Assembly (NCBI GenBank): GCA_001000675.1 | Contig: LCHW01000003.1 | Span: forward strand, 3,873-67,872 | DNA from: Candidatus Wolfebacteria bacterium GW2011_GWE2_44_13 | GTDB lineage: Bacteria; Patescibacteriota; Minisyncoccia; UBA6257; UBA9933 | Direction of reading: 5' to 3' | DNA length: 64,000 bases | In this document: piece after piece, positions 1 through 64,000 of the stretch | Numbering within the stretch: the first letter of the stretch is position 1 | Layout of the letters: each line of letters begins with the position of its first letter | The notes under the pieces: model-generated | What the model saw: the letters and a program-made list of their open reading frames with translations, nothing else | Database searches by the model: none | What the model was told of the DNA's origin: nothing | Program-made: the position numbers and the translations under genes

Positions 1-185
1 TCAGTATACGCCAGCATCGGTTCGTCATTACCATTTTTCTGTGGATTTTCAAACGGACACGTTGCCTTAGGCGCACGTGTTCGTTTTTCTTTTCGAGAAA
101 ACTGTTCAAGACTATGCGTTCTTTTTGGTGCTATCACCACCCAGTCCCGAGAAACTGGATCGCGACGAAATTCAGAATTTTGCAT
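1..185 (-). CDS. N-terminal fragment (window edge) of a GalT-like HIT-family nucleotidyltransferase
   Basis: Minus-strand ATG at 185..183 gives MQNSEFRRDPVSRDWVVIAPKRTHSLEQFSRKEKRTRAPKATCPFENPQ. The RDxVxxxWVxIAPxR...CPF pattern resembles the N-termini of galactose-1-P uridylyltransferase / ADP-glucose phosphorylase. The gene runs off the window. Confidence 0.4.
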   Translation of the reverse strand, partial: MQNSEFRRDPVSRDWVVIAPKRTHSLEQFSRKEKRTRAPKATCPFENPQKNGNDEPMLAYT

Positions 186-235
186 GAGGCTGGAGATATT
201 ATAGATATGATCACCCTTTCTTTACGCGGGAATCA

Positions 236-2107
236 TTACTTCATTCTATTCTCATAATACCATTTAAATACATCGTATGCCACGGGAACAGAGTTGCTTC
301 CTCCTTCTCGAGCATCTTCAATAAGCACTAACACAGCGATTCGTTTTTCCGCTCCAATTGGACCATATCCCGTAAAAAATGCATTTGTTTTTTGCTTCAT
401 TGAAACCTGCGCAGACCCTGTTTTTCCCGCCACTACAAACGGTAAATTTTTTAATAATTTTGCAGTACCATAGTCTTTTTGCGTTGTTTCGATCATTCCC
501 TTCTCCACCTCATCCATCGAACTCTTTAGTGAAGAAATGTCTCGGAGCACTTGCGGTTGTTGTTCTCGTATTACGGCTCCTTTTTCATCGACTAATTTCT
601 TCATCACAAATGGCTGGTACATAATACCTCGGGTCGCTATGGATGAAATATAGTTTATTAGTTCAATAGGGGTCATCGTTAGATCCCCTTGTCCAATGCT
701 TATGTTATATGTATCGCCCACGCGCCATGGCAACCCAGTACGCTCTTCCTTTTCTTCTATGCTCGGCAAAAACCCAACCTTCTCTCCTGGCATATCGATG
801 TTTGTTTTTTCATCGAGTCCAAACGTGTGCCAATACTTTCTCAAGCGCTCGATACCAAGCCCTTTTACATCTTCAAATCCACCTCCTGCCGCATAAAAAT
901 ACACATTGCTCGAGCGAGCAAGCGCTGAATATACATTTACCCAACCGTGCGCTTTCCAATCGACAAATCGTGACGGCTGATCGGGGTGATACGGATTGGG
1001 AATCTCTATATACCCTTTCGAAAATACACTCTTATCCGTACTCATCACTCCTTCCTGTAACGCGGCAGTCGCAACGAGTGGCTTAATCGTCGAAGCAGGG
1101 TTATACAGCCCCGACACTACACGATTAAATAACGGCCGGTTAGTATTTGTGAGATCCTCTTTTGTAATTCGATTATTATCAAATGTTGGCAAACTTACCA
1201 TTGCTAAAACTTCCCCCGTATCCGGATCCATAACAATACCCGCTCCAGCGGTTCTTCCCATATTCTCTAGCTGTTCTTTTAACCTTCTATAAAAGTATGT
1301 TTGCAAATCACCGTCAATCGTGAGATGCGCGTTATTTCCGTGCTCTGGAGCTACCTCTGTTTTTTGCCCAAGGCTTTCATTTTTTGCGTTTCGATAATCA
1401 ATTAATGCGCCATTTTTCCCCCGCAAATCATTGTTGTATTGCAACTCAAGCCCAGACTTTCCAATTAAATCATTCAACAATAAACTCGCGTCTTCTTCCA
1501 TATCATCCCCCGAAACAAGCCCCACATATCCGGTAACATGACTAAACATTCCCGGTTCTTCGTATTGCCTTTTAAAATCATTTTCAATATTTACATCATC
1601 TAGCGCAATATTTTTTATTGCGGCAACCTGCTCGATTGTTAAATCACGTGCTACTACGATAGAGCTCTGTCTTTCAAGATTAACGCGTGATAATAGTGCA
1701 CGCATCTCATCTTTATTAATTGTAATGATACGCGCCAATTCTTCAATTTCTTTTTCCTGCGCTTGAATATCTTTTTTAAAAAAGTTCGAAAGACTTAATA
1801 CCGCCCTAAATGTAGGAATATTTCGTACAAGCGGCGTGCCAAACCTATCAAAAAATACTCCTCGCTCAGCGGGTTTTACCGTGATATCGCTTACATTCGC
1901 GATTGCTCGATCCTTATAAAATCCTCCCGCGTTCACGCCAAGAAAGAATACTTTGCCAAAAACAATACAGGCAATAACTGTGGTTGCAACCGCCACTAAC
2001 GTAAAAACCCCTTTCGAAAGCGGCATTTCTACGCAATCCATACTCGAAGCCATGTCGTCAAGTACCGATTCTTCCAGAAAAAGCTCTGTATTTCTTCGCG
2101 GTCTCAT
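236..2107 (-). CDS. Penicillin-binding protein, class B transpeptidase (PBP2-like)
   Basis: 623 aa with N-terminal TM, SxxK (STIKP), SxN (SSN) and KTG (KTGS) motifs, and a PBP dimerisation-like N-domain. Confidence 0.8.
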   Translation of the reverse strand: MRPRRNTELFLEESVLDDMASSMDCVEMPLSKGVFTLVAVATTVIACIVFGKVFFLGVNAGGFYKDRAIANVSDITVKPAERGVFFDRFGTPLVRNIPTFRAVLSLSNFFKKDIQAQEKEIEELARIITINKDEMRALLSRVNLERQSSIVVARDLTIEQVAAIKNIALDDVNIENDFKRQYEEPGMFSHVTGYVGLVSGDDMEEDASLLLNDLIGKSGLELQYNNDLRGKNGALIDYRNAKNESLGQKTEVAPEHGNNAHLTIDGDLQTYFYRRLKEQLENMGRTAGAGIVMDPDTGEVLAMVSLPTFDNNRITKEDLTNTNRPLFNRVVSGLYNPASTIKPLVATAALQEGVMSTDKSVFSKGYIEIPNPYHPDQPSRFVDWKAHGWVNVYSALARSSNVYFYAAGGGFEDVKGLGIERLRKYWHTFGLDEKTNIDMPGEKVGFLPSIEEKEERTGLPWRVGDTYNISIGQGDLTMTPIELINYISSIATRGIMYQPFVMKKLVDEKGAVIREQQPQVLRDISSLKSSMDEVEKGMIETTQKDYGTAKLLKNLPFVVAGKTGSAQVSMKQKTNAFFTGYGPIGAEKRIAVLVLIEDAREGGSNSVPVAYDVFKWYYENRMK

Positions 2108-2185
2108 ATACTTGCTATCATATCGAAGAACGCTTCATAAATCAAAAGAGGCGCGCAGCGCCTCTTTTGATTTCGCTATTGTTAC

Positions 2186-3505
2186 TTATTCATCACTAAA
2201 TGCCATTTCTGTTTGGGGAACAAGTGTTGGATCTGTTGGGATAGTAATATAGAAGGTACTCCCTCGACTTACTTGCGATTCAGCCCATATATCTCCCCCA
2301 TGTCTTCGGACAATATTTTTTGTAATATATAACCCAAGCCCTGTGCCATCGGCAACTGTCTTTTGTGCATTGTCCGCTCGGAAAAATTTCGTAAACAATC
2401 GTTGCATTTCATCCGCCGGGATACCAATACCCGTATCCTTTACGCTCACCTCTACATATGGCTTTTCGGCTACCGCTTTTATTGTCACTACCACTTCCCC
2501 ATTTTCAATATTGTATTTGATTGCATTAGAAACTAGATTCGCCAAAACAATGCCCAATTTCTGTGGATCGATTGTTACTGCGATTGGATTTTCTGATTTT
2601 TGCAAATAGAGCTTGATTCCCATTTCTTTTGCATAGACCATCAGTTCCGCCAAGACTCTCTCGGCAAATTCATTAATGTCCATTGCTTGGAACTTATACC
2701 CATATTTTCCTTCTTCTATCTGAGAAACATCAAGTAGGTCGTTTACTGTCTTTAAAATATTTCCTGCCGCAATTACACCCATGCCAACCATTTCCTTTTG
2801 CTCATCGGGCATGGTTTCTTTTGCAAGTGATTCGAATATCCAGTTAATTGATGTTAGGGGCGTGCGGAGCTGATGTGCCGCAACCTCAATAAACTCACTC
2901 TTTGATTTTAACATCGCCACCTCGCGTGTTCGCTCATGAATAATTTTTACAAACCCAAGTAAGGTGCCGTTTGGATCAACAATGCGATCAGTTGATACGC
3001 GTAGCTCTATTGATGGATTCGTAAATGACATATCGACTATCTGCGGATAGATTCCCCCCTCGGTCCTCCTCACTACCAATGGAGCAATTGATGGATACAG
3101 CACTTGCGCTAATAGCGTAAGCTTTTGATCTTTTACACTTTCCGGAGTTACCCGCTTTCCCATAACCTCAGCAATCGGGGCTCCCAATATTTGCTGCGCT
3201 GCTTTATTCATCATCACTACTTTGAAATTTTGATCGTATGCGATCAATCCATCAAGAAGATTTGCAACAATACTTCCTAGCTCATTTCTTTCGAGCTTTA
3301 TTTCTCCATTAAGTCGCACGATACGAATGCCATTCAAAAAAATAATAGTACCCATTACCAAAAAAATACTCGCGCTAATCATAATCCACACTGGCTGCAA
3401 ATAAATACTATTAATCCCAATCAATACCAGCGCCAGCGGCAAAAAATACCAGAAGGGCCTCATTTCTGGCATTTTTAAATATGCGGTTATTGTTCCCGGT
3501 TGCAT
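2186..3505 (-). CDS. Sensor histidine kinase (membrane, PAS-like plus HisKA plus HATPase)
   Basis: N-terminal TM helices, H-box HQLRTPLTSI, G-box GTGLGLYITKNIVRRHGG. Confidence 0.8.
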   Translation of the reverse strand: MQPGTITAYLKMPEMRPFWYFLPLALVLIGINSIYLQPVWIMISASIFLVMGTIIFLNGIRIVRLNGEIKLERNELGSIVANLLDGLIAYDQNFKVVMMNKAAQQILGAPIAEVMGKRVTPESVKDQKLTLLAQVLYPSIAPLVVRRTEGGIYPQIVDMSFTNPSIELRVSTDRIVDPNGTLLGFVKIIHERTREVAMLKSKSEFIEVAAHQLRTPLTSINWIFESLAKETMPDEQKEMVGMGVIAAGNILKTVNDLLDVSQIEEGKYGYKFQAMDINEFAERVLAELMVYAKEMGIKLYLQKSENPIAVTIDPQKLGIVLANLVSNAIKYNIENGEVVVTIKAVAEKPYVEVSVKDTGIGIPADEMQRLFTKFFRADNAQKTVADGTGLGLYITKNIVRRHGGDIWAESQVSRGSTFYITIPTDPTLVPQTEMAFSDE

Positions 3506-3509
3506 ATGA

Positions 3510-4637
3510 TTATTGCAAATCTAAGCTATATAACTTCTTATCGTATCTGTTTATGAACACAATCTTATCTTCCAATACAGTTAAGTTCGTTGCATCAATT
3601 TTTGGATTCTCATCTTCAAAAATTGCCCGGATTCCATTATTTGTTAGATCGATTTGATAGATACCATCTTGGAAATATACGTCCCGCTTAAGATAGTCAT
3701 CTGGCAATGTCATGCGAGCGAGCGCTGCTTGGTCGCGAGGGATTGCACAATACATCTGCTCTGGTGCTGTTATTGCACACTTGTCTGGCAATGTAATGAA
3801 TCGCAACGTATTTAATTCGTTTCCTTTATCATCGATTAGTGCCAACTTATGTTTACGCCCTTCTGTGGTCGTAAACTTAAGTGCTCGCGTTCCGAATGGC
3901 GCCCATTGCACTATCAATCCCCTGTCTGATAGAAACTTTGCGATTGTTTTTGTTTTAACATCAACCCTCCACATGTCTGAAACATATTCTGCGGATGGTT
4001 TTTGGGTTACATATATTACATCGCTTTGCGGCCACTGTAATGTAAAATCGCTTTGCGAAATTTTCGTAACTTCTAAAAACTTTGCGGTATCGCTTAGCCC
4101 AATCACATCCGCAACCTGCGTTCTTAGCCATCTTACATCTCCTGTTTGAATTATATAAGCCGCATCTTTTCCTTTCGGAGCCCATGTTATCTCCTCTACT
4201 CCGCCAACTGAAGTCCCTGGAAGATTGCTCGTTAAATCAAACGGATTGAATCTAATCCCCTCAGATGATTGCGCTTCAATAAAGACAGCTTCTCCATTCG
4301 CTGACGGACGAACACTTCTTATATTTGCAATCGATTGCTCGTACAACAGCTCATCACTCTCATTATTGACCGTTATTATACTCCCTTCGCTATCTACATA
4401 TAGTATCGCTGGGCTTGATGTTGCATCGGCTATCCAATAGCCCGCAACCGTACGCGAACTAATAGCTCGAAGGCGTTCCTTTTTTTGCTCAAGCGGTTGA
4501 ATTGGCTCATTGTTTATGCCAGGAATATTACTTATTACAACAGCTCTGTTTTGCCATGCAAAATATGCGCCTATTCCTAATGCAATAACTCCCAGCACAG
4601 CACTCGCCCCAATAATTATTTTTTTATTTCTTTCCAT
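3510..4637 (-). CDS. Hypothetical membrane-anchored, secreted beta-rich protein
   Basis: 375 aa, single N-terminal TM, no recognisable catalytic motif. Lies 4 nt downstream of the HK stop. Confidence 0.4.
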   Translation of the reverse strand: MERNKKIIIGASAVLGVIALGIGAYFAWQNRAVVISNIPGINNEPIQPLEQKKERLRAISSRTVAGYWIADATSSPAILYVDSEGSIITVNNESDELLYEQSIANIRSVRPSANGEAVFIEAQSSEGIRFNPFDLTSNLPGTSVGGVEEITWAPKGKDAAYIIQTGDVRWLRTQVADVIGLSDTAKFLEVTKISQSDFTLQWPQSDVIYVTQKPSAEYVSDMWRVDVKTKTIAKFLSDRGLIVQWAPFGTRALKFTTTEGRKHKLALIDDKGNELNTLRFITLPDKCAITAPEQMYCAIPRDQAALARMTLPDDYLKRDVYFQDGIYQIDLTNNGIRAIFEDENPKIDATNLTVLEDKIVFINRYDKKLYSLDLQ

Positions 4638-4654
4638 AGAAGTTTATCGATCCG

Positions 4655-5644
4655 TTATCTCGTGGAGCAATCCCAATGAGGTGCTGCAGGGGGCTTTTCT
4701 GACGAACACGTCACGCCCGTAACTTTATCACGAAAGGTTGCATAACTATCGCTACGCGTCGCTATTCTCTCAAATCTCTGCGGATTATTTACAAAAGCTA
4801 TCTCAACTCCAGGAGAAACTCTCATATCCCACTTATATCCTTCTGCGTGCGGTGTCCCTGGATCGTGCGCCTCTGTTACCGAAGTAATATTAATCGGCAC
4901 TCCCGCATCCGCCATTGATACAATTCCATCAAGCGTTATTTGCTTTACTCCTTGAAAGGATATGCACCCGACAGTACCCCCACCAGGAACACACTCTTTG
5001 AGCATTGCAATACCCCCAATTGACTCTAATCTGCTCCGGATATGCGATACCGGAGTGTCTGCAAGTGGTCTCCCGGCGTAAGCACCGTCACCAACAACAA
5101 CTGGCGTACTTGTTGAGTCTCCTGGCAACTCCATACCAACGGGTATATAGGGCGTTGCATTTATTTTTACCTTTGGCTGGAGTGCATTTTGGATACGCTC
5201 CACATCGACAATATTTGGATTAATCGTATTAAACAATACCTGCGCACCGAATAAAAGCACAATGCCTTTTAATGCATTTTTTATATAATCGTTACTTGCT
5301 TTTATCTTTCCTGGATCTGCCGACATTGTACGCAATATTCCTCCGTACATAATTACTCCAACAGCAACAACACCCACTAAACCCATTAGGTATTGATATA
5401 CCAAAAATACCATGTCCGCCGGCCCCTTTGCACCTAATAACACATTCGGCAAAAAGCGCGGCGTATAAATAAGATCTGCAGCTGCCTGTGGCGTACCTGC
5501 CGTCGTCGTTGCAGCCTCTCCGATTGAAATCATTACACCACTTAAAAGCAAGCAGGCGACTACGATTATCGAGCCGTTTAAAAGTCCTGAGCTCATTCGC
5601 TTTGCCATATATTGTATTGTACTTAAAAGGATTCGCGTTTTCAT
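4655..5644 (-). CDS. Pilin-like (VirB2/TrbC-like two-helix) membrane protein with C-terminal putative M15-like zinc peptidase domain
   Basis: Long hydrophobic leader, then two hydrophobic helices (MVFLVYQYLMGLVGVVAVGVIMYGG ... GIVLLFGAQVLF) as in T4SS pilins. The C-terminal 190 aa carries HAEGYKWD (HxxGxxxD) and PHWD, resembling the peptidase M15 Zn-ligand pattern. Confidence 0.35.
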   Translation of the reverse strand: MKTRILLSTIQYMAKRMSSGLLNGSIIVVACLLLSGVMISIGEAATTTAGTPQAAADLIYTPRFLPNVLLGAKGPADMVFLVYQYLMGLVGVVAVGVIMYGGILRTMSADPGKIKASNDYIKNALKGIVLLFGAQVLFNTINPNIVDVERIQNALQPKVKINATPYIPVGMELPGDSTSTPVVVGDGAYAGRPLADTPVSHIRSRLESIGGIAMLKECVPGGGTVGCISFQGVKQITLDGIVSMADAGVPINITSVTEAHDPGTPHAEGYKWDMRVSPGVEIAFVNNPQRFERIATRSDSYATFRDKVTGVTCSSEKPPAAPHWDCSTR

Positions 5645-5661
5645 ATGCTTATTTTTACTCT

Positions 5662-6366
5662 TTACAATATATCGACGAACATCTTTTTTGTGATATTCTC
5701 TAGCAGCTTCCCCTTATTTATCATCGTTGCCTCGAGTGTATATTTTGCGCCTGTCTTTGCATCATTTCCAATAGTCATTACCAACACTGGATCATTTGCT
5801 CTTCCTGTTTCCAGCGCATTTCCGTTCACTTTCCAGCGCAAGCTTAACGCTTCATTACTCGTGGTATTAAAATAGAACGGCCATGCATAAAATGTATTAT
5901 CACCTTTTTCTACCTTCTTTTGAAAATACGGGACATCGATCACAACCTCTGGTGACTTCACCGGAATATCGAATATTTTTTCTAAAGGCCTTCCTTTATA
6001 ATCTGGGAGTACTATCTTTATATTTAAAACATCTCCACCATATTTTTTATTAAACACAATTACTTTTCGTATTCCTAGCCCGTTCGTCTCATTCTTTATC
6101 AGTTTCCCATCCACATACCAACGAACTGAGGACGTTGCAAGATTTGCTACTTTTCCATCTTCAATTAATTCAAATGCAACATCAATTGGACTTTGATAGG
6201 TTGGGAGCGCTTTACCCGCATACCATGCGGGTACATAGGTTCGCGTATGCCAACTGGTCATAAATTCTACCGCCGCTTCCGCCGATGGAATAAAGATTGT
6301 AAACGCAACGATCAACACGCTTACGATAGTACAGATGTATCCGATTGTTTTATTACTATGTTTCAT
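5662..6366 (-). CDS. Hypothetical secreted/membrane-anchored protein
   Basis: 234 aa with N-terminal TM/signal. Lies in the T4SS-like cluster. Confidence 0.4.
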   Translation of the reverse strand: MKHSNKTIGYICTIVSVLIVAFTIFIPSAEAAVEFMTSWHTRTYVPAWYAGKALPTYQSPIDVAFELIEDGKVANLATSSVRWYVDGKLIKNETNGLGIRKVIVFNKKYGGDVLNIKIVLPDYKGRPLEKIFDIPVKSPEVVIDVPYFQKKVEKGDNTFYAWPFYFNTTSNEALSLRWKVNGNALETGRANDPVLVMTIGNDAKTGAKYTLEATMINKGKLLENITKKMFVDIL

Positions 6367-6411
6367 TTTTATAGATTCCAGCTCAAGACTGGAATGACCT
6401 GGGGTAAGTTA

Positions 6412-7062
6412 CTAAGCCACTTCTTGCTGCAGATTACCCTCTTTGCCGTCATACCGCGTAATCTCTTGCTCTTGCGTGGCTGATTTTTCCATCCTCTTCG
6501 CTCCCATAACACCCGCTTCCGATGCTCGATTTGCCGAAGCCATACGTTGCCGCGCAGCGGAAACACCCTTTTGTTCTACCTTTGTCACCGTAGCACCAGT
6601 GAATTTTCGGGTCGCGATTTTAGTAGCCATACCACCAGCTACTTTTGCAGCGGCGCCGCCAGCCACTCCTCCGAATACAGTCGCCCCGATCTGAATCGCC
6701 TGTCCTGTAACTTTTGCAATAACCCCCATCACCTTTTCCATTTTGTCTGGGTTGTTGATAATCCAGATACCCGCTACTAGCGCGACTGTTTTACCTGGCG
6801 CTAGATTTGCCGTAGCCGCATTGATTGACGTTCCAATTGGCTGAACAATTAACTTCATGACACCCCTACCTCCCCGCAACAGCATGTACGCCTCTATCGC
6901 TAATCCAGTCGCTAAATTCATTGGCTCTGTTACGATTATACCAGTTCCTAGCGTAATTACCAAAATAAGAAACTCAAAAAACTCTTCTGTTCCAACTAGC
7001 AGCACCACAAATATTGTTTCTGCAAGCCCTATTGTTTTTTGCTTAATTTCTTCTTCTGGCAT
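6412..7062 (-). CDS. Hypothetical Gly/Ala-rich membrane protein
   Basis: 216 aa with two N-terminal hydrophobic helices followed by a G/A/K-rich region. RBS-like GGAAGGA upstream. Confidence 0.4.
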   Translation of the reverse strand: MPEEEIKQKTIGLAETIFVVLLVGTEEFFEFLILVITLGTGIIVTEPMNLATGLAIEAYMLLRGGRGVMKLIVQPIGTSINAATANLAPGKTVALVAGIWIINNPDKMEKVMGVIAKVTGQAIQIGATVFGGVAGGAAAKVAGGMATKIATRKFTGATVTKVEQKGVSAARQRMASANRASEAGVMGAKRMEKSATQEQEITRYDGKEGNLQQEVA

Positions 7063-7325
7063 GGTTTTATAATCCTTCCGTTGCTATTTAGGAACTGGAT
7101 ACCGGCCTCTGCGCTCCGTGTGCCACCGCTAAAGCTAAGGCGACACGCGGTCGGCCATAGCCTTTGGCGGCGTGCGACCGGTATGACATCGTATTGTCAT
7201 CCCGTGCCACAATACGGGATCCAGTATTTTGCGTACAGGACTCTGGATTTCAGACATGCTTGCTAACATTCTGGAATGACAATGTGGGGAGTTTGGATGA
7301 CAATACAAGGCATTTTTGTTGTCGG
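7063..7325 (-). other. GC-rich highly structured intergenic element (candidate ncRNA or mRNA structure) inside the T4SS-like operon
   Basis: About 260 nt with visibly higher GC than its flanks. It has multiple hairpins: a 12-bp long-range pairing gtattgtcatcc/ggatgacaatac, cccgt..acggg, atccag..ctggat and the nested ggtcg-gcca..tggc..cgacc. The tgtcat/atgaca word recurs. Confidence 0.3.
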
Positions 7326-9077
7326 TTATTTGTTCTCTTCCGCCTGCTGCAACAACTGCTCTGGATCTGTTGTGATGATTCGATCTTCGAAATATGATGG
7401 GATTATTTTAATTGCAACATGCTTAAGCCCTACTAAAAATATTCCTTCTCCTACTCCCGCAGACAACACTAAGCTTTTTTCTGTTTCACTTAGCGCGAAT
7501 GTTTTTGCAAGCACTTCAATACTCGATGGAGCCTGCTTTAGTAATAATTGCAATGACGAGTTGGATACGATTGGCACTCCATAGGGAGAGTTCATGAAAT
7601 CGTCTACGTTCTGTGTAATCGTTGTCATGCCCAAATAGTATTTTCTGCATCGCTTCGCGAGACCAAACAAGAACGAGGCACTGTCGGGATGCTTCATCAA
7701 TACCCATGCTTCGTCAATAATAAGAATGCGCTTTTTCATTTCAGCGCGAATCAAATTCCATATATAGCTCAACATCATGTACATAGCGATTGGACGCAGC
7801 TCCTCTTCAAGATCGCGTGTCGAGAAAATAACAAGCCTATTTTTAATGTCTACATTCGTTTGTCTATTTGCAAATCCCGCATACGTCCCTTGCGTAAATT
7901 TGTATAGCTTTGCCGCCATACTCTTTCCTCCTTCCATGTTTTCTAACACAGTTTGCAAATCGCTCAATAAAGGCGCTTCCAGCCCGGTAAAATCTTTTAC
8001 ATCACTTGTAATACCTCGTGATGCATATGTTTCGTTGATTGCGCGATCCATGAGCGCGTCTTCTTCTGGCGTTAGTACTCCCATCATCAGCTTTAATAAA
8101 CCAACAACATTTAAAATGTGTGATCGAAAAACGTCTGCAGGATCTTCCCCTACCGGCACAACAGGAATGTCGAGTGGATTTATGGCTGTATCAGATGTTA
8201 GCGAAATTTTTAACAAACTTCCTCCAACCGCGTCTGAAAGTTTTTCATATTCATTCTCTGGATCGATAACAATCACGTCGATGCCCATCATTAATGAACG
8301 CAATATTTCCAACTTTGTTCCGTACGATTTTCCAGCTCCCGACTTTGCGAACACTACCTGGTTTGCATTTTCTAATGAAAAGCGATCGAAGATGATTAAC
8401 GAATTATTGTGCTGGTTGATGCCATAAAGCACACCCTTGTCTGATGTAAGATCTTCTGAAACAAACGGAAATAGTGACGATATTGGACTCGTGTTTAGCG
8501 CGGTATGAATTTGCAACTTGTCCTGTCCAATCGGTAGCGTTGAAATAAATCCTTCGATGTGCTGGAAAATAGATGGCTTTAAATATACCATCTGACTATC
8601 AAGGATCGACGTAATTCTATCTTCTGCGCGCGAGAGTTCCGCTACTGAATTTGCATATACGGTTATATACACGCCAACGTCAAAGAGCTTCTCTTCCGCC
8701 TGTTGTAGCTGGTCGCGAAGCGCTTCTATATCTTGATATGCGGTTTCCAATGCTGGGTCTCGTACAAGGCCTTTTTCATCGCGCTCTGAAAGCTGCGCCT
8801 CAACTTGCGATACCTTTCTTCGTAGCTTACTTAGCGCGGCCGTTGTTTCAACGGGATGCACAAAAATAGAAACGTCTAATAAATTCGGAAGATTGATAAT
8901 AACGTCAAACCATCCTGTGGAAAGATACCGTGGGTACGTAAAAATAAATAACGTTTTTACATAGGTATCTCCCAGTCGTATAAAATTAGGATTTGCTTCA
9001 AGCGCAGCCGGGGCAATGACGTTTTTTACATCTTCCCCTCCGCCTGTATATGCTTGTGGTACGGTTATTTTTTCCAT
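7326..9077 (-). CDS. VirB4/TrbE/CagE-family type IV secretion ATPase (ATPase domain)
   Basis: Walker A SGAGKSYG, DPENEY, Walker B ILIIDEAWVLM. The architecture is typical of VirB4. Confidence 0.75.
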   Translation of the reverse strand: MEKITVPQAYTGGGEDVKNVIAPAALEANPNFIRLGDTYVKTLFIFTYPRYLSTGWFDVIINLPNLLDVSIFVHPVETTAALSKLRRKVSQVEAQLSERDEKGLVRDPALETAYQDIEALRDQLQQAEEKLFDVGVYITVYANSVAELSRAEDRITSILDSQMVYLKPSIFQHIEGFISTLPIGQDKLQIHTALNTSPISSLFPFVSEDLTSDKGVLYGINQHNNSLIIFDRFSLENANQVVFAKSGAGKSYGTKLEILRSLMMGIDVIVIDPENEYEKLSDAVGGSLLKISLTSDTAINPLDIPVVPVGEDPADVFRSHILNVVGLLKLMMGVLTPEEDALMDRAINETYASRGITSDVKDFTGLEAPLLSDLQTVLENMEGGKSMAAKLYKFTQGTYAGFANRQTNVDIKNRLVIFSTRDLEEELRPIAMYMMLSYIWNLIRAEMKKRILIIDEAWVLMKHPDSASFLFGLAKRCRKYYLGMTTITQNVDDFMNSPYGVPIVSNSSLQLLLKQAPSSIEVLAKTFALSETEKSLVLSAGVGEGIFLVGLKHVAIKIIPSYFEDRIITTDPEQLLQQAEENK

Positions 9078-9086
9078 AATAGTTAC

Positions 9087-9752
9087 TTATTGCTTCTTCG
9101 CTATTCCAATTCCCTTCTTTTCTGTTTCAGCTGGATTGTACAAATTATAGAACAGTTCGATGAGCTCTTCGTCATTTAGTGCCACCGCACGCAACCCAAT
9201 ACTCGCAAGCCCTGAGGCAATGTTATCGGCGCGCTGGTTGAGTTGCTCAATTGCTTCATCGAGCGATTTATCCTCCTGCGCTGTGGGTGTCGTATTTGTC
9301 TTTTTCCCAAAAAATGGCAGCCCCGATAATAGCCCTCCCGCGCTCGGCAGCACAACCCTGTCGTAGGGAACGACAACGAAAAACGATTTACCCATAATTT
9401 CACTCTGTTCAACGAACGATTTTATAAATTCTGAATATTCGCTTATTTGTTCGCGTAATAAATCGTTTGTTTCTGTTTCTTTTCGCTTGCTTAATCCATC
9501 GAGATATCCCTGAATATTTAATCGTCGTGAATGCACAATTATCTGTAATGTAAAGTCGAGCGAATTGATAAATTCTTGATATGCGCTAAGAATAATGTTT
9601 TTATCCTCCTCTGATTTCAACGCAAAATTGATCCCACTCACAAGAAGGATTTTTCTTAACGAACCACCTTTCAAAAGGACTGTCCCGTTATATACTCGCT
9701 CTACATCCACAAATTGTTGCGTTGCTTGTGCTTCTTGCGCCATAGGTATCAT
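9087..9752 (-). CDS. VirB4-family N-terminal domain, encoded as a separate ORF in the same frame as the ATPase ORF
   Basis: The VLLKGGSLRKILLVSGINFALKSEEDKNIILSAYQEFINSLDFTLQIIVHSRR pattern matches the VirB4/TraC N-terminal region. Its stop TAA (9087-9089) is followed by 9 nt and then the ATG of the ATPase ORF in the same reading frame. Confidence 0.5.
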   Translation of the reverse strand: MIPMAQEAQATQQFVDVERVYNGTVLLKGGSLRKILLVSGINFALKSEEDKNIILSAYQEFINSLDFTLQIIVHSRRLNIQGYLDGLSKRKETETNDLLREQISEYSEFIKSFVEQSEIMGKSFFVVVPYDRVVLPSAGGLLSGLPFFGKKTNTTPTAQEDKSLDEAIEQLNQRADNIASGLASIGLRAVALNDEELIELFYNLYNPAETEKKGIGIAKKQ

Positions 9753-9838
9753 TATTCTCGTTTAAGCGAGAATGTATATGTTATATCAATATATAAGAAA
9801 TTACCGTACTTCATCGTATTGTACCATACTATCCATCC

Positions 9839-10375
9839 TTATCTAAAATCGACTCGTTTTGCAGTTGCTTGGTCTCCTGTCTGTCTTCGGAAAATACTTA
9901 CCTTTTCTGTATCAACAACGGGCACTCCTTTTTCTCGTTGCGGTATAGGATTTTTCGATGTTGTAAGATCTCCTGATAATTTATTAATTGATGGCATTTG
10001 TGCGGTGAATTTTTTAAGCGTATTCCGTTGATCCACGATGTGCTCTTCTGATACTGGCATTTGTGGAAATTCGGGAACCTCTATCGTCCTCTCTTGCGCT
10101 TCGCGCTTCCAGAGATACAAACGTGGTTTCCAAAAAAATCCAAGGGCAGCAAAGGCTATACGTGGCAACGGTTGTCCATTAACTTTTACCAGCGCAAGTG
10201 CAAGCGCACCTCCCAGCGCAACAAGCCCAATAAGTAATGCGGCAAAAAATGGCAGGAGCGTAAACGCCAAAAAAGTAACTATTCCACCCCCTACGACATA
10301 CAATAATTGTCGTAACGAGAACGGTCCAGCTATTTTATCCTCCATTTCAATGAATTGCGGGATTTGGAATTGCAT
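9839..10375 (-). CDS. Small two-TM membrane protein, VirB3-like by position
   Basis: 178 aa with two adjacent hydrophobic helices. It sits immediately upstream of the VirB4 ORFs, which is the conserved VirB3-VirB4 order. Confidence 0.35.
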   Translation of the reverse strand: MQFQIPQFIEMEDKIAGPFSLRQLLYVVGGGIVTFLAFTLLPFFAALLIGLVALGGALALALVKVNGQPLPRIAFAALGFFWKPRLYLWKREAQERTIEVPEFPQMPVSEEHIVDQRNTLKKFTAQMPSINKLSGDLTTSKNPIPQREKGVPVVDTEKVSIFRRQTGDQATAKRVDFR

Positions 10376-10415
10376 TACAGTAAAGTTTTCGGTTAATCGA
10401 GCAATTCGTTGCTTC

Positions 10416-11714
10416 TTATTTCTTATCGTCTACTCGTTCTAAAATTCGTAAATCAATAACATCGCCACTTACCGGTATCTCAGCTAATCGTGGCTCTTTT
10501 TCTGCAGTGGCTTGCGCCGTCATTGAAGGTTCGCCTCGCTGCGGCGTTTTCATAACTTCTCCTAGTGGTATCTGTGGCGACACGACAGGCGCGACAGCTG
10601 GTTGCATAGGAGTAGTAACTGACTGTTGCATATCCTGTATACTATTGGCAGATTTTTGCTCAAAGTTTACCTCGTGTTCTTGCTTTGTTACGGGCGCAAA
10701 TGCCGTAGCTTGCCGTTGTTCCTGTGCTTGTTCTCTTGCGCTGCTTTGTAGTGTTTCTATCGGCCTTACTTCCTCTGTTTTTTGTTCAGATGCTGGTTGC
10801 TCGTCATGGGCCATTAAGTCAACCATCTTGGGCTCAAAATTAACCTCGTGTTCTTGCTTTGTTACGGGCGCAAATGCCGTAGCTTGCCGTTGTTCCTGTG
10901 CTTGCTGCCCAAAGATATCTTCGGTCGCCTTTGCGGCTGTATAATGCACAACGCGCGGTGCTTGCTGCTCGGTTCTTGCAACATCCCCTGCTTTGCGCTG
11001 GAGCCCTTCTGCCATACTTACTTGCGCCGTAATTGCAGCTCCTCCATTTTCTACTCCCTTTTCCTTTCCAAAGCCAAACATTCCTCCAAACGAACTAAAT
11101 GACCTCCCTTTTCGAGAAACCGTTTTTAGCTCTGTCTCCGAGTGAATCATTGTCGGCGCCGCAATCCCCTCTTCTTGTATTTGATCTTTAGGCGCTTCCG
11201 CTATCACAGCTGCAGACGCATCTTCACCGTCCTGTATTTTTATCTTTCGCACATCAAATTGCGTAGACTCTTTTGTTGTCATTACTGCAGGTTCACCCAG
11301 CTCTGCTGGTGTATATAATTCTCCGCTCGCTTTTGCACGCTCTCTAATTTCAACACTTGTTTCTTCGATAATCCGCGGACCACTTCCAGATACTGTTCTG
11401 TACAATTTTAATATATCCCCTCTAACCGGATCGAATATTCTATGATCAACTTGAAAAATAATCGCATCCGCGGCCTTCTTATCGATACCAGGAATTGACT
11501 GCAATTCTGCCGAAAAATCATTGATGTGCGTAAAGCCGAGCACGATATTCCCTACTACGTTTGCAACATTCTTTATGATGTCCTTGGGCAATCCAGCTTC
11601 TTCGCAGACATTCGAAATAGCCTCTCCGTTTTCGAATGAGAAAAAGGCTTCTCGCAAGCTCTCTGGCGTTGCTTCCCATCGGTCATAAATTTGTTCTTTC
11701 GTAATTATTTGCAT
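10416..11714 (-). CDS. Hypothetical protein with internal tandem repeat
   Basis: 432 aa. The 25-aa unit EQAQEQRQATAFAPVTKQEHEVNFE occurs twice. Confidence 0.45.
   Translation of the reverse strand: MQIITKEQIYDRWEATPESLREAFFSFENGEAISNVCEEAGLPKDIIKNVANVVGNIVLGFTHINDFSAELQSIPGIDKKAADAIIFQVDHRIFDPVRGDILKLYRTVSGSGPRIIEETSVEIRERAKASGELYTPAELGEPAVMTTKESTQFDVRKIKIQDGEDASAAVIAEAPKDQIQEEGIAAPTMIHSETELKTVSRKGRSFSSFGGMFGFGKEKGVENGGAAITAQVSMAEGLQRKAGDVARTEQQAPRVVHYTAAKATEDIFGQQAQEQRQATAFAPVTKQEHEVNFEPKMVDLMAHDEQPASEQKTEEVRPIETLQSSAREQAQEQRQATAFAPVTKQEHEVNFEQKSANSIQDMQQSVTTPMQPAVAPVVSPQIPLGEVMKTPQRGEPSMTAQATAEKEPRLAEIPVSGDVIDLRILERVDDKK
10663..10907 (-). repeat. Intragenic direct repeat (two copies of about 65 bp, identical)
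   Basis: aacctcgtgttcttgctttgttacgggcgcaaatgccgtagcttgccgttgttcctgtgcttg at about 10663 and about 10843. Confidence 0.8.
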
Positions 11715-11760
11715 ATTTTTTCGAGTACGCTCGTGTTATGAGCGTACTCGTTGTTTCGTT

Positions 11761-13863
11761 TTACGCACCACTTTCGAATAATCGACTTGCCATACTGTTT
11801 TCGAATGACTTATTGCGATTGATCATTTTTTTATAATCATGCGCCTTAAGTCTCTCCATCGTCATTGCATTTGCATTCTTTTTTATGGCCTCGTACGCTT
11901 CTTTCATATCCATCCCTTCAATATTCTCTACCCCTGAAGCAACAGACACTTCTTTCAACAATGCCATAGCTTCCTTTTGTGATTCCTCGTGCACGGCTCT
12001 TATTTCACTCGCAAACTTTGCCATCTTTTCTTTGTCTTTCATCTTTCCCGCGACTTTCGCAATTGCGCCAGGGAATTCCGCTACCATGCGCTTACGCGCC
12101 TCTTGTGCAAACTCAGAATCTCCGGTATATGCCGATTCTGGCATATCCGCATAATCCTTAGCCGAAGTGAAGCCTTCGTAGAACTTTGTCATCGCTTCGT
12201 CCAACTCTCTCTGTGCTGCTTCTACCTCTGCTGAAGTTGTCGCCCCTGCTGGCATATTAGCTATCGCAGCCTTCTTTGCTTTCGATGCCTTCACCATAGC
12301 AGCACTCTTTCCGGCTGCCTTTTCCATCTTCCCGTGTGCCTTTCCATCTCCGTACTGGGCAAATGCTGGACCCATTGTCTCGATATCTCGCTCAAGTACT
12401 GTTTCGTTAATCTTGTCCACCTTATTAGCCTTCACAAGTCGATCCATGGCAAATACCTTTTCATCCCTACTCATCGTCGAGTAGCGCAATGCCAAATCAT
12501 CATCGGACATTTTCCCAAAGCTCTCATCAAATGCTTTCTTTACCGCTGCTTTCTGACCTTCTGAAATTGCGCCTCCTGCACGACCCAGCTTTCCAGCGGC
12601 CCAGCCCTTTACTCCGCCTTCTCCTTCCATCTTACGCAATCTTTCTGCTCTGTCTGCCAGGCCTACTTTACTACTAAGAGCCGTTACTCCTCGATTCTTT
12701 AAACGCAATGATTCTCTTCGTCCATACGCGGCTGTTCCAGCGGCAGCGCCAACTGCAGCTCCTCTTGCACCTTTACCCCATCCTTGAATCTTTCCTTGAC
12801 CCCATCCGGTCATCGATCCCATCATATCCTTCCCTCCTTTTGCTCCGGAAATACTAATACTGTTTGCGGCAATTAATGACATAATCATCAACATAACAGC
12901 TATTACCATTTGGATAATCGCGCCAGTCATCGATGGCGCGAGCCCATCACCAAAAACAGCTGCTGCCGTTCCTACTGCAGGAGCTTCTTCATTTCCCTTT
13001 AACGCGCTCAACGATGTGAGCGAAAGCCACATGAAAAATATCATAACCGGAGGGAACATGGTCCAACGCACAAAGTCATTCCACCATTTATCCCAGTGCT
13101 TTTTTGTACCTGGGAATATCCACGCGACAAAAATGATCGGGGTTAACGTCAATAAAAACGTGAGGATAAAGAACCGTACAAACATCATCGCTGCGATTGT
13201 AAGCATAATAACCGATGCAATGAGCGTAAATATAACGACAAATGCTCCGCTTATTAAAATCATCAGCATCGCAGTCCCGAACTTATCCATTGCTCCTTGA
13301 CCCCCGACACCCGAAGTACTTAATAAGCCCGATATGTCAAACGCAGACGCAAGCGCTGATGAAATATTATCGCCCGTTAAGCCAGATTGATTCGCAAAAA
13401 ACTCAGTGGCCATACCCGACATATCTAAAAATACGCCAGGGATTACTAAGCTAAAGTTTACCAACAACGCAATAACGATTAACCGTGGCAATGCCTTTTG
13501 CATGCCATAGGTTTGCGAATTCAGCATTGTTGCAAATGCAATAATGATTAATGCGACAACGAGTGCAAGGTCGGCAACGTTTACAAATACTGTCCATCCA
13601 TTAAACAAGAACGCATTTGATTCTGGATCGAGAATATTATTATTGAGCCGCATTGCCACTTCGATCATCCATCCACCCGCCATAAATATCTTTTGCGCGA
13701 GTGCGGTAAGCAATGTAAGCAATACTAAGACGAGCTTCGTGACTACATTTGTTGAAAGTGACGTAAGGTCAAAAAATCCCGCGTGCGCCTTGGTTGTAAG
13801 CGCAAATTCAAAAAGCACAGCAAGTAACCCAACCGAAATAAATTTTTTATAGATTGATTGCAT
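11761..13863 (-). CDS. VirB6/TrbL-like polytopic inner-membrane protein
   Basis: 700 aa, signal peptide, more than 8 TM helices in the N-terminal 350 aa, G/A/K-rich and coiled C-terminal half. The topology is typical of T4SS VirB6/TrbL. Confidence 0.55.
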   Translation of the reverse strand: MQSIYKKFISVGLLAVLFEFALTTKAHAGFFDLTSLSTNVVTKLVLVLLTLLTALAQKIFMAGGWMIEVAMRLNNNILDPESNAFLFNGWTVFVNVADLALVVALIIIAFATMLNSQTYGMQKALPRLIVIALLVNFSLVIPGVFLDMSGMATEFFANQSGLTGDNISSALASAFDISGLLSTSGVGGQGAMDKFGTAMLMILISGAFVVIFTLIASVIMLTIAAMMFVRFFILTFLLTLTPIIFVAWIFPGTKKHWDKWWNDFVRWTMFPPVMIFFMWLSLTSLSALKGNEEAPAVGTAAAVFGDGLAPSMTGAIIQMVIAVMLMIMSLIAANSISISGAKGGKDMMGSMTGWGQGKIQGWGKGARGAAVGAAAGTAAYGRRESLRLKNRGVTALSSKVGLADRAERLRKMEGEGGVKGWAAGKLGRAGGAISEGQKAAVKKAFDESFGKMSDDDLALRYSTMSRDEKVFAMDRLVKANKVDKINETVLERDIETMGPAFAQYGDGKAHGKMEKAAGKSAAMVKASKAKKAAIANMPAGATTSAEVEAAQRELDEAMTKFYEGFTSAKDYADMPESAYTGDSEFAQEARKRMVAEFPGAIAKVAGKMKDKEKMAKFASEIRAVHEESQKEAMALLKEVSVASGVENIEGMDMKEAYEAIKKNANAMTMERLKAHDYKKMINRNKSFENSMASRLFESGA

Positions 13864-13890
13864 GTGCTTTTTACTACTTTTCTTCTTCTA

Positions 13891-15444
13891 TTACTGACCG
13901 ATAGGCGCTGTACTTTCTATTGTTCGACATGTTGTCAAACGAGTTAACACGAGATTCAAATCGCCAGCCAGAGCAACTGCCTGACTTTTTGCTTCTATAA
14001 GGACATTTGGCTCCGGAGCACTCGGGTCTTCACTTAACCCCTCGCCAGCGAGCGTGTATTTTTCGTTAAATTTCTTTAGTGCAGTTTTTATGAGTGTTAA
14101 TTCCCTTGTTTTTGATAGATCCGCTGCATTTATCTTATTTATCAATTCATTCGCCTCATCAAATTTTGCTTGGTATATTGCAATTGTCGCTACAAGCTTA
14201 TTTCCTTTGGTGCGCGCATCACTTACTTCGCCGTCGGTCACAGTAGGAGGGCATTCGTATACAATGAATGGGTTGGGTGATGGTATGGCCGCTAATTTTT
14301 CTTGAATTGTCTTTATCGCTCCTAAATTTGAAACAATTTGAGCGTTATATGTTGCGGATTCGTTCTTTGCAGCAATCATCGCCTTCCATAGGTCATAGAA
14401 TGGCTGTACTTGGTCTATAAAATCATCTTTTGTAGCGTTATTAAGCGCGTCTATCTGGTCCTGAAAATCGTCCGATGGATTATATCCACTTCCCGGAGCA
14501 GGTTTACCTGTCATCAACGAAAGTCCTTCGCTCATCATTCTGTTTATGCCAGCGTTGATTGCTGCAGAAATAATACTTTGCACTCCTGACACATAAATAT
14601 TATCAGATCCGATCATATTTTTAACCGTTCCCGCAACTGCATCTCCAGGGGTTTGTACCTGCTCTTTTGTACACGATTTATTTTGATCGGCGTAATCGTA
14701 GCAATAGTTAGGGTTACCTGTGTCGAAGTAATTATTTTCAACACAATAATCGTATAGCTTTTGGCTGTCATCCTCGACACACTTACTTACCGATAAAAAT
14801 CCACTTCCAGCCCCTGCCTCCTGCTTTTTCTTTTCTTCAGTAGCTGTTGACCGGATTTTCATATCATCATCAAACATTGCCAGCTGCATGTATAAATTAT
14901 TCTCCGGCTTTAATGACTCACCGTATGCAAGCCATCCACCATTTTCAAAATTTTCATAAAAATCTTCGACGTTCGCTACGATGTCCGAGATAGTACATTT
15001 TGCCTTTTGACTTATTGGCTTTGTTTCAGGAATCAATGCTAGCTGCAGCTGAAATGCAAACGGAACACACAAATCAGCCATTTGTGATTGGCTTATTGTT
15101 TGGTTCACCCCCTCCATGGCGGCGTCCTTTAAGAACCCTTGCCAGTCATCAACGAATCGCGGACTTCCATTCCCCTGAATCCACGCGACGGTCTGCTTAT
15201 TTATTTCATCAACCATCGCCTTTACTATTTGGTCACGTAACGTCTTCATTAACTCCTCCTTGACCCATTGCCCGAGCTGCGTAACCCAATTCGCCACGTC
15301 CTTGTATATCTCCATTTTTTTCAACGCAATTAACCCAGCGTCAACAACCGGAATAGCGTACGTTTTTTGAGGAGTTGCTAATCCAACGAACAGCACCGAC
15401 ACACATACGAACAATGCAACAATTTTTTTAAGAGTATTAGACAT
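13891..15444 (-). CDS. Hypothetical secreted protein (signal peptide, Cys-containing)
   Basis: 517 aa, N-terminal signal ending at the YA/IP cleavage-like site, several Cys pairs, coiled-coil segments. Confidence 0.45.
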   Translation of the reverse strand: MSNTLKKIVALFVCVSVLFVGLATPQKTYAIPVVDAGLIALKKMEIYKDVANWVTQLGQWVKEELMKTLRDQIVKAMVDEINKQTVAWIQGNGSPRFVDDWQGFLKDAAMEGVNQTISQSQMADLCVPFAFQLQLALIPETKPISQKAKCTISDIVANVEDFYENFENGGWLAYGESLKPENNLYMQLAMFDDDMKIRSTATEEKKKQEAGAGSGFLSVSKCVEDDSQKLYDYCVENNYFDTGNPNYCYDYADQNKSCTKEQVQTPGDAVAGTVKNMIGSDNIYVSGVQSIISAAINAGINRMMSEGLSLMTGKPAPGSGYNPSDDFQDQIDALNNATKDDFIDQVQPFYDLWKAMIAAKNESATYNAQIVSNLGAIKTIQEKLAAIPSPNPFIVYECPPTVTDGEVSDARTKGNKLVATIAIYQAKFDEANELINKINAADLSKTRELTLIKTALKKFNEKYTLAGEGLSEDPSAPEPNVLIEAKSQAVALAGDLNLVLTRLTTCRTIESTAPIGQ

Positions 15445-15448
15445 GAGA

Positions 15449-16267
15449 TTATAATCCTACTTCGGCGTACATTTTCACTAACGACTTTTGTAATGTGTCT
15501 GAATTTTTTATAAAGTCTGGTAATACCTGTGTCGCTAGTAGTCCTTTTAGCGGATCATTATAGCAATTTGCAATCGAGTTAAAAATTATATTCCCTTTCC
15601 GATAATGTGTGATTATTTGTCGATGGAATTCAGCCCACTGAGACGGCACCTGTATGCGAATAACGTCGTCTGCAGTTTCAGTATATGTCGTAGCCATTTC
15701 TCTCCCAACACCGCTTTCCTTCCCTGCACACGCGCGCTCGATTAGTCCTTGCACTCCTCCTTCTACGTTTTCGTAGCTCTTCTTGGCTGGGTGTCGCGCT
15801 AGCGCAGCTTCTAAATCACTGAGGTATCTTTTTTTTGCATCTTGCGTGTTATTTGCAATTATTTTTAGGTCCTTATCGGTTACCGAGATTGTCGCAAATA
15901 GCGATTCAGTCGATGTATCTACTGAGCGAGTAATTGAGCTCTGCACTGCAAATGAATTTGCAGTATCTTCGTCAAAGGGATTTTTCCCTTCCTGGTCAAG
16001 CTGCTTCATTTGCTCAAAAGTTGCGAGGGCAACGCTTTCTGTTACATTATTTTTATCCCCCTCCTTCTCACTCGTAACCGCTGCAAGCCAATCTGTTGAG
16101 ACTCCTATATCTTCGAGAAATCCGGATGCAGAAGAACCATCTAATGATGGTTGTGATTTTTCATTTACTTGCTGTTGACTATCCTCTCCTCGATTGACTA
16201 CGGCATACGATCCAAATAACACAATCGCAATTGCCGCAAATATAATTGCCATTCGATTTCTCTGCAT
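15449..16267 (-). CDS. Hypothetical membrane-anchored protein
   Basis: 272 aa with N-terminal TM. It is the first gene of the minus-strand cluster, with a possible TTGCGG-17-TATACT promoter just upstream. Confidence 0.45.
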   Translation of the reverse strand: MQRNRMAIIFAAIAIVLFGSYAVVNRGEDSQQQVNEKSQPSLDGSSASGFLEDIGVSTDWLAAVTSEKEGDKNNVTESVALATFEQMKQLDQEGKNPFDEDTANSFAVQSSITRSVDTSTESLFATISVTDKDLKIIANNTQDAKKRYLSDLEAALARHPAKKSYENVEGGVQGLIERACAGKESGVGREMATTYTETADDVIRIQVPSQWAEFHRQIITHYRKGNIIFNSIANCYNDPLKGLLATQVLPDFIKNSDTLQKSLVKMYAEVGL

Positions 16268-16313
16268 AATAGTTATAGTATACCTTTTAATCTCTTTGTC
16301 CGCAATATTAGCA

Positions 16314-17864
16314 TCACTCTCCTTGTCCAGTCATCGTTGAATAATACGTGGGTATATACTGATTAAAATAATTGTTCATAAGTGGCATCATTAAGCGCTC
16401 TACGGGAGCATGGTTATCTTTTAATAAAACTCCCTTGCTGGCGACAATACTATCGTCAATAAGCAGCTTCGATAAAAATTCTCCATTTTCTCCCCGTGCT
16501 ATTTTTTCTCGTATCTCTTGTATATTTATCGCGTTATTTGTGTTTACCCCTACAAGAACAATATTTTGCGGCGCATATTCACTTTCCCCATATGCAAACA
16601 TTACATATTGGCTAAAGGTTTCTCTAAATGTTTTCCCTATACTCTCAAAAAGTCCGGCATTTTCTCCTGCTCGTGCTGAAATAAAATTTACTGCGTATAA
16701 ACCATTTTCATTTAAATGATTTTTCACCTCTTCATTAAACTCCCTTGTTGTCATATGCCATGGCACAGAAACAAACGAGTTATACGCATCAGAAAATATG
16801 AGGTCGTATTTTTTATCCGTTCGCTGTAAAAAAACTCGCCCATCGGCAACTTCAGTCTGCATTGGGTATTCTCTTAATTTAAAATAGTCTTCTGCGACCT
16901 GCTGTACTTTTGGGTCGATTTCTACGGTTGTCACATTTGCATCTTTATATGCGGAGACGATTTTTTTCGAAAGCGTGTACGATCCTCCTCCTATCACAAG
17001 AACATCTTTCATCGAACTCCCCATTGCAGAAAATATCGGGTATATATCGGGGTAAAGATTAAGCTTCTGCCCTTCCAGGCCTTCTACACTATGCGAATCG
17101 GCGTCTAAAAATAATGTTCGCACCTTGCCGTTTTTCTCGGTACTACTGTCTACTACTTGAATCTTATAATACTCACTTTCCGCAGCGAACACTTTTCCCC
17201 GCACATCGGTGAATAAATGCATTACGTATGTCACCACCCCTACGCATAAAAACAGTACTGCGATCCATGCTAATCGTTTTTTAGATGTATACAGGATAGC
17301 TGCATTTATTAATAGCACTATAGCAATTAGTAGTATCGTGGCAGAGCTCCCTACATATCCGATAAAATAAAAGCCGGCAAGAAATGTACCGACAATACTC
17401 CCTAGTGACCATGTAGCTGATATTTGTCCTGATTTAATGCCCGTTGTTTCCGTTGTTTTAAGATGAAGCTTTAAAATACTCGGGTATAGTGTTCCGAAAA
17501 GTACCGCTGGCACAAAAAATAGTACTAATGCTAATAATAATGTTGTTATCGAAATAGGTAATCCCAAAAGCGCAACTACTGGGGAAAAATACGCCCCCAA
17601 TGGTATTAAGAATGTCACTATCGAGGTTATCGCAAATAATAACGAGAGCTCTTTTCTCGATCCATATTTATCCGCATATATACCACCTCCATAGTTTCCG
17701 ATTGCCATGCCGAACAACACGACACCAATAACTGACGTCCATGTGTAAATTGATGACCCTACGTATGGCGCCATAATACGCGTCGCGATTAGCTCGATAA
17801 CCATCAAGGCAAATCCTGCGATAAAAGCCGACCCGATTAATATATTGCGATCATTTTTTATCAT
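16314..17864 (-). CDS. speE: Polyamine aminopropyltransferase (spermidine synthase) fused to an N-terminal multi-TM domain
   Basis: The C-terminal domain has VLVIGGGSYTLSKKIV ... VEIDPKV ... DLIFSDAYNS. The N-terminal 200 aa has multiple TM helices. Confidence 0.7.
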   Translation of the reverse strand: MIKNDRNILIGSAFIAGFALMVIELIATRIMAPYVGSSIYTWTSVIGVVLFGMAIGNYGGGIYADKYGSRKELSLLFAITSIVTFLIPLGAYFSPVVALLGLPISITTLLLALVLFFVPAVLFGTLYPSILKLHLKTTETTGIKSGQISATWSLGSIVGTFLAGFYFIGYVGSSATILLIAIVLLINAAILYTSKKRLAWIAVLFLCVGVVTYVMHLFTDVRGKVFAAESEYYKIQVVDSSTEKNGKVRTLFLDADSHSVEGLEGQKLNLYPDIYPIFSAMGSSMKDVLVIGGGSYTLSKKIVSAYKDANVTTVEIDPKVQQVAEDYFKLREYPMQTEVADGRVFLQRTDKKYDLIFSDAYNSFVSVPWHMTTREFNEEVKNHLNENGLYAVNFISARAGENAGLFESIGKTFRETFSQYVMFAYGESEYAPQNIVLVGVNTNNAINIQEIREKIARGENGEFLSKLLIDDSIVASKGVLLKDNHAPVERLMMPLMNNYFNQYIPTYYSTMTGQGE

Positions 17865-18735
17865 ATTTTTTCATCAAAATAACTATCTCTTCCATGGACA
17901 AATCTTGGGGTCGCTTTCGCTCATCAATGCCAATTTCGTTCAATATTTTTATTACCCGCTCTTTACCCTCTTCTTTCCCTGTGAGATTATTCGCAATTGT
18001 TTTGCGGGGTTGGGTGAATAATTTTTTTATAAACGTATAATATTTTTTACTATCTTCTTCTGTTGGCTGCACATCCAGTCGAATTGTGGCACTGTCTACC
18101 TTCGGAGGCGGGTTAAAATCCTTCTTCGGAACGCTTTCTACGATATCCGGATTTGCCCAAAATTGCACACTCGCGGCAAGCAAATTCATCTGTGGAGCTT
18201 TTGCGCAAATACGCTCGGCAACTTCTTTTTGAATTGTCATTACTACTCGTGTTGGTTTCTGTTCTAACTCTTCGATAACACGCAACAAGTACCCTGTTAT
18301 ATAATATGGAATATTCCCCGCTATTTTATAAGAGGGCATCTCTGTTTGGCGATCTACTGCGTTGCCTTCTCGTTTTCTCCCTCGAGGTAGCATTACTACA
18401 TCTCGGTCGCAAGCCTCGCCGGCGCCTTGTATCTCATCCAAACATACACGCCCCTCGCTTAATGCGTTTACTATAATAGGAAGTGTTTCCAGTGCGTTTC
18501 CTCCAATGACTGTAAATTTCTCTTTTGCAAACTTTTTTCGTAATGCAGGAATGAGCTGTGTATCACGTTCTAATGCAATAATCTGTGCGCCTGCATCTAA
18601 TAAATACTGCGTCAGCTCACCGTGCCCAGGACCAACTTCAATCACAATGTCGCGCTTGCGAATACCAAGTGCCTTTGCTACGTTTTCCAGCTTCTCGTTA
18701 TTGATTAAAAAATGTTGCCCTAATCGCTGACCCAT
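17851..18735 (-). CDS. rsmA: 16S rRNA (adenine1518/1519-N6)-dimethyltransferase
   Basis: MGQRLGQHFLINNEKL ... IEVGPGHGELT ... AGNIPYYITG. It has a central insertion of about 40 aa. Confidence 0.85.
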   Translation of the reverse strand: MGQRLGQHFLINNEKLENVAKALGIRKRDIVIEVGPGHGELTQYLLDAGAQIIALERDTQLIPALRKKFAKEKFTVIGGNALETLPIIVNALSEGRVCLDEIQGAGEACDRDVVMLPRGRKREGNAVDRQTEMPSYKIAGNIPYYITGYLLRVIEELEQKPTRVVMTIQKEVAERICAKAPQMNLLAASVQFWANPDIVESVPKKDFNPPPKVDSATIRLDVQPTEEDSKKYYTFIKKLFTQPRKTIANNLTGKEEGKERVIKILNEIGIDERKRPQDLSMEEIVILMKKYDKK

Positions 18736-18835
18736 AATACTTTTTATTATATAGTAGACAACCGAAAGAAAAAAGTTCGGCAGCTATCTATTCGGCAACC
18801 GTATTGCCGAATTGCCGAACCTTTCCTTTGCCGAT

Positions 18836-18866
18836 TAAAAAACAGGCCTTTGGGCCTGCTTTTTAA
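18836..18866 (-). terminator. Rho-independent terminator (bidirectional hairpin)
   Basis: caggcc tttg ggcctg with T-runs on both sides. It lies downstream of the helicase gene. Confidence 0.6.
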
Positions 18867-20680
18867 TCCATATCAATATACCGCTCCTCGTCGTCAAAAC
18901 TTCTCCCTCCCCCTCCTTCGAACTGCATCAGCCCTGAGGGTATCTCGCTTAAAAAGCGAGACGGTAAGTTATAGAACGTTAGGTATAATTCTTTTCTAGC
19001 ACGCGTCATAGCAACATACATTAATCTCCTCTCTTCTTCGATTTCATTTTCGTTATTATACGACATCTGATGCGGTATCAACCCATCATTTACTCCCACC
19101 ACAAACACCGCGTCAAATTCCGAACCCTTTGCCATGTGAATGGTCATGAGATTTACCACGTTGTCTTTGAGATTTCGTAAATCCTTTTTCTTTACTGTAT
19201 CGGTCGATTCGAGTAACGAGATGCGCTCCAAGAAATCTTCCATTCTTTCGAATCGTGTAGCAAATTCTATCAACTCCTTGATGTTTTCAATACGTTCAAC
19301 GGAATTGGTTTGTGTGCGTTCGATATAATTAAAGTAATCGGTCGCCATCAATATATACCCAAGCAATTCTACTGGTCTCAGTACAGCAGCCTTTTGGGGA
19401 AGCTCTTCCTTTAACTGTGTGTACGGTTTTTTCAAGAAGCTTTTCTTCAACCGATCAAGACTTATCGTATCTTGCGGATTCGATCCGTATCGCAACGCAG
19501 CAACTAAATCTTTGATTTCTTTTCGCTCGTAGAACTTTAGTCCGCCAAAAATGCGATAGGACATCCCCCGCTCAATTAAGGCTTGTTCAATGGCGCGCGA
19601 TTGCGCATTTGTTCTATAGAGGATCGCTATTGAACCTTGTTCTGTTGAAAATAACCGCATCGCGTCGATATGCCCCGCAATCCATTCTGCCTCCCCATCG
19701 GCACTATATTGTTCAACAACACGCACTTTTCCACCCTCGGGATTATTTGTCCACAAGGTCTTTGATTTCTGCAAATGGTTATGGCTAATAACTGCCGAAG
19801 CTGCCTTGATGATATTTTGTGTCGAACGATAATTCTCTTCCAATAATACTACCTTTGCATCTGGCCAATCTTTCTCAAAGTTGAGAAAGTTTCGAAAATC
19901 AGATCCTCGAAACTTAAAAATAGATTGTTGATCATCCCCTACAACACTTAAATTTCTATACTTGCTCGCTAAGAGCTTAATGAGCATATACTGCGCGGTA
20001 TTTGTATCCTGATACTCATCTACCAAGATATACCGAAATCGCTCCTGATATTCGTTTAATATTTCCGGATTACCTAAAAATAGCATCCCTGGCTTTTGAA
20101 TAAGATCGTCGAAATCGAACGCATTATTGTTTTGCAATGCCAATTCGTATAGCTTGAACAATTTGTACACAACCTCGTCCTCTGCCTGTTCTGGATCGAT
20201 CATCTCATCCTTAATTTTCGAAAACTCCCTTCGCAATACGAGTGGGGTTAAACGCTTTGCATCGCGTTCGGACAATTCGGCGCCTGCGGCAACTTTTTTG
20301 ATTAATGACTTCGAATCGTCTGCATCAAAAATCGTGTAATTCGAATTGCGCCCAAAGATACGCGCTTCCTTTTTCAATATACGCGCCCCAAATGAATGGA
20401 ATGTTCCTAAAAACATACTCTTAAACGCTTCTTTGTCCTTATCGAGTATCTTTTCCGTTCTTTCTTTCATCTCTCCTGCTGCCTTATTTGTAAAGGTAAT
20501 TGCCACAATATTTTCTGGCTTTACGCCGCTGTGCAACAATGCCGCCAGCCTACTTGTTAGCGTCTTTGTCTTTCCCGATCCTGCTCCCGCAACAATAAGT
20601 AATGGTCCCTCGCCATGCTCTACTGCTGATCGCTGTTTATCATTCAATTCATCAAATTGCATCATATATAAATAATTCAC
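18863..20680 (-). CDS. UvrD/PcrA/Rep-family ATP-dependent DNA helicase
   Basis: Walker A AGAGSGKTKTL, and helicase motifs throughout. Confidence 0.85.
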   Translation of the reverse strand: MNYLYMMQFDELNDKQRSAVEHGEGPLLIVAGAGSGKTKTLTSRLAALLHSGVKPENIVAITFTNKAAGEMKERTEKILDKDKEAFKSMFLGTFHSFGARILKKEARIFGRNSNYTIFDADDSKSLIKKVAAGAELSERDAKRLTPLVLRREFSKIKDEMIDPEQAEDEVVYKLFKLYELALQNNNAFDFDDLIQKPGMLFLGNPEILNEYQERFRYILVDEYQDTNTAQYMLIKLLASKYRNLSVVGDDQQSIFKFRGSDFRNFLNFEKDWPDAKVVLLEENYRSTQNIIKAASAVISHNHLQKSKTLWTNNPEGGKVRVVEQYSADGEAEWIAGHIDAMRLFSTEQGSIAILYRTNAQSRAIEQALIERGMSYRIFGGLKFYERKEIKDLVAALRYGSNPQDTISLDRLKKSFLKKPYTQLKEELPQKAAVLRPVELLGYILMATDYFNYIERTQTNSVERIENIKELIEFATRFERMEDFLERISLLESTDTVKKKDLRNLKDNVVNLMTIHMAKGSEFDAVFVVGVNDGLIPHQMSYNNENEIEEERRLMYVAMTRARKELYLTFYNLPSRFLSEIPSGLMQFEGGGGRSFDDEERYIDMD

Positions 20681-20728
20681 GCTTCGTGCGTGAATTATAT
20701 CTTACTCGACTATCGACAGGTTGTCATC

Positions 20729-22261
20729 CTATGCCTCTCGTATCCTATATTGGAATGCTTCGCTTAGGTGGTCATTCGTCACCTTTTCAACCCCTGCTAA
20801 ATCGGCAATTGTGCGCGCTGTCTTGAGCATGCGGTAATAGCCACGAGCGGAAATGAATGACTTATCAAGCATTTGTTTTACAAACTTTCTCCCATCGTCG
20901 TCTAGTTGTACTACGGTATCTACTAACTTCGATGGCATTTCTGCGTTTACATAAATGCGGGGCGTTATATCTACAAACCGACGCGCCTGAATTAATCGAG
21001 CGCATAACACCTGCTCGCGAATTGCGTCGCTTTCATCCTCCTCCTTTTCTTTTGCCAATGCTTCTATTTTTACCCGAGGCACTTTTATTTGGATGTCGAT
21101 GCGATCAAGCAATGGGCCGGATAATTTTCTTTGATAACGCGTCACCTCATGTGCGCCACAATGACACATTTTTTCATCGTCTCCATAATATCCACACGGA
21201 CACGGGTTCATCGCTGCAACTAATGTAAACCGCGCAGGAAATGTTAGCACGCTCTTTGCGCGTGCTACACACACATCACCATTTTCCAATGGTTGGCGCA
21301 ACGACTCAAGTAAATCTCGTCGAAATTCGGGAAGTTCATCAAGAAATAGCACACCTCGATGCGCCAAACTAATTTCTCCTGGACGTGGATTTGCTCCACC
21401 CCCAATGACTGATGCGGGTGATGCACTATGATGCGGCGCACGAAAAGGTCGTGTCATCGCGAATACATCACTATTTGTTATTCCCGCTGCGCTATATACC
21501 TGCATAACTTCTACCGCTTCGTGCATCGTGAGCGGCGGCAAGATAGATACTAATGCCTGCGCAAGCATTGTTTTTCCTGCTCCAGGAGAACCACTCATCA
21601 GAAGATTGTGCCCACCTGCGGCGGCGATCATCAACGCACGCTTTGCATTTATTTGTCCTTTTATTTCTGAAATATCCGTACTGTATCCACCTTTATCCCA
21701 CACGAGCTCCGTTGTTGGATGCGCCGCGATAATGGCCTTGTTTTCCAAATGATGCATCAGCTCGGTGATATCCGCAACGGGAATAACTTCTATGTCGGAT
21801 ACAATCGCTGCTTCGCGTGCATTTTCACACGGAACAAACACGCTATTAAGGTGAAGCTCTTTTGCAAGCCGTGCAATCGCCAGCACGCCATTTACTGGAC
21901 GAACTTTCCCATCAAGTGATAACTCCCCTACAAACAGCTTATCCGCGACATCGAATTCTTGAATTTGCTTAGTTGCCAGTAAATACCCTACTGCAATAGC
22001 AAGGTCATATTGCGATCCTGTCTTTTTAATATCAGCGGGAGCAAGGTTGACCGTTATGCGTCTATTTTCTCTATTTGGGGGCTTGATGTTCGAATTCTTT
22101 AGTGCAGCATTAACACGTTCTTTTGCTTCGTTCAGTGCTTTATCGGCAAGACCCACTATTGTAAACGAATGAAGACCGACGTTTATGTCGGTCTCCACTT
22201 CGATCAATTTTGCTTCAATTCCTTCAAGTTCGGCTGAGTATACTTTTGAAAAATTTTGCAT
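20729..22261 (-). CDS. comM: Mg-chelatase-like AAA ATPase YifB/ComM
   Basis: N-terminal Lon-like domain, Walker A GSPGAGKT, zinc-ribbon-like C-x-C region, C-terminal ChlI-like domain. Confidence 0.85.
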   Translation of the reverse strand: MQNFSKVYSAELEGIEAKLIEVETDINVGLHSFTIVGLADKALNEAKERVNAALKNSNIKPPNRENRRITVNLAPADIKKTGSQYDLAIAVGYLLATKQIQEFDVADKLFVGELSLDGKVRPVNGVLAIARLAKELHLNSVFVPCENAREAAIVSDIEVIPVADITELMHHLENKAIIAAHPTTELVWDKGGYSTDISEIKGQINAKRALMIAAAGGHNLLMSGSPGAGKTMLAQALVSILPPLTMHEAVEVMQVYSAAGITNSDVFAMTRPFRAPHHSASPASVIGGGANPRPGEISLAHRGVLFLDELPEFRRDLLESLRQPLENGDVCVARAKSVLTFPARFTLVAAMNPCPCGYYGDDEKMCHCGAHEVTRYQRKLSGPLLDRIDIQIKVPRVKIEALAKEKEEDESDAIREQVLCARLIQARRFVDITPRIYVNAEMPSKLVDTVVQLDDDGRKFVKQMLDKSFISARGYYRMLKTARTIADLAGVEKVTNDHLSEAFQYRIREA

Positions 22262-22446
22262 TGTTTAGCGGTTTACTAATTCAGCGAACTCCTTTGTTGC
22301 GGGCCCCTGTTGTCTCGGTCGCCGTACAATTAGCACGGCTTCCTCGCCAACTTTCCCGCGCCTCGTATTTCATCTGAATAAGTAAACCTTTGTATTAGTA
22401 CCTCCTTTGTACTTTCCGTTTTGCTATACATTTACCACAATATTTT

Positions 22447-22797
22447 TTATGCAATATCGTTTTCACGCTCCAGCTTCTTACACGTCCTGCAAAGCTTTGA
22501 CGTGCTATTAACTCGTAGCATGTCTTCTCCAATGGCCTCGCCACATTCTCCGCATACTCCGTATGTTCCTTTTTCTATTCGCTCAATAGCAAATTCAACT
22601 TCTGCCAATCGTCCACGCAACTCTTGTGCAGCAGATGATTGATTTTCCCATGCCTCAGATTCATCTGTTTCTTCTTCAAGCGAATCAACGTCGCTTCCAA
22701 AATCTTCTCCCTTTTCAAGGGTATCGATCTTTACTTCAAGCATTGCTTTTTCATCCTCAAGTTCATCTTTAATTGTTGCGAGTTGTTCTTTGTTCAT
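22447..22797 (-). CDS. DksA/TraR-family C4 zinc-finger protein
   Basis: Coiled-coil N-terminus, C-terminal CGECGEAIG ... CRTCKK. Confidence 0.7.
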   Translation of the reverse strand: MNKEQLATIKDELEDEKAMLEVKIDTLEKGEDFGSDVDSLEEETDESEAWENQSSAAQELRGRLAEVEFAIERIEKGTYGVCGECGEAIGEDMLRVNSTSKLCRTCKKLERENDIA

Positions 22798-22804
22798 ATA
22801 TACG

Positions 22805-23212
22805 TTATCCGATTAATTTAAATAATTGTGGGAATAATACGAAATATCCCAATAATCCTATTCCGACTATTCCAATAATAATACCGATTGTTACGAGTGC
22901 TACCTTTAGCGTTCCCGATGAACCCTGTGCGGGTGCTTGCGGTGCGCTTACTGGCGCTGCGGGTGTTTCAAACATTGCTTTCTCAGGCCCAGAATATGCA
23001 GGAGCCACGCCGGCTGTCGTTTGTTGCATTTCATCTTCTCTCTGTGATACAAATGATTCTTTTGCGCCCCCTGTTGGAACCTCACCTCCGCCCTCTTTAA
23101 ATGCTTTCACATCCGACTCCATTGTACGAATATCTATTTCAAGCGCTGGCGGTTCGGGAATTTTTGATTCCTGCTTTCCTGGCTCTGTTGTTGGAATTGT
23201 TTGCATATCCAT
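22805..23212 (-). CDS. Hypothetical protein with C-terminal TM anchor
   Basis: 135 aa with a hydrophobic C-terminus. Confidence 0.4.
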   Translation of the reverse strand: MDMQTIPTTEPGKQESKIPEPPALEIDIRTMESDVKAFKEGGGEVPTGGAKESFVSQREDEMQQTTAGVAPAYSGPEKAMFETPAAPVSAPQAPAQGSSGTLKVALVTIGIIIGIVGIGLLGYFVLFPQLFKLIG

Positions 23213-23329
23213 ATGCTCTATTATACGGCAAAATGCTTAAAGACAAAAGAGTATGTGCTTCGTTCCATAAGCCCTCTATTCATATTGATTTTTTTACAGC
23301 GATGCGATAAGGTGTAAAGGCATTTTATT

Positions 23330-23401
23330 GCCCCCATCGTCTAGTGGTCAGGACAACAGGTTTTCATCCTGTAAAGCGGAGTCCGATTCTCCGTGGGGGC
23401 A
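23330..23401 (+). tRNA. tRNA-Glu (anticodon TTC)
   Basis: Cloverleaf with acceptor gccccca/tgggggc, anticodon loop ttttcat and T-loop tccgatt. Confidence 0.85.
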
Positions 23402-23410
23402 CATATATAA

Positions 23411-23436
23411 AAAGCCGCTTAATGCGGTTTTTTATA
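23411..23436 (+). terminator. Rho-independent terminator
   Basis: aagccgc ttaat gcggttt followed by a T-run. Confidence 0.6.
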
Positions 23437-23489
23437 TACCTACCCGGCATCTTCCATTTTCCCCAATTTTACCCCTATAATAGACACAT

Positions 23490-24983
23490 ATGAAACGATT
23501 TTTTGAGATTCTTCCTGCCATCCTGTCATGGTCTACTTTGATTGCAATCGCCTTCTTATCTTGGCTTACCCCCGTTGGTATGGCAATTTTTATCATCTTT
23601 TTTGATGTCTATTGGTTCTTAAAGACCCTGTACCTCTCAATCCATCTTCGCATCAGCTATAACAAAATGCAGGAAAATATGCAGATCAATTGGCTCGAAA
23701 AGCTAAAGAGTAATTCTACAACTGCCCAATGGCCAGAAATCTATCACTTAATTGTATTTCCTTTTTATAACGAGCCCTACGAGGTTATTAAAGAATCCTT
23801 TGATGCGTTAATTGGCATTAACTATCCGCTTGATAAATTCATCATCGCTATCGGCACAGAGGAAAGGGCTGGAGAAGAATCCATAGAGACACTCGATCGC
23901 ATCGCTGCAGAATATTCTGATAAGTTTTTCAAACTTATTGCAACAGTACACCCGAGTAATTTACCGGGAGAAACCCCTGGAAAAGGTTCAAACGAAGCGT
24001 GGATTGCTCAACAAGCAAAGAACGAGATTATCGATCCACTGCACATTCCGTATGAACGTATCGTCGTTTCTTCGTTCGATATAGATACACAAATATTTCC
24101 TGAATATTTCGGCATTTTAACCTATACATTTCTTACAACCGAAGATAACCTTCACGCAAGCTATCTTCCGATCCCATTTTTCTTAAACAACATCTTTCAA
24201 GCCCCTGCGATTGCACGTGTTATTTCTTTTTCTGCATCCATCTATCATATGATGCAACAGGCACGCCCGCATCGACTCACAACATTTTCCTCGCACTCGA
24301 TGCCTTTTAAAGCCCTCGCTGATGTAGGATTTTGGAAAAAAGACATTGTCAGTGAGGATTCCCAAATCTTTTGGCAATGTTACCTGCATTACAATGGCAA
24401 CTACCGCGTTGTACCGCTTAACTACCCGATATCAATGGATTCTAATGTAGCACCTACATTTTGGAAGACACTGCTCAACCAATATAAACAACAGCGTCGT
24501 TGGGCATGGGGAGGAGTTGAGAATATTCCCTACCTCATGACTGGATTCATTAAAAATAAAAAAATTCCTTTCAAGAAACGATTTTCTTGGGCGTTCTTCT
24601 ATATTGAAGGGTTTCATTCTTGGGCAACAAATGCGCTCATTATCTTTACCCTTTCTTGGTTGCCAATCATGCTTGGAGGTCCTGAGTTTCGTTTTTCTCT
24701 TATTTCCTATTCTCTCCCTAAGGTTACAAATATGATTATGAACCTTGCGGCTATTGGTATTGTTACCTCTGCGTTTCTTGGTATCGTCCTTTTACCGCCT
24801 AAGCCAGTTTGGTTCAAAAAATATCACTATGTTTGGTATGTATTGCAATGGGTATTCCTTCCATTAACCATGATTATCTTTGGATCAATTCCTGCATTGG
24901 ATGCACAAACACGAGGTCTCTTTGGCGGAACGTTTCGTCTTGGTTTCTGGGTTACTCCAAAACACCGAGACACGACGAAATAA
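23490..24983 (+). CDS. Processive family-2 glycosyltransferase (cellulose/chitin/hyaluronan-synthase-like) integral membrane protein
   Basis: N-terminal TMs, GT2 domain and C-terminal TMs. It has the QQRRWAWG (QxxRW) motif that is diagnostic of processive GT2 synthases. Confidence 0.7.
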   Translation: MKRFFEILPAILSWSTLIAIAFLSWLTPVGMAIFIIFFDVYWFLKTLYLSIHLRISYNKMQENMQINWLEKLKSNSTTAQWPEIYHLIVFPFYNEPYEVIKESFDALIGINYPLDKFIIAIGTEERAGEESIETLDRIAAEYSDKFFKLIATVHPSNLPGETPGKGSNEAWIAQQAKNEIIDPLHIPYERIVVSSFDIDTQIFPEYFGILTYTFLTTEDNLHASYLPIPFFLNNIFQAPAIARVISFSASIYHMMQQARPHRLTTFSSHSMPFKALADVGFWKKDIVSEDSQIFWQCYLHYNGNYRVVPLNYPISMDSNVAPTFWKTLLNQYKQQRRWAWGGVENIPYLMTGFIKNKKIPFKKRFSWAFFYIEGFHSWATNALIIFTLSWLPIMLGGPEFRFSLISYSLPKVTNMIMNLAAIGIVTSAFLGIVLLPPKPVWFKKYHYVWYVLQWVFLPLTMIIFGSIPALDAQTRGLFGGTFRLGFWVTPKHRDTTK

Positions 24984-25017
24984 AAAATCCCACAAGGGAT
25001 TTTTTATTTCGTCGTGC
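24971..25017. terminator. Perfect 21-bp inverted repeat (bidirectional terminator between the convergent GT2 and recG genes)
   Basis: cacgacgaaataaaaaatccc acaa gggattttttatttcgtcgtg. It overlaps the last codons of the GT2 gene. Confidence 0.6.
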
Positions 25018-25047
25018 AATTTCAAATTTATAATTTTTAATTTCAAA

Positions 25048-27228
25048 TTACTCCAAATGCACCTTATCATGAAATCGCGCTACGATTCCTTTTAGCTGTG
25101 CGTGCTGTTTCAACTCTGGATCTATTTTCAATACCCCTTCTGCGGCCCCACGAGCGCTTTTGACGAGCTTTATATCGTGCAATGAACGCATAGCCAAATC
25201 GGGCAATCCTGTTTGTGATTGACCCATAAATTCCCCAGGACCACGCAACGCAAGGTCTTTCTCGGCGAGTTCAAAACCGTTCCTCGCATGCACCAATGCT
25301 TCGAGTCTGTCTTTTGTCGGTTGTGACGATGAATCGGTAAATAATAAACAAAATGATTGATGCTCGCCTCTCCCTACACGCCCCTTGAATTGATAGAGTT
25401 GCGCCAACCCAAATCGTTCTGCGCCTTCGATCATCATAATCGTTGCGTTCGGAATATCTACGCCCACTTCAATTACTGAAGTCGCCACTAACACATCGAT
25501 TGTGCCTTTTTTCATCCGCTGCATCACCTCAGCTTTTTCTGCTGGTTTTAGTTTCCCATGCAACATCTCCACACGCATGTCAGGAAAAATCTTCTTGGAC
25601 AATTTATCGTATTCTTCCTTAACTGTTTTCGTTTCCGCGGCAAACCAATTTTTCCCCTTCCCGTCTTCATCTTCATTTTTTTCTATACGCGGACAGATAA
25701 CAAATATCTGCCGTCCTTTCTTTACCTGCCCACGAATAAACGCATACGCGTCGGTACGGCTCGCAGGGGGCACAATCTTTGTCATAATCGCCTTTCGCCC
25801 TTTCGGTAATTCTTCGATAATTGAAACGTCGAGATCGCCAAACAACGTGAGTGATAATGTACGCGGAATCGGCGTTGCGGACATGGATAAGAAGTGTGGC
25901 AAGTATTCCCCATTTCCCTTTTTATGCCCTGCGAGTGCCTGACGCTGCTTCACACCAAAACGATGTTGCTCATCGATTACTACAAGACCTAGCTCATCAA
26001 ACGTAACCCCTTTCTGTATTAATGCGTGTGTACCAATAGCGATTTTTATTTCGCCGGTTGCGAGCTTTTTAATTACATCCGCTTTTTTCATCTCACTCTC
26101 CAACCCTTCTCCAAAAAATACCCTTGCGCCCGATGCGGTTAATAGTGCAACTCCTTTTTCAAAATTCCCGAATATTTTTTTAAACGTATGGTAGTGCTGT
26201 GTTGCAAGAATTTCTGTCGGTGCCATAAAAGAAGCTTGTTTTCCCGCTTCAGCAATAATAATTGCCGAGAGTACTGCGACGATTGTTTTTCCTGAGCCTA
26301 CATCCCCTTGTAGTAGACGATTCATGGGGTGCGGGCGTGCTATATCATTCATAATCTCACGCATCACCTGTGCCTGTGCCTCTGTTAATTCAAATGGCAA
26401 CTGTTTAAGTAGCTCGCTGAATTTTTCTTCTTCCATTTCGCATGCATATGCATTCTCTTTCGCAAGTCGCAGCCGTTCGAGCATGTTTACTAATTGGAGG
26501 TAAAAAATATCTTCGAATGCTATTCTTCGCCGTGCGCGGGTTACGTCTTCCATTGTCTCCGGAAAATGAATCCCTCGAAGTGCATCGTTAATGTCCATAA
26601 CAGCAGCACGTTCAAGCATACTCGCTGGCAAGGTTTCAGGGACTCGATCAATGGCATCGAGTAATGGTTTTATCAAAAACCGCAGCCCTTTTGAAGTGAC
26701 TCCTTTTGTTTCCGGATACATCGGTACAAGCCTCCCTGTATGCTTACATGCCTCTATTTCTTCGCGATAATCCGCTGCGTTTTCTATAAATTGCTCATCG
26801 TCTTCTGAAAACCCTACGATTTCATATGATGGGTGTGAAAACCCTATTCCCGCTTTTCCATCGCTCACTTTTCCGGCAAGATTAATTACCATCCCTTTTT
26901 TAAGCATAGCCACAAGAAACTTTTGATTGAACCACGTAGCGCGCACGCTCCCTGTCGCGTCTGCAACAGTAGCTTGAATGATAAACATCTTTTTCCTAAA
27001 TGATCGGAGTATTTTTATCTCTTGGATTACCCCTTGGATTGTTGCTGGTTCTCCAGGTATTAAATCAACAATATTTGCGATGTTCGAAAAGTCCTCATAC
27101 CGAGATGGAAAATGCCACAGTAAATCTTTTACTGTTTTTAAACCCAATTTTTGCAATCGGACAGCAAATGCAGGGCCAATGCCTTTCACATATCGTAATT
27201 CGGTTTCCAGTTGTGTTCCCTGCGTCAT
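25048..27228 (-). CDS. recG: ATP-dependent DNA helicase RecG
   Basis: N-terminal wedge domain, DEAD-box helicase motifs (GDVGSGKT, DEQH). Confidence 0.9.
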   Translation of the reverse strand: MTQGTQLETELRYVKGIGPAFAVRLQKLGLKTVKDLLWHFPSRYEDFSNIANIVDLIPGEPATIQGVIQEIKILRSFRKKMFIIQATVADATGSVRATWFNQKFLVAMLKKGMVINLAGKVSDGKAGIGFSHPSYEIVGFSEDDEQFIENAADYREEIEACKHTGRLVPMYPETKGVTSKGLRFLIKPLLDAIDRVPETLPASMLERAAVMDINDALRGIHFPETMEDVTRARRRIAFEDIFYLQLVNMLERLRLAKENAYACEMEEEKFSELLKQLPFELTEAQAQVMREIMNDIARPHPMNRLLQGDVGSGKTIVAVLSAIIIAEAGKQASFMAPTEILATQHYHTFKKIFGNFEKGVALLTASGARVFFGEGLESEMKKADVIKKLATGEIKIAIGTHALIQKGVTFDELGLVVIDEQHRFGVKQRQALAGHKKGNGEYLPHFLSMSATPIPRTLSLTLFGDLDVSIIEELPKGRKAIMTKIVPPASRTDAYAFIRGQVKKGRQIFVICPRIEKNEDEDGKGKNWFAAETKTVKEEYDKLSKKIFPDMRVEMLHGKLKPAEKAEVMQRMKKGTIDVLVATSVIEVGVDIPNATIMMIEGAERFGLAQLYQFKGRVGRGEHQSFCLLFTDSSSQPTKDRLEALVHARNGFELAEKDLALRGPGEFMGQSQTGLPDLAMRSLHDIKLVKSARGAAEGVLKIDPELKQHAQLKGIVARFHDKVHLE

Positions 27229-27316
27229 ATTTTCTTATTGTACGAGATATCTCCTTGAAGCGCTATTGCTACCTCTATAACAACATACTCACGGCGTTAG
27301 CCGTGAGTATTTTGTA

Positions 27317-27483
27317 CTTTTTGTGCCCCTGTGTGGCACCCTCTTCGCACGATAGCATAACATGCTATCGTGCTCGGGGGCAGGCCCAATCTCACTGTGT
27401 CTGCGACGTTCGATTCCACGCAGGGGCAAAGAAAAAAGAGTGGCTTTGAAGCCACTCCTTTTTCTTTTTGTGCCCCTGTGTGG
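27317..27483. repeat. 20-bp direct repeat of a tRNA 3' end (ctttttgtgcccctgtgtgg at 27317-27336 and 27464-27483) flanking a 127-bp segment
   Basis: Exact duplicate of the 3' acceptor/T-stem region of the adjacent tRNA. The intervening segment holds a perfect 12-bp hairpin (gcacgatagcat aac atgctatcgtgc) and an inverted copy of the tRNA T-arm/acceptor. Confidence 0.7.
27421..27478. terminator. Long palindromic terminator module mirrored onto the tRNA acceptor
   Basis: caggggcaaagaaaaaagagtggc tttgaa gccactcctttttctttttgtgcccctg. Confidence 0.55.
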
Positions 27484-27542
27484 AATCGAACCACAATTTT
27501 AACTTCCGCAAAGTCATGTCCTATCCATTGAACGACAAGGGC
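27471..27542 (-). tRNA. tRNA with apparent anticodon GCG (nominally Arg); identity uncertain
   Basis: Good cloverleaf. Acceptor gcccttg/caggggc, D-loop aatggata, anticodon loop ttgcgga, T-loop ttcgatt. Confidence 0.7.
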
Positions 27543-27639
27543 TTTTATTGCAACTTTCCTACTATACCCATAGGGCTCATTTTTTGCAACCCTCTAGTGC
27601 CTCCCTATTACCAGCAGGCACTAGCGTGCAAATCTCCTA

Positions 27640-28281
27640 TCAAAAACCGAGTGATCGTTCGAGCGTTTCGAGTAGTGAAACTTCTATTTCTCCATGCTTT
27701 ATTTTTCCATCCAATACCTCCCGTATTTCTTCTTCGTATTCTACGGGGATAAATATTTTTACGTAATGGTGTACCTTCGATTTTGTTTGTAGCACCAATT
27801 CAGCATATTCATCTGAAAATTCGTGCACATCGTACAGCGTAATATCTTTGTACTTATATGTTTTATGTCCTTCAATAGTGACACCCACTTCGTCAATCGT
27901 AAACTCCCACATTTTAGGCTTCTCACCCGCAAACATAAACACGGCCAATTCAGCAATCATGACAAAGACTGCGAACAAAAAGTTTTTTTGCCACAACGCG
28001 ATCGCAATCAACACAATGGCAATAGCCATACTTACCCAATACCATGTTGTGCTTTTTTCAACGTATTCTATTTCCGGAGCTTCCCACATAATCACGCCTT
28101 CTTCTTCGTATATTTCTTCTTGCACATCTTCGACGATTTCTGGTTCATTATGCGTATCTCCAGTAGTCACATCTTCTGCGACTTCCTCATGATATTCTTC
28201 CGCAGCAATTTCTTCATCGGATTTTTTGAAAAGCATTGAGTTTTCGTTTTCCATGAGTTTATTATACCGCAAAGAACGCAA
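27640..28281 (-). CDS. Hypothetical membrane protein with acidic N-terminus
   Basis: 213 aa with a central TM pair. Confidence 0.4.
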   Translation of the reverse strand: MRSLRYNKLMENENSMLFKKSDEEIAAEEYHEEVAEDVTTGDTHNEPEIVEDVQEEIYEEEGVIMWEAPEIEYVEKSTTWYWVSMAIAIVLIAIALWQKNFLFAVFVMIAELAVFMFAGEKPKMWEFTIDEVGVTIEGHKTYKYKDITLYDVHEFSDEYAELVLQTKSKVHHYVKIFIPVEYEEEIREVLDGKIKHGEIEVSLLETLERSLGF

Positions 28282-28358
28282 AAAAACATCAATACCAATT
28301 CTCCCTATCCTTTTTTATAAAAATAATACACCCCGCAAGAGTGTATTATTTTTATTTG

Positions 28359-28443
28359 AGGAGGCGAGAGGATTCGAACCTCCGATGCCTTGCGGCATAC
28401 TTGTTTTCAAGACAAGCCGTTTCAACCACTCACGCACGCCTCC
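28359..28443 (-). tRNA. tRNA-Ser (anticodon TGA)
   Basis: Acceptor ggaggcg/cgcctcc, anticodon loop cttgaaa, long variable arm. Confidence 0.85.
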
Positions 28444-28470
28444 CTCTTTTATATATATTGCTTTTTAAGT

Positions 28471-28532
28471 TGGCTTAAGACAAGCCGTTTTAACCCCTGC
28501 CTGCCGGCAGGCAGGACTCACGCACGCCTCCC
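28471..28532 (-). pseudogene. Truncated duplicate of the tRNA-Ser 5' half with a palindromic insertion
   Basis: gacaagccgtttTaacccctgcctgccggcaggcaggactcacgcacgcctccc repeats the 5' half of the neighbouring tRNA-Ser. It carries the 20-bp palindrome cctgcctgccggcaggcagg and has no T-arm. Confidence 0.55.
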
Positions 28533-28570
28533 AATTATTGTTTTCCACTGAACTGCATAACTCAGCAGAG

Positions 28571-28643
28571 TGGACCTTACCGGGATCGAACCGGTCACCT
28601 CTTCCATGCCATGGAAGCGCTCTACCAGATGAGCTAAAGGCCC
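28571..28643 (-). tRNA. tRNA-Ala (anticodon GGC)
   Basis: G3:U70 Ala identity pair, anticodon loop atggcat. Confidence 0.8.
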
Positions 28644-28710
28644 TCACATCACTGACAAAATCAATCTTATCTAAAAAATACCTAATTGGCAAGAATTAGA
28701 TGGACCAAAC

Positions 28711-28745
28711 AAAAACCGCCAATCCTTGCGAACTGGCGGCTTCTG
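28711..28745 (-). terminator. Rho-independent terminator downstream of tRNA-Ala(TGC)
   Basis: ccgcca..tggcgg hairpin followed by a T-run on the minus strand. Confidence 0.5.
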
Positions 28746-28755
28746 CCAAATATTG

Positions 28756-28828
28756 TGGACCTTACCGGGCTCGAACCGGTCACCTCTACATTGCAAATGT
28801 AGCGCTCTACCAGATGAGCTAAAGGCCC
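28756..28828 (-). tRNA. tRNA-Ala (anticodon TGC)
   Basis: G3:U70 pair, anticodon loop tttgcaa. Confidence 0.85.
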
Positions 28829-28931
28829 TGATAGTTTTTCTATTCTATAAAACTTTTTAGAAACTTGCAACAGCAACTTAAACAATATAATCTATGTAAA
28901 TGCCCGTTGCAAGAGGGCGTATCCCAGCCTT

Positions 28932-29003
28932 GCCTTCGTAGTTCAATGGATAGAACAAATCCGTCCTAAGGATAAAATGGGGGTTCGATTCCCTCCGAGG
29001 GCA
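28932..29003 (+). tRNA. tRNA-Arg (anticodon CCT)
   Basis: Acceptor gccttcg/cgagggc, anticodon loop gtcctaa. Confidence 0.75.
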
Positions 29004-29064
29004 CAATTTCTTGAAAAGCATAGGTGTTTCTGCTATCTTCTATAGGTATCTTTATTGCGACATA

Positions 29065-29136
29065 GTCCTCATCGTTCAACGGATAGGACACAAGGTTCCG
29101 AACTTTGTAATGGAGGTTCGATTCCTCCTGAGGGCA
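29065..29136 (+). tRNA. tRNA-Arg (anticodon CCG)
   Basis: Acceptor gtcctca/tgagggc, anticodon loop ttccgaa. Confidence 0.85.
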
Positions 29137-29148
29137 CAATTTATATAA

Positions 29149-29237
29149 GGAGGCGTGCCAGAGCGGTTGAATGGGACGCACTCGAAATGCGTTATACTGG
29201 TCAAACAGTATCGGAGGTTCGAATCCTCTCGCCTCCT
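29149..29237 (+). tRNA. tRNA-Ser (anticodon CGA)
   Basis: Acceptor ggaggcg/cgcctcc, anticodon loop ctcgaaa, long variable arm. Confidence 0.85.
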
Positions 29238-29239
29238 CA

Positions 29240-29368
29240 AATATATTAGGACACCCGCCAAGGGTGTTTTGATATATCGGGCGAGTGGATGAGAAGTTTA
29301 CCCTGAACATTTCGGCGAGCTCAATGCGAGCCTCTGCCGAAGGGAATCCTCTCGCCTCCTCAAAAATA
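29240..29368 (+). pseudogene. Degenerate tandem copy of the tRNA-Ser(CGA) 3' end plus downstream hairpin
   Basis: A second gaatcctctcgcctcctcaaa at 29344-29364, with a degenerate body, followed by a hairpin that parallels the one after the intact tRNA. Confidence 0.45.
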
Positions 29369-29471
29369 CAGTAATGCGCCCCACAAGAGTGCGTTGTTGT
29401 ATATACTTTTATTAAAATAAAGGCCCCAGCAGATTATGCCGGGGGCTTAGGTTGCATACGAACGTTTCGTT

Positions 29472-30413
29472 TCAATCAAGAGCAAGTCTCGCCTTAACGA
29501 TTTCGACAAGTTCTTGCCATGAAAGACCACTCCCCATTTCTCTCGACGATCCGCCGATAATTGTCGACCCGCTCCATCCATTTACTCGGGTAAGTCCTTC
29601 AGCGAGATTAAAATCATCGTAAAGCGTTTGAATTGGGAATGGTATATATTGCGATCTTCTTCCGATGGTATAAACATGTCGCCCATCCGTTCTTTGAGCA
29701 ACCACGCTTATGAATGCGTTCATGCCTTTCCCGTAAAGGTGGTAGCGCGCTTCATTCCCCCCGATTTCGTTCACAATTTTAAATATCGGCGAGTCGTACA
29801 GTATTTCGTGACGAGTGTCGAGTGTTTTTCCTCCGGCCTGGCCCATAAGAAGCATGTCTAATCTTTTCATGACCGCCTCTATATTATCCCGAAGCATGTT
29901 TTCATCTGCTTGCGATAGCTTTCCCGTTTTCCGCAAATCGGTATACGGTTCGAAAATCCAGCAATGTTGCCTGACAATCTCCTCGTCGAGATTTATCGGA
30001 TATGCACCGCCCGTTATATCCCACTTATTAGTAAGATCGAGCAAGCGGTTGATGTGCGGTAGGCTTTGCACTCCCTCAAAAAGCTTATAGTTATTAAGAA
30101 GCCAAACAGCCATAGCCGTGTCCTGATCCGTGTCGTTAATAAACACGTTTAAACAAGGCATCCCATTTTCACGGAAAGATTCCATGAGCCCGCCTTTGAT
30201 GGCCATGTAGGCCTGCATGCATGTACTCATGGTCGCATCCCTGTTGACACCATCGTGGTGATCAAAATTTGCATGCATTGTACGTTCGTCAAATCGAGGA
30301 CCTCCTGAAACCACTCCATCAAGCGCGACGGAATTACGAGGTGTCATCGCTACGAACTCTTCCCATGACATAGTTCTTCTTGGCAAAATACTCAGGGTCA
30401 TTCCTTTTTTCAT
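29472..30413 (-). CDS. Hypothetical protein
   Basis: 313 aa with an FDHHDG motif near the N-terminus. No confident family. Confidence 0.45.
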   Translation of the reverse strand: MKKGMTLSILPRRTMSWEEFVAMTPRNSVALDGVVSGGPRFDERTMHANFDHHDGVNRDATMSTCMQAYMAIKGGLMESFRENGMPCLNVFINDTDQDTAMAVWLLNNYKLFEGVQSLPHINRLLDLTNKWDITGGAYPINLDEEIVRQHCWIFEPYTDLRKTGKLSQADENMLRDNIEAVMKRLDMLLMGQAGGKTLDTRHEILYDSPIFKIVNEIGGNEARYHLYGKGMNAFISVVAQRTDGRHVYTIGRRSQYIPFPIQTLYDDFNLAEGLTRVNGWSGSTIIGGSSREMGSGLSWQELVEIVKARLALD

Positions 30414-30469
30414 TACACTCTCCTCTAGGTTGTTTATTTATTTTTTAAGTTCTTCTTTTTCCTTTATAC

Positions 30470-30500
30470 AATTTATCTATTAATTCTGTCAAATTTAATG
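30470..30500 (-). promoter_or_regulatory. Sigma70-like promoter (TTGACA-17/18-TATAAA) on the minus strand
   Basis: ttgacagaattaatagataaattgtataaa read on the minus strand, upstream of the 313-aa gene. Confidence 0.45.
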
Positions 30501-30588
30501 TGGCTACACTATAATTCATAGTCTTGACGCTTATCTTTTTTTATTCACAAAACGACGCCAATAGGGCGTCGTTTTGTGTTTCGCTATA

Positions 30589-30849
30589 TTAATTATCTTT
30601 GTGAGTGCGCTGCAATACAACAAAGTCTGACCCTCGCTTAAAAACTTCCCAGCCTTCCTCTTCTAATTCCTTTATTCTACTTTCCAAATTAACCATACTG
30701 CTCCTCAGCGTTTTCATATCATTCCCCTCTTGATTAATAACTGTCTCCTCGCCTGGCCTGTTTTGCACCGCATGCCATGGTTCAAAGGCATTCATCATTG
30801 GTCTATCTTTTGATTCGAATGATTCGTTCATATAGTTAGTGTATACCAT
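30589..30849 (-). CDS. Hypothetical small protein
   Basis: 86 aa, with the terminator hairpin 30551-30580 downstream. Confidence 0.4.
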   Translation of the reverse strand: MVYTNYMNESFESKDRPMMNAFEPWHAVQNRPGEETVINQEGNDMKTLRSSMVNLESRIKELEEEGWEVFKRGSDFVVLQRTHKDN

Positions 30850-30875
30850 ATTTCCATTTTCTCGTCCACGGAGGC

Positions 30876-30913
30876 AAAGAAAAAAGAACGGCGTCCGCCG
30901 TTCTTTTTTCTTT
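30876..30913. terminator. Palindromic terminator module next to the tRNA-Glu 3' end (same core as 27431-27470)
   Basis: aaagaaaaaagaacggcg tccg ccgttcttttttcttt. The flanks imperfectly mirror the tRNA acceptor. Confidence 0.55.
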
Positions 30914-30916
30914 ACG

Positions 30917-30988
30917 TGCCCTCACGGAGAATCGAACTCCGGTTTATAGGATGAGAACCTATTGTCCTAACCACTAGACGATGAGGGC
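30917..30988 (-). tRNA. tRNA-Glu (anticodon CTC)
   Basis: Acceptor gccctca/tgagggc, anticodon loop ttctcat. Confidence 0.85.
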
Positions 30989-31089
30989 AAATCGAGTACC
31001 GTATTATGGTACCCGAAAACGCAGGAAATGCAAGATTACTGATACTGGATTCCCGCCTGCGCGGGAATGACAGTGCAAGAGCCTGGATC

Positions 31090-32400
31090 TTATGCTAGGT
31101 TTTGAATCTCGTCGACCACTCGATCAAGCCCTATCGCTCGTGATGCTTTTACCAATACAATATCTCCCTTTTGGATTGTGTTTTGCACTTCTTGCAACAC
31201 TTCTTCAGCAACATCAAAAACATGTACATGCGCCTTTGTCATACCATTTTTAATTGCAGCTTCGGCAATTAATTTACCCCGTGGCCCTACGGTAAATAAC
31301 TCATCGACAACGCCTGCGGCCATTTTCCCAATGCTTTCATGCGCTTCCACACTCAACTTACCCAGTTCAAGCATATCGCCTAATACCGCTATTCTACGCA
31401 CCGCGGTGAGCCCTTCTAGGGTCGTAAGCGCTTCTCGAACAGAAAGTGGTGCTGCGTTATAGCTATCATCAATGATCCACGATTCTTTAATACCCTCCAC
31501 TACATTCATTCTTCGTTTTGCAGGAATATAATAGCGCTCTACGAGTTCTGCGATTTCAACCAAATTCAAGCCAAACGCAATACCGACTGCAAATGCACCC
31601 GCAATGCTATATGCTTGTGCTCGCCCAAATACATTCTTTACCGTTACTGGCACAAAGCTTCCCTCGTGCTCAATCTTAAACGTTATTCCTTCTGGCCTTC
31701 CGTCTATCGAATGATTTTCGAAGTTTGTTATACGCACATCGGCATCTTCACTGAATCCAAATGTCTTAACGCGTGCTCGCGTTCGTTCTCGCATTGCGAG
31801 CACTAGCGCATCATCATGATTTAATATCGCCCACCCACCCACAGGAAGCGATTCGACAAGCCTTCCTTTTTCTCGCGCTACTGCTTCGGTGTCTGGATAA
31901 TATTCTCCATGCGAAGGCATTTCTCCAATCGCTGTAACTACGCCAATCTTAGGGCGTGCCAATGTAAGAAGATACTTAATATCCCCTGGCCTATCTGCAC
32001 CGTATTCCAATACCAACACCTGCGGATATCTCTTTTTATGCGTAACTATACTACTTGCTGTTGCGCGTAATAAAACACGTGTCCAAAACATTGCCTTTTC
32101 TATACGCCTTGTACCCGCTGGCGTATCACGACTGATTAATGCTAAGTCGCCATCGCTCCACTCGCCGATAACGGTAAGGGGGGTTCCAATTTCATTGTTA
32201 AAATTCCCTTTTGACCTCCGTACGCGCCACCGTTCTTTCTCACTAAGACTCGACTCTCCTTTATTTGAAAGTACTGCGAAAATAGCGTCTTTTGTTGACG
32301 TCTTTCCCACACTCCCCGTAATCGCAACAACCTCTGGTCTATAATTCCAGATGATAATGCGGGCATATTTTCGTAACAGTTTTTTCAATATATGAGTCAT
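31090..32400 (-). CDS. murF: UDP-N-acetylmuramoyl-tripeptide--D-alanyl-D-alanine ligase
   Basis: ITGSVGKTSTKD and Mur ligase middle and C-terminal domains. Follows ftsI in the dcw order. Confidence 0.85.
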   Translation of the reverse strand: MTHILKKLLRKYARIIIWNYRPEVVAITGSVGKTSTKDAIFAVLSNKGESSLSEKERWRVRRSKGNFNNEIGTPLTVIGEWSDGDLALISRDTPAGTRRIEKAMFWTRVLLRATASSIVTHKKRYPQVLVLEYGADRPGDIKYLLTLARPKIGVVTAIGEMPSHGEYYPDTEAVAREKGRLVESLPVGGWAILNHDDALVLAMRERTRARVKTFGFSEDADVRITNFENHSIDGRPEGITFKIEHEGSFVPVTVKNVFGRAQAYSIAGAFAVGIAFGLNLVEIAELVERYYIPAKRRMNVVEGIKESWIIDDSYNAAPLSVREALTTLEGLTAVRRIAVLGDMLELGKLSVEAHESIGKMAAGVVDELFTVGPRGKLIAEAAIKNGMTKAHVHVFDVAEEVLQEVQNTIQKGDIVLVKASRAIGLDRVVDEIQNLA

Positions 32401-32405
32401 TTTTT

Positions 32406-34061
32406 TTATCGTGCGTTTTCTGGCTTATCAGGAGCTATATTATAATAGTTCAAGATGAATTGCGAGAGCTCCTTAAATGCAGGAACAACTGTCTGCCCTG
32501 CGAGGGGCGAACCCTTTGGTCGTTCTATTTTAATAAGAATAACGAACTTCGGATCATATGCGGGGGCGAACCCTTCGTATGTGTTTACTACATCGTCACT
32601 ATATCCCCTTCCTCCGAAATTTGGCACATATGCCGTACCTGTTTTCCCTGCAACTTGATAGTTGGGTATTTCGGCTAACTTATTCACATACACAGCACTC
32701 ACCATCATATCCGTAACTGTTCTTGCTGTGTCATTACTTACCACTCTTCGCACCTCGGTTGGCTGTTCATCTGCCGTAATGATTGGCTTCATCAGTACTC
32801 CGTGATTTGCGATTGCCGAAATTGCACTCAACATTTTAATTGGCGTGATTGCGATACCCTGCCCAAATGCAGCAGTTGCATAGTTCACATCTTTTCCTTC
32901 TCGCAATGCAGTTAAATTGCCATCGCGCTCTCCTGGCAATGCAATGCCTGTTGGTTCTCCGAATGTGTACTTGTTAATGAAATAATCTTTAAAAATCTCA
33001 TTACCCATTGTCCGCTGCGCAAAAACCGTGCCCACGTTCAATGAATGCTCGATGACTTCTCGCATTGTTGTGTGTCCATACGCCTTCAAGTCCCAATTCT
33101 TGATTGTTCGTTTGTTTAACGTAATCGAACCTGTGTCGTTATACGATGTTTCCGTAGTTATCTTACCGGTATCGATACCTGCAGACATGGTAATCGGCTT
33201 CATAACCGACCCTGGCTCATACACTGATTGCACAGCCTGGTTAATAAACACCTTCATTTCGGCGTCCTGATAATTATTCGGGTCAAACGTTGGATAATTA
33301 CCCATCGCAAGAATCTTTCCCGTCTTTGGCTCTTGCACGATTACCGTAGCACTTTCTGCCCCCCATGTTTCTACCAATTTTTTAATAATCTCTTCACCTT
33401 GTGCTTGAATGTTTCTATCTATCGTCAATACGATTTCTTTTCCATCTTTTGGATATTCAACGCGATCACCTTTTACTTTTCCTACCGTCCCTGCTAACTC
33501 GCTGTTAAACTGCTTTTCGATTCCGTAGCGGCCTCGCTCGCCTGTTCCGCTTTCTTTTTCACTATCGCTTGTAGGGCTTACGTAGCCTAATACATGGCTT
33601 GCCAATGATCCAAGTGGGTAATATCGTCCGATTTCTTTTGTTATATAAATACCACGAATGCCAAGCTTTTTAATGGCGTTGGCTTCTTCTTGCGATGCTT
33701 TAAATTTAAGCAGTTCATACTGATCGTTACTCTTTGAAAGCATCCTTTTCACCTCTGGCTGCGATAAATCCAATATTTTACTAATATTTAACGCAACGAC
33801 ATCGGGATCGGCAACCTCTTTTGGCACTGCATAAATAAGATTAAATTCCTTGTTCAATACAGCTGCAATGCGATTACCATTCTTGTCGGTCATATATACA
33901 GCTCCGCGATTTGGCTGCAATACTCCGGATGCAATTTGCTGTGATTCAGCCTGTGCTTCGTAAAATGCATTCTTGTTGAACTGCAAATTATAGAGCTGAA
34001 AAACAAGCGCTAAATAGACTATTCCGAAAGATGCAATTAACGATCGTATGCGCCACTTCAT
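32406..34061 (-). CDS. ftsI: Peptidoglycan transpeptidase FtsI (PBP3-like)
   Basis: SxxK (SVMKP), SxN (SLN), KTG (KTGT), N-terminal TM. It sits in the dcw cluster after ftsL. Confidence 0.8.
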   Translation of the reverse strand: MKWRIRSLIASFGIVYLALVFQLYNLQFNKNAFYEAQAESQQIASGVLQPNRGAVYMTDKNGNRIAAVLNKEFNLIYAVPKEVADPDVVALNISKILDLSQPEVKRMLSKSNDQYELLKFKASQEEANAIKKLGIRGIYITKEIGRYYPLGSLASHVLGYVSPTSDSEKESGTGERGRYGIEKQFNSELAGTVGKVKGDRVEYPKDGKEIVLTIDRNIQAQGEEIIKKLVETWGAESATVIVQEPKTGKILAMGNYPTFDPNNYQDAEMKVFINQAVQSVYEPGSVMKPITMSAGIDTGKITTETSYNDTGSITLNKRTIKNWDLKAYGHTTMREVIEHSLNVGTVFAQRTMGNEIFKDYFINKYTFGEPTGIALPGERDGNLTALREGKDVNYATAAFGQGIAITPIKMLSAISAIANHGVLMKPIITADEQPTEVRRVVSNDTARTVTDMMVSAVYVNKLAEIPNYQVAGKTGTAYVPNFGGRGYSDDVVNTYEGFAPAYDPKFVILIKIERPKGSPLAGQTVVPAFKELSQFILNYYNIAPDKPENAR

Positions 34062-34149
34062 TTCATTTCAAGATACTATAATTTTTTTACCCAACGATTT
34101 TTAATTGTAACCGATAATATGAAAAATCTGAAATTTTTTTACTGCTCTC

Positions 34150-34458
34150 TTATAAATTAATGCTTACTTCTTGCCGTCGTACGTAATTTGGATTTTTTTC
34201 TATTACTAATCCATTACTTGTTGCAAACGCTTGTATCTTCTGTGTGTCAGTTAATGCATATAATGCACTCTTTAATTCTGCGTTCTTTACTTCGATACTG
34301 CGCAAATCATCTCTGCGCTGCGTCATTTCGTGGCTATTGTTAACAACTTGATTGTAGAAAAATACTCCGCTTACGGCAGCGCATCCAGCGCCAATCGCTA
34401 GCCCAATAGCCCATCTTCGTAGCAATTCGCCATCCTTTTTTTGTCGAATGATTGTCAT
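34150..34458 (-). CDS. ftsL: FtsL-like cell division protein
   Basis: 102 aa, single TM plus coiled coil, between rsmH and ftsI. Confidence 0.5.
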   Translation of the reverse strand: MTIIRQKKDGELLRRWAIGLAIGAGCAAVSGVFFYNQVVNNSHEMTQRRDDLRSIEVKNAELKSALYALTDTQKIQAFATSNGLVIEKNPNYVRRQEVSINL

Positions 34459-34484
34459 AGTAATAGAGAATTTAGATTATATGA

Positions 34485-35375
34485 TTACGAAACAGTTATT
34501 TCGAAGCAACGCATTTTTGCAGAGCGCGATCGTGGATTTTGTTTTATCTCTTCTTCGGTTGCCGTAATTGGTTTTTTAGTGATAATTTTCCCTATCTTTT
34601 CCTTTTCTTTTTCTCTGAACCGTGTTTTTACAATTCTGTCTTCTAATGAGTGGAACGAGATGATTACAATGCGTCCTCCTGGTTTTATTATTTCTTCACA
34701 CTCTGTGAGTATTTTTTCTAGATTATCTAATTCCTTATTTACATAGATGCGCAAAGCCTGGAATGCGCGAGTAGCGGGGTGAATTCTTCCTTTTTCGTAT
34801 CCCCTTCCTACTGCTGCCAATATCACATCGGCAAGCTCTTTTGTTGTTTCTATTTTCTTCTTCTTTCTCTGTTCGACGATATGTTTTGCCATTCGCCTCG
34901 ACATACGCTCCTCTCCGTATTGATAAATCACATCAGCAAGGTCTTTTTCAGAAAGACCGTTGACCACATCTGCTGCAGTTGGCATGCCGCCAGTTAAGTC
35001 ATACCGCATATCTAACGGTTCATCTTTTTGAAAACTCATCCCTCGTTCATCTTCTAACTGTACTGACGAAAATCCGAGGTCAAGCAACAAGCCATCTGCT
35101 TTCGGTAATGCGAGGCGCTGCATCACTTCTTTCACATCTGCGTAGTTTGCATGCTCCAACATTATCTTTCCATTCGTCTTTTTAAACTTTTCTCGTAGTC
35201 GCTCTACCATTCCCTTGTCCCAATCCAATCCAAGAAACATTCCGCTCTTCCCAATTTTTTCAATCACCGCAGCCGCATGCCCTCCCCCATCAGTCGTACC
35301 ATCGATGAAAAACTGTCCCGGCTTTGGGTCAAGTAATTCCAGTGTTTCATTGAATAGAACGGAGATGTGTGCCAT
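34485..35375 (-). CDS. rsmH: 16S rRNA (cytosine1402-N4)-methyltransferase
   Basis: FIDGTTDGGGHA ... LLDLGFSS motifs. Confidence 0.9.
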   Translation of the reverse strand: MAHISVLFNETLELLDPKPGQFFIDGTTDGGGHAAAVIEKIGKSGMFLGLDWDKGMVERLREKFKKTNGKIMLEHANYADVKEVMQRLALPKADGLLLDLGFSSVQLEDERGMSFQKDEPLDMRYDLTGGMPTAADVVNGLSEKDLADVIYQYGEERMSRRMAKHIVEQRKKKKIETTKELADVILAAVGRGYEKGRIHPATRAFQALRIYVNKELDNLEKILTECEEIIKPGGRIVIISFHSLEDRIVKTRFREKEKEKIGKIITKKPITATEEEIKQNPRSRSAKMRCFEITVS

Positions 35376-35413
35376 CGATAGAGGTAGCGTTACGGGGTGT
35401 GTAAGTATTTTTG

Positions 35414-35845
35414 TTATATTCCGAGATCAGAGAGTTTTTCAGCTATTTCATCAGAAGATGCTTCTGTTTTTTCTTTATATTCTTTCCATTGTGCGCTATC
35501 CCAAATTTCAATTCGATTATACAACCCGGTTACTACGACCTCTTTAGAAAGGCCTGCGTACGTTCGAAGATAATCCGGAACTAATATTCTGCCCTGCTTA
35601 TCTATTTCAACATCCATTGCACCTGCAAGCATGAGTCGAGTAAATGCTCGAGAGTTTGCTTGTGTAAGCGGGAGTGAAACAATTTTCTCCGCAAGTTTTG
35701 CCCATTCATCAGCACTAAATACAAACAAACACTTATCAAGGCCACGCGTTATAATCGCTTCTCCAGAAAGTTTCGTACGAAATTTAGCGGGCAATGCCAT
35801 GCGTCCTTTTTCGTCTAGGTTGTGTGCAAATTCGCCGATAAACAT
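35414..35845 (-). CDS. mraZ: Transcriptional regulator MraZ
   Basis: 143 aa, two MraZ repeats (DEKGRMALPAKFR; DKQGRILVPDYLR). Confidence 0.85.
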   Translation of the reverse strand: MFIGEFAHNLDEKGRMALPAKFRTKLSGEAIITRGLDKCLFVFSADEWAKLAEKIVSLPLTQANSRAFTRLMLAGAMDVEIDKQGRILVPDYLRTYAGLSKEVVVTGLYNRIEIWDSAQWKEYKEKTEASSDEIAEKLSDLGI

Positions 35846-36038
35846 ATGAGTGAGCTATGCAGATAAGAAGTGTGAGATAACTATTTTCTATATTCTCCCC
35901 ACTTTTCACCACTTTCCTCCATTCTACTCTATTTGCGATATCTATGCAACAAAAAAACCGTCAATCAATGGGTGGCAGCTTTAAAATAATACAATGTCTA
36001 TGCGGTTATTTTTATAATTACAAAAAGTTATCCACTTT

Positions 36039-36296
36039 TTATTTTTCCGTCAGTAGATCCAACTCAATGTCCAGATCGTCCATTCGTTCCTTCAATAACT
36101 TTTTTACATCGCCAACCGCTTTTTTATACACATCATCCCCTATTGTTTGTAAAAAGAAATCCAGTATTTCTCCTGCAGCGATGATGCCAATTTCTTCATC
36201 GCGCTCGTCTTGAAAAAAAGCGGTGATCGCCTTTAATGCGTCCATGCGCTTCTCTTCCGTTACAAAATCAAATTTTTGGCTTCTTTTTTTCGTCAT
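36039..36296 (-). CDS. Hypothetical small acidic protein
   Basis: 85 aa. Confidence 0.4.
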   Translation of the reverse strand: MTKKRSQKFDFVTEEKRMDALKAITAFFQDERDEEIGIIAAGEILDFFLQTIGDDVYKKAVGDVKKLLKERMDDLDIELDLLTEK

Positions 36297-36331
36297 ACTC
36301 TTCTAATGATGAAACACTCACCATTGAATGA

Positions 36332-36460
36332 GGTGCGAGACACTGGGGAATTGATGAGGAAGCTGTATTTAATAATACAGCGACCGAATCAATGGGGCCC
36401 CACCATGTAAAGTCCGCCCGAAGCGGACCACGTGGCAAGTAACGAAGCAGTTCGCAAAAC
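36332..36460 (-). ncRNA. Structured RNA-like repeat element, copy 1 (with a 38-nt insertion)
   Basis: Shares the gtgcgag..gggaat..gatgaggaagctgt..gcgaccgaat..ggggccc..gtaacgaagca..gcaaaa backbone with the copies at 40399 and 40911. Orientation is assumed from the surrounding operon. Confidence 0.45.
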
Positions 36461-36469
36461 CTATGCGTT

Positions 36470-37699
36470 TTATCTTGTTTTGAATGCTTCTTTTGGAGAA
36501 AGTGTCGTCGACCTATGCGCTGGCCAGAACCCTGCAATTAATCCAATCATAGAGGACAAGATGAGTGTCGTAATAACGAACCATATTGGGGTAATAAACA
36601 ATCGTATAGGGGCGCCTCCAAGGCGTTGCGCGAGAATGCTTAAAATAAAGTTTACCGTCTCTCCCGCCGCAATACCCAACGCAACACCCCCTAGCCCGCC
36701 TGATAATCCCATCAATAATGATTCCATGAGGAATAGGTTTTTAACATCACGGTCTGTAGCACCTAATGACTTCATAATACCCACCTCGTAAATACGTTCC
36801 AAAAATCCTACGATCATTGTGTTGAACATACCGATTGCCGATACGATAAGTGCAGCAATACCAAAAACACCAAGAATAGTTGTAATGATGTTCATAACCT
36901 TCTTTGCTTGGTTCACAAGGTCCACGCGAGCTGAAATAATAAACCCTTGTTCAATCAGCTCATCGCGCAATGATTCAACTGCATCAATGTTTGTTGCCTT
37001 TAACAACACTTCCTTGTAGAACGGTGGCTTTTGATCAACCGCAGAAGCAGACACAAAAGCAAACGGGGCTTGCGTATCATCGTTAATAATTCCAACGAGC
37101 TTGATTGGTTCTCTTAAAATTACCTCCTGTCCAGCTCCTTCTTGATCATTCAACCCTTGGTAGGTCAGCTTTAGCCCAAGCTCTTTCCCTATTGAGCTTT
37201 GATCGGGCACAAGGTTGAGCAGCTTTGCGGCTTGACTCGAAAGCACAATCCCCTTTTCATCTTCCTTAAATGCTTTCCCCGTGTCCGGCATAAGTCCAGA
37301 CAATCGAAAATAACTTGGGCTGATTATCTTTGCCACAACCAACCCAGTAGCTCCTTCGATTTTAATTTCTGCAGGAAACTCTGCCATCGTACTAACCTCG
37401 CCTACGTTTGGCATTTTAGTAATCGATTCGATTGTTGCCGGGTTAATATTCAATTCGCTCTCCGCTGGATAGCTTACCCCGAGCGCCATAAGAGAATCCT
37501 CTGTTGTTACCAATTTACCAATCAAAATAAATTGCAAACCATATCCCATAGAAATCAAAAACATAACCGTTCCGATGCCCACAGACATACCCATGATCGT
37601 CAAAAAAGTTCGAACTGGTTTCGTTTTAAATACTCGGAATGATAGCCGAAAAAGATCTGTTACCGATAAATGATTTCTTGTTTCTTCCATATGCTCCAA
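36470..37699 (-). CDS. ABC transporter permease (MacB/LolE-like, FtsX domain)
   Basis: 409 aa. N-terminal TM, periplasmic MacB-like domain, three C-terminal TMs. Confidence 0.75.
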   Translation of the reverse strand: MEHMEETRNHLSVTDLFRLSFRVFKTKPVRTFLTIMGMSVGIGTVMFLISMGYGLQFILIGKLVTTEDSLMALGVSYPAESELNINPATIESITKMPNVGEVSTMAEFPAEIKIEGATGLVVAKIISPSYFRLSGLMPDTGKAFKEDEKGIVLSSQAAKLLNLVPDQSSIGKELGLKLTYQGLNDQEGAGQEVILREPIKLVGIINDDTQAPFAFVSASAVDQKPPFYKEVLLKATNIDAVESLRDELIEQGFIISARVDLVNQAKKVMNIITTILGVFGIAALIVSAIGMFNTMIVGFLERIYEVGIMKSLGATDRDVKNLFLMESLLMGLSGGLGGVALGIAAGETVNFILSILAQRLGGAPIRLFITPIWFVITTLILSSMIGLIAGFWPAHRSTTLSPKEAFKTR

Positions 37700-37705
37700 T
37701 AGTTA

Positions 37706-39013
37706 TTACAGCTTTATTGCTTTTGTCACTGCATCACTCCCTGCCAAGATTGACTCCAGCTTTTCTGACATCTGGCTTGAAGCACGCATCGAGAGTCCTA
37801 TCCCGAAATTTTTCTTTGATAAATTCAACACCTGCGCAACGTTATGTGCAGTAATGATATTACGTAATCGTTCAGTAATTATTTCATCCAATCGTAACTG
37901 TTGCTGCTCATCTATCTTTCCTCTATATTCCCCCAAAAGCCATCGTCGAATTTTTTGCGCTTCTTCAACGAGCGGTGACTCGGGATTTTTCTCAAGCATT
38001 GCATATACCTGCTCTACGGTATGTCGCTGTTCCATAATACCTTCAATGATAAAGCTTATCTTGGCAGCCTTCCCCTTCCATAAGCCCACCCCTCCTCTGC
38101 GATAGGATCGATCCAAAACTTCTTGAAATACATCACCGTCGATATGGTCAGTCAATCGCTGTAGCAAAAAGAACTCAAAGCGCTTTACTTCGTCACTTGA
38201 ATACCCGCGCAATAATAAATTGGATAACGACTTTGCCATAACCTGCCCTGGCTCCATATTAGGATTGAGCTGATTATACATCAATTTAGAAACCGCTTGC
38301 GCAATATCGCCCTGTTCTTTTGGCTCTTCAACGCGCAACAAAACACCGTCTTTCATGTAGAAGATTTTACGCGCATCTCGCAAGCTCCACGCTTCATGCG
38401 TTACCATAATAATAGTTCTTCCATCCTTGACGTTTAACTCTTTCATGAACTCGAGCACCTTGTTTGCATTCTCAGAATCAAGGTTTCCTAATGGCTCATC
38501 ACAAATAATAATCGGCGGGTTATTTGCCAATGCACGCGCAATACCTACACGCTGCTGCTGCCCCCCTGAAAGCTCTGCGGGTAATCGATTTGCGTATGGC
38601 GCAATATTTAAGCGCTCGAGCAATTTCATTCCTTCAGTTCTGCGTCGTTCAAGTGAAATACCTAAAAATGCCATTGGCAAAGAAACGTTATCGAGCACAG
38701 AAATTGATGGGATAAGGTTGAACTGTTGGAACACAATTCCAACTCCGATTTGGCGGAATACTGCGAGCTCTCGCTTAGAAAACTGAGCAATGTCTCTTCC
38801 GTTTACCAAAACTTTTCCGCTTGTTACTCGTTCTGATTCCATACCGCTCAATACGTACAAAACAGTTGTTTTGCCACACCCAGACGGACCAAAAAATGCG
38901 CAGTATTCGCCTTTATTTATCTCAAGACTGACGTTCCGTAAAGCCCAGACCTCTGTAGGCTTTCCTTGGTCGTAGTAAAGATTTATCCCCTCCAATTTTA
39001 TGATTGGCTCCAT
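37706..39013 (-). CDS. ABC transporter ATP-binding protein with C-terminal extension of about 200 aa
   Basis: Walker A GPSGCGKTT, signature LSGGQQQRV, Walker B IIICDEP. Confidence 0.8.
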   Translation of the reverse strand: MEPIIKLEGINLYYDQGKPTEVWALRNVSLEINKGEYCAFFGPSGCGKTTVLYVLSGMESERVTSGKVLVNGRDIAQFSKRELAVFRQIGVGIVFQQFNLIPSISVLDNVSLPMAFLGISLERRRTEGMKLLERLNIAPYANRLPAELSGGQQQRVGIARALANNPPIIICDEPLGNLDSENANKVLEFMKELNVKDGRTIIMVTHEAWSLRDARKIFYMKDGVLLRVEEPKEQGDIAQAVSKLMYNQLNPNMEPGQVMAKSLSNLLLRGYSSDEVKRFEFFLLQRLTDHIDGDVFQEVLDRSYRRGGVGLWKGKAAKISFIIEGIMEQRHTVEQVYAMLEKNPESPLVEEAQKIRRWLLGEYRGKIDEQQQLRLDEIITERLRNIITAHNVAQVLNLSKKNFGIGLSMRASSQMSEKLESILAGSDAVTKAIKL

Positions 39014-39019
39014 AAATAC

Positions 39020-39469
39020 TTATTTAGAATACTGATATACCGAGCTATCTTGCTTTGCTAAGCTATCGAATATTTTAATTAAATCTTGTGGCAAGTGCTC
39101 TTCTTTTGCCAAATACATATCAGCGCCATTTTTCTTTGCCTCTTCAATGTCTTTTTTATCAGTGTACCCCGAAAAAACAATCACTTTAATGTGCTTTAGA
39201 TTCGGGTCTGCTTTTATTGTTCGCAAAATACTCATCCCCGCTTCGGAGGTTGTCATTTCTTTACCATCCTTCTTAAACGGCATTACAAGATCTAAAAATA
39301 CGACGTTGATATTCTTTGTTGAGTCGCGTAGAATAGCCCATGCTTCATCAACACCCGGCGCAACTTCCAAATGAAATTGTCCTTCAAGGCCATGTAGCCA
39401 AAATATATCCTTGAAAAAAATTCTAATGACCTCGTTATCGTCAACGAGGAGAATGTTTATTTTATCCAT
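39020..39469 (-). CDS. Single-domain response regulator (CheY-like receiver)
   Basis: LLVDDNEV ... VFLDLVMP ... receiver fold with no output domain. Confidence 0.75.
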   Translation of the reverse strand: MDKINILLVDDNEVIRIFFKDIFWLHGLEGQFHLEVAPGVDEAWAILRDSTKNINVVFLDLVMPFKKDGKEMTTSEAGMSILRTIKADPNLKHIKVIVFSGYTDKKDIEEAKKNGADMYLAKEEHLPQDLIKIFDSLAKQDSSVYQYSK

Positions 39470-39595
39470 AAATAATATACGTATGTCACTATTCCTTTTA
39501 AGTATACACTAAAATGGCGTTATTGAACAATGCATAACTCTTCTTACTCCCATTGAAAACAAATGCGAATGGTCTATACTAAAATATCGTTTACA

Positions 39596-39669
39596 TGGAC
39601 TCATAGCTCAGCTGGTTAGAGCGTTCGATTCACATTCGAGAGGTCACAGGTTCGAATCCTGTTGGGTCC
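39596..39669 (+). tRNA. tRNA-Val (anticodon CAC)
   Basis: Acceptor ggactca/tgggtcc, anticodon loop ttcacat. Confidence 0.85.
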
Positions 39670-39817
39670 ACCCGTATTAGAGATGGGAGGTTTGAGATAA
39701 GAGATGTGAGACGGAAAATTCGACGGGACTCATTATTTCTCTTGGTTCGAATCCAGTAGCGACACTAGTTTTTCATAAGGCTATTAAATTTTGCATAAGT
39801 AAGCTAATGTATAAAAT

Positions 39818-40273
39818 ATGATACATGTAGAATTTATCACTCCATCTTCTTTAAATTGGAATACTTTGGGTAGCCAAATATACAACATAGAGGTGAGCAT
39901 CTTTGGCGAGGAGTCGCTTAGTGAAGAAATGATGAGAGATGACATAAATGACCCCGAGGTTACTTTGGTTTTGTTAAAAAAGGATGAATCTATTGTCGGA
40001 TTTACCTATGCACTTCCTGAAAGCGGTGGAGTTGCCCGTATCGTTGATACGGTAATTATAAAGGAGCGCCAGAGCAAAGGTCTTATTTCTATGCTCATGA
40101 CATGCCTAGAGACAGAATTGCGCAAGAAAGGCTATGAGTATGTCACAAGAGATGCGATGGTTGATAATGGGTATGCGGATAAAATCACGAGAAATTATAG
40201 CTCTCGGATTATTGAGACGAGGGACTTTATTGGAGAATGGGGTAAGCAAAGGTATTTCAAAATTCGCATTTAA
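39818..40273 (+). CDS. GNAT-family N-acetyltransferase (putative)
   Basis: 151 aa with an acetyl-CoA-binding-like ERQSKGLISMLM segment. Confidence 0.5.
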   Translation: MIHVEFITPSSLNWNTLGSQIYNIEVSIFGEESLSEEMMRDDINDPEVTLVLLKKDESIVGFTYALPESGGVARIVDTVIIKERQSKGLISMLMTCLETELRKKGYEYVTRDAMVDNGYADKITRNYSSRIIETRDFIGEWGKQRYFKIRI

Positions 40274-40398
40274 CTAATGGCTAGTTAGCCCCACTTCCAG
40301 AAGTCGTCAAAAAGGTTCCAACATCGTCCCATAGCGCCGACTAAAAAACAACCCACGCAAGTGGGTTGTTTCTTGTATTAAATTAATATATTCAGATA

Positions 40399-40486
40399 AA
40401 GTGCGAGGCACGGGAATATCAATGAGGAAGCTGTGCAGAAGTACTGCGACCGAATTGATAGGGGCCCGTAACGATGCAATTTGCTG
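40399..40486 (-). ncRNA. Structured RNA-like repeat element, copy 2 (downstream of rplL)
   Basis: Conserved backbone with stem tatcaat/attgata (compensatory relative to copy 3). Confidence 0.45.
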
Positions 40487-40504
40487 AATATATTATATTT
40501 AAAT

Positions 40505-40870
40505 TTATTTCAACTCTACTACTGCACCTACATCTTCCAACTGCTTCTTCAAGGCTTCGGCATCTTCCTTCTTCATGCCTTCCTTTACTGCCTTTGGAGC
40601 TGCGTCTACGATATCCTTTGCTTCCTTAAGACCCAATCCGGTTACTTCTTTTACAACCTTGATTACGTTGATCTTCTGGTCGCCTGCTTCTTTCAAGATA
40701 ACGTCATATGCAGACTTCTCTTCCTCTTCAGCTGCTCCTGCTGCTGCGCCTGAACCTGCTGGCATTGATGCTGATACGCCAAACTTTTCTTCCAATACTT
40801 TGACCAATTCCGCCAATTCAACAACGGTCATTGACTCAATCTTTTCGATGATGTCTTTAAACTTTTCCAT
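40505..40870 (-). CDS. rplL: 50S ribosomal protein L7/L12
   Basis: 121 aa with the classic L12 N-terminal and C-terminal domain sequence. Confidence 0.92.
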
Positions 40871-40910
40871 AAAAATAAATTAATTAATTATTCTACCCCT
40901 AAGATGCACA

Positions 40911-41000
40911 TATTTTAATGGAGTGCGAGGCATGGGAATATCGATGAGGAAGCTGTACAAGAAGTACTGCGCCGAATCGATAGGGGCCCATAACGAAGCA
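40911..41000 (-). ncRNA. Structured RNA-like repeat element, copy 3 (rplJ-rplL intergenic)
   Basis: Stem tatcgat/atcgata, inner hairpin gtac aagaa gtac, conserved ggggccc and gtaacgaagca. Confidence 0.45.
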
Positions 41001-41019
41001 ATCCGCAAAATATACAATC

Positions 41020-41520
41020 TTACTTCGAACCCATTTCTGCTTTTTGACTAAGTACATACATAAACATACGAATCGGTGCGGCAAGCATACCAACGACCTG
41101 TCCAATAAGAACTTCTCGTGATGGCAACTGACCAATCTGCTTCGTTGTTTTTGCATCCATGAATACCTTCCCTTCCATGTCATATGCTCCATAGATATCA
41201 CATCCTTTCTTTTCCTTCGATTTGAAGAATTTATAGACAGGGGCTGCAACATCGGAGATATTTGCTGAAGAAAAGATTGTTGCGAGCTGTGTTTCGAATT
41301 GTTCTGGGTTGATATCAACTCCTGCCTTTTCGAGAGACACGCGCAACAGCTTTTTGTTCACAACTCGTACGGTTGATCCGAGGGGACGCAAGGTCTTTTT
41401 CAATTCCTTGATATCTTCCACGCCAGTTCCAGAGAAGTTGATGAACATTAGATTCTTGCTATTCTTTAGCAATTCTTGCGTTTCCGCAATGATTACTTTC
41501 TTTTGATCTCTTGTTTTCAT
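41020..41520 (-). CDS. rplJ: 50S ribosomal protein L10
   Basis: 166 aa, L10 family. Confidence 0.9.
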   Translation of the reverse strand: MKTRDQKKVIIAETQELLKNSKNLMFINFSGTGVEDIKELKKTLRPLGSTVRVVNKKLLRVSLEKAGVDINPEQFETQLATIFSSANISDVAAPVYKFFKSKEKKGCDIYGAYDMEGKVFMDAKTTKQIGQLPSREVLIGQVVGMLAAPIRMFMYVLSQKAEMGSK

Positions 41521-41760
41521 TGTATTCTGCTTTTTGGTTTTTTAACTTCTCGACCTTTCATACCGTTTCTATATTCCTTCGGTTTTACTCAGGATAAATA
41601 AAAAACGGCATACCGCCGCAGAATCGTCCTAAATTAGGAGTTTCCTCGGTAGGGTTTACTCGGTTGAGGCCAGCCCATTTACAATGGGCTGGATCCTCGC
41701 TGTTGCAACCGATCGCTTCGCTTTCGGGCAACGCCGGGACCTACTGTCTACGGTATTGGC
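41521..41760 (-). ncRNA. Long structured 5' leader of rplJ (candidate L10 leader autoregulatory element)
   Basis: About 240-nt leader between a canonical promoter and the rplJ start, with several GC stems (gcccatttacaatgggc; ccggcgttgcccgaaagcgaagcgatcgg). Confidence 0.4.
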
Positions 41761-41763
41761 TCT

Positions 41764-41792
41764 ATAATAGTTTAATGCTGTTCTTTTGTCAA
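41764..41792 (-). promoter_or_regulatory. Canonical sigma70 promoter, TTGACA-17-TATTAT
   Basis: Minus strand ttgacaaaagaacagcattaaactattat. The -35 is at 41787-41792 and the -10 at 41764-41769. Confidence 0.65.
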
Positions 41793-41797
41793 CAAAA

Positions 41798-41819
41798 AAG
41801 GGCCTCTTGCGAGGCCCTT
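41798..41819. terminator. Rho-independent terminator
   Basis: aagggcctc ttgc gaggccctt with A/T runs on both sides. Confidence 0.65.
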
Positions 41820-41844
41820 TGGGAATATCTCCCGTGTTTCATAA

Positions 41845-42138
41845 TTACCAGAAGGAAATGATTCCCTCCACGATCGGCTGGATTTTTCCCCTAACCGCAA
41901 GTTGATCGGCATGAGAGATAGTCTCCACGTTTACCGATGTTGACTTCCCCTCCCGTTTATATTTCCCGACCTTATACCCCGGAACCACTGCGTAGGGATT
42001 CCTGCTCCCCCCAGGATGCGCCTGCATGAACACAACCGTTCTTCCATCATGGAGAATCTCTTGAAGCGATCCCCAATTCACGCTTATGTTTCCTTCGAGA
42101 CTTCTTCCGGTGGTGTGGCGCAATTTCCGATTCGCCAT
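41845..42138 (-). CDS. Hypothetical basic protein
   Basis: 97 aa. No confident family. Confidence 0.4.
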   Translation of the reverse strand: MANRKLRHTTGRSLEGNISVNWGSLQEILHDGRTVVFMQAHPGGSRNPYAVVPGYKVGKYKREGKSTSVNVETISHADQLAVRGKIQPIVEGIISFW

Positions 42139-42208
42139 GCGTCTCTCCTTCTTGTTATCGAATTTTTAGTGCTGATTATATTAAACACTATTTTTAATAT
42201 TTGTCAAC

Positions 42209-42733
42209 TTATTCTTCAGCCCTCCCAGCCTCTTCTTTCTTTCTTCTTTTCTTAATCACAACTCCCAAATCCCTGGCAACTGATACGATTGCGGCCTCCC
42301 CTTCTTTTGAAACTGTCCATGCAAATACCAGTGTCTCTTTTGGTTTATTTTCTGTAATTTCCATAACTTGCGCTATGGTCATTTTTTTTACATACCCTTT
42401 CCCTCTATATTCCGGTTTCGTAAATGCGGCAAATAGATAGAGCGCGTCGTGCGTGTTGCTGTACTCAGTTTTATCAAGTAATTCTTGTTCCGTTATTCGC
42501 CGCTCGATAAAATCATTTGCCAATTCTTTTGACGTCGGGATTACAACTGTCCATGCAATCAGCTCTCCCTGCTCATTTACCGCAAACTTATACGCCGAAG
42601 GATGCAACGAAGAAATCTTCTCATAATTTTCGCGTGTTGCTTTAATCTCTGTGGGGTCATTAAACTGCGCAAAAAATTCGCCTCCTACCTTTAGCACTTC
42701 TTCAATATATTTTTCTTTTATAATTTCATTCAT
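42209..42733 (-). CDS. GNAT-like acetyltransferase (putative)
   Basis: 174 aa. YRGKGYVKKMTIAQVM resembles GNAT motif A (R/Q-x-x-G-x-G/A). Its start overlaps the upstream ORF by 8 nt. Confidence 0.4.
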   Translation of the reverse strand: MNEIIKEKYIEEVLKVGGEFFAQFNDPTEIKATRENYEKISSLHPSAYKFAVNEQGELIAWTVVIPTSKELANDFIERRITEQELLDKTEYSNTHDALYLFAAFTKPEYRGKGYVKKMTIAQVMEITENKPKETLVFAWTVSKEGEAAIVSVARDLGVVIKKRRKKEEAGRAEE

Positions 42734-43067
42734 ATCGTTCGTTCAATTCGCTTAGAATTTCCGCTGGCAATGGTTCACCTATTTTTGTTTTCCCTGGATA
42801 TCTCCACGCAGAAATAACTCTTCGCTCGCTTGGCGTCTCCACAATCATAACCCATATTTCTTGATTCCAATCTTCTGTTCCTTTCCCTGTATTTGTCATC
42901 GATACTGGTTGCATCAATGCAATTGTGTTTTCCGCAATGCCCTCTTCTATACGCCGCGGTGTATGTAAAACACGCCGCACTCGTCCTTCGGACAATCGGT
43001 AATATTGCATCTTCATCTTTGCGTGACTAGTCCACTTCAGTGGTTTTATTTTTTTGATTGCAAACAT
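42726..43067 (-). CDS. Hypothetical small protein, translationally coupled to the GNAT-like gene
   Basis: 113 aa. Confidence 0.4.
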   Translation of the reverse strand: MFAIKKIKPLKWTSHAKMKMQYYRLSEGRVRRVLHTPRRIEEGIAENTIALMQPVSMTNTGKGTEDWNQEIWVMIVETPSERRVISAWRYPGKTKIGEPLPAEILSELNERYE

Positions 43068-43190
43068 ATTTTTTTCTACAACGATAAGGACGGAAATGAA
43101 ATCTTTTGCTATAATTATAGCAAATCACATGCCGTTTATCGGCATCTTCGTGTATACACCTAATTCATTATTGCATCTTTTACTCACCTT

Positions 43191-45110
43191 ATGAATCTAT
43201 CAAAATTCTTCGCTTCCGCACAATACGTTCTCCTCGCAATTATTCTTTCGGTTTCGTTTCTCTTGATGTATGATTCGTCACAAAAGGAGGCTGCGATTAT
43301 GGACGAGCTTGCGCATATTCCTGCGGGATATGGGTATGTAAGTGAACTTGATGCGCGTCTTAATCCAGAGCATCCGCCATTAGTCAAAATAGCGGCTGCG
43401 TTACCCCTATTATTCCTCGACCTTAACTTTCCTACCGATAGTACTGCATGGAAAGATGATGTAAACGGACAATGGGTCATGGGGTCGCAATTTCTCTATG
43501 AATCCGGCAATGATGCGGATAGAATTCTTGCAGTATCGCGCCTTGGACCAATAATACTCATGCTTCTTCTCTCTTTGCTCGTGTTCGTATGGTCACGCTC
43601 ATTGATGGGTTCTTGGTGGGCGCTTCTTCCAACCACGCTCACTGCGTTTTCTCCGTCCATGCTTGCCCATGGGCACTATGTCACCACCGATGTTGGCGCA
43701 TCACTTGGTTTTATTTTGGCGATCTACTTTTTCGGCAAGTTTATGCTGCACAATACGAAAAAGAATCTTGCCTATGCCGGTGTTGCCTATGGTATCGCAC
43801 AGCTTCTTAAGTTTTCTGCGGTGCTTCTTATTCCGCTTTTCCTTTTCCTTATCGCAATATTTGTGTTTGTAAAAGCGTTTAATCATCGCGTTTCCCTTCT
43901 CTCGAAGCTTGGCTATGTTGTTAACTATAGCTTCCGCTATCTTGGCTACCTTGCTGGTATTTTCGCTGTCGGTTATTTCCTTGTGTATTTGGTATATATC
44001 CCTATCACAATCAATTATCCGATGGAAAAACAGAAGTCGGATACTACCTATATCCTTTCTAACTTTGGTGGAGAAAATAACACTATCCCCGAGTGCACTA
44101 TCACTGCCCCAAAGGCACGCTGCTTAGCAGACCTTACGATTGCAATGACGACCAATACCATTGCACGTCCGTTTGCACAATACATGCTCGGCGTATTGAT
44201 GGTTACCCAGCGTGCTGCAGGAGGCGCTACCGGATACTTTATGAATGAGGTTTCTAATGCTGGCTGGTGGTACTACTTCCCTGTCGTCTTCTTCTATAAA
44301 GAGCCGCTTCCTTCTCTTATCCTTATTGGATTTGCATTGCTTCTCGGCATTGGGACGTTCCTCAAAAACTTCCGTGGGCCGTCACGTCTCAAAGAACGAT
44401 TCTTTACGTACGTCAATCTCAATTTTGCTGAGTTCTCTATGCTCTCGTTTATTGCCTTGTATTGGCTGTACAGCATGAGTAGCCCCCTTAATATCGGAGT
44501 TCGCCATGTGCTCCCGACAATTCCGCTAATGTATATTCTTACTGCGGGACGGATTAAGCAATGGACACGACAAGAGCTCGATCTTTCGTATGGATTACTA
44601 CGTAATATACTTACTGTTATTTGGAGCACGCTTAAGTCATCCTTTAAAACAGCGATTATCCTCTTCTTCGTACTCTGGTATATCGCTGAAGCGTTTCTTG
44701 CTGGCCCTTATTTCATCTCCTATTTTAATGAGCTCGCCGATGGCACTCCTAATGGATACCGCATTGTAACCGACTCTAACTATGACTGGGGGCAAGATCT
44801 TAAACGTCTCGCAGAGTTTACCGAACAAAATAATATCTCCAAGATTGCTGTCAATTACTTCGGCGGAGGAAGTCTCCCCTACTATTTTGGCGACAAGGCC
44901 GTTGCATGGAACTCTACAATGGGCAATCCAAAGCAAGAAGGTATTGAGTGGTTTGCTATATCTATTAACAATCTACAAAGCAGTATTGCCCCGATCGTTT
45001 CTGACTTGCATCGCAATCCTGAAGATGAGTACCCTTGGCTTCTCAAAGATAAGTCGCCCTATAGTCCAGATGCTCGAGCTGGAACGTCGATATTTATCTA
45101 TAAGTTGTGA
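43191..45110 (+). CDS. GT-C-family glycosyltransferase (ArnT/PMT-like, lipid-carrier dependent)
   Basis: 639 aa with more than 10 TM helices. The first periplasmic loop has a DE..AH-like motif (MDELAHIPAGYGY). Confidence 0.7.
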   Translation: MNLSKFFASAQYVLLAIILSVSFLLMYDSSQKEAAIMDELAHIPAGYGYVSELDARLNPEHPPLVKIAAALPLLFLDLNFPTDSTAWKDDVNGQWVMGSQFLYESGNDADRILAVSRLGPIILMLLLSLLVFVWSRSLMGSWWALLPTTLTAFSPSMLAHGHYVTTDVGASLGFILAIYFFGKFMLHNTKKNLAYAGVAYGIAQLLKFSAVLLIPLFLFLIAIFVFVKAFNHRVSLLSKLGYVVNYSFRYLGYLAGIFAVGYFLVYLVYIPITINYPMEKQKSDTTYILSNFGGENNTIPECTITAPKARCLADLTIAMTTNTIARPFAQYMLGVLMVTQRAAGGATGYFMNEVSNAGWWYYFPVVFFYKEPLPSLILIGFALLLGIGTFLKNFRGPSRLKERFFTYVNLNFAEFSMLSFIALYWLYSMSSPLNIGVRHVLPTIPLMYILTAGRIKQWTRQELDLSYGLLRNILTVIWSTLKSSFKTAIILFFVLWYIAEAFLAGPYFISYFNELADGTPNGYRIVTDSNYDWGQDLKRLAEFTEQNNISKIAVNYFGGGSLPYYFGDKAVAWNSTMGNPKQEGIEWFAISINNLQSSIAPIVSDLHRNPEDEYPWLLKDKSPYSPDARAGTSIFIYKL

Positions 45111-45114
45111 TACC

Positions 45115-45145
45115 AAACCCATGCGCCTTAGGCGCATGGGTTTTT
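45115..45145 (+). terminator. Rho-independent terminator
   Basis: aaacccatgcgcc ttag gcgcatgggttt followed by a T-run. Confidence 0.7.
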
Positions 45146-45213
45146 GTTTACATCCTTCCTATTATATGGTATTTAAAAAGTAGCACCATATCACGATTCA
45201 AAGGAGGCAATAT

Positions 45214-45573
45214 ATGCCGCAAGTTTTAATTTTAGACAGTACGGGCGGAGCACTTACCGCTCGCAACCTCAAGGATACCCTTGAGACAGCCCTTCACACT
45301 ATCGTCGCAAAGGAGCTCGGCACAAGCGACATTTTACTGGACCCGAGTAAAGTAGGGGTAGTGACAATCCCCTGTAGCATGAATTACTTCGAAGCCGGCC
45401 CCACGAGCCAAATCTGCATTATGGTTTTCGCGCATTGGTCTCAAGAGCGCGAGGACAACCTGGAGTCTGTTCGCGTGCCGCAAATTGCAGCGGGTGTTAG
45501 GGAAATTCTCCCCGAGGACATTTGCGGCGGCGTCTTCGTGCGTCTCGCTCCTGGCGGCTTCGCTAAATTTTAG
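45214..45573 (+). CDS. Hypothetical protein (Pro-1 start; tautomerase/MIF-like is a weak guess)
   Basis: 119 aa beginning MPQVLILDST. GC-rich codons. Strong SD (aaaggagg) 8 nt upstream. Confidence 0.4.
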   Translation: MPQVLILDSTGGALTARNLKDTLETALHTIVAKELGTSDILLDPSKVGVVTIPCSMNYFEAGPTSQICIMVFAHWSQEREDNLESVRVPQIAAGVREILPEDICGGVFVRLAPGGFAKF

Positions 45574-45591
45574 CCACAGTCAGCCACACCA

Positions 45592-45625
45592 AAACAGGCT
45601 CCTGAAAGGGAGCCTGTATTTTTTT
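45592..45625 (+). terminator. Rho-independent terminator (cassette 1)
   Basis: acaggctcc tgaaa gggagcctgt followed by ttttttt. Confidence 0.75.
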
Positions 45626-45698
45626 ACTTGCATAACTAATATCTTTATGGTATTAAGAAATCAGCACACTATCTTTCTAGAAAAAGGAGCTTATCCGT

Positions 45699-46109
45699 AT
45701 GAGTAAACCCCGCTGTATCACGTGGGATCTGGCAGCCACAAGAATCCTCGACGCACTCTCATCGCCCGAAGCAAACAAAGCAGTCGCCGATCTTACAGAA
45801 TTTCTTACTGGGACTGATGGGCGAAACGCCATTCATTGCCTCCTTAATTTTACGGGACGGCATATTGTCTTTGCCGAAGTAATAGAGGTTCATCCCGTCA
45901 TACCCCGCACTGTTTATGCTCTTACGAAAGTGGGGCTCGTAAAAACTGGCGCATCCTCAACGCTGCCAGGTGGCTTTCCTGAAACAATTCCCATTTCTGC
46001 TGCCGAGATAGTTGGAGCTACTATTCAGTTTGGGAATACAAAGCCCGAGCAAATCATGCCCTGGCTCCTCGCCGAGCTCGATACCATTGCCGCAGAAACG
46101 CTCCCATAA
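45699..46109 (+). CDS. Hypothetical protein
   Basis: 136 aa, GC-rich. SD (aaaggagc) upstream. Confidence 0.4.
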   Translation: MSKPRCITWDLAATRILDALSSPEANKAVADLTEFLTGTDGRNAIHCLLNFTGRHIVFAEVIEVHPVIPRTVYALTKVGLVKTGASSTLPGGFPETIPISAAEIVGATIQFGNTKPEQIMPWLLAELDTIAAETLP

Positions 46110-46124
46110 TCGCATCACGTAACA

Positions 46125-46157
46125 AAACAGGCTCCCGAAAGGGAGCCTGCATTTTTT
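46125..46157 (+). terminator. Rho-independent terminator (cassette 2; near-identical to cassette 1)
   Basis: acaggctcc cgaaa gggagcctgc followed by attttttat. Confidence 0.75.
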
Positions 46158-46165
46158 ATACTCTT

Positions 46166-47074
46166 TTACAATTTCAAATATTTCCTTACTGCAATATAGC
46201 TCGACAATACGCCAAGCCCAACGCCGAAGAATACTTGTGCGAACATAAATGAGAAAAAGTTCGAAAGATAATATGTCCAGCCATTAATATCCGGAACAAA
46301 TATACTTGCATACGGTGCGGTATAGAACACCGCAATCGTAACCACAATAATACTCATAATACTCCCTGTTATTCCGTATATTATTCCTTCCACCATGTAG
46401 GGCCCACGGATAAAGAAGTTTGATGCTCCTACAAGCCGCATAACTGCAAGCTCGTCTCGATTGGAATAAATTGCAAGTCGAATGGTATTAAAAATGATAA
46501 GTGCTGCAATAAGGCTGATAAACACAACGAGTAGTAGCCCGCCCTGCTCTACCGTACCCTTAATCTTCTTTAGCCGATCAATAACTCCAATATTCTGTGT
46601 ATATGATATTTTGTCGGTAATTTCCTTATACGTATCTTTTTCAAGATATCCTGCAATTGCTTCGTAATCTCTTAGCTCTCGTGCCTTAATGTTAAGCGAC
46701 GCAGCAAGTGGGTTTGAATCAATTGCTTCCAATGCTTGTGATACCGTGGAATCGTCTTTGTGCTGTTCTTTAAATTCTTCCAGAGCCTTGTCTCGCGAAA
46801 TATATTCCACTGACTTCACCTCGGGCAAGCTTTCAAGCGAACGCTGCACTTCTAACATACGATCTTCTGGAGCATCTACTTTAAAATAGACGCTGACGTC
46901 GATCTTATCCTGAATATCAGTTAAGACGATGTTTGCCAATGAATTAAACATTAACAAACCGCCGAGCCCAACCAACACAAGGAATACGATGGCAATTGTC
47001 GCAGTGGACAGCCAGCCGTTTCTCCAAAATCCAACGAGCCCATATTTTATAACACGTGATAGTGTGGTTAGCAT
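46166..47074 (-). CDS. ftsX: Cell division ABC transporter permease FtsX
   Basis: 302 aa. N-terminal TM, periplasmic domain, three C-terminal TMs. Adjacent to ftsE. Confidence 0.85.
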   Translation of the reverse strand: MLTTLSRVIKYGLVGFWRNGWLSTATIAIVFLVLVGLGGLLMFNSLANIVLTDIQDKIDVSVYFKVDAPEDRMLEVQRSLESLPEVKSVEYISRDKALEEFKEQHKDDSTVSQALEAIDSNPLAASLNIKARELRDYEAIAGYLEKDTYKEITDKISYTQNIGVIDRLKKIKGTVEQGGLLLVVFISLIAALIIFNTIRLAIYSNRDELAVMRLVGASNFFIRGPYMVEGIIYGITGSIMSIIVVTIAVFYTAPYASIFVPDINGWTYYLSNFFSFMFAQVFFGVGLGVLSSYIAVRKYLKL

Positions 47075-47098
47075 AGAATAAAATTTCTAGTTTTCTCG

Positions 47099-47791
47099 TT
47101 ACACAAGAATATACTTTCCTTCCTCCTCATCTCGAATGACCCGACCATCTTCGATACTGATAACGCGCTTGTTAATACTATTAACAATCTCCTTGTTGTG
47201 TGTGGTTAAAATAACTGTTGTTCCCAACTCGTTAATCTTAAGGAGTAGCTTGAGAATTTCCCATGTGTTCACTGGGTCCAAATTTCCCGTTGGCTCATCC
47301 GCGATAATAACATCTGGATGGTTGATCATTGCTCGTGCAATGGCTACCCGTTGCTTTTCTCCGCCCGACAATTCACGAGGGAAGTTGCGCATCTTATCCT
47401 TTAATCCAACCATTTCAAGTGCCTGTGGTACAAACTCCATAATCTCCTGCTGTGTTCGTCCGGCAACTTCTAGTGCGAACGCAACATTTTCATATGCATT
47501 CTTATTTGCAAGTAATCGAAAATCTTGGAATATAACTCCCATCTTGCGTCGTAAAAATGGCAGCTCATTTGGCTTTAACTTATTTACATTGTATGAACCA
47601 AAACTTACCTTTCCTTTGGTCGGCTTTTCTTCGCCGGTCAATAATTTTATCAATGTAGACTTTCCCGCTCCCGACTTTCCTACCATAGACACAAATTCCT
47701 TTTGATGAATGTGTAGATTGATGTCCTCTACTGCGACCGTTTCATGATCGTCTATGTTGTAAATCTTCGTAACGTTTTGAAAAATAATCAT
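47099..47791 (-). CDS. ftsE: Cell division ATP-binding protein FtsE
   Basis: Walker A GKSGAGKST, signature LSGGEKQRV, Walker B IIADEPT. Confidence 0.9.
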   Translation of the reverse strand: MIIFQNVTKIYNIDDHETVAVEDINLHIHQKEFVSMVGKSGAGKSTLIKLLTGEEKPTKGKVSFGSYNVNKLKPNELPFLRRKMGVIFQDFRLLANKNAYENVAFALEVAGRTQQEIMEFVPQALEMVGLKDKMRNFPRELSGGEKQRVAIARAMINHPDVIIADEPTGNLDPVNTWEILKLLLKINELGTTVILTTHNKEIVNSINKRVISIEDGRVIRDEEEGKYILV

Positions 47792-47883
47792 TGGTGCGTA
47801 AATAATGAATCAACCAATATGAATTGAGGGGTCTCAAAAGAGCTCCTTTATTCGTACTGTGTACTTCGCTATCTGTATTTATA

Positions 47884-47912
47884 ATTATACTCCTTGCCTA
47901 TCGATAATTCAA
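47884..47912 (-). promoter_or_regulatory. Sigma70-like promoter, TTGAAT-17-TATAAT, upstream of ftsEX
   Basis: Minus-strand ttgaattatcgataggcaaggagtataat. Confidence 0.5.
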
Positions 47913-47914
47913 TA

Positions 47915-47945
47915 AAATACCACCAGCCCTAGGCTGGTGGTATTT
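47915..47945 (-). terminator. Rho-independent terminator downstream of prfB
   Basis: taccaccagcc ctag gctggtggta flanked by A/T runs. Confidence 0.65.
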
Positions 47946-49031
47946 TTATCCTAACTCTGCATCGATAAATTCATCCAATTCTCCACCCAGTACTCGCTCT
48001 GCCTGCGATGTTTCAACTCCTGTTCGATGATCTTTAACCATCTTATACGGATTCAACACATACGAACGAATCTGACTTCCCCATTCTACTTTTACTCTTG
48101 TTTTTAAATCAGTTACTTCTTTTGCCTGCTGCTCTTCCATTAACTTTACCAATCGTCCACGCAATAAGTTCATTGCAAGCATTCGGTTTGCCATCTGTGA
48201 TCGCTCAACGCGCGACGACGCAATAACTCCGGTTGGAACGTGCGTAATGCGCACTGCAGTTTCCACCTTGTTTACATTCTGTCCTCCTGGACCCCCTGCG
48301 CGGGAGAATTCTACCTTTAGATCGTCTTCTGGGATAACAAACGTTTCCAAATCTACTTGTGGCAAATCTGGCATAACTTCAACAAGACAAAATGATGTAT
48401 GGCGCTTGTCTTCTGCAGAAAATGGCGACACCCGTACCAATCGATGCACACCGTACTCCTTTTTTAAATAGCCATATGCATACTTTCCTTTTACTTCAAA
48501 AGTCACTCCCTTATATGCGTGTCGGGCTGTCTTTGATTGCTCTCCTTCGCTCTCATCGATAATAGTAAACTTCCATCCTCGACGTCGCGCATATCCCTCG
48601 TACATTTCGCACAACATTCCTGCCCAATCTTCTGATTCATTGCCTCCTGCACCCGCCTGAATCGTTACTACGGCAGATTGTATATCATACTTTCCGCTAA
48701 ATAACTTTTCCGTTTCTATTTTGTTTAATTTTGCCTTTAATGCCGCTAGTGCATCGGTGATTTCTCCCTCTTCTTTTTTATCATCCATGACCAACTCGAT
48801 CATTTCTATCTCTTCCCCTATTTCCTTAAACTTCTTTACCATTTCGTTTGTTTCCCCTAGTTCCTTAATCTTAGCATCGGCATTTTCCCGATTGTTCCAA
48901 AAATCAGGATCTCCCATTTCAGCCTCTAGCTCTTTTACGCGAATTGCTTTTGTATCGATATCGAAAGAAGCCCGCAAGGCTGCGGCTTCTGCATGAATAT
49001 CCTCTAGTTGTCTTTTTTGTTCTTCTGTCAT
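47946..49031 (-). CDS. prfB: Peptide chain release factor 2
   Basis: SPF tripeptide ([12 protein letters not shown]) and GGQ ([10 protein letters not shown]). Encoded as one uninterrupted ORF. Confidence 0.85.
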
Positions 49032-49049
49032 ATATATTTTAAAATCTGG

Positions 49050-49122
49050 AGCCAGTGGCCGGAATTGAACCGGCGACCTACGCGTTACGAGTGCGTTGCT
49101 CTACCAACTGAGCTACACTGGC
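49050..49122 (-). tRNA. tRNA-Thr (anticodon CGT)
   Basis: Acceptor gccagtg/cactggc, anticodon loop ctcgtaa, T-loop ttcaatt. Confidence 0.85.
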
Positions 49123-49198
49123 GTGTTTCTTTATCTATTATAACGATTGGGCCTTCCTCTGCTCAGTATTCGCAAGCGCCCTATCGGGTGCAGTGCTC

Positions 49199-49315
49199 TC
49201 GTCGGAGCCGTTGTATATGAACGGCTCCGACATCACGGCACGTTGCACGCTCTTCGTCCGTCGGCTGACGAACGAATCCCTAGCAACGCCGAGTGTCCAA
49301 CTGAGCTACACTGGC
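49199..49315 (-). pseudogene. Truncated duplicate of the tRNA-Thr 5' end (49297-49315) plus perfect 12-bp hairpin (49199-49231)
   Basis: ccaactgagctacactggc repeats the 5' acceptor/D region of tRNA-Thr with no T-arm. The hairpin is gtcggagccgtt gtatatga aacggctccgac. Confidence 0.5.
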
Positions 49316-49492
49316 ATACAAAGGGCTCCCCCTCACAGGGAGCCATTCGAATCGCAAGATTTTTCCATGGCGCATATATTTGGCGAACTACTTCGTTGCC
49401 ATCTCCGTTTGTTTCCGCGAAGGAGATTTCTCCATCTTAGTCACAATCCTCGCTGGCGCCTCGTATTTCATCCAAATATATGTGTCATGACC

Positions 49493-50815
49493 TCACTTAC
49501 GTCTTTCAATTTTGGCAAATCCCGTGTATTTTTGCAACACCTCAGGAATGAGCACGCTTCCATCTGCTTGTTGATAATTCTCCAATATTGCAATGAAGCT
49601 TCGTGGGCTCGGTAGTGCGGTATTGTTCAACATATACACATACTTTCGATCACCATTCTTATCGATATACTTCACATTCAATCGACGTGACTGCCAATCT
49701 ACAAAATTACTTGCTGATCCCGTCTCCCCCCATCGATTCATTCCTGGCATCCATGCTTCGATGTCGAATGCGCGAAACTTTCCTGCGCTCATATCGCCTG
49801 TACAGATTTGAATCTGTCGATATGGCAATCCAAGTTCTTCGTGCATCTCGCGCGAAACATCCATCATCTCCTGCTGCAATTTATTTGCTTCGTCTTCGTC
49901 TGCCTTTGCAATAACTACCTGCTCAACTTTCATAAATTCGTGCACGCGATACATTCCTTTTGTATCTTTTCCATAGCTCCCGATTTCACTTCGATAGCAC
50001 TGGCTATATCCTGCCAATCGAATTGGAAGCTGCTCTTCTTTTAATACTTCGTCAGAATAGTATGCAAGCAACGAAGGCTCAGAGGTGCCTACTAAAAACT
50101 TTTTATCTTTTGTGGTCGAGCCTTCGGAATCCTTGTCCGCTGATGCGACCTGATAAATTTCATCGATTTCTGGGTCATATTCCAACCCCTTGAAATATCC
50201 GCTACCGAATAGTGAGAATCCTTTTACCAGTGTTGGGGGAATCATTGGTGTGTACCCCTTCTGCACCATTTTGTTAACCGCATACATCATCAACGCCATC
50301 ACCAACTGCATACCCTCATTCTTTAAATAATATCCTCGATATCCACTTATCTTTGCGCCTTTTTCAAAGTCCACTAAATCAAGATCTTCCGCAAGTTGTA
50401 CGTGATCCTTTGGTTCGAAGTCAAATTTCTTTTGCTCGCCCCAGCGATATATTTCTACGTTTTCATCTTCACTTGTGCCAATCGGCGTGTCACTTGATGG
50501 AACGGTTGGTACGCGAACCATTAGCTCGTCAAACGTCTGCTTTGCTTCGCGATAGCTTGGCTCCGCCTCTGCGAGTTCATCTTTTACCTTTTTTCCTTCC
50601 TCAATAATCGGATTTCGTTCTTCCTGCGTTTTTGCGGTCTTCATCTTCTCATTGAGTTCATTCTTTAATGCACTCAACTTTTCTACTTTCTGCTGCAAAT
50701 CAACACGAACTTTATCCGCTTCCAATACTGCATCCAAATCCAAGGCAATTCTCTTGTTTTTTATCGCTGCACGCATCTCTTCTTGGTGCTCACGAATAAA
50801 CTTAATGTCTACCAT
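49493..50815 (-). CDS. serS: Seryl-tRNA synthetase
   Basis: N-terminal coiled-coil arm plus class II core, 440 aa. Confidence 0.9.
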   Translation of the reverse strand: MVDIKFIREHQEEMRAAIKNKRIALDLDAVLEADKVRVDLQQKVEKLSALKNELNEKMKTAKTQEERNPIIEEGKKVKDELAEAEPSYREAKQTFDELMVRVPTVPSSDTPIGTSEDENVEIYRWGEQKKFDFEPKDHVQLAEDLDLVDFEKGAKISGYRGYYLKNEGMQLVMALMMYAVNKMVQKGYTPMIPPTLVKGFSLFGSGYFKGLEYDPEIDEIYQVASADKDSEGSTTKDKKFLVGTSEPSLLAYYSDEVLKEEQLPIRLAGYSQCYRSEIGSYGKDTKGMYRVHEFMKVEQVVIAKADEDEANKLQQEMMDVSREMHEELGLPYRQIQICTGDMSAGKFRAFDIEAWMPGMNRWGETGSASNFVDWQSRRLNVKYIDKNGDRKYVYMLNNTALPSPRSFIAILENYQQADGSVLIPEVLQKYTGFAKIERRK

Positions 50816-50903
50816 AATATGGCAATTGTACGTCAGAAAAGCCTAAAAATAAAGGGGTGTTGGCAAATAGCGTCGGCATGCAGTACAATTATTCCATACC
50901 AGT

Positions 50904-52016
50904 ATGTTAGCACTCTACCGAAAATACCGCCCAAAGCGGTTCGAGGACGTTCTTGGACAAGAATCCATAGTCCGAATTATTAGAAATGCTGCTAAAACAG
51001 ACCGTCTTAGCCACGCCTATCTTTTTTACGGCGCACGCGGATCAGGGAAAACCTCCATGGCGCGACTTATCGCAAAAATTGCGAACTGCCAAAAAAGACA
51101 ATCCGACCCTGCGTTTAAGCAACTCGGAGAACCTTGCAATAGCTGCCAAGCATGTATTGAGATCGATAGCGGCAATGCTATGGATATTATCGAAATCGAT
51201 GCGGCTTCAACCCGTGGTATTGATGATATTCGTAGCCTTAAAGAAGGCGCACTTCTCTCCCCTTCTTCGTATGCATACAAAGTGTTTATTATCGATGAAG
51301 TCCATCAGCTAAGTAAGGACGCATTTAATGCACTTTTGAAAATTCTTGAAGAACCCCCACAACACGCTATCTTCATTCTCGCAACCACTGAATACGAAAA
51401 AGTTCCTCCAACCATCGCATCACGCGCACAACGATTCCATTTCAAAAAAATACCACTCAAGGAATTAGTAGAAAAATTGAAAAAGATTGTTGCCGAAGAA
51501 TCTATCACGTTCGAAGAGGAGGCAATTGAACTAATTGCGGCAGGTGCAGATGGAAGTTTCCGTGACGCCGAATCGCTTCTCGACCAGATTGCGGCAATGG
51601 AAGAAACTATTACTGTTGAAAGTGTTGAGCGGATTCTAGGTCGCGTTGCATTCTCACGCGTAAGCGATCTTGTCGATCTTATTATCGCCAATGATCTTGC
51701 GGCCGCACTTGCCAATATCAATACTGTTCATGAGGACGGCTACAACATTGTTCAATTTGCAAAAGATCTCATCCATTACTATCGCCGCGTGTTGGCAATT
51801 CGCTTTAGTCCTAAGCTTGAGCATGACTTCCGTCAACTCTATACTGCACGAGAGGTAGACACAATTCTCCGTCACAGCAAAGTTATCGATGAGCGATCGA
51901 CTATTGCGTTGATAAAAGCGCTTATCGTTGCCTATACGGAAATGCGCTACAGCCCGTTTGCAATTGTTCCACTTGAACTCGCACTTATCGAAAACATAAA
52001 AACCCACTCAAGCTGA
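50904..52016 (+). CDS. dnaX: DNA polymerase III subunit gamma/tau (short form)
   Basis: RYRPKRFEDVLGQ ... GARGSGKTS, zinc-binding Cys cluster CNSCQAC, DEVHQLS. Confidence 0.85.
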   Translation: MLALYRKYRPKRFEDVLGQESIVRIIRNAAKTDRLSHAYLFYGARGSGKTSMARLIAKIANCQKRQSDPAFKQLGEPCNSCQACIEIDSGNAMDIIEIDAASTRGIDDIRSLKEGALLSPSSYAYKVFIIDEVHQLSKDAFNALLKILEEPPQHAIFILATTEYEKVPPTIASRAQRFHFKKIPLKELVEKLKKIVAEESITFEEEAIELIAAGADGSFRDAESLLDQIAAMEETITVESVERILGRVAFSRVSDLVDLIIANDLAAALANINTVHEDGYNIVQFAKDLIHYYRRVLAIRFSPKLEHDFRQLYTAREVDTILRHSKVIDERSTIALIKALIVAYTEMRYSPFAIVPLELALIENIKTHSS

Positions 52017-52040
52017 GTGGGTTTTTATGTTTTCTTATTG

Positions 52041-52361
52041 TTATTCAACGATAACTGCTGTTCCGCTCATGTTTACCATAAGCATACTTGACCCTTTCCC
52101 TACAGTTTCATAATCAAAATCTACTCCGATAACCGCATTGGCTCCTAATTTTTCTGCCTGTTGCATCAGCTCATTGGTCGCGAATTTTCTTGCATTAACG
52201 AGCTCTTTTTCATACGCAGCCGACCTTCCCCCTACAATATCCCGAATACCTGCGAAAAGATCTCTGAAGATATTCGCTCCGACAATTGCATCTCCTGTAA
52301 CAATGCCGAGATACTGCGTAACTTTTTTCCCTTCCACTGTTGTCCCTGTTGTTAAAATCAT
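52041..52361 (-). CDS. YbjQ/UPF0145-family protein
   Basis: 106 aa. The [14 protein letters not shown] ... VIGVDFDYE pattern is typical of YbjQ. Confidence 0.75.
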
Positions 52362-52440
52362 TTTTGTTTTTAATTAGTATGTGAAACGAGTACTATTTTT
52401 TCGAATAAAAATACTTCCTATGGAAGTATTTTTATTTTAC

Positions 52441-52662
52441 TTACAATTCGTTAATCGCTGCATCAACATCTTTAAACTCTTCATCTATATCTCCAATGTT
52501 GATATCCGCAAGATCTTCTTGAATTGCATCGGTTGTATCGATTGGCATTGCACTTTCCTGTGGCTCTGGAGCTTCTGCCTTTTTCATATCACTCCACCAG
52601 ACAAAACCGATAATGGCCACGAGAATAACTACTGCGATAATTATGTAATTCTTTTTTGTCAT
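52441..52662 (-). CDS. Hypothetical small membrane-anchored acidic protein
   Basis: 73 aa with N-terminal TM. Confidence 0.4.
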   Translation of the reverse strand: MTKKNYIIIAVVILVAIIGFVWWSDMKKAEAPEPQESAMPIDTTDAIQEDLADINIGDIDEEFKDVDAAINEL

Positions 52663-52674
52663 ACAAATATACTA

Positions 52675-53646
52675 TTAATTATTAGTTGAGGTACTTGTTG
52701 TGGCGGTTGAAGTTGCGGCAGGAGCTACATCAACTGTATTTATGCCAGAAATCTTTGCCAAATCGGTCGCTACCTTTCGAATTGCTTCGTGCGCTGCTTT
52801 TACCACGTCCTGCACTCCTTTTAAGTCTGCCTGCAATACTTGCCTTGTCTTCCCTACATCGGTTCGTAATGCGCTTTCACTATTTACCGTTGGTACATAT
52901 GTCTTTGCTGTCTGCGTTGCGATTGCAGTACGTGCACTTGCAATTGCTGTTTGTGCGACAGCTATCCCTGCCTTTACACTCACAACATCCTTTCCCGCCT
53001 GTTCTGCCTTCGCTACACGAGAACTAACATTCTCTAGTATCTTTTCTAGCTGATTAAGTACGTTAGAAAAATGTGCCAATTTGTCTACATTAATTTTTTC
53101 TAACTGCTTATCGATTGCCTCTACCGTAGATCGCTTTTTCTCATCCTTGATTGTTTTGAGCTTTTCTTTTAGCTGTGTGCGATTTGCTTCGATGGCTTTT
53201 TTTGCTTCTTCTCGCCTCGCCTCTACTGTTGTTTTAAATTCTTCTCTTCGAGTTTCAATGGCTTTTTTGGTTTCTTCCATTTTTTGCTTCACCGCCTCTC
53301 GCTGCTCTTCAATGGATTTCCTGACTTCTACGCGCGTTGACGTTGCAACACCCTTAAGCTCTCCCCGCTTTTCTTGTATTTCTTTTTTCGTCTCCTGCTG
53401 CAATGTTCGCGCTTCTGTCTTTACTGCCTCGTTCACTTTCTGTGCCTCCTTGCGCAAGTAGTCTGCTTGCTGTATTGCATCCTGCCTAATTGCCTTATTT
53501 GCTTCTCCGGCATTGCGAATCATCTCCTGCCGAATTGGCCTTGGAGCTGTTGTTGATGAACTTGTCGCAGATGTTTGCGCTTCTTGTGCCGATACCTGCC
53601 CTGCGGATAGCAGTATCGCCACGATTGCAATGGTGTATTTATTCAT
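52675..53646 (-). CDS. Secreted K/E-rich coiled-coil protein
   Basis: Signal peptide MNKYTIAIVAILLSAGQVSAQ, then long charged helical repeats. Confidence 0.45.
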   Translation of the reverse strand: MNKYTIAIVAILLSAGQVSAQEAQTSATSSSTTAPRPIRQEMIRNAGEANKAIRQDAIQQADYLRKEAQKVNEAVKTEARTLQQETKKEIQEKRGELKGVATSTRVEVRKSIEEQREAVKQKMEETKKAIETRREEFKTTVEARREEAKKAIEANRTQLKEKLKTIKDEKKRSTVEAIDKQLEKINVDKLAHFSNVLNQLEKILENVSSRVAKAEQAGKDVVSVKAGIAVAQTAIASARTAIATQTAKTYVPTVNSESALRTDVGKTRQVLQADLKGVQDVVKAAHEAIRKVATDLAKISGINTVDVAPAATSTATTSTSTNN

Positions 53647-53759
53647 ACCATTATTATACTCCTTTTTACTTTTTTATTGCATATACTTATCCACATCCCC
53701 TCTTGTTATATATTTCGAACACCGATTATGGTATAATTTAATACATAATCGGTGTTCAT

Positions 53760-54449
53760 ATGGATTACGCAGCGCTAAAAACTCAAGCGATCAATTTACG
53801 GAAAGAAGGCTTCACCTACTCTGAAATACTCAAGCAAATTCCCGTAGCAAAGTCTACGCTTTCTTTATGGTTACAAGATATTGGATTATCTAAAAAGCAG
53901 ACTCACCGAATAACCACCAAGCAACTCATCGCCGCACAGCGAGGAGGCGAGGCTAAGCGGCAACAACGTATTACAAGAACCGAGCAGATACATAAGGACG
54001 CGCTAAAGGATATTGGGGTAATTTCTAAACGCGAGCTTTGGCTTATCGGCGTAATGCTTTATTGGGCCGAGGGGTCTAAGGAAAAATCACACCATTTCGG
54101 GTCGGGGGTTCGCTTTACTAATTCCGACGCTGCAATGATTCGCCTATTTCTTCGGTGGCTTGCAGATATCTGTAATATCGAAAAGCAACATATTATCTTT
54201 GATATAACTATTCATACGAACCATAAGCACCGCACGCCCGATATAATCCAGTATTGGGCAAATAAAACCGGATATGATCCTGAATACTTTACCCATATTT
54301 ATTACAAACAGGGTAACCCAAAAACCAACCGCACGAATGTCGGCGAGTCGTACTATGGTATTATTCGTATCAGCGTGCGTGCAAGCTCGACACTTCTTCG
54401 CAGGATTGCAGGATGGACAAAGGGTGTGATAGAATGGGCTGAGCAATAA
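53760..54449 (+). CDS. HTH-domain protein, possible LAGLIDADG-like endonuclease fold
   Basis: N-terminal HTH (GFTYSEILKQIPVAKSTLSLWL). The middle LWLIGVMLYWAEGSKEKS segment resembles a degenerate LAGLIDADG motif. Sits immediately 5' of tRNA-Gln. Confidence 0.35.
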   Translation: MDYAALKTQAINLRKEGFTYSEILKQIPVAKSTLSLWLQDIGLSKKQTHRITTKQLIAAQRGGEAKRQQRITRTEQIHKDALKDIGVISKRELWLIGVMLYWAEGSKEKSHHFGSGVRFTNSDAAMIRLFLRWLADICNIEKQHIIFDITIHTNHKHRTPDIIQYWANKTGYDPEYFTHIYYKQGNPKTNRTNVGESYYGIIRISVRASSTLLRRIAGWTKGVIEWAEQ

Positions 54450-54454
54450 CCTAA

Positions 54455-54525
54455 TGCTGGGTCGTCTAATGGTAGGACTCGGGACTTTGAATCCCGCTAT
54501 TTAGGTTCGAATCCTAGCCCAGCAG
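54455..54525 (+). tRNA. tRNA-Gln (anticodon TTG)
   Basis: Acceptor tgctggg/cccagca, anticodon loop ctttgaa. Confidence 0.85.
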
Positions 54526-54541
54526 CATTAATGTTCACCAA

Positions 54542-54570
54542 CAAAAAACAGCCCTTTGGGCTGTTTTTTG
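54542..54570. terminator. Bidirectional rho-independent terminator
   Basis: aaaaaacagccc tttg ggctgtttttt. Confidence 0.75.
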
Positions 54571-54581
54571 ACTAGCGATTC

Positions 54582-54803
54582 TTATGCCGCTATTTCTTCT
54601 TCTGTTGCAGGAGCTTCAGCTTCTGCTACTGGGGCAGCTTCTTCGGATACAGGAGCTTCTTCGGCTACTGCAGGAGTTTCTGCAGCTGCTTCTTCGGCTA
54701 CAGGAGCTTCACCTACGGTCTCTTCTACTGCAACCATATCGATTTCGCACGCTTCACACCTAATTCCTTCTGAAGTTGCTTCGCAATTTGTACACTTGTT
54801 CAT
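54582..54803 (-). CDS. Small zinc-ribbon protein with acidic Ala/Glu-rich tail
   Basis: CTNCEA ... CEAC followed by an EEAAAE-rich tail, 73 aa. Confidence 0.45.
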   Translation of the reverse strand: MNKCTNCEATSEGIRCEACEIDMVAVEETVGEAPVAEEAAAETPAVAEEAPVSEEAAPVAEAEAPATEEEIAA

Positions 54804-54906
54804 ATTGTTTTTATATTTTTTTAAGGGTAATTACTATCACCACTTGCATTACTTTTCGAAGGCAATAGCGTACCATAACACATAAACTCGTGAAAGCAAA
54901 CCGCCC

Positions 54907-55422
54907 TTGTTTATTTCATTACCTATTATGTGGTATCCTTATTATACTATGGAACATAAAACTGAGTTATTTACTTTTTTAAAGTCTCAAAATCTTATGT
55001 CGCTTGCAACCTTTGGAGATACTATCTCCAACTGTTATATTTACTTTGCTATCGATGAAGATTTTAACATGTATTTTATTAGCGAGCCAGACAGCACGCA
55101 TTGTAAAAATATCGCGATTCATAATCAAGTTGCCTGTGTCGTTGCTGACTCTCATCAACTTGTACGCTCAAAGAAGATCGGCGCCCAAATACTTGGCGTC
55201 GTCGAAGACGTTAGTGGAATCGACAGATTTGAAGCTATCCTTGAACTTTGGAATTCGACTAATCCAGGTATGGAATCGCTTATCAGTATTAATAATTTCC
55301 GAAACAAGATTCTTAATTCTCGAGCATACAAAATACGTCCAACAGAAATAAAGTTCTTTAATGAAGAACTGTACGGAGAAGAAGGGTTTGAAATACTTTC
55401 GCTTGATCAGTCTAAAAAATAA
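54907..55422 (+). CDS. Pyridoxamine 5'-phosphate oxidase-like FMN-binding split-barrel protein
   Basis: LMSLATFGD ... YFAIDEDFNMYFIS ... VACVVAD pattern. The start may be at the internal Met (MEHK). Confidence 0.55.
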   Translation: MFISLPIMWYPYYTMEHKTELFTFLKSQNLMSLATFGDTISNCYIYFAIDEDFNMYFISEPDSTHCKNIAIHNQVACVVADSHQLVRSKKIGAQILGVVEDVSGIDRFEAILELWNSTNPGMESLISINNFRNKILNSRAYKIRPTEIKFFNEELYGEEGFEILSLDQSKK

Positions 55423-55472
55423 TATTGCATTCCATAAAACTCCCGCCAATTGGCGGGAGTTTTATGTATTTC

Positions 55473-58187
55473 TTATTTTCCTTCGCTTTTCCCCTCGGCC
55501 TCCATTGGTGCCACTGGTAACAATATAGTGAATGTACTTCCTTCATTCACTATGCTCTTTTCAAGTCGAATAGACCCTCCCATTGCTTCCGTAAAAGTTT
55601 TTGCTATGTACAAACCAAGCCCACTTCCATACTCTTTTGTATGCAAGAATGTTTTTTGTACCGTAGAAAATTTTTGGAATAACGTCGCCCTGCTCTCTGG
55701 CGCGATGCCAGCACCTGTATCCGTAATCGATAATTGCACAAAATCCCCATTTGCTTCTTTTGTTGTGCTAATCAAAATAGTTACTCCTCCTTTTTCTGTA
55801 TAGTGTATAGCATTCCCTATAATATTCACAACCACCTGCCTCGTCTTTTCCGAATCCGCAATTATCATTGGAATGCTTGCCTGCGGTTCTTCGAGCTTTA
55901 GAAAAAGCTTTTTCTTTGCCGCAACTGGGCTTAGATCAGCTACTATCTCCTTTGTTAATTGCACAAGATCAAATGTTTCTTTTTCAACGGTGATAGTATT
56001 CCCCTCAAGCTGCATAACGTCGATGAAGTCATGAATAATATCGATAAGCCGGACGCTATTTCGTTGAATTGCAGTGAGTGATTTTATTGTGTCTGCGTTT
56101 TCTGGCTTGTTCTCAGTATCCTGCAGCATTAATTCAGCATTTCCTCGAATAACGGTAAGTGGCGTGCGCATTTCATGCGATGCGATTGCCATAAAATTAT
56201 TCTTTGATTCCGCAAGCATTTTTTGTTCTGCAATCTTTTGTGCAAATTCTTCCGGAGTAATTTTAATATCCGATGCCATTTGCGTATAGATATTACTCAG
56301 CTGTGCTGCTTCTTCTGGAGAAAACAAGCTCTCTTTCTCAAGTACATCTCGAGCTGCAGGACTACCAATAAATCCAGCCAAAATATTTTCTACACTATTC
56401 TCTAAATCAATTAGTGCATTGATTGAAATCACCTTCTTGCCCTCTACTTTCGCTTTTCGGATACATTCGTTTGCCTCCTTTTGCGCCTCTTCCTCACTAA
56501 GATATTTCCCGAACACCGCAACAATAATTTTTCGTTTTGCCTCTAATTCTATGTATTCTTTTTGCGCAATGATTGGTAAAAACGCCTTCTTTCCTCCTCG
56601 TATTATATTAACGATATTATATGCGATACGCTGTTCATCTTCGCTTTGTTTCGTCGCGAGCGACACTAGAACATATAGCCCTACGTTGACCAATACGGTA
56701 AATATAATCGACATCGATAATGGATCGATCGTGGTCACTCCGAATAAATTCTCTGGCCGGAGAAAGCCAACGCCAAACGGACCTTCTAACAACAAAGATT
56801 CCGGCATCCAACCGCTTCGAATAAATGCGGGCATCAGCGATGTGTACCCCCATACTGCAAATCCACCAATCAATCCTACTATTGCTCCAATTCGATTCCC
56901 TCGTTCCCAATATAAGCCCCCAATAACTGCTGGGGCAAATTGCAACACCGCAACAAAAGAAATAATACCAATCTTTACGAGAATATACGATTCCCCTGTT
57001 AAGATTTCAAATACATACCCAAGCGAAAGAATGAGCACCGCGATAAGCCATCGCAACTGTAATAACCATTTTCTTAAGAAACCCAGTATGCTAATTTTTT
57101 CGATCACTGGCACAAGCACGTTATTCGCTACCATTGTCGTTATGGCAACGGTTGAGACCATAATCATACTAAATGCCGCGGAAATGCCGCCCAAAAATAC
57201 CAGCATAGTCAGCCAAGTATTTTCTGCCATTGCAGAAACAAGCAAAATAAATATATCAGCCAACGCAATATCGTACCCTTTTAAAATACCTGCTATTGCA
57301 ATTGGAAATACAAACGCCGTAATAAGAAATAAATACGCTGGCAATGCCCATGCAGCAGTTCGAATGTGTCGCTCATCCGAGTTCTCTACAACTGCCAAAT
57401 GAAACTGTCTCGGAAGGAGCAGGATAGCGAACATCGATATAATAATATACGACAAGAATAGCGAGTACTCAGGCTTCCCTGCATTTACTGCTTCTAGTAA
57501 CTCAGGATTTGCTTGTACTTGCGCTAAAATATCAAACGGTCCATTGAATAGAAAGAACGTAACGAATACCCCTACCGCTAAAAATGCAACCAATTTGATA
57601 ACCGACTGGATAGCAACCACCATTACCATTCCTGGATGCCGTTCTGTCTGCTCCAACTTTCGAAATCCAAACGCGATGGTAAAGATAATGATCATGCCCA
57701 GCATAATCAAACGAATAAACCCGGAATCAAACCCAGCCCCTCCCCCTACCATAAATGAAAACGACTGAAAAATTGCTTTAAATTGTAGTGAAAAATAAGG
57801 CGTTATCCCGATTAACGCAATAAGCGTAGCGATAACTCCAACGCCATAGGAACGGTCGTAGCGTGTTGAAAGGAACCCAGAAATACTTGCTACTCCATAT
57901 TCATTTTTTATTTTTACCAGCTTTCGAATAACTGGCCACCCAAAAAGCATTGCGAGTGTCGGCCCAATATAAATACCAAGAAATGCATAGCTCGTTGTTG
58001 CCGCCAATCCTACGTTTCCATAAAACGTCCATGCCGTTGCATAAATCGCAAGCGATAGCGTATAAATTATTGCGTTATTTGTCAGGTTCTTTCCTTGCTC
58101 ATATTTACGTTCAACATATACAGCGATTGCGAACAACGCAACAAAATATGCTGCCAATATTCCAATAATTGTAGTTAGATTAACCAT
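55473..58187 (-). CDS. Sodium:solute symporter (SSS/SLC5) domain fused to a histidine kinase (CbrA-like sensor)
   Basis: About 13 TM helices in the N-terminal 520 aa, then HisKA (ASHEMRTPLTVIRGN) and HATPase (GSGLGLYIAKTFTEAMGGSI). Confidence 0.8.
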   Translation of the reverse strand: MVNLTTIIGILAAYFVALFAIAVYVERKYEQGKNLTNNAIIYTLSLAIYATAWTFYGNVGLAATTSYAFLGIYIGPTLAMLFGWPVIRKLVKIKNEYGVASISGFLSTRYDRSYGVGVIATLIALIGITPYFSLQFKAIFQSFSFMVGGGAGFDSGFIRLIMLGMIIIFTIAFGFRKLEQTERHPGMVMVVAIQSVIKLVAFLAVGVFVTFFLFNGPFDILAQVQANPELLEAVNAGKPEYSLFLSYIIISMFAILLLPRQFHLAVVENSDERHIRTAAWALPAYLFLITAFVFPIAIAGILKGYDIALADIFILLVSAMAENTWLTMLVFLGGISAAFSMIMVSTVAITTMVANNVLVPVIEKISILGFLRKWLLQLRWLIAVLILSLGYVFEILTGESYILVKIGIISFVAVLQFAPAVIGGLYWERGNRIGAIVGLIGGFAVWGYTSLMPAFIRSGWMPESLLLEGPFGVGFLRPENLFGVTTIDPLSMSIIFTVLVNVGLYVLVSLATKQSEDEQRIAYNIVNIIRGGKKAFLPIIAQKEYIELEAKRKIIVAVFGKYLSEEEAQKEANECIRKAKVEGKKVISINALIDLENSVENILAGFIGSPAARDVLEKESLFSPEEAAQLSNIYTQMASDIKITPEEFAQKIAEQKMLAESKNNFMAIASHEMRTPLTVIRGNAELMLQDTENKPENADTIKSLTAIQRNSVRLIDIIHDFIDVMQLEGNTITVEKETFDLVQLTKEIVADLSPVAAKKKLFLKLEEPQASIPMIIADSEKTRQVVVNIIGNAIHYTEKGGVTILISTTKEANGDFVQLSITDTGAGIAPESRATLFQKFSTVQKTFLHTKEYGSGLGLYIAKTFTEAMGGSIRLEKSIVNEGSTFTILLPVAPMEAEGKSEGK

Positions 58188-58425
58188 TATTCTTGCTATC
58201 GTTAGAATCGTCTTTATTGCGACTTCCTATCATGAGCACGAGAATGCATAATCCCCAAACTGCAAATAAATACGTAAACGGCACAACATAATCAACCTGC
58301 TCAAGAAAAGACATATATGGCCAACTAAACACGATTACAAAAAAAACAAGGATGAATAACCTATACGCATTCGTATCGATCATCTTCGCGATTTTTGTGA
58401 GCTTATTTAGTTTCAGGTCGTCCAT
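58180..58425 (-). CDS. Small two-TM membrane protein (DUF485/CbrX-like), translationally coupled to the SSS-HK gene
   Basis: 81 aa. Its stop overlaps the SSS-HK start by 8 nt. The arrangement is typical of YjcH/CbrX upstream of SSS transporters. Confidence 0.45.
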   Translation of the reverse strand: MDDLKLNKLTKIAKMIDTNAYRLFILVFFVIVFSWPYMSFLEQVDYVVPFTYLFAVWGLCILVLMIGSRNKDDSNDSKNNG

Positions 58426-58533
58426 ATGCCATTACACTTCCCTATTTTAATTATCAATAGTATACCATATTTATTGTTTCATATAAAAAACACTAGGGTG
58501 CACGCGCATCCTAGTGTTTTTTATTATTTGTAT

Positions 58534-58905
58534 TTAGCGAACAAACATCATCGGCACTCCTTCACCTGCTCCGCTCATCATACCCCCACGATAATATGCA
58601 CCGGAGTTTATTCCTCCCCCTCGCTGCATCATGTTATACCGTTCTTGCGTTGCGTATGATCCACGATTTGTTCCGTAGCCACTATTACGCATACCTTCCT
58701 TGAATTCTCCTACTTTTATCCCCGCGAGAAAAATGAACACTATGATCAAAATTCCAAGAATCCAACGCATGTGATAATACCGACCACCGCAATGCATGCC
58801 ATACATTTTCTGGCACCCTGTACATGCCCCGCGTCGGTCTTCACCCTCGCGTCGATCACACATCCCTCCCATACACATTCCTCCTTGTTGTTCTTTATTT
58901 TCCAT
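58534..58905 (-). CDS. Cys/Gly/Met-rich small membrane protein
   Basis: 123 aa with an N-terminal CxGGxC, CxGC, HCGG cluster, a central TM and a Gly/Met/Arg-rich tail. Confidence 0.4.
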   Translation of the reverse strand: MENKEQQGGMCMGGMCDRREGEDRRGACTGCQKMYGMHCGGRYYHMRWILGILIIVFIFLAGIKVGEFKEGMRNSGYGTNRGSYATQERYNMMQRGGGINSGAYYRGGMMSGAGEGVPMMFVR

Positions 58906-59057
58906 GTTGTTTATTATGTTATATAAACGACCTTTTATATAGTATATCCTTTTTTAAACCATTCTTCACGCCCGCCCCCTTCTTTCTCTGATGCCTTTCT
59001 CTTTTTTATGCTATACTTATAAAAAGGTCGGGTATATCTAATGCTATTTATCCAATC

Positions 59058-59291
59058 ATGAAAACACTTCATTATATTGCGTTCACACTGCTTGTAGTCG
59101 GCGGCCTTAACTGGCTTCTCGTCGGGCTGCTTAAGTGGGACGTAGGAATGCTGTTCGGTGGTCAGGAAGCAATTGTTTCCCGCATCATCTATGTTCTTGT
59201 TGGTCTTTCTGCCATCACCATCTTGGCGACACACAGAAAGGACTGTAAAACCTGTATGGGCGAAATGCCTATGCCAGAGAATAAGATGTAA
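59058..59291 (+). CDS. DUF378-family small membrane protein
   Basis: GGLNWLLVGL motif, two TM helices, 77 aa. Confidence 0.6.
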   Translation: MKTLHYIAFTLLVVGGLNWLLVGLLKWDVGMLFGGQEAIVSRIIYVLVGLSAITILATHRKDCKTCMGEMPMPENKM

Positions 59292-59305
59292 TACCTTGTT
59301 CTATA

Positions 59306-59336
59306 AAATAACCCGTCATTCGACGGGTTATTTTTT
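59306..59336. terminator. Bidirectional rho-independent terminator
   Basis: aataacccgtc attcg acgggttatt followed by tttttt. Confidence 0.75.
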
Positions 59337-60768
59337 ACTTTAACTTTATAATCGGGCCTTGGGCGGTGTCGTCTACGACTAATCCATGTGCTGCAAGCTT
59401 GTCGCGCATTTCATCTGCTTTTGCATAATCCCCTGCCTTGCGTGCTTCATTGCGCTTCGCAACTAATGTATCCGCTTGTGCCTCATCAATTTTCTTCGTC
59501 AATTCAATGCGATACTGATCATACAGCGGCTCAATAAATCCAAGCACTTCGTCAAGCTCAAACATAAAGACTTTCACGTCTTTTGCTTGTTCGGTATTGA
59601 TGATATCCATGCTTTTGTTGACTTCGTTCATGAAATCAAAAATAGCTGCGAACGCACTACTCACATTAAAATCATCGTCCATTGCCTCGATAAACGCACC
59701 GCGGTGCTCCGTGATTACCGCCTCCATATCGATGTCGTTGTATTCAATATTTGTAACAGTATCGATTGTAAGCATAAACTGCACAAATCGATCGGCAATT
59801 GCTTTTACTTCTACAAAATCATCAAAACTAAAATCCATTGTTGTTCGATAGTGTGCCTTTAGCAATGCAATACGCCACAACAACGGATTATATCCTTTTT
59901 CAATGATATCTCGTAAGCCATATACATTCCCTACGGACTTTGACATCTTCTGCCCACTCAAAATAACATGTGCATTGTGCATCCAATAATTCGCAAACGG
60001 CTTGCCGGTTGCTGCTTCTGATTGCGCAATCTCATTCACATGGTGTGGGAACATTAAATCCACTCCACCGCAATGAATATCGAATGTTTCCCCTAAATAC
60101 TTCATTGCCATTGCAGAACATTCAATGTGCCATCCTGGACGCCCCTTTCCTAGCCGTGTCTCCCAGTAGACATCACCATCTTCTTCGCGATACCCTTTCC
60201 ATAACACAAAATCATTGCTTTCTTCTTTTTCATATTCATCGGCATTGCTTAGGCGCCCTTCTGCATTTTCTTTTAATTCCTGTTTTTCTAAACCAACAAG
60301 CTTTCCGTAATTGGGAAATTTTGCAATGCGGAAATAGACTGAACCATCAGCTTTATATGCATACCCTTTTTCTAACAGTAGCTCGGTAAGCGCAACCATT
60401 TCTTCGATATGGTCGGTTGCCTTTGGCATTACATCGGGCAATTCTATATTTAACTTTTCTAGGTCTTCTAAAAAGGCTGCTAGATATTTCTCGGTAAACG
60501 TCTTTAGACTTTCTTGTGCTTTAATACTCCCCTTGATTGTCTTGTCGTCCACATCGGTTACGTTCATAACGTGCTGTACTTCATAGCCGCTATATCGTAA
60601 ATATCGTTTTAATAGATCGTTAAATACATATGCACGCAAATTCCCAATGTGTACATAATTATATACCGTCGGTCCACAACCATACATACCCACCTTTTCC
60701 GGGTCGATCGCTTCAAATTCTTTATTCTCTTTACTTATTGGATCGTATATCTTCAACATATTAGCCAT
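59335..60768 (-). CDS. cysS: Cysteinyl-tRNA synthetase
   Basis: HIGH (HIGNLRAY) and KMSKS motifs. The start is taken at MANMLKIY, because the ORF track's N-terminal 33-aa extension is unlikely to be real. Confidence 0.85.
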   Translation of the reverse strand: MANMLKIYDPISKENKEFEAIDPEKVGMYGCGPTVYNYVHIGNLRAYVFNDLLKRYLRYSGYEVQHVMNVTDVDDKTIKGSIKAQESLKTFTEKYLAAFLEDLEKLNIELPDVMPKATDHIEEMVALTELLLEKGYAYKADGSVYFRIAKFPNYGKLVGLEKQELKENAEGRLSNADEYEKEESNDFVLWKGYREEDGDVYWETRLGKGRPGWHIECSAMAMKYLGETFDIHCGGVDLMFPHHVNEIAQSEAATGKPFANYWMHNAHVILSGQKMSKSVGNVYGLRDIIEKGYNPLLWRIALLKAHYRTTMDFSFDDFVEVKAIADRFVQFMLTIDTVTNIEYNDIDMEAVITEHRGAFIEAMDDDFNVSSAFAAIFDFMNEVNKSMDIINTEQAKDVKVFMFELDEVLGFIEPLYDQYRIELTKKIDEAQADTLVAKRNEARKAGDYAKADEMRDKLAAHGLVVDDTAQGPIIKLK

Positions 60769-61154
60769 TGTATAGTTCTTTTCTGTAAAAATAAATGGGC
60801 CCCAAAGGAGCCCACTGCTCATCCCCATATCCACCGAACGAGATACCACAGCACTCGGACGCCACACCCCATAATAATGGCGATTTGTTTTGCGAGCGGA
60901 AGGAACATAGCGAACGGGTCGCTTATGTTCTTCCGTATGGCAATCCCTGCGGCTTTTGCCGCTGCCAGACCTTCTGTCCGCGCTACCCGCATATCGGGCT
61001 CAAACGTTGTATAGGCCACGCGCACCTCCCTTGTTCATATCGATATAAAAGCTACCTACCTCATACCACACCCCTTCTCCTATGTCAATTTCTTGCAAAA
61101 TTTTTGCTTCCTCCCTATACTGAAATTTCAATACTCATTTAAATTATATTCATT

Positions 61155-61367
61155 ATGAAAACACGCAAAGACCTTATTCAGGAGTTTCTCGACAATGCAA
61201 AGGAATCCCTTATTCGCATTGAGTTGACCGAAGCATATCTTCAAAAGAAATACGGCGAAGAACAGCATCAGCACATCCTCGACGAGATGGCAAAGCTTGC
61301 AGCTAACAAGAAAGAAACCACTGATTGGATTTCTTTCATGGAAGACCAGCTTGTTTCAGAAAAATAA
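61155..61367 (+). CDS. Hypothetical small protein
   Basis: 70 aa, followed by a terminator. Confidence 0.45.
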   Translation: MKTRKDLIQEFLDNAKESLIRIELTEAYLQKKYGEEQHQHILDEMAKLAANKKETTDWISFMEDQLVSEK

Positions 61368-61373
61368 AGTAAA

Positions 61374-61402
61374 AAATTGCCCCGCACTGCGGGGCTTTTT
61401 AT
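61374..61402. terminator. Bidirectional terminator
   Basis: aattgccccgc actg cggggcttttt. Confidence 0.7.
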
Positions 61403-61406
61403 ACCA

Positions 61407-61769
61407 TTACGGACGCTCCAGAATTTCTTTGGCAAGCGCTCTCAATGCTCGGTAGTCGAAGGGTTTTTTGATGACTGTCTCTGCAATCCCTCGTGCCACC
61501 ATCGGGATTTCATAGCCCGCAAATCCAGTCACCATCACAAAGGGCACCCGGCATCCCTTGTCATGCATCAAGATAACAAGTGCTCCACCGGACATCTCCC
61601 CTGGCAGTCCGTGGTCGACGATTGCAAGATCAAATGGCTCATCGGACAAGAGCTTGTACCCATTTTCTCCGTTGTCGGCAATGGTGATTGTTGCTCCCAG
61701 AGGCTCGAGACACCTAGCCAGCAATGCTTGCATGACGATACTATCTTCCACGATTAAAATCCGCTTCAT
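61407..61769 (-). CDS. Stand-alone response regulator receiver (CheY-like)
   Basis: ILIVEDS ... DLAIVDHGLPG receiver motifs, 120 aa, no output domain. Confidence 0.75.
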   Translation of the reverse strand: MKRILIVEDSIVMQALLARCLEPLGATITIADNGENGYKLLSDEPFDLAIVDHGLPGEMSGGALVILMHDKGCRVPFVMVTGFAGYEIPMVARGIAETVIKKPFDYRALRALAKEILERP

Positions 61770-61882
61770 GCTCTCCTCTCTTTCTTCCGACGCATAGCCA
61801 GAATACTCTGCTAAATTTCTTTATTTGCTATTTTCCTTATACAAGCCAACGACGCATGTGTCAACTGTTTTATATGGCTTTA

Positions 61883-61915
61883 AAAAAATTGCCCCGCACA
61901 TAGTGCGGGGCTTTC
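61883..61915 (-). terminator. Terminator (near-duplicate of the one at 61374)
   Basis: aattgccccgcaca tag tgcggggcttt. Confidence 0.65.
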
Positions 61916-61930
61916 TCACCCGAAATTGTT

Positions 61931-62296
61931 TTATGCGGCTGGTTCTGCCGCCCCCTCCACCAACCGATCGATGAGGTCGATGAGTGACTGGGTTTCGTAC
62001 GGCTTCGACAAGAAGCCGTCGATCCCAAGGGATACCTCTTCTGCCTCGGAAGTTGAGGACACCATCACAATAGGCGTCTGCAACCCTTGTTCGCGAAGCC
62101 GCCGCACCATTTCCCCTCCCTTCATCACGGGCATGTCATAGTCAGTGATGATGAGGTTGAAGCCACCCTGCATTGCAACAGCTTCCCCTTCCTGCCCATT
62201 TTCAGCAGTGACGGTCACGTACCCGAATTCCTCGAGTACGGACACCATTAATCCCCTGAGAAACATGTCGTCGTCGACATATAGAACCTTCTTCAT
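61931..62296 (-). CDS. Stand-alone response regulator receiver (CheY-like)
   Basis: VLYVDDD ... LIITDYDMPVMKG receiver motifs, 121 aa. Confidence 0.75.
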   Translation of the reverse strand: MKKVLYVDDDMFLRGLMVSVLEEFGYVTVTAENGQEGEAVAMQGGFNLIITDYDMPVMKGGEMVRRLREQGLQTPIVMVSSTSEAEEVSLGIDGFLSKPYETQSLIDLIDRLVEGAAEPAA

Positions 62297-62395
62297 ATCT
62301 ACCCTCCTCTTCCTTTGGCTGTAGCCAGATTTATAATTTAACTGCTAAATATAGTATGCAAGGTAATAGTAAATATGTCAATACCATTTACGCAA

Positions 62396-62427
62396 ACAAA
62401 AACCGCCCCTCACAGGCGGTTTTTTAG
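62396..62427. terminator. Bidirectional terminator
   Basis: aaaaccgcc cctcaca ggcggtttttt. Confidence 0.7.
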
Positions 62428-62473
62428 CACATGCTGTCATTATACAGCATTATGTTTTTTCATGCAAACAATT

Positions 62474-63148
62474 TTACAAGGCTGCATTAATTACATTAAG
62501 TTCACTCTGTAATTCTGCATCTATTCCTCCAATATTAAATGCATTAAGGTCTTGTTCGATAACCGATACATCATCTGCCTCTGGCGCAACAATTGGCTGC
62601 ATTTCCTGTATTTCTATTACAGGCGTTGCATCTTCTACTATTGGCGCTACTTCTGGCGTTGGTGCATTTGTTGTTCTCCAAAATAGGAATGCTCCCAACC
62701 CTACCAACAATCCTGCCACGATCACAGCGATGATTATGATTATTTTCTTTTTACCTCCCTCTTCTGGAATGCCACCTTGCATCTGCATCCCTTGTCCAGA
62801 CAAATCAATCGGCTGCATCGTTGTTTCCATCGGTGTTACGATAGTGTTAACAACGGGCTCTAGTACTTGCGGCTGCTGCATCACTGGAGGCGCCATATCA
62901 ACTGGAGTCATTATTGGTGCTTCTGCTACCGGCTGCGGTTGTACGGGAGCTGGTGTTGGCATTTCTACTGGCTGCTGTGGTTGCATCGGAGCGGGCACTG
63001 GCATTTCTACTGGCTGCTGCGGTTGAGCTGTGCCCTCCCCTACTGGCATGGTATTTTTTTCTATTTCTAGATTATCCATTTTTTTATTCGTTACTACGTT
63101 ATTATCGAGCAGTTGATGTGCTGGTCGTTGCCGTTGCTGGCATACCAT
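62474..63148 (-). CDS. Pro/Gln-rich repeat membrane protein (PQQPVEMP repeats)
   Basis: 224 aa, single TM near the C-terminal third. The start may be the internal Met at about 63079, which would avoid overlap with the upstream gene. Confidence 0.4.
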   Translation of the reverse strand: MVCQQRQRPAHQLLDNNVVTNKKMDNLEIEKNTMPVGEGTAQPQQPVEMPVPAPMQPQQPVEMPTPAPVQPQPVAEAPIMTPVDMAPPVMQQPQVLEPVVNTIVTPMETTMQPIDLSGQGMQMQGGIPEEGGKKKIIIIIAVIVAGLLVGLGAFLFWRTTNAPTPEVAPIVEDATPVIEIQEMQPIVAPEADDVSVIEQDLNAFNIGGIDAELQSELNVINAAL

Positions 63149-63644
63149 TACCCGCTCCTTTCATACTTACGATTGTTTCGACCAATGCCTTATGGGCTAC
63201 TTTTATTTTAGTAGTCACGTTCTTGGCGAGTTTATTTTTGATATTTGCGAATGCCGTTGCAGGCTTTGTCGATGCGACCATTGCTACATTCGCTTTCTTC
63301 ATTGTCGCCAATTCTGTCTTTGCTCCTGTGATTGCTTTTTGTGCCTCTACGAGCTTAGCGCTTGCGATTGTCATATCCTTCCCCTCAAGCTGTAGCTTTG
63401 CAATGCGCGACTGTATTCGCATCGCAACTTCCTCAAGCGTTGCGATGCGTACTTCTAAACTTCGCTCCAACCCCGTAACTGTTTCTTGTAAGCGTGCCTT
63501 TTTCGCAGCAGGTGTTAATGGCTTCTGCGTTGCTGTTACTGCTGGTTGTGGCGTTGTCGTTGTTGGTACTTGTGCATATGCAACGGCAGAAAATCCTGCA
63601 ATTGCCATACATCCAACAACTAAATATATATATTGTTTTTTCAT
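63102..63644 (-). CDS. Secreted coiled-coil protein (possible lipoprotein)
   Basis: Signal peptide with a VVGC lipobox-like sequence, then an Ala/Thr/Lys-rich helical region. Confidence 0.45.
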   Translation of the reverse strand: MKKQYIYLVVGCMAIAGFSAVAYAQVPTTTTPQPAVTATQKPLTPAAKKARLQETVTGLERSLEVRIATLEEVAMRIQSRIAKLQLEGKDMTIASAKLVEAQKAITGAKTELATMKKANVAMVASTKPATAFANIKNKLAKNVTTKIKVAHKALVETIVSMKGAGNGMPATATTSTSTAR

Positions 63645-63725
63645 ATGATTAGTTCTCCCTACGACCTTTTTATTTTAATGTATACGTATCTTTATTATAC
63701 ACTCTTCCAAAATAATTACGAATAT

Positions 63726-63760
63726 AAAAACATCCCTTGTTTAATAAGGGATGTTTTTAT
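63726..63760. terminator. Rho-independent terminator
   Basis: aaaaacatccctt gtttaata agggatgttttt. Confidence 0.7.
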
Positions 63761-63788
63761 ATTCCATTTTATTATCTCCTGCTTTCTA

Positions 63789-64000
63789 TTATCTCGCCTG
63801 TACTCCTTTTCCATCCCAATACAACGCTGGAACGAATACAGAAACATTTGCCGCAGTTTTTTGTTCAGTGAGCCAATCGTTAAACACTCCATTCTGGAGG
63901 GTTATATTCCCTTCGAGTATCTCTTGTTTTGCTTTTGGCAAAAGCACAAGCTCCTTAAACTGCCCTGGCGTTAACCCATACATCAACCCTGTAGCCTTCC
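63789..64000 (-). CDS. C-terminal part of a gene that continues beyond the window
   Basis: ORF open to the window edge. The Met at 63986 may be internal. Confidence 0.3.
   Translation of the reverse strand, partial: KATGLMYGLTPGQFKELVLLPKAKQEILEGNITLQNGVFNDWLTEQKTAANVSVFVPALYWDGKGVQAR

Follow-up and report, generated by a model that had tools for sequence, protein, structure and literature searches.

The closest described systems are type IV secretion systems (T4SS) of other Patescibacteria. Quinonero-Coronel et al. (2025; PMC12102498) placed a Patescibacteria clade of VirB4 within MPF-FATA and reported TrsD beside VirB4, PrgI, VirB6 and PF18895 pilins, no relaxase, and ksgA nearby. In Southlakia epibionticum (SEML1_0005-0019), the supplementary table of Wang et al. 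(2023; PMC10633639) lists the genes as VirB6 - NTF2 - x - PrgI - x - VirB4 - x - lysozymes - Ig-like exported protein, and this homologous T4SS was essential for growth on the host. These two descriptions served as comparators for a gene cluster in a 64-kb stretch of DNA (hereafter the window) of Candidatus Wolfebacteria (Paceibacteria) from groundwater; identical contigs were present in groundwater metagenomes and in GCA_003508115.1. The cluster very probably represents a chromosomal, vertically inherited T4SS typical of Patescibacteria, derived from monoderm conjugation machinery (MPF-FATA class) and showing a Paceibacteria gene order. We know of no cultivated Wolfebacteria.

Gene row and conservation of the locus

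The following features were assigned (basis in parentheses):

3510-4637, minus strand: 375-aa membrane-anchored protein, TolB-like beta-propeller (orthologue profile)
4655-5644, minus strand: 329-aa protein, VirB2-like T4SS pilin domain and C-terminal globular domain (T4SS_pilin, AF2/Foldseek)
5662-6366, minus strand: 234-aa exported or membrane-anchored protein, two Ig-like beta-sandwich repeats (orthologue profiles)
6412-7062, minus strand: 216-aa small membrane protein (TM prediction, iterated HMM search)
7063-7325, minus strand: 263-nt non-coding structured spacer (folding)
7326-9077, minus strand: VirB4 ATPase, middle and C-terminal ATPase domains (Pfam, PDB, motifs)
9087-9752, minus strand: 221-aa TrsD-like protein, the VirB4 N-terminal domain as a gene of its own (NCBIfam)
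9839-10375, minus strand: PrgI family protein, VirB3 equivalent of monoderm T4SS, two TM helices (PF12666)
10416-11714, minus strand: 432-aa protein, variable cluster member (tblastn, TM prediction)
11722-11750, no strand: perfect 13-bp palindrome (terminator-like scan)
11761-13863, minus strand: 700-aa TrbL/VirB6-like polytopic membrane protein (orthologue profiles, TM prediction, UniRef name)
13891-15444, minus strand: 517-aa exported Cys-rich protein with C-terminal helical bundle, conserved accessory subunit
15449-16267, minus strand: 272-aa protein with N-terminal TM/signal segment, mostly helical (TM prediction, tblastn)
18863-20680: uvrD/pcrA
20729-22261: comM
25048-27228: recG

Between positions 236 and 22261 every gene was on the minus strand, in a close co-directional row. 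The tight co-directional arrangement described in an earlier note, made from the sequence alone, was therefore found, but its single operon of 11.6 kb was not retained, since spacing alone sets no operon limits and the row extends well past both ends of that segment. The note had counted 11 genes in 4655-16267; the actual number is 10, as the 375-aa gene that it included lies outside this interval.

Among 86 related loci, from Wolfe-, Jorgensen-, Harrison-, Azam-, Zambryski-, Kaiser-, Giovannoni-, Nomura- and Taylorbacteria, the order uvrD-ksgA-[272]-517-VirB6-[432]-PrgI-TrsD-VirB4-3TM-Ig-pilin-propeller was conserved, with VirB4 identities of 57-92% across the Paceibacteria candidate phyla that share it. 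Base composition of the cluster did not differ from that of its flanks, and neither integrase, repeats nor a tRNA boundary was found at its ends. Conservation of the order next to the housekeeping genes uvrD and ksgA, together with the unremarkable GC, indicated an inherited locus rather than the island previously proposed. The same observations bear on a reading of the cluster as a decayed or cryptic ICE or plasmid, a conjugative remnant that lost relaxase, coupling protein and integrase and has no cellular role. Its closest VirB4 relatives outside Patescibacteria are indeed located on conjugative plasmids; on plasmid NZ_CP108778.1 of Embleya sp., virB4 adjoins genes for PrgI, a coupling protein (T4CP), a replication-relaxation protein and NlpC/P60. 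However, every gene of the cluster is intact, its order persists between housekeeping genes over many candidate phyla, its composition and ends carry no trace of an element, and the homologous Southlakia system is essential (PMC10633639), which makes a remnant highly improbable.

Core components of the secretion system

The VirB4 ATPase matched the Pfam families P-loop_TraG (E 1.9e-21), AAA_10 (1.6e-09) and DUF87 (1.2e-07), as well as TraC_F_IV, and its best solved homologue was Thermoanaerobacter VirB4 (4ag5, E 1.3e-42). Walker A (SGAGKS), DPENEY and Walker B (ILIIDEAW), reported earlier, were all readable in the translation. The best 120 homologues were all 568-596 aa long and all from Wolfebacteria or Patescibacteria, while the nearest plasmid-borne VirB4s, from Actinomycetota and Bacillota, showed 29-36% identity. 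In public records, the VirB4 and VirB6 of the window already bear these names (UniRef: TrbL/VirB6).

The 221-aa product encoded upstream of virB4 matched the NCBIfam model TrsD (NF041427, 2.7e-10) and N-terminal parts of three VirB4 models: VirB4_plasma (7.4e-12, model positions 102-233 of 894), CD1110-type VirB4 (5e-10, positions 1-105) and TIGR00929 (2e-06, positions 4-186). A precomputed match to PF26593 (TraC-like) was also available. These results, together with the Pfam and 4ag5 matches of the ATPase, bore out the split VirB4 proposed before. The TrsD-like gene was present in 83 of the 86 loci, and TrsD and VirB4 were separate genes in 77 of 79, mostly in different frames, with fusions in L019 and L023. 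The split is the normal, ancestral two-gene arrangement. A disrupted VirB4, or readthrough at the in-frame TAA, was rejected because of this recurrent separation in mostly different frames; the TAA is a coincidence.

Directly upstream of the TrsD-like gene, in 79 of the 86 loci, lies the PrgI gene, whose product scored 37.3 bits with PF12666 (E 4.2e-09; curated cut-off 27), in agreement with the two-TM VirB3-like protein of the earlier note. The 700-aa protein is of the 'extended VirB6' type, with an N-terminal signal, approximately 6 TM helices (7 TM-like segments predicted) and a hydrophilic C-terminal region of approximately 350 aa. This protein itself gave no Pfam match at E 0.1; its VirB6 assignment follows from a weak precomputed TrbL_3 match on the exact protein and from syntenic orthologues, 5 of 32 of which matched PF04610 (TrbL/VirB6; best 1.1e-06). 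Profile searches thus confirmed the VirB4, TrsD, PrgI/VirB3, TrbL/VirB6 and, as discussed below, VirB2-like pilin parts, and every component that the earlier note had called was borne out.

As the earlier note had stated, neither VirD4-type coupling protein (T4CP), VirB11, relaxase nor integrase was found in a Pfam scan of 44 of the 47 window ORFs of at least 150 aa. Homologues of coupling proteins occur commonly elsewhere in the genomes of Patescibacteria (PMC12102498); the lack of one in the 64-kb window need not hold for the whole genome. Neither a VirB8-like (NTF2) protein nor a recognised VirB1 family member was found.

The internal structured RNA-like element noted before corresponds to the 263-nt spacer, for which two long hairpins were predicted (MFE -83.4 kcal/mol, z -2.84, 0/200 shuffles as stable). 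The spacer contained no long ORF and had no Rfam match; it recurred neither elsewhere in the window nor in the 86 loci, and JGI metagenome contigs gave no exact 33-mer match. At the same place, two relatives (L004 and L005) have just 18 and 30 nt. The spacer is a lineage-specific insertion. The VirB6-like and 432-aa genes are 46 nt apart, and this gap holds the 13-bp palindrome.

Accessory proteins and the pilin with a peptidase-like domain

Five proteins had been listed as secreted or membrane-bound and without a recognisable family, a description that held only in part. The 432-aa protein showed neither a TM segment nor a signal in TM prediction and is hence not secreted or membrane-bound. 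Its gene, which tblastn located between the VirB6-like and PrgI genes of 20 loci, encodes a conserved N-terminal domain of approximately 105 aa and, after it, a low-complexity stretch in which a 58-aa segment is duplicated; the underlying direct repeat (10658-10730 and 10832-10904) is 97% identical. No PDB match was obtained, and the sole Pfam match, HHH_5, was non-significant (E 0.071). Two other proteins could be given folds, both newly reported. The 375-aa protein, with an N-terminal TM segment, is encoded downstream of the pilin gene in 52 loci; its orthologue profile matched TolB beta-propellers (E 1.4e-10), and five orthologues matched PD40 and three DPPIV_N, which identifies it as a TolB-like propeller, a conserved component at the 3' terminus of the cluster. 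The 234-aa protein, with an N-terminal TM/signal segment and a gene in 47 loci, is Ig-like: 7 of 31 orthologues weakly matched BiPBP_C, others matched PKD or Big domains, and W83 and W178 were invariant.

The 272-aa protein, with one TM-like segment (residues 6-24), had no significant match in Pfam, NCBIfam or PDB. By tblastn its gene occurred in only 10 of the 86 loci, each time just upstream of the 517-aa gene, which makes it a variable component of the cluster's 5' end. The 216-aa protein, with TM-like segments at residues 11-45, combines a core of approximately 110 aa (2-3 TM helices) with a Gly/Ala-rich tail. It had no Pfam or NCBIfam match; positional homologues directly downstream of VirB4 in 24 loci, retrieved by iterated HMM search, place it in a conserved, newly reported family of small 3-TM proteins.

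A pilin-peptidase fusion had also been proposed, and both halves found support. The 329-aa protein consists of a signal peptide, a helical hairpin (residues ~67-140), a linker and a globular domain (~190-329). Its own match to T4SS_pilin (9.4e-06) was slightly below cut-off; all 26 of 26 positional orthologues matched this profile (best 2e-10). The AF2 model had a mean pLDDT of 76, with mostly 82-96 for residues ~190-329. The top and single fold match of the C-terminal domain in a Foldseek search of the PDB was the LAS-fold L,D-endopeptidase VldE of S. pneumoniae (9flk, E 0.021, probability 0.95). Consistent with LAS/M15 peptidases (VldE, VanX/VanY), a predicted alpha/beta fold was accompanied by invariant H266-x6-D273 and E316, the first with the spacing of H301...D308 in VldE, and by a nearly invariant H323-W-D; a C-terminal His on the final strand is shared too. 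The domain differs from these peptidases in lacking a significant sequence-profile match (M15 matches, on relatives, were sub-threshold at E 0.0046 and 0.047), in reading HWD in the window clade where the usual motif is HxH, as retained in other Paceibacteria orthologues, and in its fusion to a T4SS pilin domain, seen in 23 of the 35 sequences scanned (the query domain and its 34 homologues). Its newly reported identification as a zinc cell-wall peptidase of LAS/M15 type is probable, with moderate support.

Proposed role and comparison with known systems

By reference to known T4SS, the VirB6-like, PrgI and small 3-TM proteins would form the membrane translocon, on which a VirB4 hexamer would dock via PrgI and the TrsD-like domain and power assembly and transport. 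The pilin-like hairpin would be inserted by Sec and then polymerise or sit at the channel, with its zinc-peptidase-like domain outside the membrane, where it may cut peptidoglycan cross-links. VirB1-type wall opening, which in Southlakia falls to separate lysozyme genes downstream of virB4, would thus be supplied by the pilin itself. The Ig-like, propeller and Cys-rich 517-aa proteins may constitute an extracytoplasmic scaffold or contact part. By analogy with S. epibionticum, a member of a different class (Saccharimonadia), the most likely role is contact-dependent exchange with a host cell, either protein export or acquisition of host material. The earlier view of a non-conjugative, dedicated surface or host-interaction machine agrees with published accounts of Patescibacteria T4SS (PMC10633639, PMC12102498, PMC12857230).

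Two other functions of the machine were considered. It might only build a surface filament or adhesin display, with the pilin-enzyme fusion, Ig-like protein and propeller serving attachment and wall remodelling and no substrate being translocated. In Gram-negative VirB/D4 systems, VirB4 by itself is enough for pilus biogenesis. The locus yielded no coupling protein, the sole pilin-domain gene of the window bears a large extracellular domain, and several exported beta-rich proteins are conserved. However, the VirB6-like channel protein is conserved as well, a 190-aa domain per subunit may fit a VirB2-type helical filament poorly, and attachment of Saccharibacteria has been ascribed to type IV pili rather than to the T4SS (PMC9894109, as cited in PMC12857230); a filament-only function is thus unlikely. 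Also unlikely is ComB-like DNA uptake or nucleic-acid import, feeding nucleotides or genes to a cell unable to make them, a possibility raised in PMC11665869 with Helicobacter ComB as precedent. DNA-processing genes (uvrD/pcrA, comM, recG) flank the locus, uvrD is syntenic with it in 32 loci, and comF, recG and radA occur near virB4 in class ABY1 (PMC12102498). Yet the housekeeping genes uvrD and ksgA are unremarkable as neighbours, comM adjoins in only 4 of the 86 loci, and no DNA-binding component was found, the HHH_5 match of the 432-aa protein being non-significant. Moreover, deletion of comEC in Southlakia ended competence and not viability, whereas the T4SS is essential (PMC10633639, PMC12857230), so that the essential role is not ComEC-linked uptake.

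With host exchange as the preferred reading of its role, the origin of the machine can be compared with monoderm MPF-FATA systems (the pGO1/pSK41 trs subclass TrsC-TrsD-TrsE and the CD1110/CTn type). These share consecutive genes for VirB3-like, TrsD and VirB4 proteins and the absence of an outer-membrane core (VirB7/9/10). The affinity is indicated by the Bacillota and Actinomycetota origin of the best solved and plasmid-borne VirB4s and by NCBIfam matches to Mycoplasma ICE, CD1110 and TrsD models. In contrast, the window locus is chromosomal and vertically inherited, lacks coupling protein, relaxase and oriT-processing genes, and has a VirB2-like pilin domain, which is generally absent from monoderm conjugation systems (PMC12857230). 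The Embleya plasmid, whose VirB4 is 36% identical over 95% of the query, has the similar order large membrane protein - PrgI family - VirB4 - ... - cell-wall hydrolase; it differs in carrying a T4CP, a replication-relaxation protein and NlpC/P60 and in lacking a pilin domain.

In comparison with Southlakia, lysozyme genes and an NTF2/VirB8-like protein were not found, and one pilin-domain gene with a large C-terminal domain stands in place of the six short pilins in array listed there. The conserved TolB-like propeller, Cys-rich 517-aa protein and small 3-TM protein are further extras, of which the main texts of PMC12102498 and PMC10633639 showed no mention. With the Patescibacteria clade, the locus shares its chromosomal location, a VirB4 of ~580-610 aa after a separate TrsD-like gene and PrgI, a giant VirB6-like membrane protein upstream, a PF18895 pilin domain, an Ig-like exported protein and a cell-wall hydrolase function (here putative) downstream of virB4, no relaxase nearby, and ksgA in the neighbourhood. 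The system has thus already been described: it matches the Patescibacteria T4SS of Wang et al. (2023) and Quinonero-Coronel et al. (2025).

Core components and the divided VirB4

The minus-strand gene row contained a VirB4 ATPase, an adjacent VirB3-like protein and a VirB6/TrbL-like channel protein, the components of a VirB4-based T4SS. A VirB2-like pilin (PF18895/PF04956) was encoded near virB4.

Genes of the cluster (window positions), with the number of the 86 compared loci in which each was detected by tblastn; because many loci are incomplete, these counts are lower bounds
15449-16267, (-), 272-aa protein; at least 10 of 86 loci
13891-15444, (-), 517-aa protein; at least 41 of 86 loci
11761-13863, (-), VirB6-like protein, 700 aa; at least 53 of 86 loci
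10416-11714, (-), 432-aa protein; at least 20 of 86 loci
9839-10375, (-), PrgI, VirB3 equivalent; at least 79 of 86 loci
9087-9752, (-), TrsD-like gene, VirB4 N-terminal domain as a separate gene; at least 83 of 86 loci
7326-9077, (-), VirB4
6412-7062, (-), 216-aa small membrane protein
5662-6366, (-), 234-aa protein; at least 47 of 86 loci
4655-5644, (-), pilin fusion, 329 aa; at least 37 of 86 loci
3510-4637, (-), TolB-like protein, 375 aa, with one N-terminal TM helix and a family profile match to TolB beta-propellers (1.4e-10); at least 52 of 86 loci

VirB4 matched Pfam P-loop_TraG (E 1.9e-21), as well as AAA_10, DUF87 and TraC_F_IV (C-terminal part), and the Thermoanaerobacter VirB4 structure 4ag5 in the PDB (E 1.3e-42). 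Walker A, DPENEY and Walker B were all readable in its translation, thus confirming the VirB4-family ATPase proposed in the earlier note. The VirB3-like protein placed upstream of VirB4 was identified as a PrgI family member (PF12666, E 4.2e-09, over the cut-off), with only the TrsD-like gene between the two. The 700-aa protein, proposed as a polytopic VirB6/TrbL-like component, showed seven TM-like segments and a weak precomputed TrbL_3 match; it gave no Pfam match of its own at E 0.1, and five of its 32 syntenic orthologues matched PF04610 TrbL/VirB6 (best 1.1e-06), in support of the assignment. Public records name the VirB4 product 'Type IV secretory pathway VirB4 component-like protein' and the 700-aa product 'TrbL/VirB6'. 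Profile searches supported VirB4, PrgI and TrsD; no VirB8-like (NTF2-fold) bitopic protein was found among the cluster proteins by Pfam, NCBIfam or PDB profiles. VirB8 is seldom detected in Patescibacteria (PMC12102498).

VirB4 had been described as split, and two ORFs were indeed observed. The TrsD-like gene ends in TAA, and VirB4 starts nine bases further on in the same frame. The TrsD-like product matched NCBIfam NF041427 TrsD (2.7e-10); it also aligned with three VirB4 models over their N-terminal 100-190 positions. Of 79 loci, 77 had TrsD-like and VirB4 as separate ORFs, and in 56 of these 77 the two frames differed. In two homologous loci of related genomes (L019, 746-3106; L023, 788-3160) the pair is fused into a single full-length VirB4 ORF of 786-790 aa. 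Because the genes are separate in nearly all loci and mostly lie in different frames, the in-frame TAA was interpreted as fortuitous, the two-gene arrangement itself being old. An alternative code or readthrough was rejected, as the stop is TAA rather than TGA and the frames mostly differ. The same frame differences, together with the universal occurrence of VirB4s of about 580 aa in relatives, spoke against a pseudogene. By these sequence comparisons, the split is the normal state of VirB4 in this group.

Conservation, extent and accessory proteins

A VirB4-alignment scan with one genome per species yielded 594 confirmed relatives; 80 loci were kept and six more were added, giving 86 loci from at least nine named Paceibacteria candidate phyla. 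Searches with every window gene (tblastn) recovered a common order: uvrD - ksgA - [272] - 517 - VirB6-like - [432] - PrgI - TrsD - VirB4 - small membrane protein - 234 - pilin fusion - 375. This single order across at least nine candidate phyla indicated that the locus was inherited with the chromosome. The genomic island of the earlier note was therefore abandoned: GC content across 4-16 kb (0.41-0.45) did not differ from that of the remaining window, and synteny with the housekeeping genes that flank the locus on its Patescibacteria chromosome was conserved. The best 120 of 8000 VirB4 relatives all belonged to Candidatus Wolfebacteria/Patescibacteria, and the nearest plasmid VirB4s, from monoderms, shared only 29-36% identity. 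An identical VirB4 protein occurred on 16 groundwater-metagenome contigs and in GCA_003508115.1.

The boundaries required correction. Ten genes, rather than the eleven counted earlier, lie within 4655-16267; the 375-aa gene included in that count lies at 3510-4637, and the conserved module extends down to 3510. Between 236 and 22261, every ORF of 150 aa or more is on the minus strand, with short gaps, and internal promoters and terminators were not more numerous than in shuffled controls. Four nt past the TolB-like gene, the last of the cluster, starts a PAS/HisKA histidine kinase gene (2186-3505); it had matches in six loci, in five of which it was adjacent to the cluster, so that the adjacency is limited to the closest relatives and may represent a lineage-specific regulatory link. 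At the other end, between ksgA and the cluster, a 516-aa fusion (16314-17864) combines a polytopic domain (seven TM-like segments) with a spermidine-synthase-like domain; it had tblastn matches in only seven loci, close (49-100% identity) in only five.

Several accessory proteins had been listed as secreted or membrane proteins without recognisable family. For the 432- and 272-aa proteins no family was found. The 375-aa protein is TolB-like, individual orthologues matching PD40 and DPPIV_N. The exported or anchored 234-aa protein looks like two Ig-like repeats, and its orthologues matched BiPBP_C, PKD and Big. Since it lacks a TM segment, the 432-aa protein is probably cytoplasmic. PDB profile searches with the 517-, 234-, 700-, 432- and 272-aa families gave no meaningful match. 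The accessory traits noted earlier were recovered: an internal 58-aa segment is duplicated in the 432-aa repeat protein, the 517-aa protein is Cys-rich, and the 216-aa 'Gly-rich' protein has a membrane core. For the latter no homologue was found by tblastn; in an iterated HMM search, however, 24 loci had a positional homologue immediately following VirB4, with a common core of about 110 aa and 2-3 TM helices.

The 432-aa gene contains a 73-nt direct repeat (10658-10730 and 10832-10904), with 97% identity between the copies and a distance of 174 nt. L001, a second assembly from this population, has a broken version of the gene (7264-8662) and a locus shorter by 100 nt, which suggests repeat-linked length variation or assembly collapse. 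A perfect 13-bp palindrome (11722-11750) occupies the 46-nt spacer between the VirB6-like and 432-aa genes.

The internal structured RNA-like element noted earlier corresponds to a 263-nt spacer (7063-7325), whose fold was more stable than those of 200 out of 200 shuffles (z -2.84). It contains no long ORF, and Rfam searches returned no match, which led us to reject a known RNA family. No further copy was present in the window or any locus, so the spacer is not a repeat, and no exact match was found among JGI metagenome contigs. In relatives with VirB4 at 92% and 85% identity, the equivalent position spans only 18 and 30 nt, respectively; the spacer is a recent lineage-specific insertion.

Elsewhere in the window, three mostly intergenic copies of a 50-nt sequence (36320-36369, 40388-40437 and 40910-40959; 64-84% identical to the reference copy) were located between rplJ and rplL, downstream of rplL and downstream of an FtsX-like permease gene; Rfam matches were sub-threshold only (Chlorobi-1, E 0.18). 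Eight tRNA genes cluster on both strands at 27400-29300, with an inverted 30-nt copy of a tRNA 3' end beside tRNA-Arg (27408-27437). Two 35-nt hairpins (45590-45624 and 46123-46157), 94% identical, 533 nt apart and each followed by a T run, look like paired terminators.

The pilin fusion and its C-terminal domain

The T4SS_pilin domain of the 329-aa protein scored half a bit below the cut-off (E 9.4e-06). All 26 positional orthologues matched T4SS_pilin, three of them also TrbC/VirB2, and this was the sole pilin-domain ORF found in the window. The pilin part of the previously proposed pilin-peptidase fusion was thus established; its peptidase part is probable.

In an AF2 model (mean pLDDT 76), a signal helix is followed by a two-helix hairpin (residues 75-140) and, beyond a disordered linker, by an alpha/beta domain (residues ~190-329, pLDDT mostly 82-96). 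The top Foldseek PDB match was the C-terminal domain of VldE (9flk; E 0.021, probability 0.95, TM 0.49 on target), a LAS-fold, M15-like L,D-endopeptidase with zinc ligands H301, D308 and H375 (PMC11667670). H266-x6-D273 and E316 are invariant in the window family, and H323-W-D325 nearly so. The domain thus shows the H-x6-D of the LAS/M15 family, whereas HWD stands, in the window clade, where the family has its HxH zinc-binding motif; more distant orthologues carry HxH. The window domain gave no significant sequence-profile match to M15, and sub-threshold matches came from relatives only (Peptidase_M15_3, 0.0046, in the orthologue of homologous locus L052; M15_4, 0.047, in one relative). With the L052 orthologue as a bridge from the C-terminal domain to M15, only weak matches to Bacillus tectivirus spike and lysin proteins were obtained, and a PDB profile search with the pilin fusion gave no meaningful match. 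No VirB1-family member was found in the cluster; this LAS-like domain is a candidate wall hydrolase. Taken together, the 329-aa protein probably joins a pilin to a cell-wall peptidase, with appreciable room for doubt.

Among 1.84 billion proteins, this rare domain had 34 cluster representatives, and a pilin domain preceded it in 23 of the 35 sequences scanned (query domain plus representatives). Other positional orthologues carry YkuD L,D-transpeptidase, Cys-rich or coiled-coil C-terminal domains. The orthologue in L052 (12942-14168) has a canonical SGYR...SxHxxGxAxD...HxH M15-like domain; that in homologous locus L079 (12770-13765), attributed by its sequence, has a YkuD L,D-transpeptidase domain (6e-12).

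A far-reaching joint reading, which we consider unlikely, is that in Paceibacteria an extracellular, peptidoglycan-active domain is attached to the only VirB2-like pilin of the T4SS and that the fusion, if polymerised or crowning the channel, would form a wall-cutting pilus. Each subunit would then bear a hydrolase directed at the wall of the host or of the cell itself, with a LAS/M15-like domain in the window, YkuD in L079 and different domains in other loci. The TolB-like propeller and the Ig-like protein would make up an outer module specific to the class. In the parts of the literature covered, no description of such a pilin-enzyme arrangement was found for any T4SS.

Comparison with known systems

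As the earlier note had stated, T4CP (VirD4), VirB11, relaxase and integrase are missing: a Pfam scan covering 44 of the 47 ORFs of 150 aa or more in the 64-kb window recovered none of them. The relaxase, T4CP and mobility or integration genes of a conjugative element (ICE or plasmid MPF-FATA) were thus missing within 64 kb and housekeeping synteny was conserved, in agreement with its view that this is not a classical conjugative element. Since other parts of Patescibacteria genomes often contain coupling-protein homologues (PMC12102498), the T4CP result applies to the window only. An actinobacterial plasmid has the same core order as the window locus, but there VirB4 is directly followed by T4CP, a relaxase-like gene and NlpC/P60; comparison of the two gene orders points to these as the genes that the window locus lost or had relocated.

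Few machines have been demonstrated to be indispensable to the epibiotic lifestyle of the ultrasmall Patescibacteria; their T4SS is one of them. By Tn-seq, the homologous locus of Southlakia epibionticum was essential for growth on the host, and its system was noted to have pilins and to lack a coupling protein and relaxase (Wang et al., 2023; PMC10633639). A 2025 FEMS review treats these systems as a recognised T4SS type (PMC12857230); their function is still called unknown (PMC11665869). The window locus is nothing new in kind. The present analysis added corrected boundaries, evidence for the split VirB4 as the normal state, the pilin's C-terminal domain as a probable peptidase and a class-wide Paceibacteria parts list (pilin with probable wall peptidase, TolB-like propeller, Ig-like protein, Cys-rich 517-aa protein and small 3-TM protein), which could steer structural and genetic work once a Paceibacteria host-symbiont culture becomes tractable.

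A survey of 3,035 Patescibacteria genomes (Quinonero-Coronel et al., 2025; PMC12102498) described a VirB4 clade nested in MPF-FATA, combined with TrsD beside VirB4, PrgI, VirB6, PF18895 pilins and almost no relaxases, and with ksgA and replication genes near the system in Paceibacteria. The window locus shares with this Patescibacteria-clade T4SS the TrsD-like gene by virB4, the VirB2-like pilin, the lack of a nearby relaxase and the location on a Patescibacteria chromosome. The earlier reading was a good one, and the locus is an instance of this already described system.

Follow-up and report, generated by a model that had tools for sequence, protein, structure and literature searches.

Organization of the locus

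Two ORFs on the minus strand of the window, the 64,000-nt stretch of DNA analysed here from a Candidatus Wolfebacteria genome, encode the parts of a VirB4 protein. The upstream ORF of 221 codons ends in ...GIAKKQ and a TAA stop codon; the downstream ORF of 583 codons (7326-9077) opens at an ATG with the protein sequence MEKITVPQ.... The minus-strand sequence bears out two points of the preliminary description: both ORFs lie in one frame with a TAA and 9 nt between them, hence 12 nt between the coding parts, and their combined length is about 808 aa (221+1+3+583 = 808 codons). In the public annotation the upstream gene opens at the second ATG, which yields a 218-aa product.

The virB4 gene is located within a type IV secretion system (T4SS) gene cluster that includes a VirB3-like partner. 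The gene for this partner, of the PrgI family, occupies the same position in the loci L083-L088. Two further genes of the cluster have syntenic counterparts in L088, where the 700-aa protein corresponds to one of 714 aa and the 329-aa protein to a pilin-domain protein of 328 aa. The 700-aa protein has no Pfam or NCBIfam match in the scans of this analysis. The 329-aa protein matches the NCBIfam Mbov_0395 pilin-like family (E 1.5e-6). The ksgA gene is found near the cluster (17851-18735), and no relaxase is encoded among the genes scanned beside virB4 (about 240-30400 of the window). A copy of a palindromic element, TGTCATYCC...GGAATGACA, is present at 7195-7281. It was considered as a functional RNA and rejected, as this copy folds no better than shuffled sequences (z -1.36). 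The count of the motif, 3 against 0.72 expected, was reached by 5 of 100 shuffles and is only suggestive.

Table 1. Features of the virB4 region (window coordinates).
Feature	Position	Strand	Description and evidence
T4SS pilin-like domain gene	4655..5644	-	329 aa; Pfam T4SS_pilin E 9.4e-6, 26.1 bits, just below cut-off of 26.6
virB4, 3′ part	7326..8477	-	P-loop ATPase domain and stop codon; Pfam/NCBIfam profiles, Walker motifs, structure matches
virB4, 5′ part	8478..9077	-	Second half of VirB4 N-terminal domain; ~residues 1-200 of 583-aa protein, boundary approximate
Junction	9075..9089	-	TAA 9087-9089; 9-nt spacer GTAACTATT 9078-9086; virB4 ATG 9075-9077
trsD-like gene	9087..9752	-	Free-standing first half of VirB4 N-terminal domain, 221 aa
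PrgI-family (VirB3-like) gene	9839..10375	-	Small membrane protein; directly upstream; Pfam PrgI E 4.2e-9, 37.3 bits, above cut-off of 27
Possible VirB6/TrbL-like channel component gene	11761..13863	-	700 aa; weak precomputed PF19590 TrbL_3 match

The two proteins

The 583-aa protein is a VirB4/TraC/CagE-type T4SS ATPase by profile, Walker motifs, predicted fold and gene context. Pfam P-loop_TraG (76.6 bits), AAA_10 and DUF87 match residues 235-540, each above its own cut-off, and NCBIfam conju_CD1110 is matched with 381.5 bits (cut-off 325) over profile positions 183-733 of 752. Positions 239-736 of TIGR00929 map to the same ORF. The Walker A (AKSGAGKS) and Walker B (ILIIDEAW) motifs are both intact in the translation, and the Walker residues G468, G470, K471, S472, D676 and E677 are invariant across the 60 sequences of alignment A1. 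Moreover, the homologue P0003 matches structure 4AG5 by sequence. The initial reading of this ORF as the ATPase domain holds insofar as that domain is present, but the first ~200 residues belong to the second half of the VirB4 N-terminal domain. Positions 278-373 of Pfam TraC_F_IV are found at residues 84-183 of the protein, and in the AF2 model of the concatenated chain N-terminal-domain elements are seen at residues 247-401. A complete N-terminal domain is absent from this polypeptide, its first ~210 residues being encoded by the separate upstream gene.

The 221-aa protein matches NCBIfam TrsD/TraD (NF041427) with an E-value of 2.7e-10, and its score of 40.4 bits is below the curated cut-off of 200. 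In BLASTP, residues 9-206 align with residues 32-216 of the 227-aa TraD/TrsD of a Staphylococcus aureus plasmid (E 8e-8). By sequence comparison the protein is a significant but distant relative of TrsD/TraD. More than 120 of its homologues likewise stand alone, at 208-226 aa. It also aligns with full-length VirB4 models (TIGR00929 positions 4-186, CD1110 1-105, VirB4_plasma 102-233), Pfam TraC_F_IV positions 126-175 fall in its ORF, and it shares 54% identity with the N-terminal part of P0007, the single-chain orthologue in L088. These matches support the resemblance to the VirB4/TraC N-terminal domain noticed at the outset; it is confined to the first half of that domain. The trsD-like gene is co-oriented with virB4 and directly upstream of it, with the 9-nt spacer between them, and L081 and L090 show the same arrangement.

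Position of the break

Both pieces are colinear with full-length VirB4 profile models. A model of the two proteins was calculated with AF2 (pLDDT 77.7) as one artificially joined chain, and is hence no test of the interaction between the chains. Foldseek matched it to full-length TrwK (8rtd_O) with a TM-score of 0.67 and an E-value of 8.7e-28, and to the C-terminal domain of 4AG5 with a TMt of 0.76. The joined pieces are thus predicted to adopt the VirB4 fold, consisting of the N-terminal domain and a RecA-like C-terminal domain. Two folded subdomains flank a linker of low pLDDT (residues 214-234), and the junction is located within this linker. In single-chain orthologues, the corresponding site is short and variable and is flanked by the conserved motifs ELFYNLYNP and IAPxAxE. 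The VirB4 N-terminal domain is broken midway, in a flexible linker, and not where it meets the ATPase domain; this answers the earlier question of whether the junction falls at a domain boundary.

In the AF2 model, residues 17-205 and 247-401 show the same order of secondary-structure elements. An internal duplication of the N-terminal domain was considered and rejected: hhalign comparison of the two sub-alignments gave a probability of 0.12% (E 0.49).

The split in related genomes

In all 70 loci in which both pieces were found (from Wolfebacteria, Harrisonbacteria, Saccharibacteria and Microgenomates, with one Streptomyces replicon), they are encoded by separate, adjacent ORFs. The spacers range from -20 nt (overlap) to +552 nt, with each of the three possible relative frames represented. 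No more than 17 of the 70 pairs are in frame where chance alone would give one third, so that the shared frame of the two ORFs is a 1-in-3 coincidence without function. The closest homologues of the ATPase protein (70-92% identity) are all ~580 aa long, and every relative at 65% identity or above (65-92%) is split. In the three closest, L001-L003 (90-92% identity), palindromic inserts of 82-119 nt separate the genes. Although the spacers are unrelated, these loci keep the MEKIT(V/L)P start and a stop that follows ...IAK(K)Q. L001 carries a TAATAA double stop, and in L020 and L042 a complete 23S_rRNA_IVP gene sits between the halves.

Comparison of the window with L001-L003 gave dN values of 0.15-0.17 for the trsD-like gene and 0.055-0.073 for virB4, with dS saturated. 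Because of this saturation, dN/dS was determined for the pair L002/L003, with values of 0.020 and 0.030 respectively. Purifying selection acts strongly on both halves. The two-gene form, a TrsD-like piece followed by the ATPase core, is normal and conserved in Patescibacteria and was already known. The natural split into two subunits that the preliminary description listed among its options is thereby confirmed for this clade, where the homologues are consistently two separate genes, ~790-aa single chains being found in sister Parcubacteria. The description had itself named separately encoded homologues as evidence against an interruption, and its wording of an interrupted VirB4 is misleading.

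Alternative explanations

The TAA could result from a recent nonsense mutation that inactivated a single-chain virB4 and left a decaying pseudogene. The in-frame arrangement of the ORFs, with so few nucleotides between them, would agree with this, as would the single-chain orthologues of sister Parcubacteria, which show the same synteny. Yet the split is common to all the 65-92% relatives and extends to Saccharibacteria and Microgenomates, the protein ends on both sides of the junction are kept in L001-L003, and both halves are conserved although synonymous sites are saturated. Since the split is conserved clade-wide and dN/dS is ~0.02-0.03 in both halves, we regard a recent nonsense mutation as excluded for practical purposes. 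A false stop codon introduced by sequencing or assembly, an a priori possibility in any metagenome assembly, has just as little to recommend it. The junction CAATAAGTAACTATTATG recurs unchanged in five contigs (ENA ERZ28564412, ERZ909587/SRR1658471, JGI 3300000815, Logan SRR29904088 and SRR446576) that stem from different samples and assemblers and match the window at 99.9-100% identity, and the homologues are split as well. These five independent assemblies exclude such an error with near certainty.

Programmed readthrough or reassignment of TAA would produce an 808-aa VirB4, perhaps beside the two separate products. A single stop codon between ORFs in one frame is what this predicts, and the single-chain orthologues are evidently functional. 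However, in-frame pairs show no enrichment in related loci, and the nearest relatives have the ORFs in frames +1 and +2, or carry double or further in-frame stops (L001, L010). Genes inserted between the halves at some loci also argue against readthrough, and a stimulatory structure would not fit into the 9-nt spacer. A TAA with G as the next base is not known to be a leaky termination context. Moreover, TAA is not reassigned, being the ordinary stop of 33 of the 41 genes of the window. The free variation of frame and spacer from relative to relative makes programmed readthrough very improbable; we likewise give only a very small chance to a leaky in-frame TAA that in this strain also yields some single-chain VirB4.

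Proposed two-chain VirB4

At this locus a chromosomal Patescibacteria T4SS (Candidatus Wolfebacteria-type) very probably has two real genes that are translated separately and whose chains would rebuild one VirB4. The TrsD-like protein would correspond to a canonical VirB4 over its first ~210 residues, and the VirB4 core would contribute the second half of the N-terminal domain and the P-loop ATPase domain. We infer that the two chains associate non-covalently to form the complete N-terminal domain. In the R388 structure, VirB4 dimerises through this domain (residues 15-400 of TrwK), around which VirB3 is wrapped (PMC9259494). The VirB3-like partner here would be the PrgI homologue encoded just upstream, and a hexamer of the ATPase would power the secretion apparatus. 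The 9-nt spacer may permit coupling of termination and reinitiation. Only ~4 of the 41 genes of the window carry a Shine-Dalgarno motif, which makes this motif uninformative as a test for an independent ribosome-binding site. The proper annotation is a trsD-like gene and virB4, neither a pseudogene nor a recoding site. As a general point, two neighbouring ORFs that share a frame offer weak evidence for an interrupted gene until the relatives have been compared.

Fused and split forms are interleaved in NJ trees whose backbone is weak (39-45/100 at key Parcubacteria nodes), with monophyly of the fused forms recovered in 0 of 100 bootstraps. The outgroups are mixed, both split (TrsE, Streptomyces) and single-chain (PrgJ-like). 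This interleaving of ~790-aa fused forms with split ones indicates that fusion or fission has happened several times at one linker. We lean, with some reserve, towards the view that TrsD is the first subdomain of the VirB4 N-terminal domain in detached form, and that the boundary between trsD and virB4 has been crossed repeatedly in evolution. The coexistence of both architectures and the position of the break in a flexible linker support such a role. If true, this would give TrsD a concrete function. The coexistence of single-chain and two-chain orthologues in neighbouring lineages is of modest interest for the biology of Patescibacteria T4SSs.

Comparison with known systems

In staphylococcal plasmids of the pGO1/pSK41 type (MPF_FATA), as here, a gene for a ~220-aa TrsD/TraD lies directly upstream of that for the VirB4-type ATPase TrsE/TraE. 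An annotated trsD and virB4 pair is likewise present in Lactiplantibacillus plantarum, and the genes of the Streptomyces replicon are split too. The spacers are 20 nt between staphylococcal TrsD and TrsE and 11 nt between trsD and a DUF87 virB4 in Lactiplantibacillus plasmids. Staphylococcal TrsD aligns end to end with the 221-aa protein and shares its terminal FYxLY motif; TrsE aligns with the ATPase protein from TrsE residue 31 onwards (E 9e-36). The break point is thus homologous to that between TrsD and TrsE, and VirB4s of the TrsE type equally lack a complete N-terminal domain on the same polypeptide. The systems differ in that identity is only 21-24%, TrsE is ~90 aa longer, and the cluster described here is chromosomal, in a Patescibacteria genome, and includes a pilin-domain gene.

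Epibiotic growth in Patescibacteria reportedly requires the T4SS. According to the part of Quinonero-Coronel et al. (2025, PMC12102498) considered here, TrsD homologues beside virB4 rank first in abundance among the T4SS components of Patescibacteria, and the one of Ca. Southlakia epibionticum ML1 is essential. TrsD is described there as remotely homologous to the N-terminus of VirB4, with 'no function assigned'. The arrangement in that part of the paper is the same as ours, a chromosomal cluster of PrgI/VirB3-like, TrsD-like, VirB4 and pilin-like genes with ksgA nearby, and its TrsD-VirB4 organization shows no material difference; the ~790-aa single-chain orthologues are not mentioned in it.

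Finally, single-chain VirB4s (R388 TrwK, the Enterococcus faecalis PrgJ/CD1110 family and the ~790-aa Parcubacteria proteins) are colinear with the joined pieces, are predicted to share their fold, and show the same gene context with PrgI directly upstream. They differ from the system described here, in which the first ~210 residues form a separate polypeptide and the break lies inside the N-terminal domain.

Layout of the two ORFs and location of the break

Sequence and translation confirm the two-ORF layout of the preliminary description: the 221-aa ORF (N piece, trsD-like) and the 583-aa ORF (C piece, virB4) lie in a common frame with a joint span of 808 codons. The longer ORF had been taken for the ATPase domain. 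It does carry this domain, with intact Walker A (AKSGAGKS) and Walker B (ILIIDEAW) motifs, and scores above the curated NCBIfam threshold for VirB4-like conjugal ATPases of the CD1110 type (381.5 against 325 bits), but it also includes part of the N-terminal domain. Pfam TraC_F_IV (VirB4/TraC N-terminal region) matches the N piece with profile positions 126-175 and the C piece with 278-373; for TIGR00929 VirB4_CagE these positions are 4-186 and 239-736. Since each profile matches both ORFs, the junction, which was to be compared with domain boundaries, is located inside the VirB4 N-terminal domain (residues 15-400 in R388 TrwK, PMC9259494). The N piece matches NF041427, the model for TrsD/TraD proteins (E 2.7e-10, far under the curated cut-off), and the N-terminal part of several models that cover the whole of VirB4.

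Features of the trsD-like/virB4 locus and of related loci
Feature	Location	Strand	Remarks
trsD-like ORF (221 aa)	9087-9752	-	ends ...GIAKKQ, TAA at 9087-9089
Spacer GTAACTATT, 9 nt	9078-9086	-	between TAA and ATG
virB4 ORF (583 aa)	7326-9077	-	opens MEKITVPQ..., ATG at 9075-9077
PrgI	9839-10375	-	matching neighbourhood
Pilin-domain protein	4655-5644		matching neighbourhood
RrnaAD/KsgA	17851-18735		matching neighbourhood
Palindromic element	L001:3911-3985		between trsD and virB4
Palindromic element	L002:3897-3985		between trsD and virB4
Palindromic element	L003:3918-4002		between trsD and virB4
23S_rRNA_IVP gene	L020:3600-3980		between the halves
23S_rRNA_IVP gene	L042:3436-3846		between the halves

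The split is conserved among relatives

In a search with the concatenated protein, the C piece had close homologues at 70-92% identity, many of them labelled Candidatus Wolfebacteria, and all were about 580 aa long; remoter homologues from Parcubacteria (54-61% identity) were single chains of about 775-810 aa. The N piece gave at least 120 matches, and all those listed were stand-alone proteins (208-226 aa, 54-100% identity); P0121, from an uncultured bacterium (ACD_81C00066G0003), is identical to it from the second ATG on. Among 80 genomic loci fetched with the C piece, 70 contained both pieces, in every case as separate neighbouring ORFs, which bears out the earlier suggestion of a natural split into two subunits.

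The two pieces share a frame in 17 of these 70 loci, not above the one third expected by chance, and their common frame in the window is coincidental. Across the 21 loci that resemble the window most, the distance between the pieces goes from a 20-nt overlap up to a 427-nt spacer. The three relatives L001, L002 and L003 (92, 91 and 90% identity) have spacers of 96 nt, 119 nt (frame +2) and 82 nt (frame +1); the 96-nt spacer opens on another in-frame stop (TAATAA). Although the spacers are unrelated, the C piece still starts MEKIT(V/L)P and the N piece still ends ...IAK(K)Q-stop. Such junctions are consistent with two independently translated genes, and fit neither readthrough nor a recent lesion.

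The L001-L003 spacers are palindromic inserts of 82-119 nt with ends TGTCATYCC...GGAATGACA. The element resembles a REP/MITE-like intergenic repeat. A similar pair of ends is present at 7195-7281 of the window, just downstream of virB4, with a further site at 31064-31072; the fold z-score of the window copy is only -1.36, and the motif count is 3 against 0.72 expected. In one Harrisonbacteria and one Saccharimonadales genome (L020 and L042), a whole 23S_rRNA_IVP gene (PF05635, E 3.7e-37 and 3e-11), with a short repeated sequence on its flanks, separates the halves.

The single TAA between ORFs in one frame had also been read as a recent nonsense mutation, a sequencing error or a programmed readthrough site. 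The first reading, a pseudogene, is highly improbable given a clade-wide split kept in 70/70 loci and strong purifying selection on both genes, as judged from substitution rates: dN/dS is 0.020 (N) and 0.030 (C) for L002/L003, the less diverged pair. Comparison of the window with L001-L003 shows saturation at synonymous sites, while dN is only 0.15-0.17 (N) and 0.055-0.073 (C). An error at the TAA deserves next to no credence: 14 contigs encode exactly the N-piece protein, and the five examined, which come from separate samples and assemblers, match the window at 99.9-100% identity and have the same CAATAAGTAACTATTATG junction. Readthrough is just as hard to credit, with frame and spacer varying among relatives, a second stop in L001, and inserts or whole genes in spacers.

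TAA is a normal stop here, as it ends 33 of the 41 window genes. A Shine-Dalgarno motif at a suitable distance precedes only about 4 of the 41, so its absence is uninformative here. Upstream of the 41 starts the sequence is rich in A and T, and TATAAT-like strings often lie near the start codon; this suggests that initiation in this genome is SD-independent or uses short leaders. The gene at 15449-16267 and virB4 share the upstream context aactattATG. The 9-nt spacer would permit termination-reinitiation coupling.

In six Gracilibacteria/Peribacteria loci (L022-L025, L029, L034), tblastn upstream of virB4 detected no N-piece homologue, in agreement with TrsD lacking association to VirB4 in Gracilibacteria, as remarked in PMC12102498. 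The virB4 frame is open 51-271 codons upstream in these loci; some of these lineages probably read TGA as a sense codon.

Structural model of the joined pieces

An AF2 model (m6f7c55f4cc6b) of the concatenated pieces, aligned with 59 single-chain orthologues, had a mean pLDDT of 77.7 and a pTM of 0.67. The junction (221|222) falls in a low-confidence segment (residues 214-234) flanked by two well-predicted alpha/beta subdomains (~17-205 and ~247-401). Its counterpart in the single-chain orthologues is a short, variable segment bounded by two conserved motifs, ELFYNLYNP and IAPxAxE. The model has structural matches in full-length TrwK/VirB4 of the R388 T4SS (8rtd_O; E 8.7e-28, TM 0.67, ~860 columns) and in the C-terminal domain of T. 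pseudethanolicus VirB4. R388 VirB4 dimerises through its N-terminal domain, and VirB3 wraps around this domain (PMC9259494). The TrsD-like chain would supply the first N-terminal subdomain in trans, associating with the VirB4 core and the VirB3-like PrgI anchor encoded just upstream; the VirB4 ATPase would drive the secretion apparatus.

The two subdomains (window ~9138-9704 and ~8541-9002) share the modelled secondary-structure order EEE-H-E-HH-E-H-E-H. An ancient tandem duplication could account for this, but profile-profile comparison gave no sequence similarity (hhalign probability 0.12%).

Split and fused forms in evolution

P0007 (L088:2501-4882) is encoded by one true ORF, in a gene order shared with the window: a 714-aa gene, a 194-aa gene, PrgI, VirB4, 165-aa and 221-aa genes and a pilin-domain gene. 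The single-chain orthologues P0003-P0117 (~790 aa), from sister Parcubacteria, share this synteny. NJ trees built on the C-piece region show wholly split Microgenomates, Saccharibacteria and Wolfebacteria-type clades (bootstrap 96, 100 and 74). The single-chain forms all belong to one group of Parcubacteria, where ten split loci lie among them, and are monophyletic in 0/100 bootstraps. These trees, with a weak backbone (39-45/100), suggest that fusion or fission has recurred at one linker. The Met seen at the junction of several fused proteins (A-MGKTITD) could be left over from a start codon.

Comparison with known systems

On an S. aureus pSK41/pGO1-like plasmid, traD/trsD (227 aa) lies 20 nt upstream of traE/trsE (670 aa). 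The N piece aligns with TrsD end to end (residues 9-206 against 32-216, E 8e-8), with the same FYxLY motif at the end, and the C piece with TrsE from residue 31 on (E 9e-36); the break point is therefore homologous. A Lactiplantibacillus plasmid also has an annotated trsD and DUF87-virB4 pair, and the top hit in the plasmid database, on a Streptomyces replicon (35% identity), is split too, with its pieces in different frames. In an E. faecalis plasmid, one 796-aa VirB4 comes after PrgI. In NF042935 (actinobacterial SCO6880 family, 477 positions; L082), positions 238-291 match the end of the N piece and 363-477 the start of the C piece. The model appears to correspond to a VirB4 N-terminal domain alone, hinting at another natural break point (N-terminal domain/ATPase) in some Actinobacteria.

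Between the VirB6-like gene and prgI, the 432-aa protein at 10416-11714 (-) had no family match. It contains a long internal direct repeat, with EQAQEQRQATAFAPVTKQEHEVNFE present twice and a 73-nt repeat of 97% identity. An otherwise near-identical assembly (L083:1969-2328) differs here by ~100 nt and has another gene call (71 aa), which could reflect repeat-length variation or assembly collapse.

Quinonero-Coronel et al. 2025 (PMC12102498) regard TrsD as remotely homologous to the VirB4 N-terminus, with no function assigned. According to them, no T4SS component was recovered more often in Patescibacteria (2,272 homologues, 1,664 adjoining virB4), and the TrsD homologue of Ca. Southlakia epibionticum ML1 is listed as essential. 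The neighbourhood reported there, with PrgI/VirB3-like proteins, VirB2-like pilins, ksgA nearby and usually no relaxase, is matched by that of the window. The locus is thus an ordinary, conserved and already described trsD-like/virB4 arrangement of Patescibacteria T4SS clusters.

Follow-up and report, generated by a model that had tools for sequence, protein, structure and literature searches.

A conserved, structured element behind a Wolfebacteria tRNA-Arg gene with the design of the E. coli RtT RNA

Overview

The genome studied here belongs to Wolfebacteria, tiny groundwater bacteria of the Candidate Phyla Radiation (CPR). In a 64-kb stretch of it (hereafter, the window), the gene for tRNA-Arg(GCG) is followed by a 147-bp unit that is a real, conserved and structured feature; it is best read as of the little-studied RtT kind rather than as an integration scar. 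On sequence evidence, the unit appears to belong to a family of structured elements of approx. 85-105 nt that are located immediately 3' of Wolfebacteria tRNA genes, on the tRNA strand, and the best reading of their distribution is that copy number changes through the flanking repeats. Our preferred explanation, held tentatively and at somewhat below an even chance, is that the unit represents a single copy of an RtT-like tRNA-trailer RNA module, whose transcription, processing and cellular role we infer.

Organization of the element downstream of tRNA-Arg(GCG)

The tRNA-Arg(GCG) gene (27470-27542, minus strand) was identified by ARAGORN and by the Rfam tRNA model (54.7 bits), and it has no encoded CCA. 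Just upstream there is a promoter-like TTGCAA-17-TATAGT (27561-27589, minus strand), which is a consensus match only, and the only sigma-70-like site between 27100 and 27700. The initial annotation drew attention to this site because of a 20-bp exact direct repeat, CTTTTTGTGCCCCTGTGTGG, with copies at 27317-27336 and 27464-27483. A search of the whole 64-kb window allowing up to three mismatches (0.01 chance matches expected) found no other copy, and the repeat stretches to 25 nt at 92% identity. According to both ARAGORN and Rfam, the second copy (C; 27464-27483, minus strand) is indeed the true 3' end of the tRNA together with 6 nt of trailer. The remaining structural claims were also borne out: a perfect 12-bp hairpin (27347-27358 / 27362-27373) lies between the repeats; the T-loop and the 3' strand of the acceptor are copied in inverted orientation (27408-27437 versus 27462-27491, 30 nt, 87% identity); and a terminator hairpin (27428-27446 / 27449-27467, 19 nt, 95%) fuses with this inverted repeat into a palindrome of approx. 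40 nt per arm. This palindrome is probably a by-product, given that the inverted arm complements the tRNA end and that the terminator which separates the two, with its A and T tracts, is itself self-complementary.

Read in the sense direction, on the minus strand, the order is tRNA, terminator 1, arm B, P2, P3, arm A and terminator 2. Both arms have their source in the 3' strand of the tRNA (X; nucleotides 61-73, CCACACAGGGGCA, minus strand). Terminator 1 (27428-27467, minus strand) consists of an A-tract, an 8-bp G+C stem (27438-27445 / 27450-27457) and a T-tract, and, being palindromic, it could terminate transcription in both directions. Arm B (27416-27427, minus strand; sense GCCCCTGCGTGG) is the reverse complement of tRNA nucleotides 61-72 and constitutes the 5' strand of the closing helix P1. 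The P2 hairpin (27388-27415, minus strand) is formed by AATCGAAC, which is the complement of a T-loop, a 3-bp hairpin GTC-GCA-GAC, and the T-loop-like GTGAGATT, which gives tandem G.A pairs against AATCGAAC. The core follows, with the 5' strand of P3 (27372-27387, minus strand; sense GGGCCTGCCCCCGAGC), the most conserved stretch of the family, the variable tip of P3 (27347-27373, minus strand), which here is the perfect 12-bp hairpin, and the 3' strand of P3 (27337-27348, minus strand; sense GCGAAGAGGGTG). The first copy of the direct repeat (A; 27317-27336, minus strand) is composed of CCACACAGGGGCAC, the 3' strand of P1, and AAAAAG, a copy of the tRNA trailer. The pairing of B with A closes the element, and the resulting 12-bp helix reproduces the acceptor and T-stem stack of its own tRNA, with the same 3' trailer. 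The whole folded element, a three-way junction of P1, P2 and P3, has 105 nt (27323-27427, minus strand) as delimited with the covariance model R1 described below. Beyond the distal copy, an additional terminator-like hairpin of 11 bp (terminator 2; 27280-27315, minus strand) is located directly after A, before the promoter and start of recG, whose ATG is at 27228.

When compared with shuffled sequences, the region is strongly folded on both strands, with z = -12.3 for the minus strand and z = -9.1 for the plus strand (-78.8 kcal/mol); the minus strand, i.e., that of the tRNA, is purine-rich here. In the 14 kb around the site, the Pfam hits of the called genes are to ordinary housekeeping families: a Mur ligase, RecG, a glycosyltransferase family, a DksA/TraR-type zinc finger, a Mg-chelatase-like protein and UvrD; several genes in this region have no hit, and none of the hits recorded is an integrase domain.

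Orthologous loci and copy-number states

A search with RecG among genome contigs gave only three close relatives. The RecG protein of the window is 100% identical to that of Candidatus Wolfebacteria bacterium GW2011_GWE2_44_13. The recG neighbourhoods of the relatives were taken for comparison; their RecG proteins are 79-86% identical, and in all of them tRNA-Arg(GCG) is upstream of recG. The module was present after this tRNA in eight further independent assemblies (L005, L007, L021, L022, L025, L149, L150 and L151), once duplicate loci were set apart (L010 is the same as L005; L008, L009, L012 and L152 are the same as L007, of which L126 is a copy). A unique, unconserved insert, which the initial annotation had named as fatal to its own proposal, is thus not what the relatives show. 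In L022 the module lacks the distal direct copy, whereas in L025 two nearly identical units stand in tandem after tRNA-Arg(GCG). L011 retains a remnant of approx. 20 nt of the inverted arm, and L006 shows a clean empty site, with the tRNA, one terminator and recG. The copy-number states of this locus are then zero, one and two units. The arms in these loci track the local tRNA variant, which is either CCACACAGGGGC or CCTCACGGGGAC; as read, the terminators that flank the core vary in sequence between genomes, and in most relatives arm A is followed by a terminator for the sense direction. The tip also varies: in L005, L149 and L151 it is CAACAGTAC..GTACTGTTG, in which all four differences from the hairpin of the window are compensated, and other relatives carry a tip that is not a hairpin. 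A search of metagenomes with the pattern CCCCCGAGC-N(0-30)-GCGAAGNGGGT proved too unspecific, with at least 118 stretches, and among the matches listed only L126 was real.

The same core behind other tRNA genes

All tRNA genes in the related loci were scanned for direct and inverted copies of their own 3' end. The same core, with the motif ..AATCGAAC-loop-GTTCGATTGAGYCTGCCCCCGAGY-tip-GCGAAGMGGGTA, was also found after tRNA-Glu(TTC) in L021, L024, L025, L149 and L150, and after tRNA-Arg(CCT) in L025. Behind tRNA-Glu the arms are GCTCCCACGGAG and CTCCGTGGG, and the direct arm behind tRNA-Arg(CCT) is CCCTCCGAGGGCAC; at both kinds of site the arms correspond to nucleotides 61-72 of those tRNAs. 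The start of the arm is always tRNA position 61, the first base past the T-loop. Imperfect or mosaic arms occur in L007, L149 and L151, and at the tRNA-Glu site of L149, and subtypes of P2 and of the tip are common to different tRNA sites. Up to four copies are present within 8 kb in L025, namely the tandem pair at Arg(GCG), one at Glu(TTC) and one at Arg(CCT), all of them at tRNA genes.

For the insert, the initial annotation had offered three readings: a miniature tRNA-targeting element, a structured tRNA-trailer module, or an excision scar. The first two are both supported in substance, because one core stands after three tRNA species, its arms matching the tRNA of each site, and because one locus is empty, one is reduced to a remnant and one holds tandem units. 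The scar reading is not supported; the core is conserved across genomes where the third codon positions of recG are near saturation, its fold covaries, and the Pfam hits nearby include no integrase domain.

Fold, strand and constraint

Fourteen copies of the module could be aligned to a three-way junction in which P1 is formed by the inverted and direct arms, and P3 by the core and the variable tip. Standard pairs fill 88% of the cells, and 18 of the 38 pairs changed on both sides, although compensatory changes of this kind would also be expected from DNA processes that maintain a palindrome. None of 500 shuffles matched the fold, and slid partners were 28-37% paired. The small hairpin of P2 covaries through GGC/GCC, AGC/GCT, ACC/GGT, GCC/GGC and GTC/GAC. 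In P1 (columns 1-8 with 104-111) 79% of the cells are paired and five of the eight pairs changed on both sides; since P1 is degraded in L007, L149 and L151, the closing helix is not strictly maintained.

The covariance model R1 was built from this 14-module alignment. In the window it detected one full copy (27323-27427, minus strand, 98.6 bits, E = 6e-29), and with the filters off the next best match had 16 bits. In total R1 gave 18 hits, i.e., the copy of the window and 17 in related loci (these include L001, which is this genome again and leaves 16 when set aside, and L152, which repeats L007), and all 18 have the same orientation as their tRNA. No R1 copies were found in eight more distant loci.

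Several observations bear on which strand is the functional one. Over the 14 copies, G.U pairs on the sense strand outnumber A.C by 30 to 11 (at the base of P3 the ratio is 15 to 1, and one G.U there recurs in 10 of the 14), and G.A mismatches outnumber C.T by 25 to 4, counts in which the cells are not independent events and to which the purine-rich composition could in part contribute. So qualified, the strand evidence favours the tRNA strand. Folding energy was discarded as a discriminator; summed over the 14 copies, it is nearly equal for the sense (-640 kcal/mol) and antisense (-626 kcal/mol) strands.

With the arms and the tip left out, the mean identity of the core among eight orthologous copies is 0.79; the corresponding values for recG are 0.75 at the nucleotide level and 0.475 at third codon positions. 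Some features are locus-specific, such as the Glu-type P2 common to L021, L025 and L150, and this points to vertical inheritance. From the identity of the core above recG third positions, and from these seemingly inherited features, the core is read as being under purifying selection, with homogenisation between copies as the alternative.

Other modules of similar design

A second module with a different core is located after the gene for tRNA-Ser(CGA) (29149-29238, plus strand) in the same window. It spans 29239-29368 on the plus strand: a terminator hairpin comes first, then the inverted arm GGGCGAGTGGAT and an inner hairpin, and the last 25 nt (29344-29368) directly repeat the 3' end of tRNA-Ser (29221-29245) at 96% identity. 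A second hairpin follows. Likewise, in L025 another core type precedes the type-1 copy at tRNA-Arg(CCT). In the Pacebacteria locus L013 there is an exact copy of the tRNA-Arg(GCG) end, 22 nt long (the full length tested) and 82 nt downstream, with a degenerate inverted copy after each copy of the tRNA end. Across the 18 tRNAs in approx. 790 kb of unrelated loci, nothing further turned up except at E. coli tyrT and tyrV. A direct repeat in L019 was not counted; it probably reflects another tRNA gene that is masked in part. Literature searches returned no description of tRNA-linked repeats in CPR bacteria.

Comparison with the RtT RNA of E. coli

The RtT RNA has been on record since the early 1990s as an oddity of an E. 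coli tRNA operon, and its function is unsettled. In E. coli K-12 there are three 178-bp units after tyrV and one between tyrT and tyrV. Each unit ends in the 3' end of tRNA-Tyr with its trailer, carries the T-arm and acceptor strand in inverted form (22 nt, 86%), and is a full-length match to Rfam RF00391 (RtT RNA), with 133-137 bits. RtT RNAs have been annotated as expressed non-coding RNAs next to tRNA-Tyr in Klebsiella (PMC4147364), and they have been related to the processing of the tyrT transcript and possibly to the stringent response (10.1101/2024.07.17.603846).

The likeness to the Wolfebacteria module extends to several levels. Both are located 3' of a tRNA gene and on the same strand, and in both the unit carries an inverted copy of a tRNA segment and finishes with the 3' end and trailer of that tRNA, directly repeated. 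The Rfam consensus of RtT closes by the pairing of GGGGAAGGAU with AUCCUUCCCC, that is, by an inverted:direct helix such as P1. In both, a T-loop-like strand (GGTTCGA) is followed by a G+C-rich hairpin domain, after which the direct copy resumes; the interruption of the direct T-arm copy falls within the T-loop in RtT and at position 60/61 in the Wolfebacteria module. Both are amplified in tandem, with 3+1 units in K-12 and two in L025, and they have in common the motifs GGATGAGAAG (in the Ser module of the window), CCAAGGTTCGA..GAGC and GCGAAGCG.

There are also clear differences. The inner fold of RtT in Rfam is a long-range helix that encloses two hairpins, in contrast with the three-way junction of the Wolfebacteria module; the closing helix of RtT is made of the T-stem strand and four acceptor bases, with an encoded CCA at the end, whereas that of the Wolfebacteria module includes the full acceptor strand and no encoded CCA. 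An intrinsic terminator separates tRNA and element in the Wolfebacteria module and is absent in E. coli, where the same arms occur with no terminator between them. Finally, in the K-12 locus RtT accompanies tRNA-Tyr only, while the Wolfebacteria family is found at Arg(GCG), Glu(TTC) and Arg(CCT), with a related design at Ser(CGA). The RtT covariance model (threshold 45 bits), which detects the E. coli units at 133-137 bits, had no match at E <= 10 in positions 26500-29500 or 29225-29375 of the window, nor at E <= 1 in five related loci, and on the E. coli locus R1 did not exceed 4.4 bits. As each model misses the other family and the internal folds are arranged differently, homology with RtT is not demonstrable from these sequences; RtT is nevertheless the closest known system, and its design is the same.

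Alternative explanations

The unit could instead be a repeat that lives at the DNA level with no RNA role, be it a selfish or neutral palindrome of the REPIN/MITE type or the product of snap-back template switching at the terminator and T-arm hairpins, which would persist and spread beside tRNA genes while local gene conversion keeps its arms tRNA-like. We consider this explanation unlikely, though it is the main rival. The direct-inverted-direct arrangement of tRNA-end copies, with hairpins at both junctions, is the form of a tandem inversion duplication; the presence or absence of the unit, the remnant, the tandem duplication and the mosaic arms count in its favour, and the tip and P2 subtypes common to different tRNA sites suggest exchange between copies. 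In addition, the strong terminator insulates the element from the tRNA promoter, and the motif GCGAAGC, which forms a very stable DNA mini-hairpin, recurs. Against this stand the core identity of 0.79, unpaired junction bases included, versus 0.475 at recG third positions, and the vertically inherited locus subtypes such as the Glu-type P2, which point to long-term purifying selection. The G.U and G.A asymmetries fit one transcribed strand. The window holds a single full copy in its 64 kb, the copies found there and in the related loci all stand at tRNAs, and no transposase or RAYT-type gene is seen among the neighbouring genes.

The resemblance to known DNA-level repeats is likewise partial. 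Like REP/REPIN sequences and MITEs (PMC3184786, PMC3733652), the module is small, gene-free and hairpin-rich, has terminal inverted repeats, lies near terminators and varies between strains; unlike them, its inverted termini are copied from the adjacent tRNA, its copies were seen at tRNA 3' ends only, and no transposase was seen. A MITE in the strict sense is not supported, given that the element owns no terminal inverted repeats (the termini B and A change with the adjacent tRNA) and that the duplicated target would be of 14-25 nt, with one copy separated from the element by a terminator. With regard to snap-back tandem inversion duplications, the direct-inverted-direct order with hairpin junctions is alike, but snap-back template switching adds no foreign sequence, and here a core interrupts the third copy at position 60/61. 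A pure tandem inversion duplication does not fit for this reason: the order of the copies fits, but a conserved core of 28-55 nt, common to different loci, stands inside the third copy and could not be created by de novo snap-back.

A second possibility is that the repeats are the footprint of site-specific integration, i.e., attL and attR of a tRNA-targeting element now reduced to a CIME-like remnant, or the leftover of an imprecise excision. Integrative elements duplicate tRNA 3' ends at their att sites, and CIMEs are trans-mobilised remnants of such elements. Att sites are classically recognised by a directly repeated tRNA 3' end that includes the trailer, and the precise empty site of L006 would agree with this reading. 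The module shares with att duplications and CIMEs the direct repeat that brackets the DNA and the empty site; it differs from them in its 105-nt core without an integrase, in its internal inverted copy of the target, and in the presence of that core at three tRNA species. Integrase chemistry would not be expected to leave an inverted copy of the target within the element, and a core that is conserved and covaries at three tRNA targets is not a random leftover. No integrase or recombinase domain was detected in the Pfam hits of the 14 kb or in six small ORFs that adjoin the modules of the relatives (these ORFs gave no informative Pfam domain at all), there was no match in phage, plasmid or viral collections, and a circle of 147 bp would be an implausible recombination substrate. 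Taken together, these points make integration very improbable.

Hardly any weight is left for an antisense small RNA gene on the plus strand that would converge on the tRNA, share a bidirectional terminator with it and end in the tRNA-like GTTCGATTCCACGCAGGGGCA: the plus-strand fold is equally stable (-78.8 kcal/mol, z = -9.1), a good plus-strand terminator follows directly after the element, and the sole mismatch in the P1 of the window would be U.G if the plus strand is read, as against C.A for the minus, but no promoter-like site was found, a terminator-like hairpin abuts the element immediately upstream, the hairpin beside arm A is in most relatives a terminator for the sense direction, the wobble and G.A asymmetries across the 14 copies favour the tRNA strand, and neither ARAGORN nor the Rfam tRNA model sees a plus-strand tRNA.

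Other candidates were discarded. A plus-strand tRNA, a tmRNA or a selenocysteine-tRNA had no ARAGORN or Rfam call, and the T-stem cannot pair. By eye, the CUGAUGA box of a hammerhead core is absent, and a GA..GAA near the tip resembles the tandem sheared G.A pairs of the K-turn consensus with the bulge on the wrong side. The Rfam search revealed no ribozyme, and at permissive thresholds it returned only hairpin-like noise, e.g., miRNA families. A retroviral-type primer-binding site was also rejected, in view of the fact that the copies include the genomic trailer and no CCA, which shows that they derive from the gene and not from the mature tRNA.

A proposed pathway for transcription, processing and spread

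According to the preferred explanation, i.e., an RtT-like tRNA-trailer RNA module, polymerase would read past terminator 1, the element would be transcribed within the tRNA transcript, and transcription would stop at terminator 2. Terminator 1 looks like a strong intrinsic terminator and little read-through would be expected, which counts against an RNA. The element RNA would then fold as a three-way junction, with a closing helix that may mimic the acceptor/T-stem stack of its own tRNA, and the enzymes of tRNA maturation could excise it, with RNase P acting 5' of B and, downstream of A, the pathway that matures tRNA 3' ends. The excision proposed here parallels the processing described for the RtT RNA of the E. 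coli tyrT operon. A comparable role is known for the t-elements of plant mitochondria and for mascRNA of MALAT1, where an acceptor-stem-like helix recruits RNase P or RNase Z, as proposed for P1. These are eukaryotic or organellar, they are not inverted and direct copies of a neighbouring tRNA, and they have no copy-number repeats.

Unequal recombination between the flanking direct repeats would add or remove whole units, and could in this way produce the states of zero, one and two. The arrival of the core at a new tRNA, with matching arms, might be explained by local gene conversion from the selected tRNA, or by template switching at the shared T-loop sequence.

A broader proposal, which we regard as doubtful and more so than the reading of the unit itself, is that RtT and the Wolfebacteria modules represent one widespread, hitherto unrecognised class of tRNA-operon RNAs that is mobile without protein genes and reaches further tRNA genes by re-templating its arms from the local tRNA. 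Members of such a class would be built from the 3' strand of a tRNA paired with its complement, with a structured domain inserted at the T-loop. If this were true, it would be a tRNA-guided mobile RNA or DNA module that takes part in tRNA maturation or senses the tRNA supply.

Significance

An RtT-type design, previously associated with one E. coli tRNA operon, is found here at several tRNA genes in genomes of the Candidate Phyla Radiation. These genomes are minimal, of approx. 1 Mb, with little spare DNA. The finding suggests either that the design is useful to tRNA operons, or that it is the product of an undescribed general mechanism acting at tRNA 3' ends. The diverged copies, together with the natural swaps of their arms, provide a comparative handle on RtT-type RNAs, and P1 offers a candidate tRNA-mimicking processing signal that is testable. 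For the annotation of these and other genomes it is a caution that a short, directly repeated tRNA end need not be an integration scar.

A second module and the GCGAAGC heptamer

The tRNA-Arg(GCG) gene is not the only one in the window that is followed by a module, since a second one (29239-29368, plus strand) is located 3' of tRNA-Ser(CGA) (29149-29238). Its core is unlike that of the Arg module but the design is the same, i.e., a terminator hairpin and an inverted arm (GGGCGAGTGGAT) come first, then an inner hairpin, then the 3' end of tRNA-Ser with its trailer, repeated in direct orientation over 25 nt (96% identity), and finally a further hairpin. This module and RtT, the E. coli RNA found 3' of tRNA-Tyr genes, have in common the 10-mer GGATGAGAAG at an equivalent position.

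As in the type-1 cores (the core type of the Arg module), the heptamer GCGAAGC is present in E. coli RtT; as DNA, d(GCGAAGC) forms a mini-hairpin of unusual stability. The heptamer recurs in type-1 cores, twice each in the related Wolfebacteria loci L005 and L149, and is also found in the type-3 core of tRNA-Arg(CCT) in L025. Sites related to the heptamer are located at 3213-3221 and 3273-3279 of L005, and at 27337-27343 and 27399-27407 of the window (GCGAAG.. and GTCGCAGAC in the sense orientation).

Sequences downstream of other tRNA genes

Downstream of tRNA-Glu(CTC) (30916-30988), within 30860-30915 of the minus strand, GCCTCCGTGGACGAGAA comes after the terminator and is similar to part of the tRNA-Glu 3' strand (CTCCGTGG); judging by its sequence, this stretch may be a module remnant. 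About 50-95 nt 3' of tRNA-Val(CAC) (39597-39670), within 39671-39765 of the plus strand, GGGACTCAT...GGTTCGAATCCAGTAGCGACA forms a degenerate tRNA-Val-like fragment with 5' acceptor-like bases and a T-arm, called neither by ARAGORN nor by Rfam. Separately, the flanks of the tRNA-Glu(CTC) terminator (AAAGAAAAAAG..CTTTTTTCTTT) are similar to those of the Arg module.

Among the relatives, another conserved and apparently structured piece, ..GTCGTTGCTAGCGA..GCGTGCAACG..GGAATG.., occurs 3' of some modules (L021, ~2070-2160; L022, ~140-200; L024, ~150-215; L025, ~7680-7720). In the repeated loci L007, L008 and L009, a reverse-transcriptase (RVT_1) gene (1-909) lies just past tRNA-Arg(CCG), in the place occupied by tRNA-Ser(CGA) in the window and in the empty-site locus L006; tRNA-Ser(CGA) was not called in the retrieved part of these three loci.

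The recG start and the arginine tRNA

The sequence GTACAATA(A/G)G..AAATATG is conserved upstream of recG, at 27229-27250 (minus strand) of the window and at the corresponding position of every related locus. Since this region carries a -10-like TACAAT 10-11 bases before the start codon and no obvious ribosome-binding site, its sequence suggests that the recG leader is very short or absent.

The arginine tRNA for CGN codons (27470-27542, minus strand) and its orthologues have the anticodon GCG; the usual bacterial anticodon for this tRNA is ACG. CCA is not encoded in most tRNA genes of the window.

Repeats outside Wolfebacteria

A tRNA-Arg(GCG) with a repeated 3' end is also present in a Candidatus Pacebacteria contig (CALDDM010000005.1; L013, c452-855). 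An exact 22-nt copy of the tRNA end, the full length tested and including the T-loop, is located 82 nt downstream, and a degenerate inverted copy comes after each of the two end copies; therefore, such tRNA-end repeats reach beyond Wolfebacteria.
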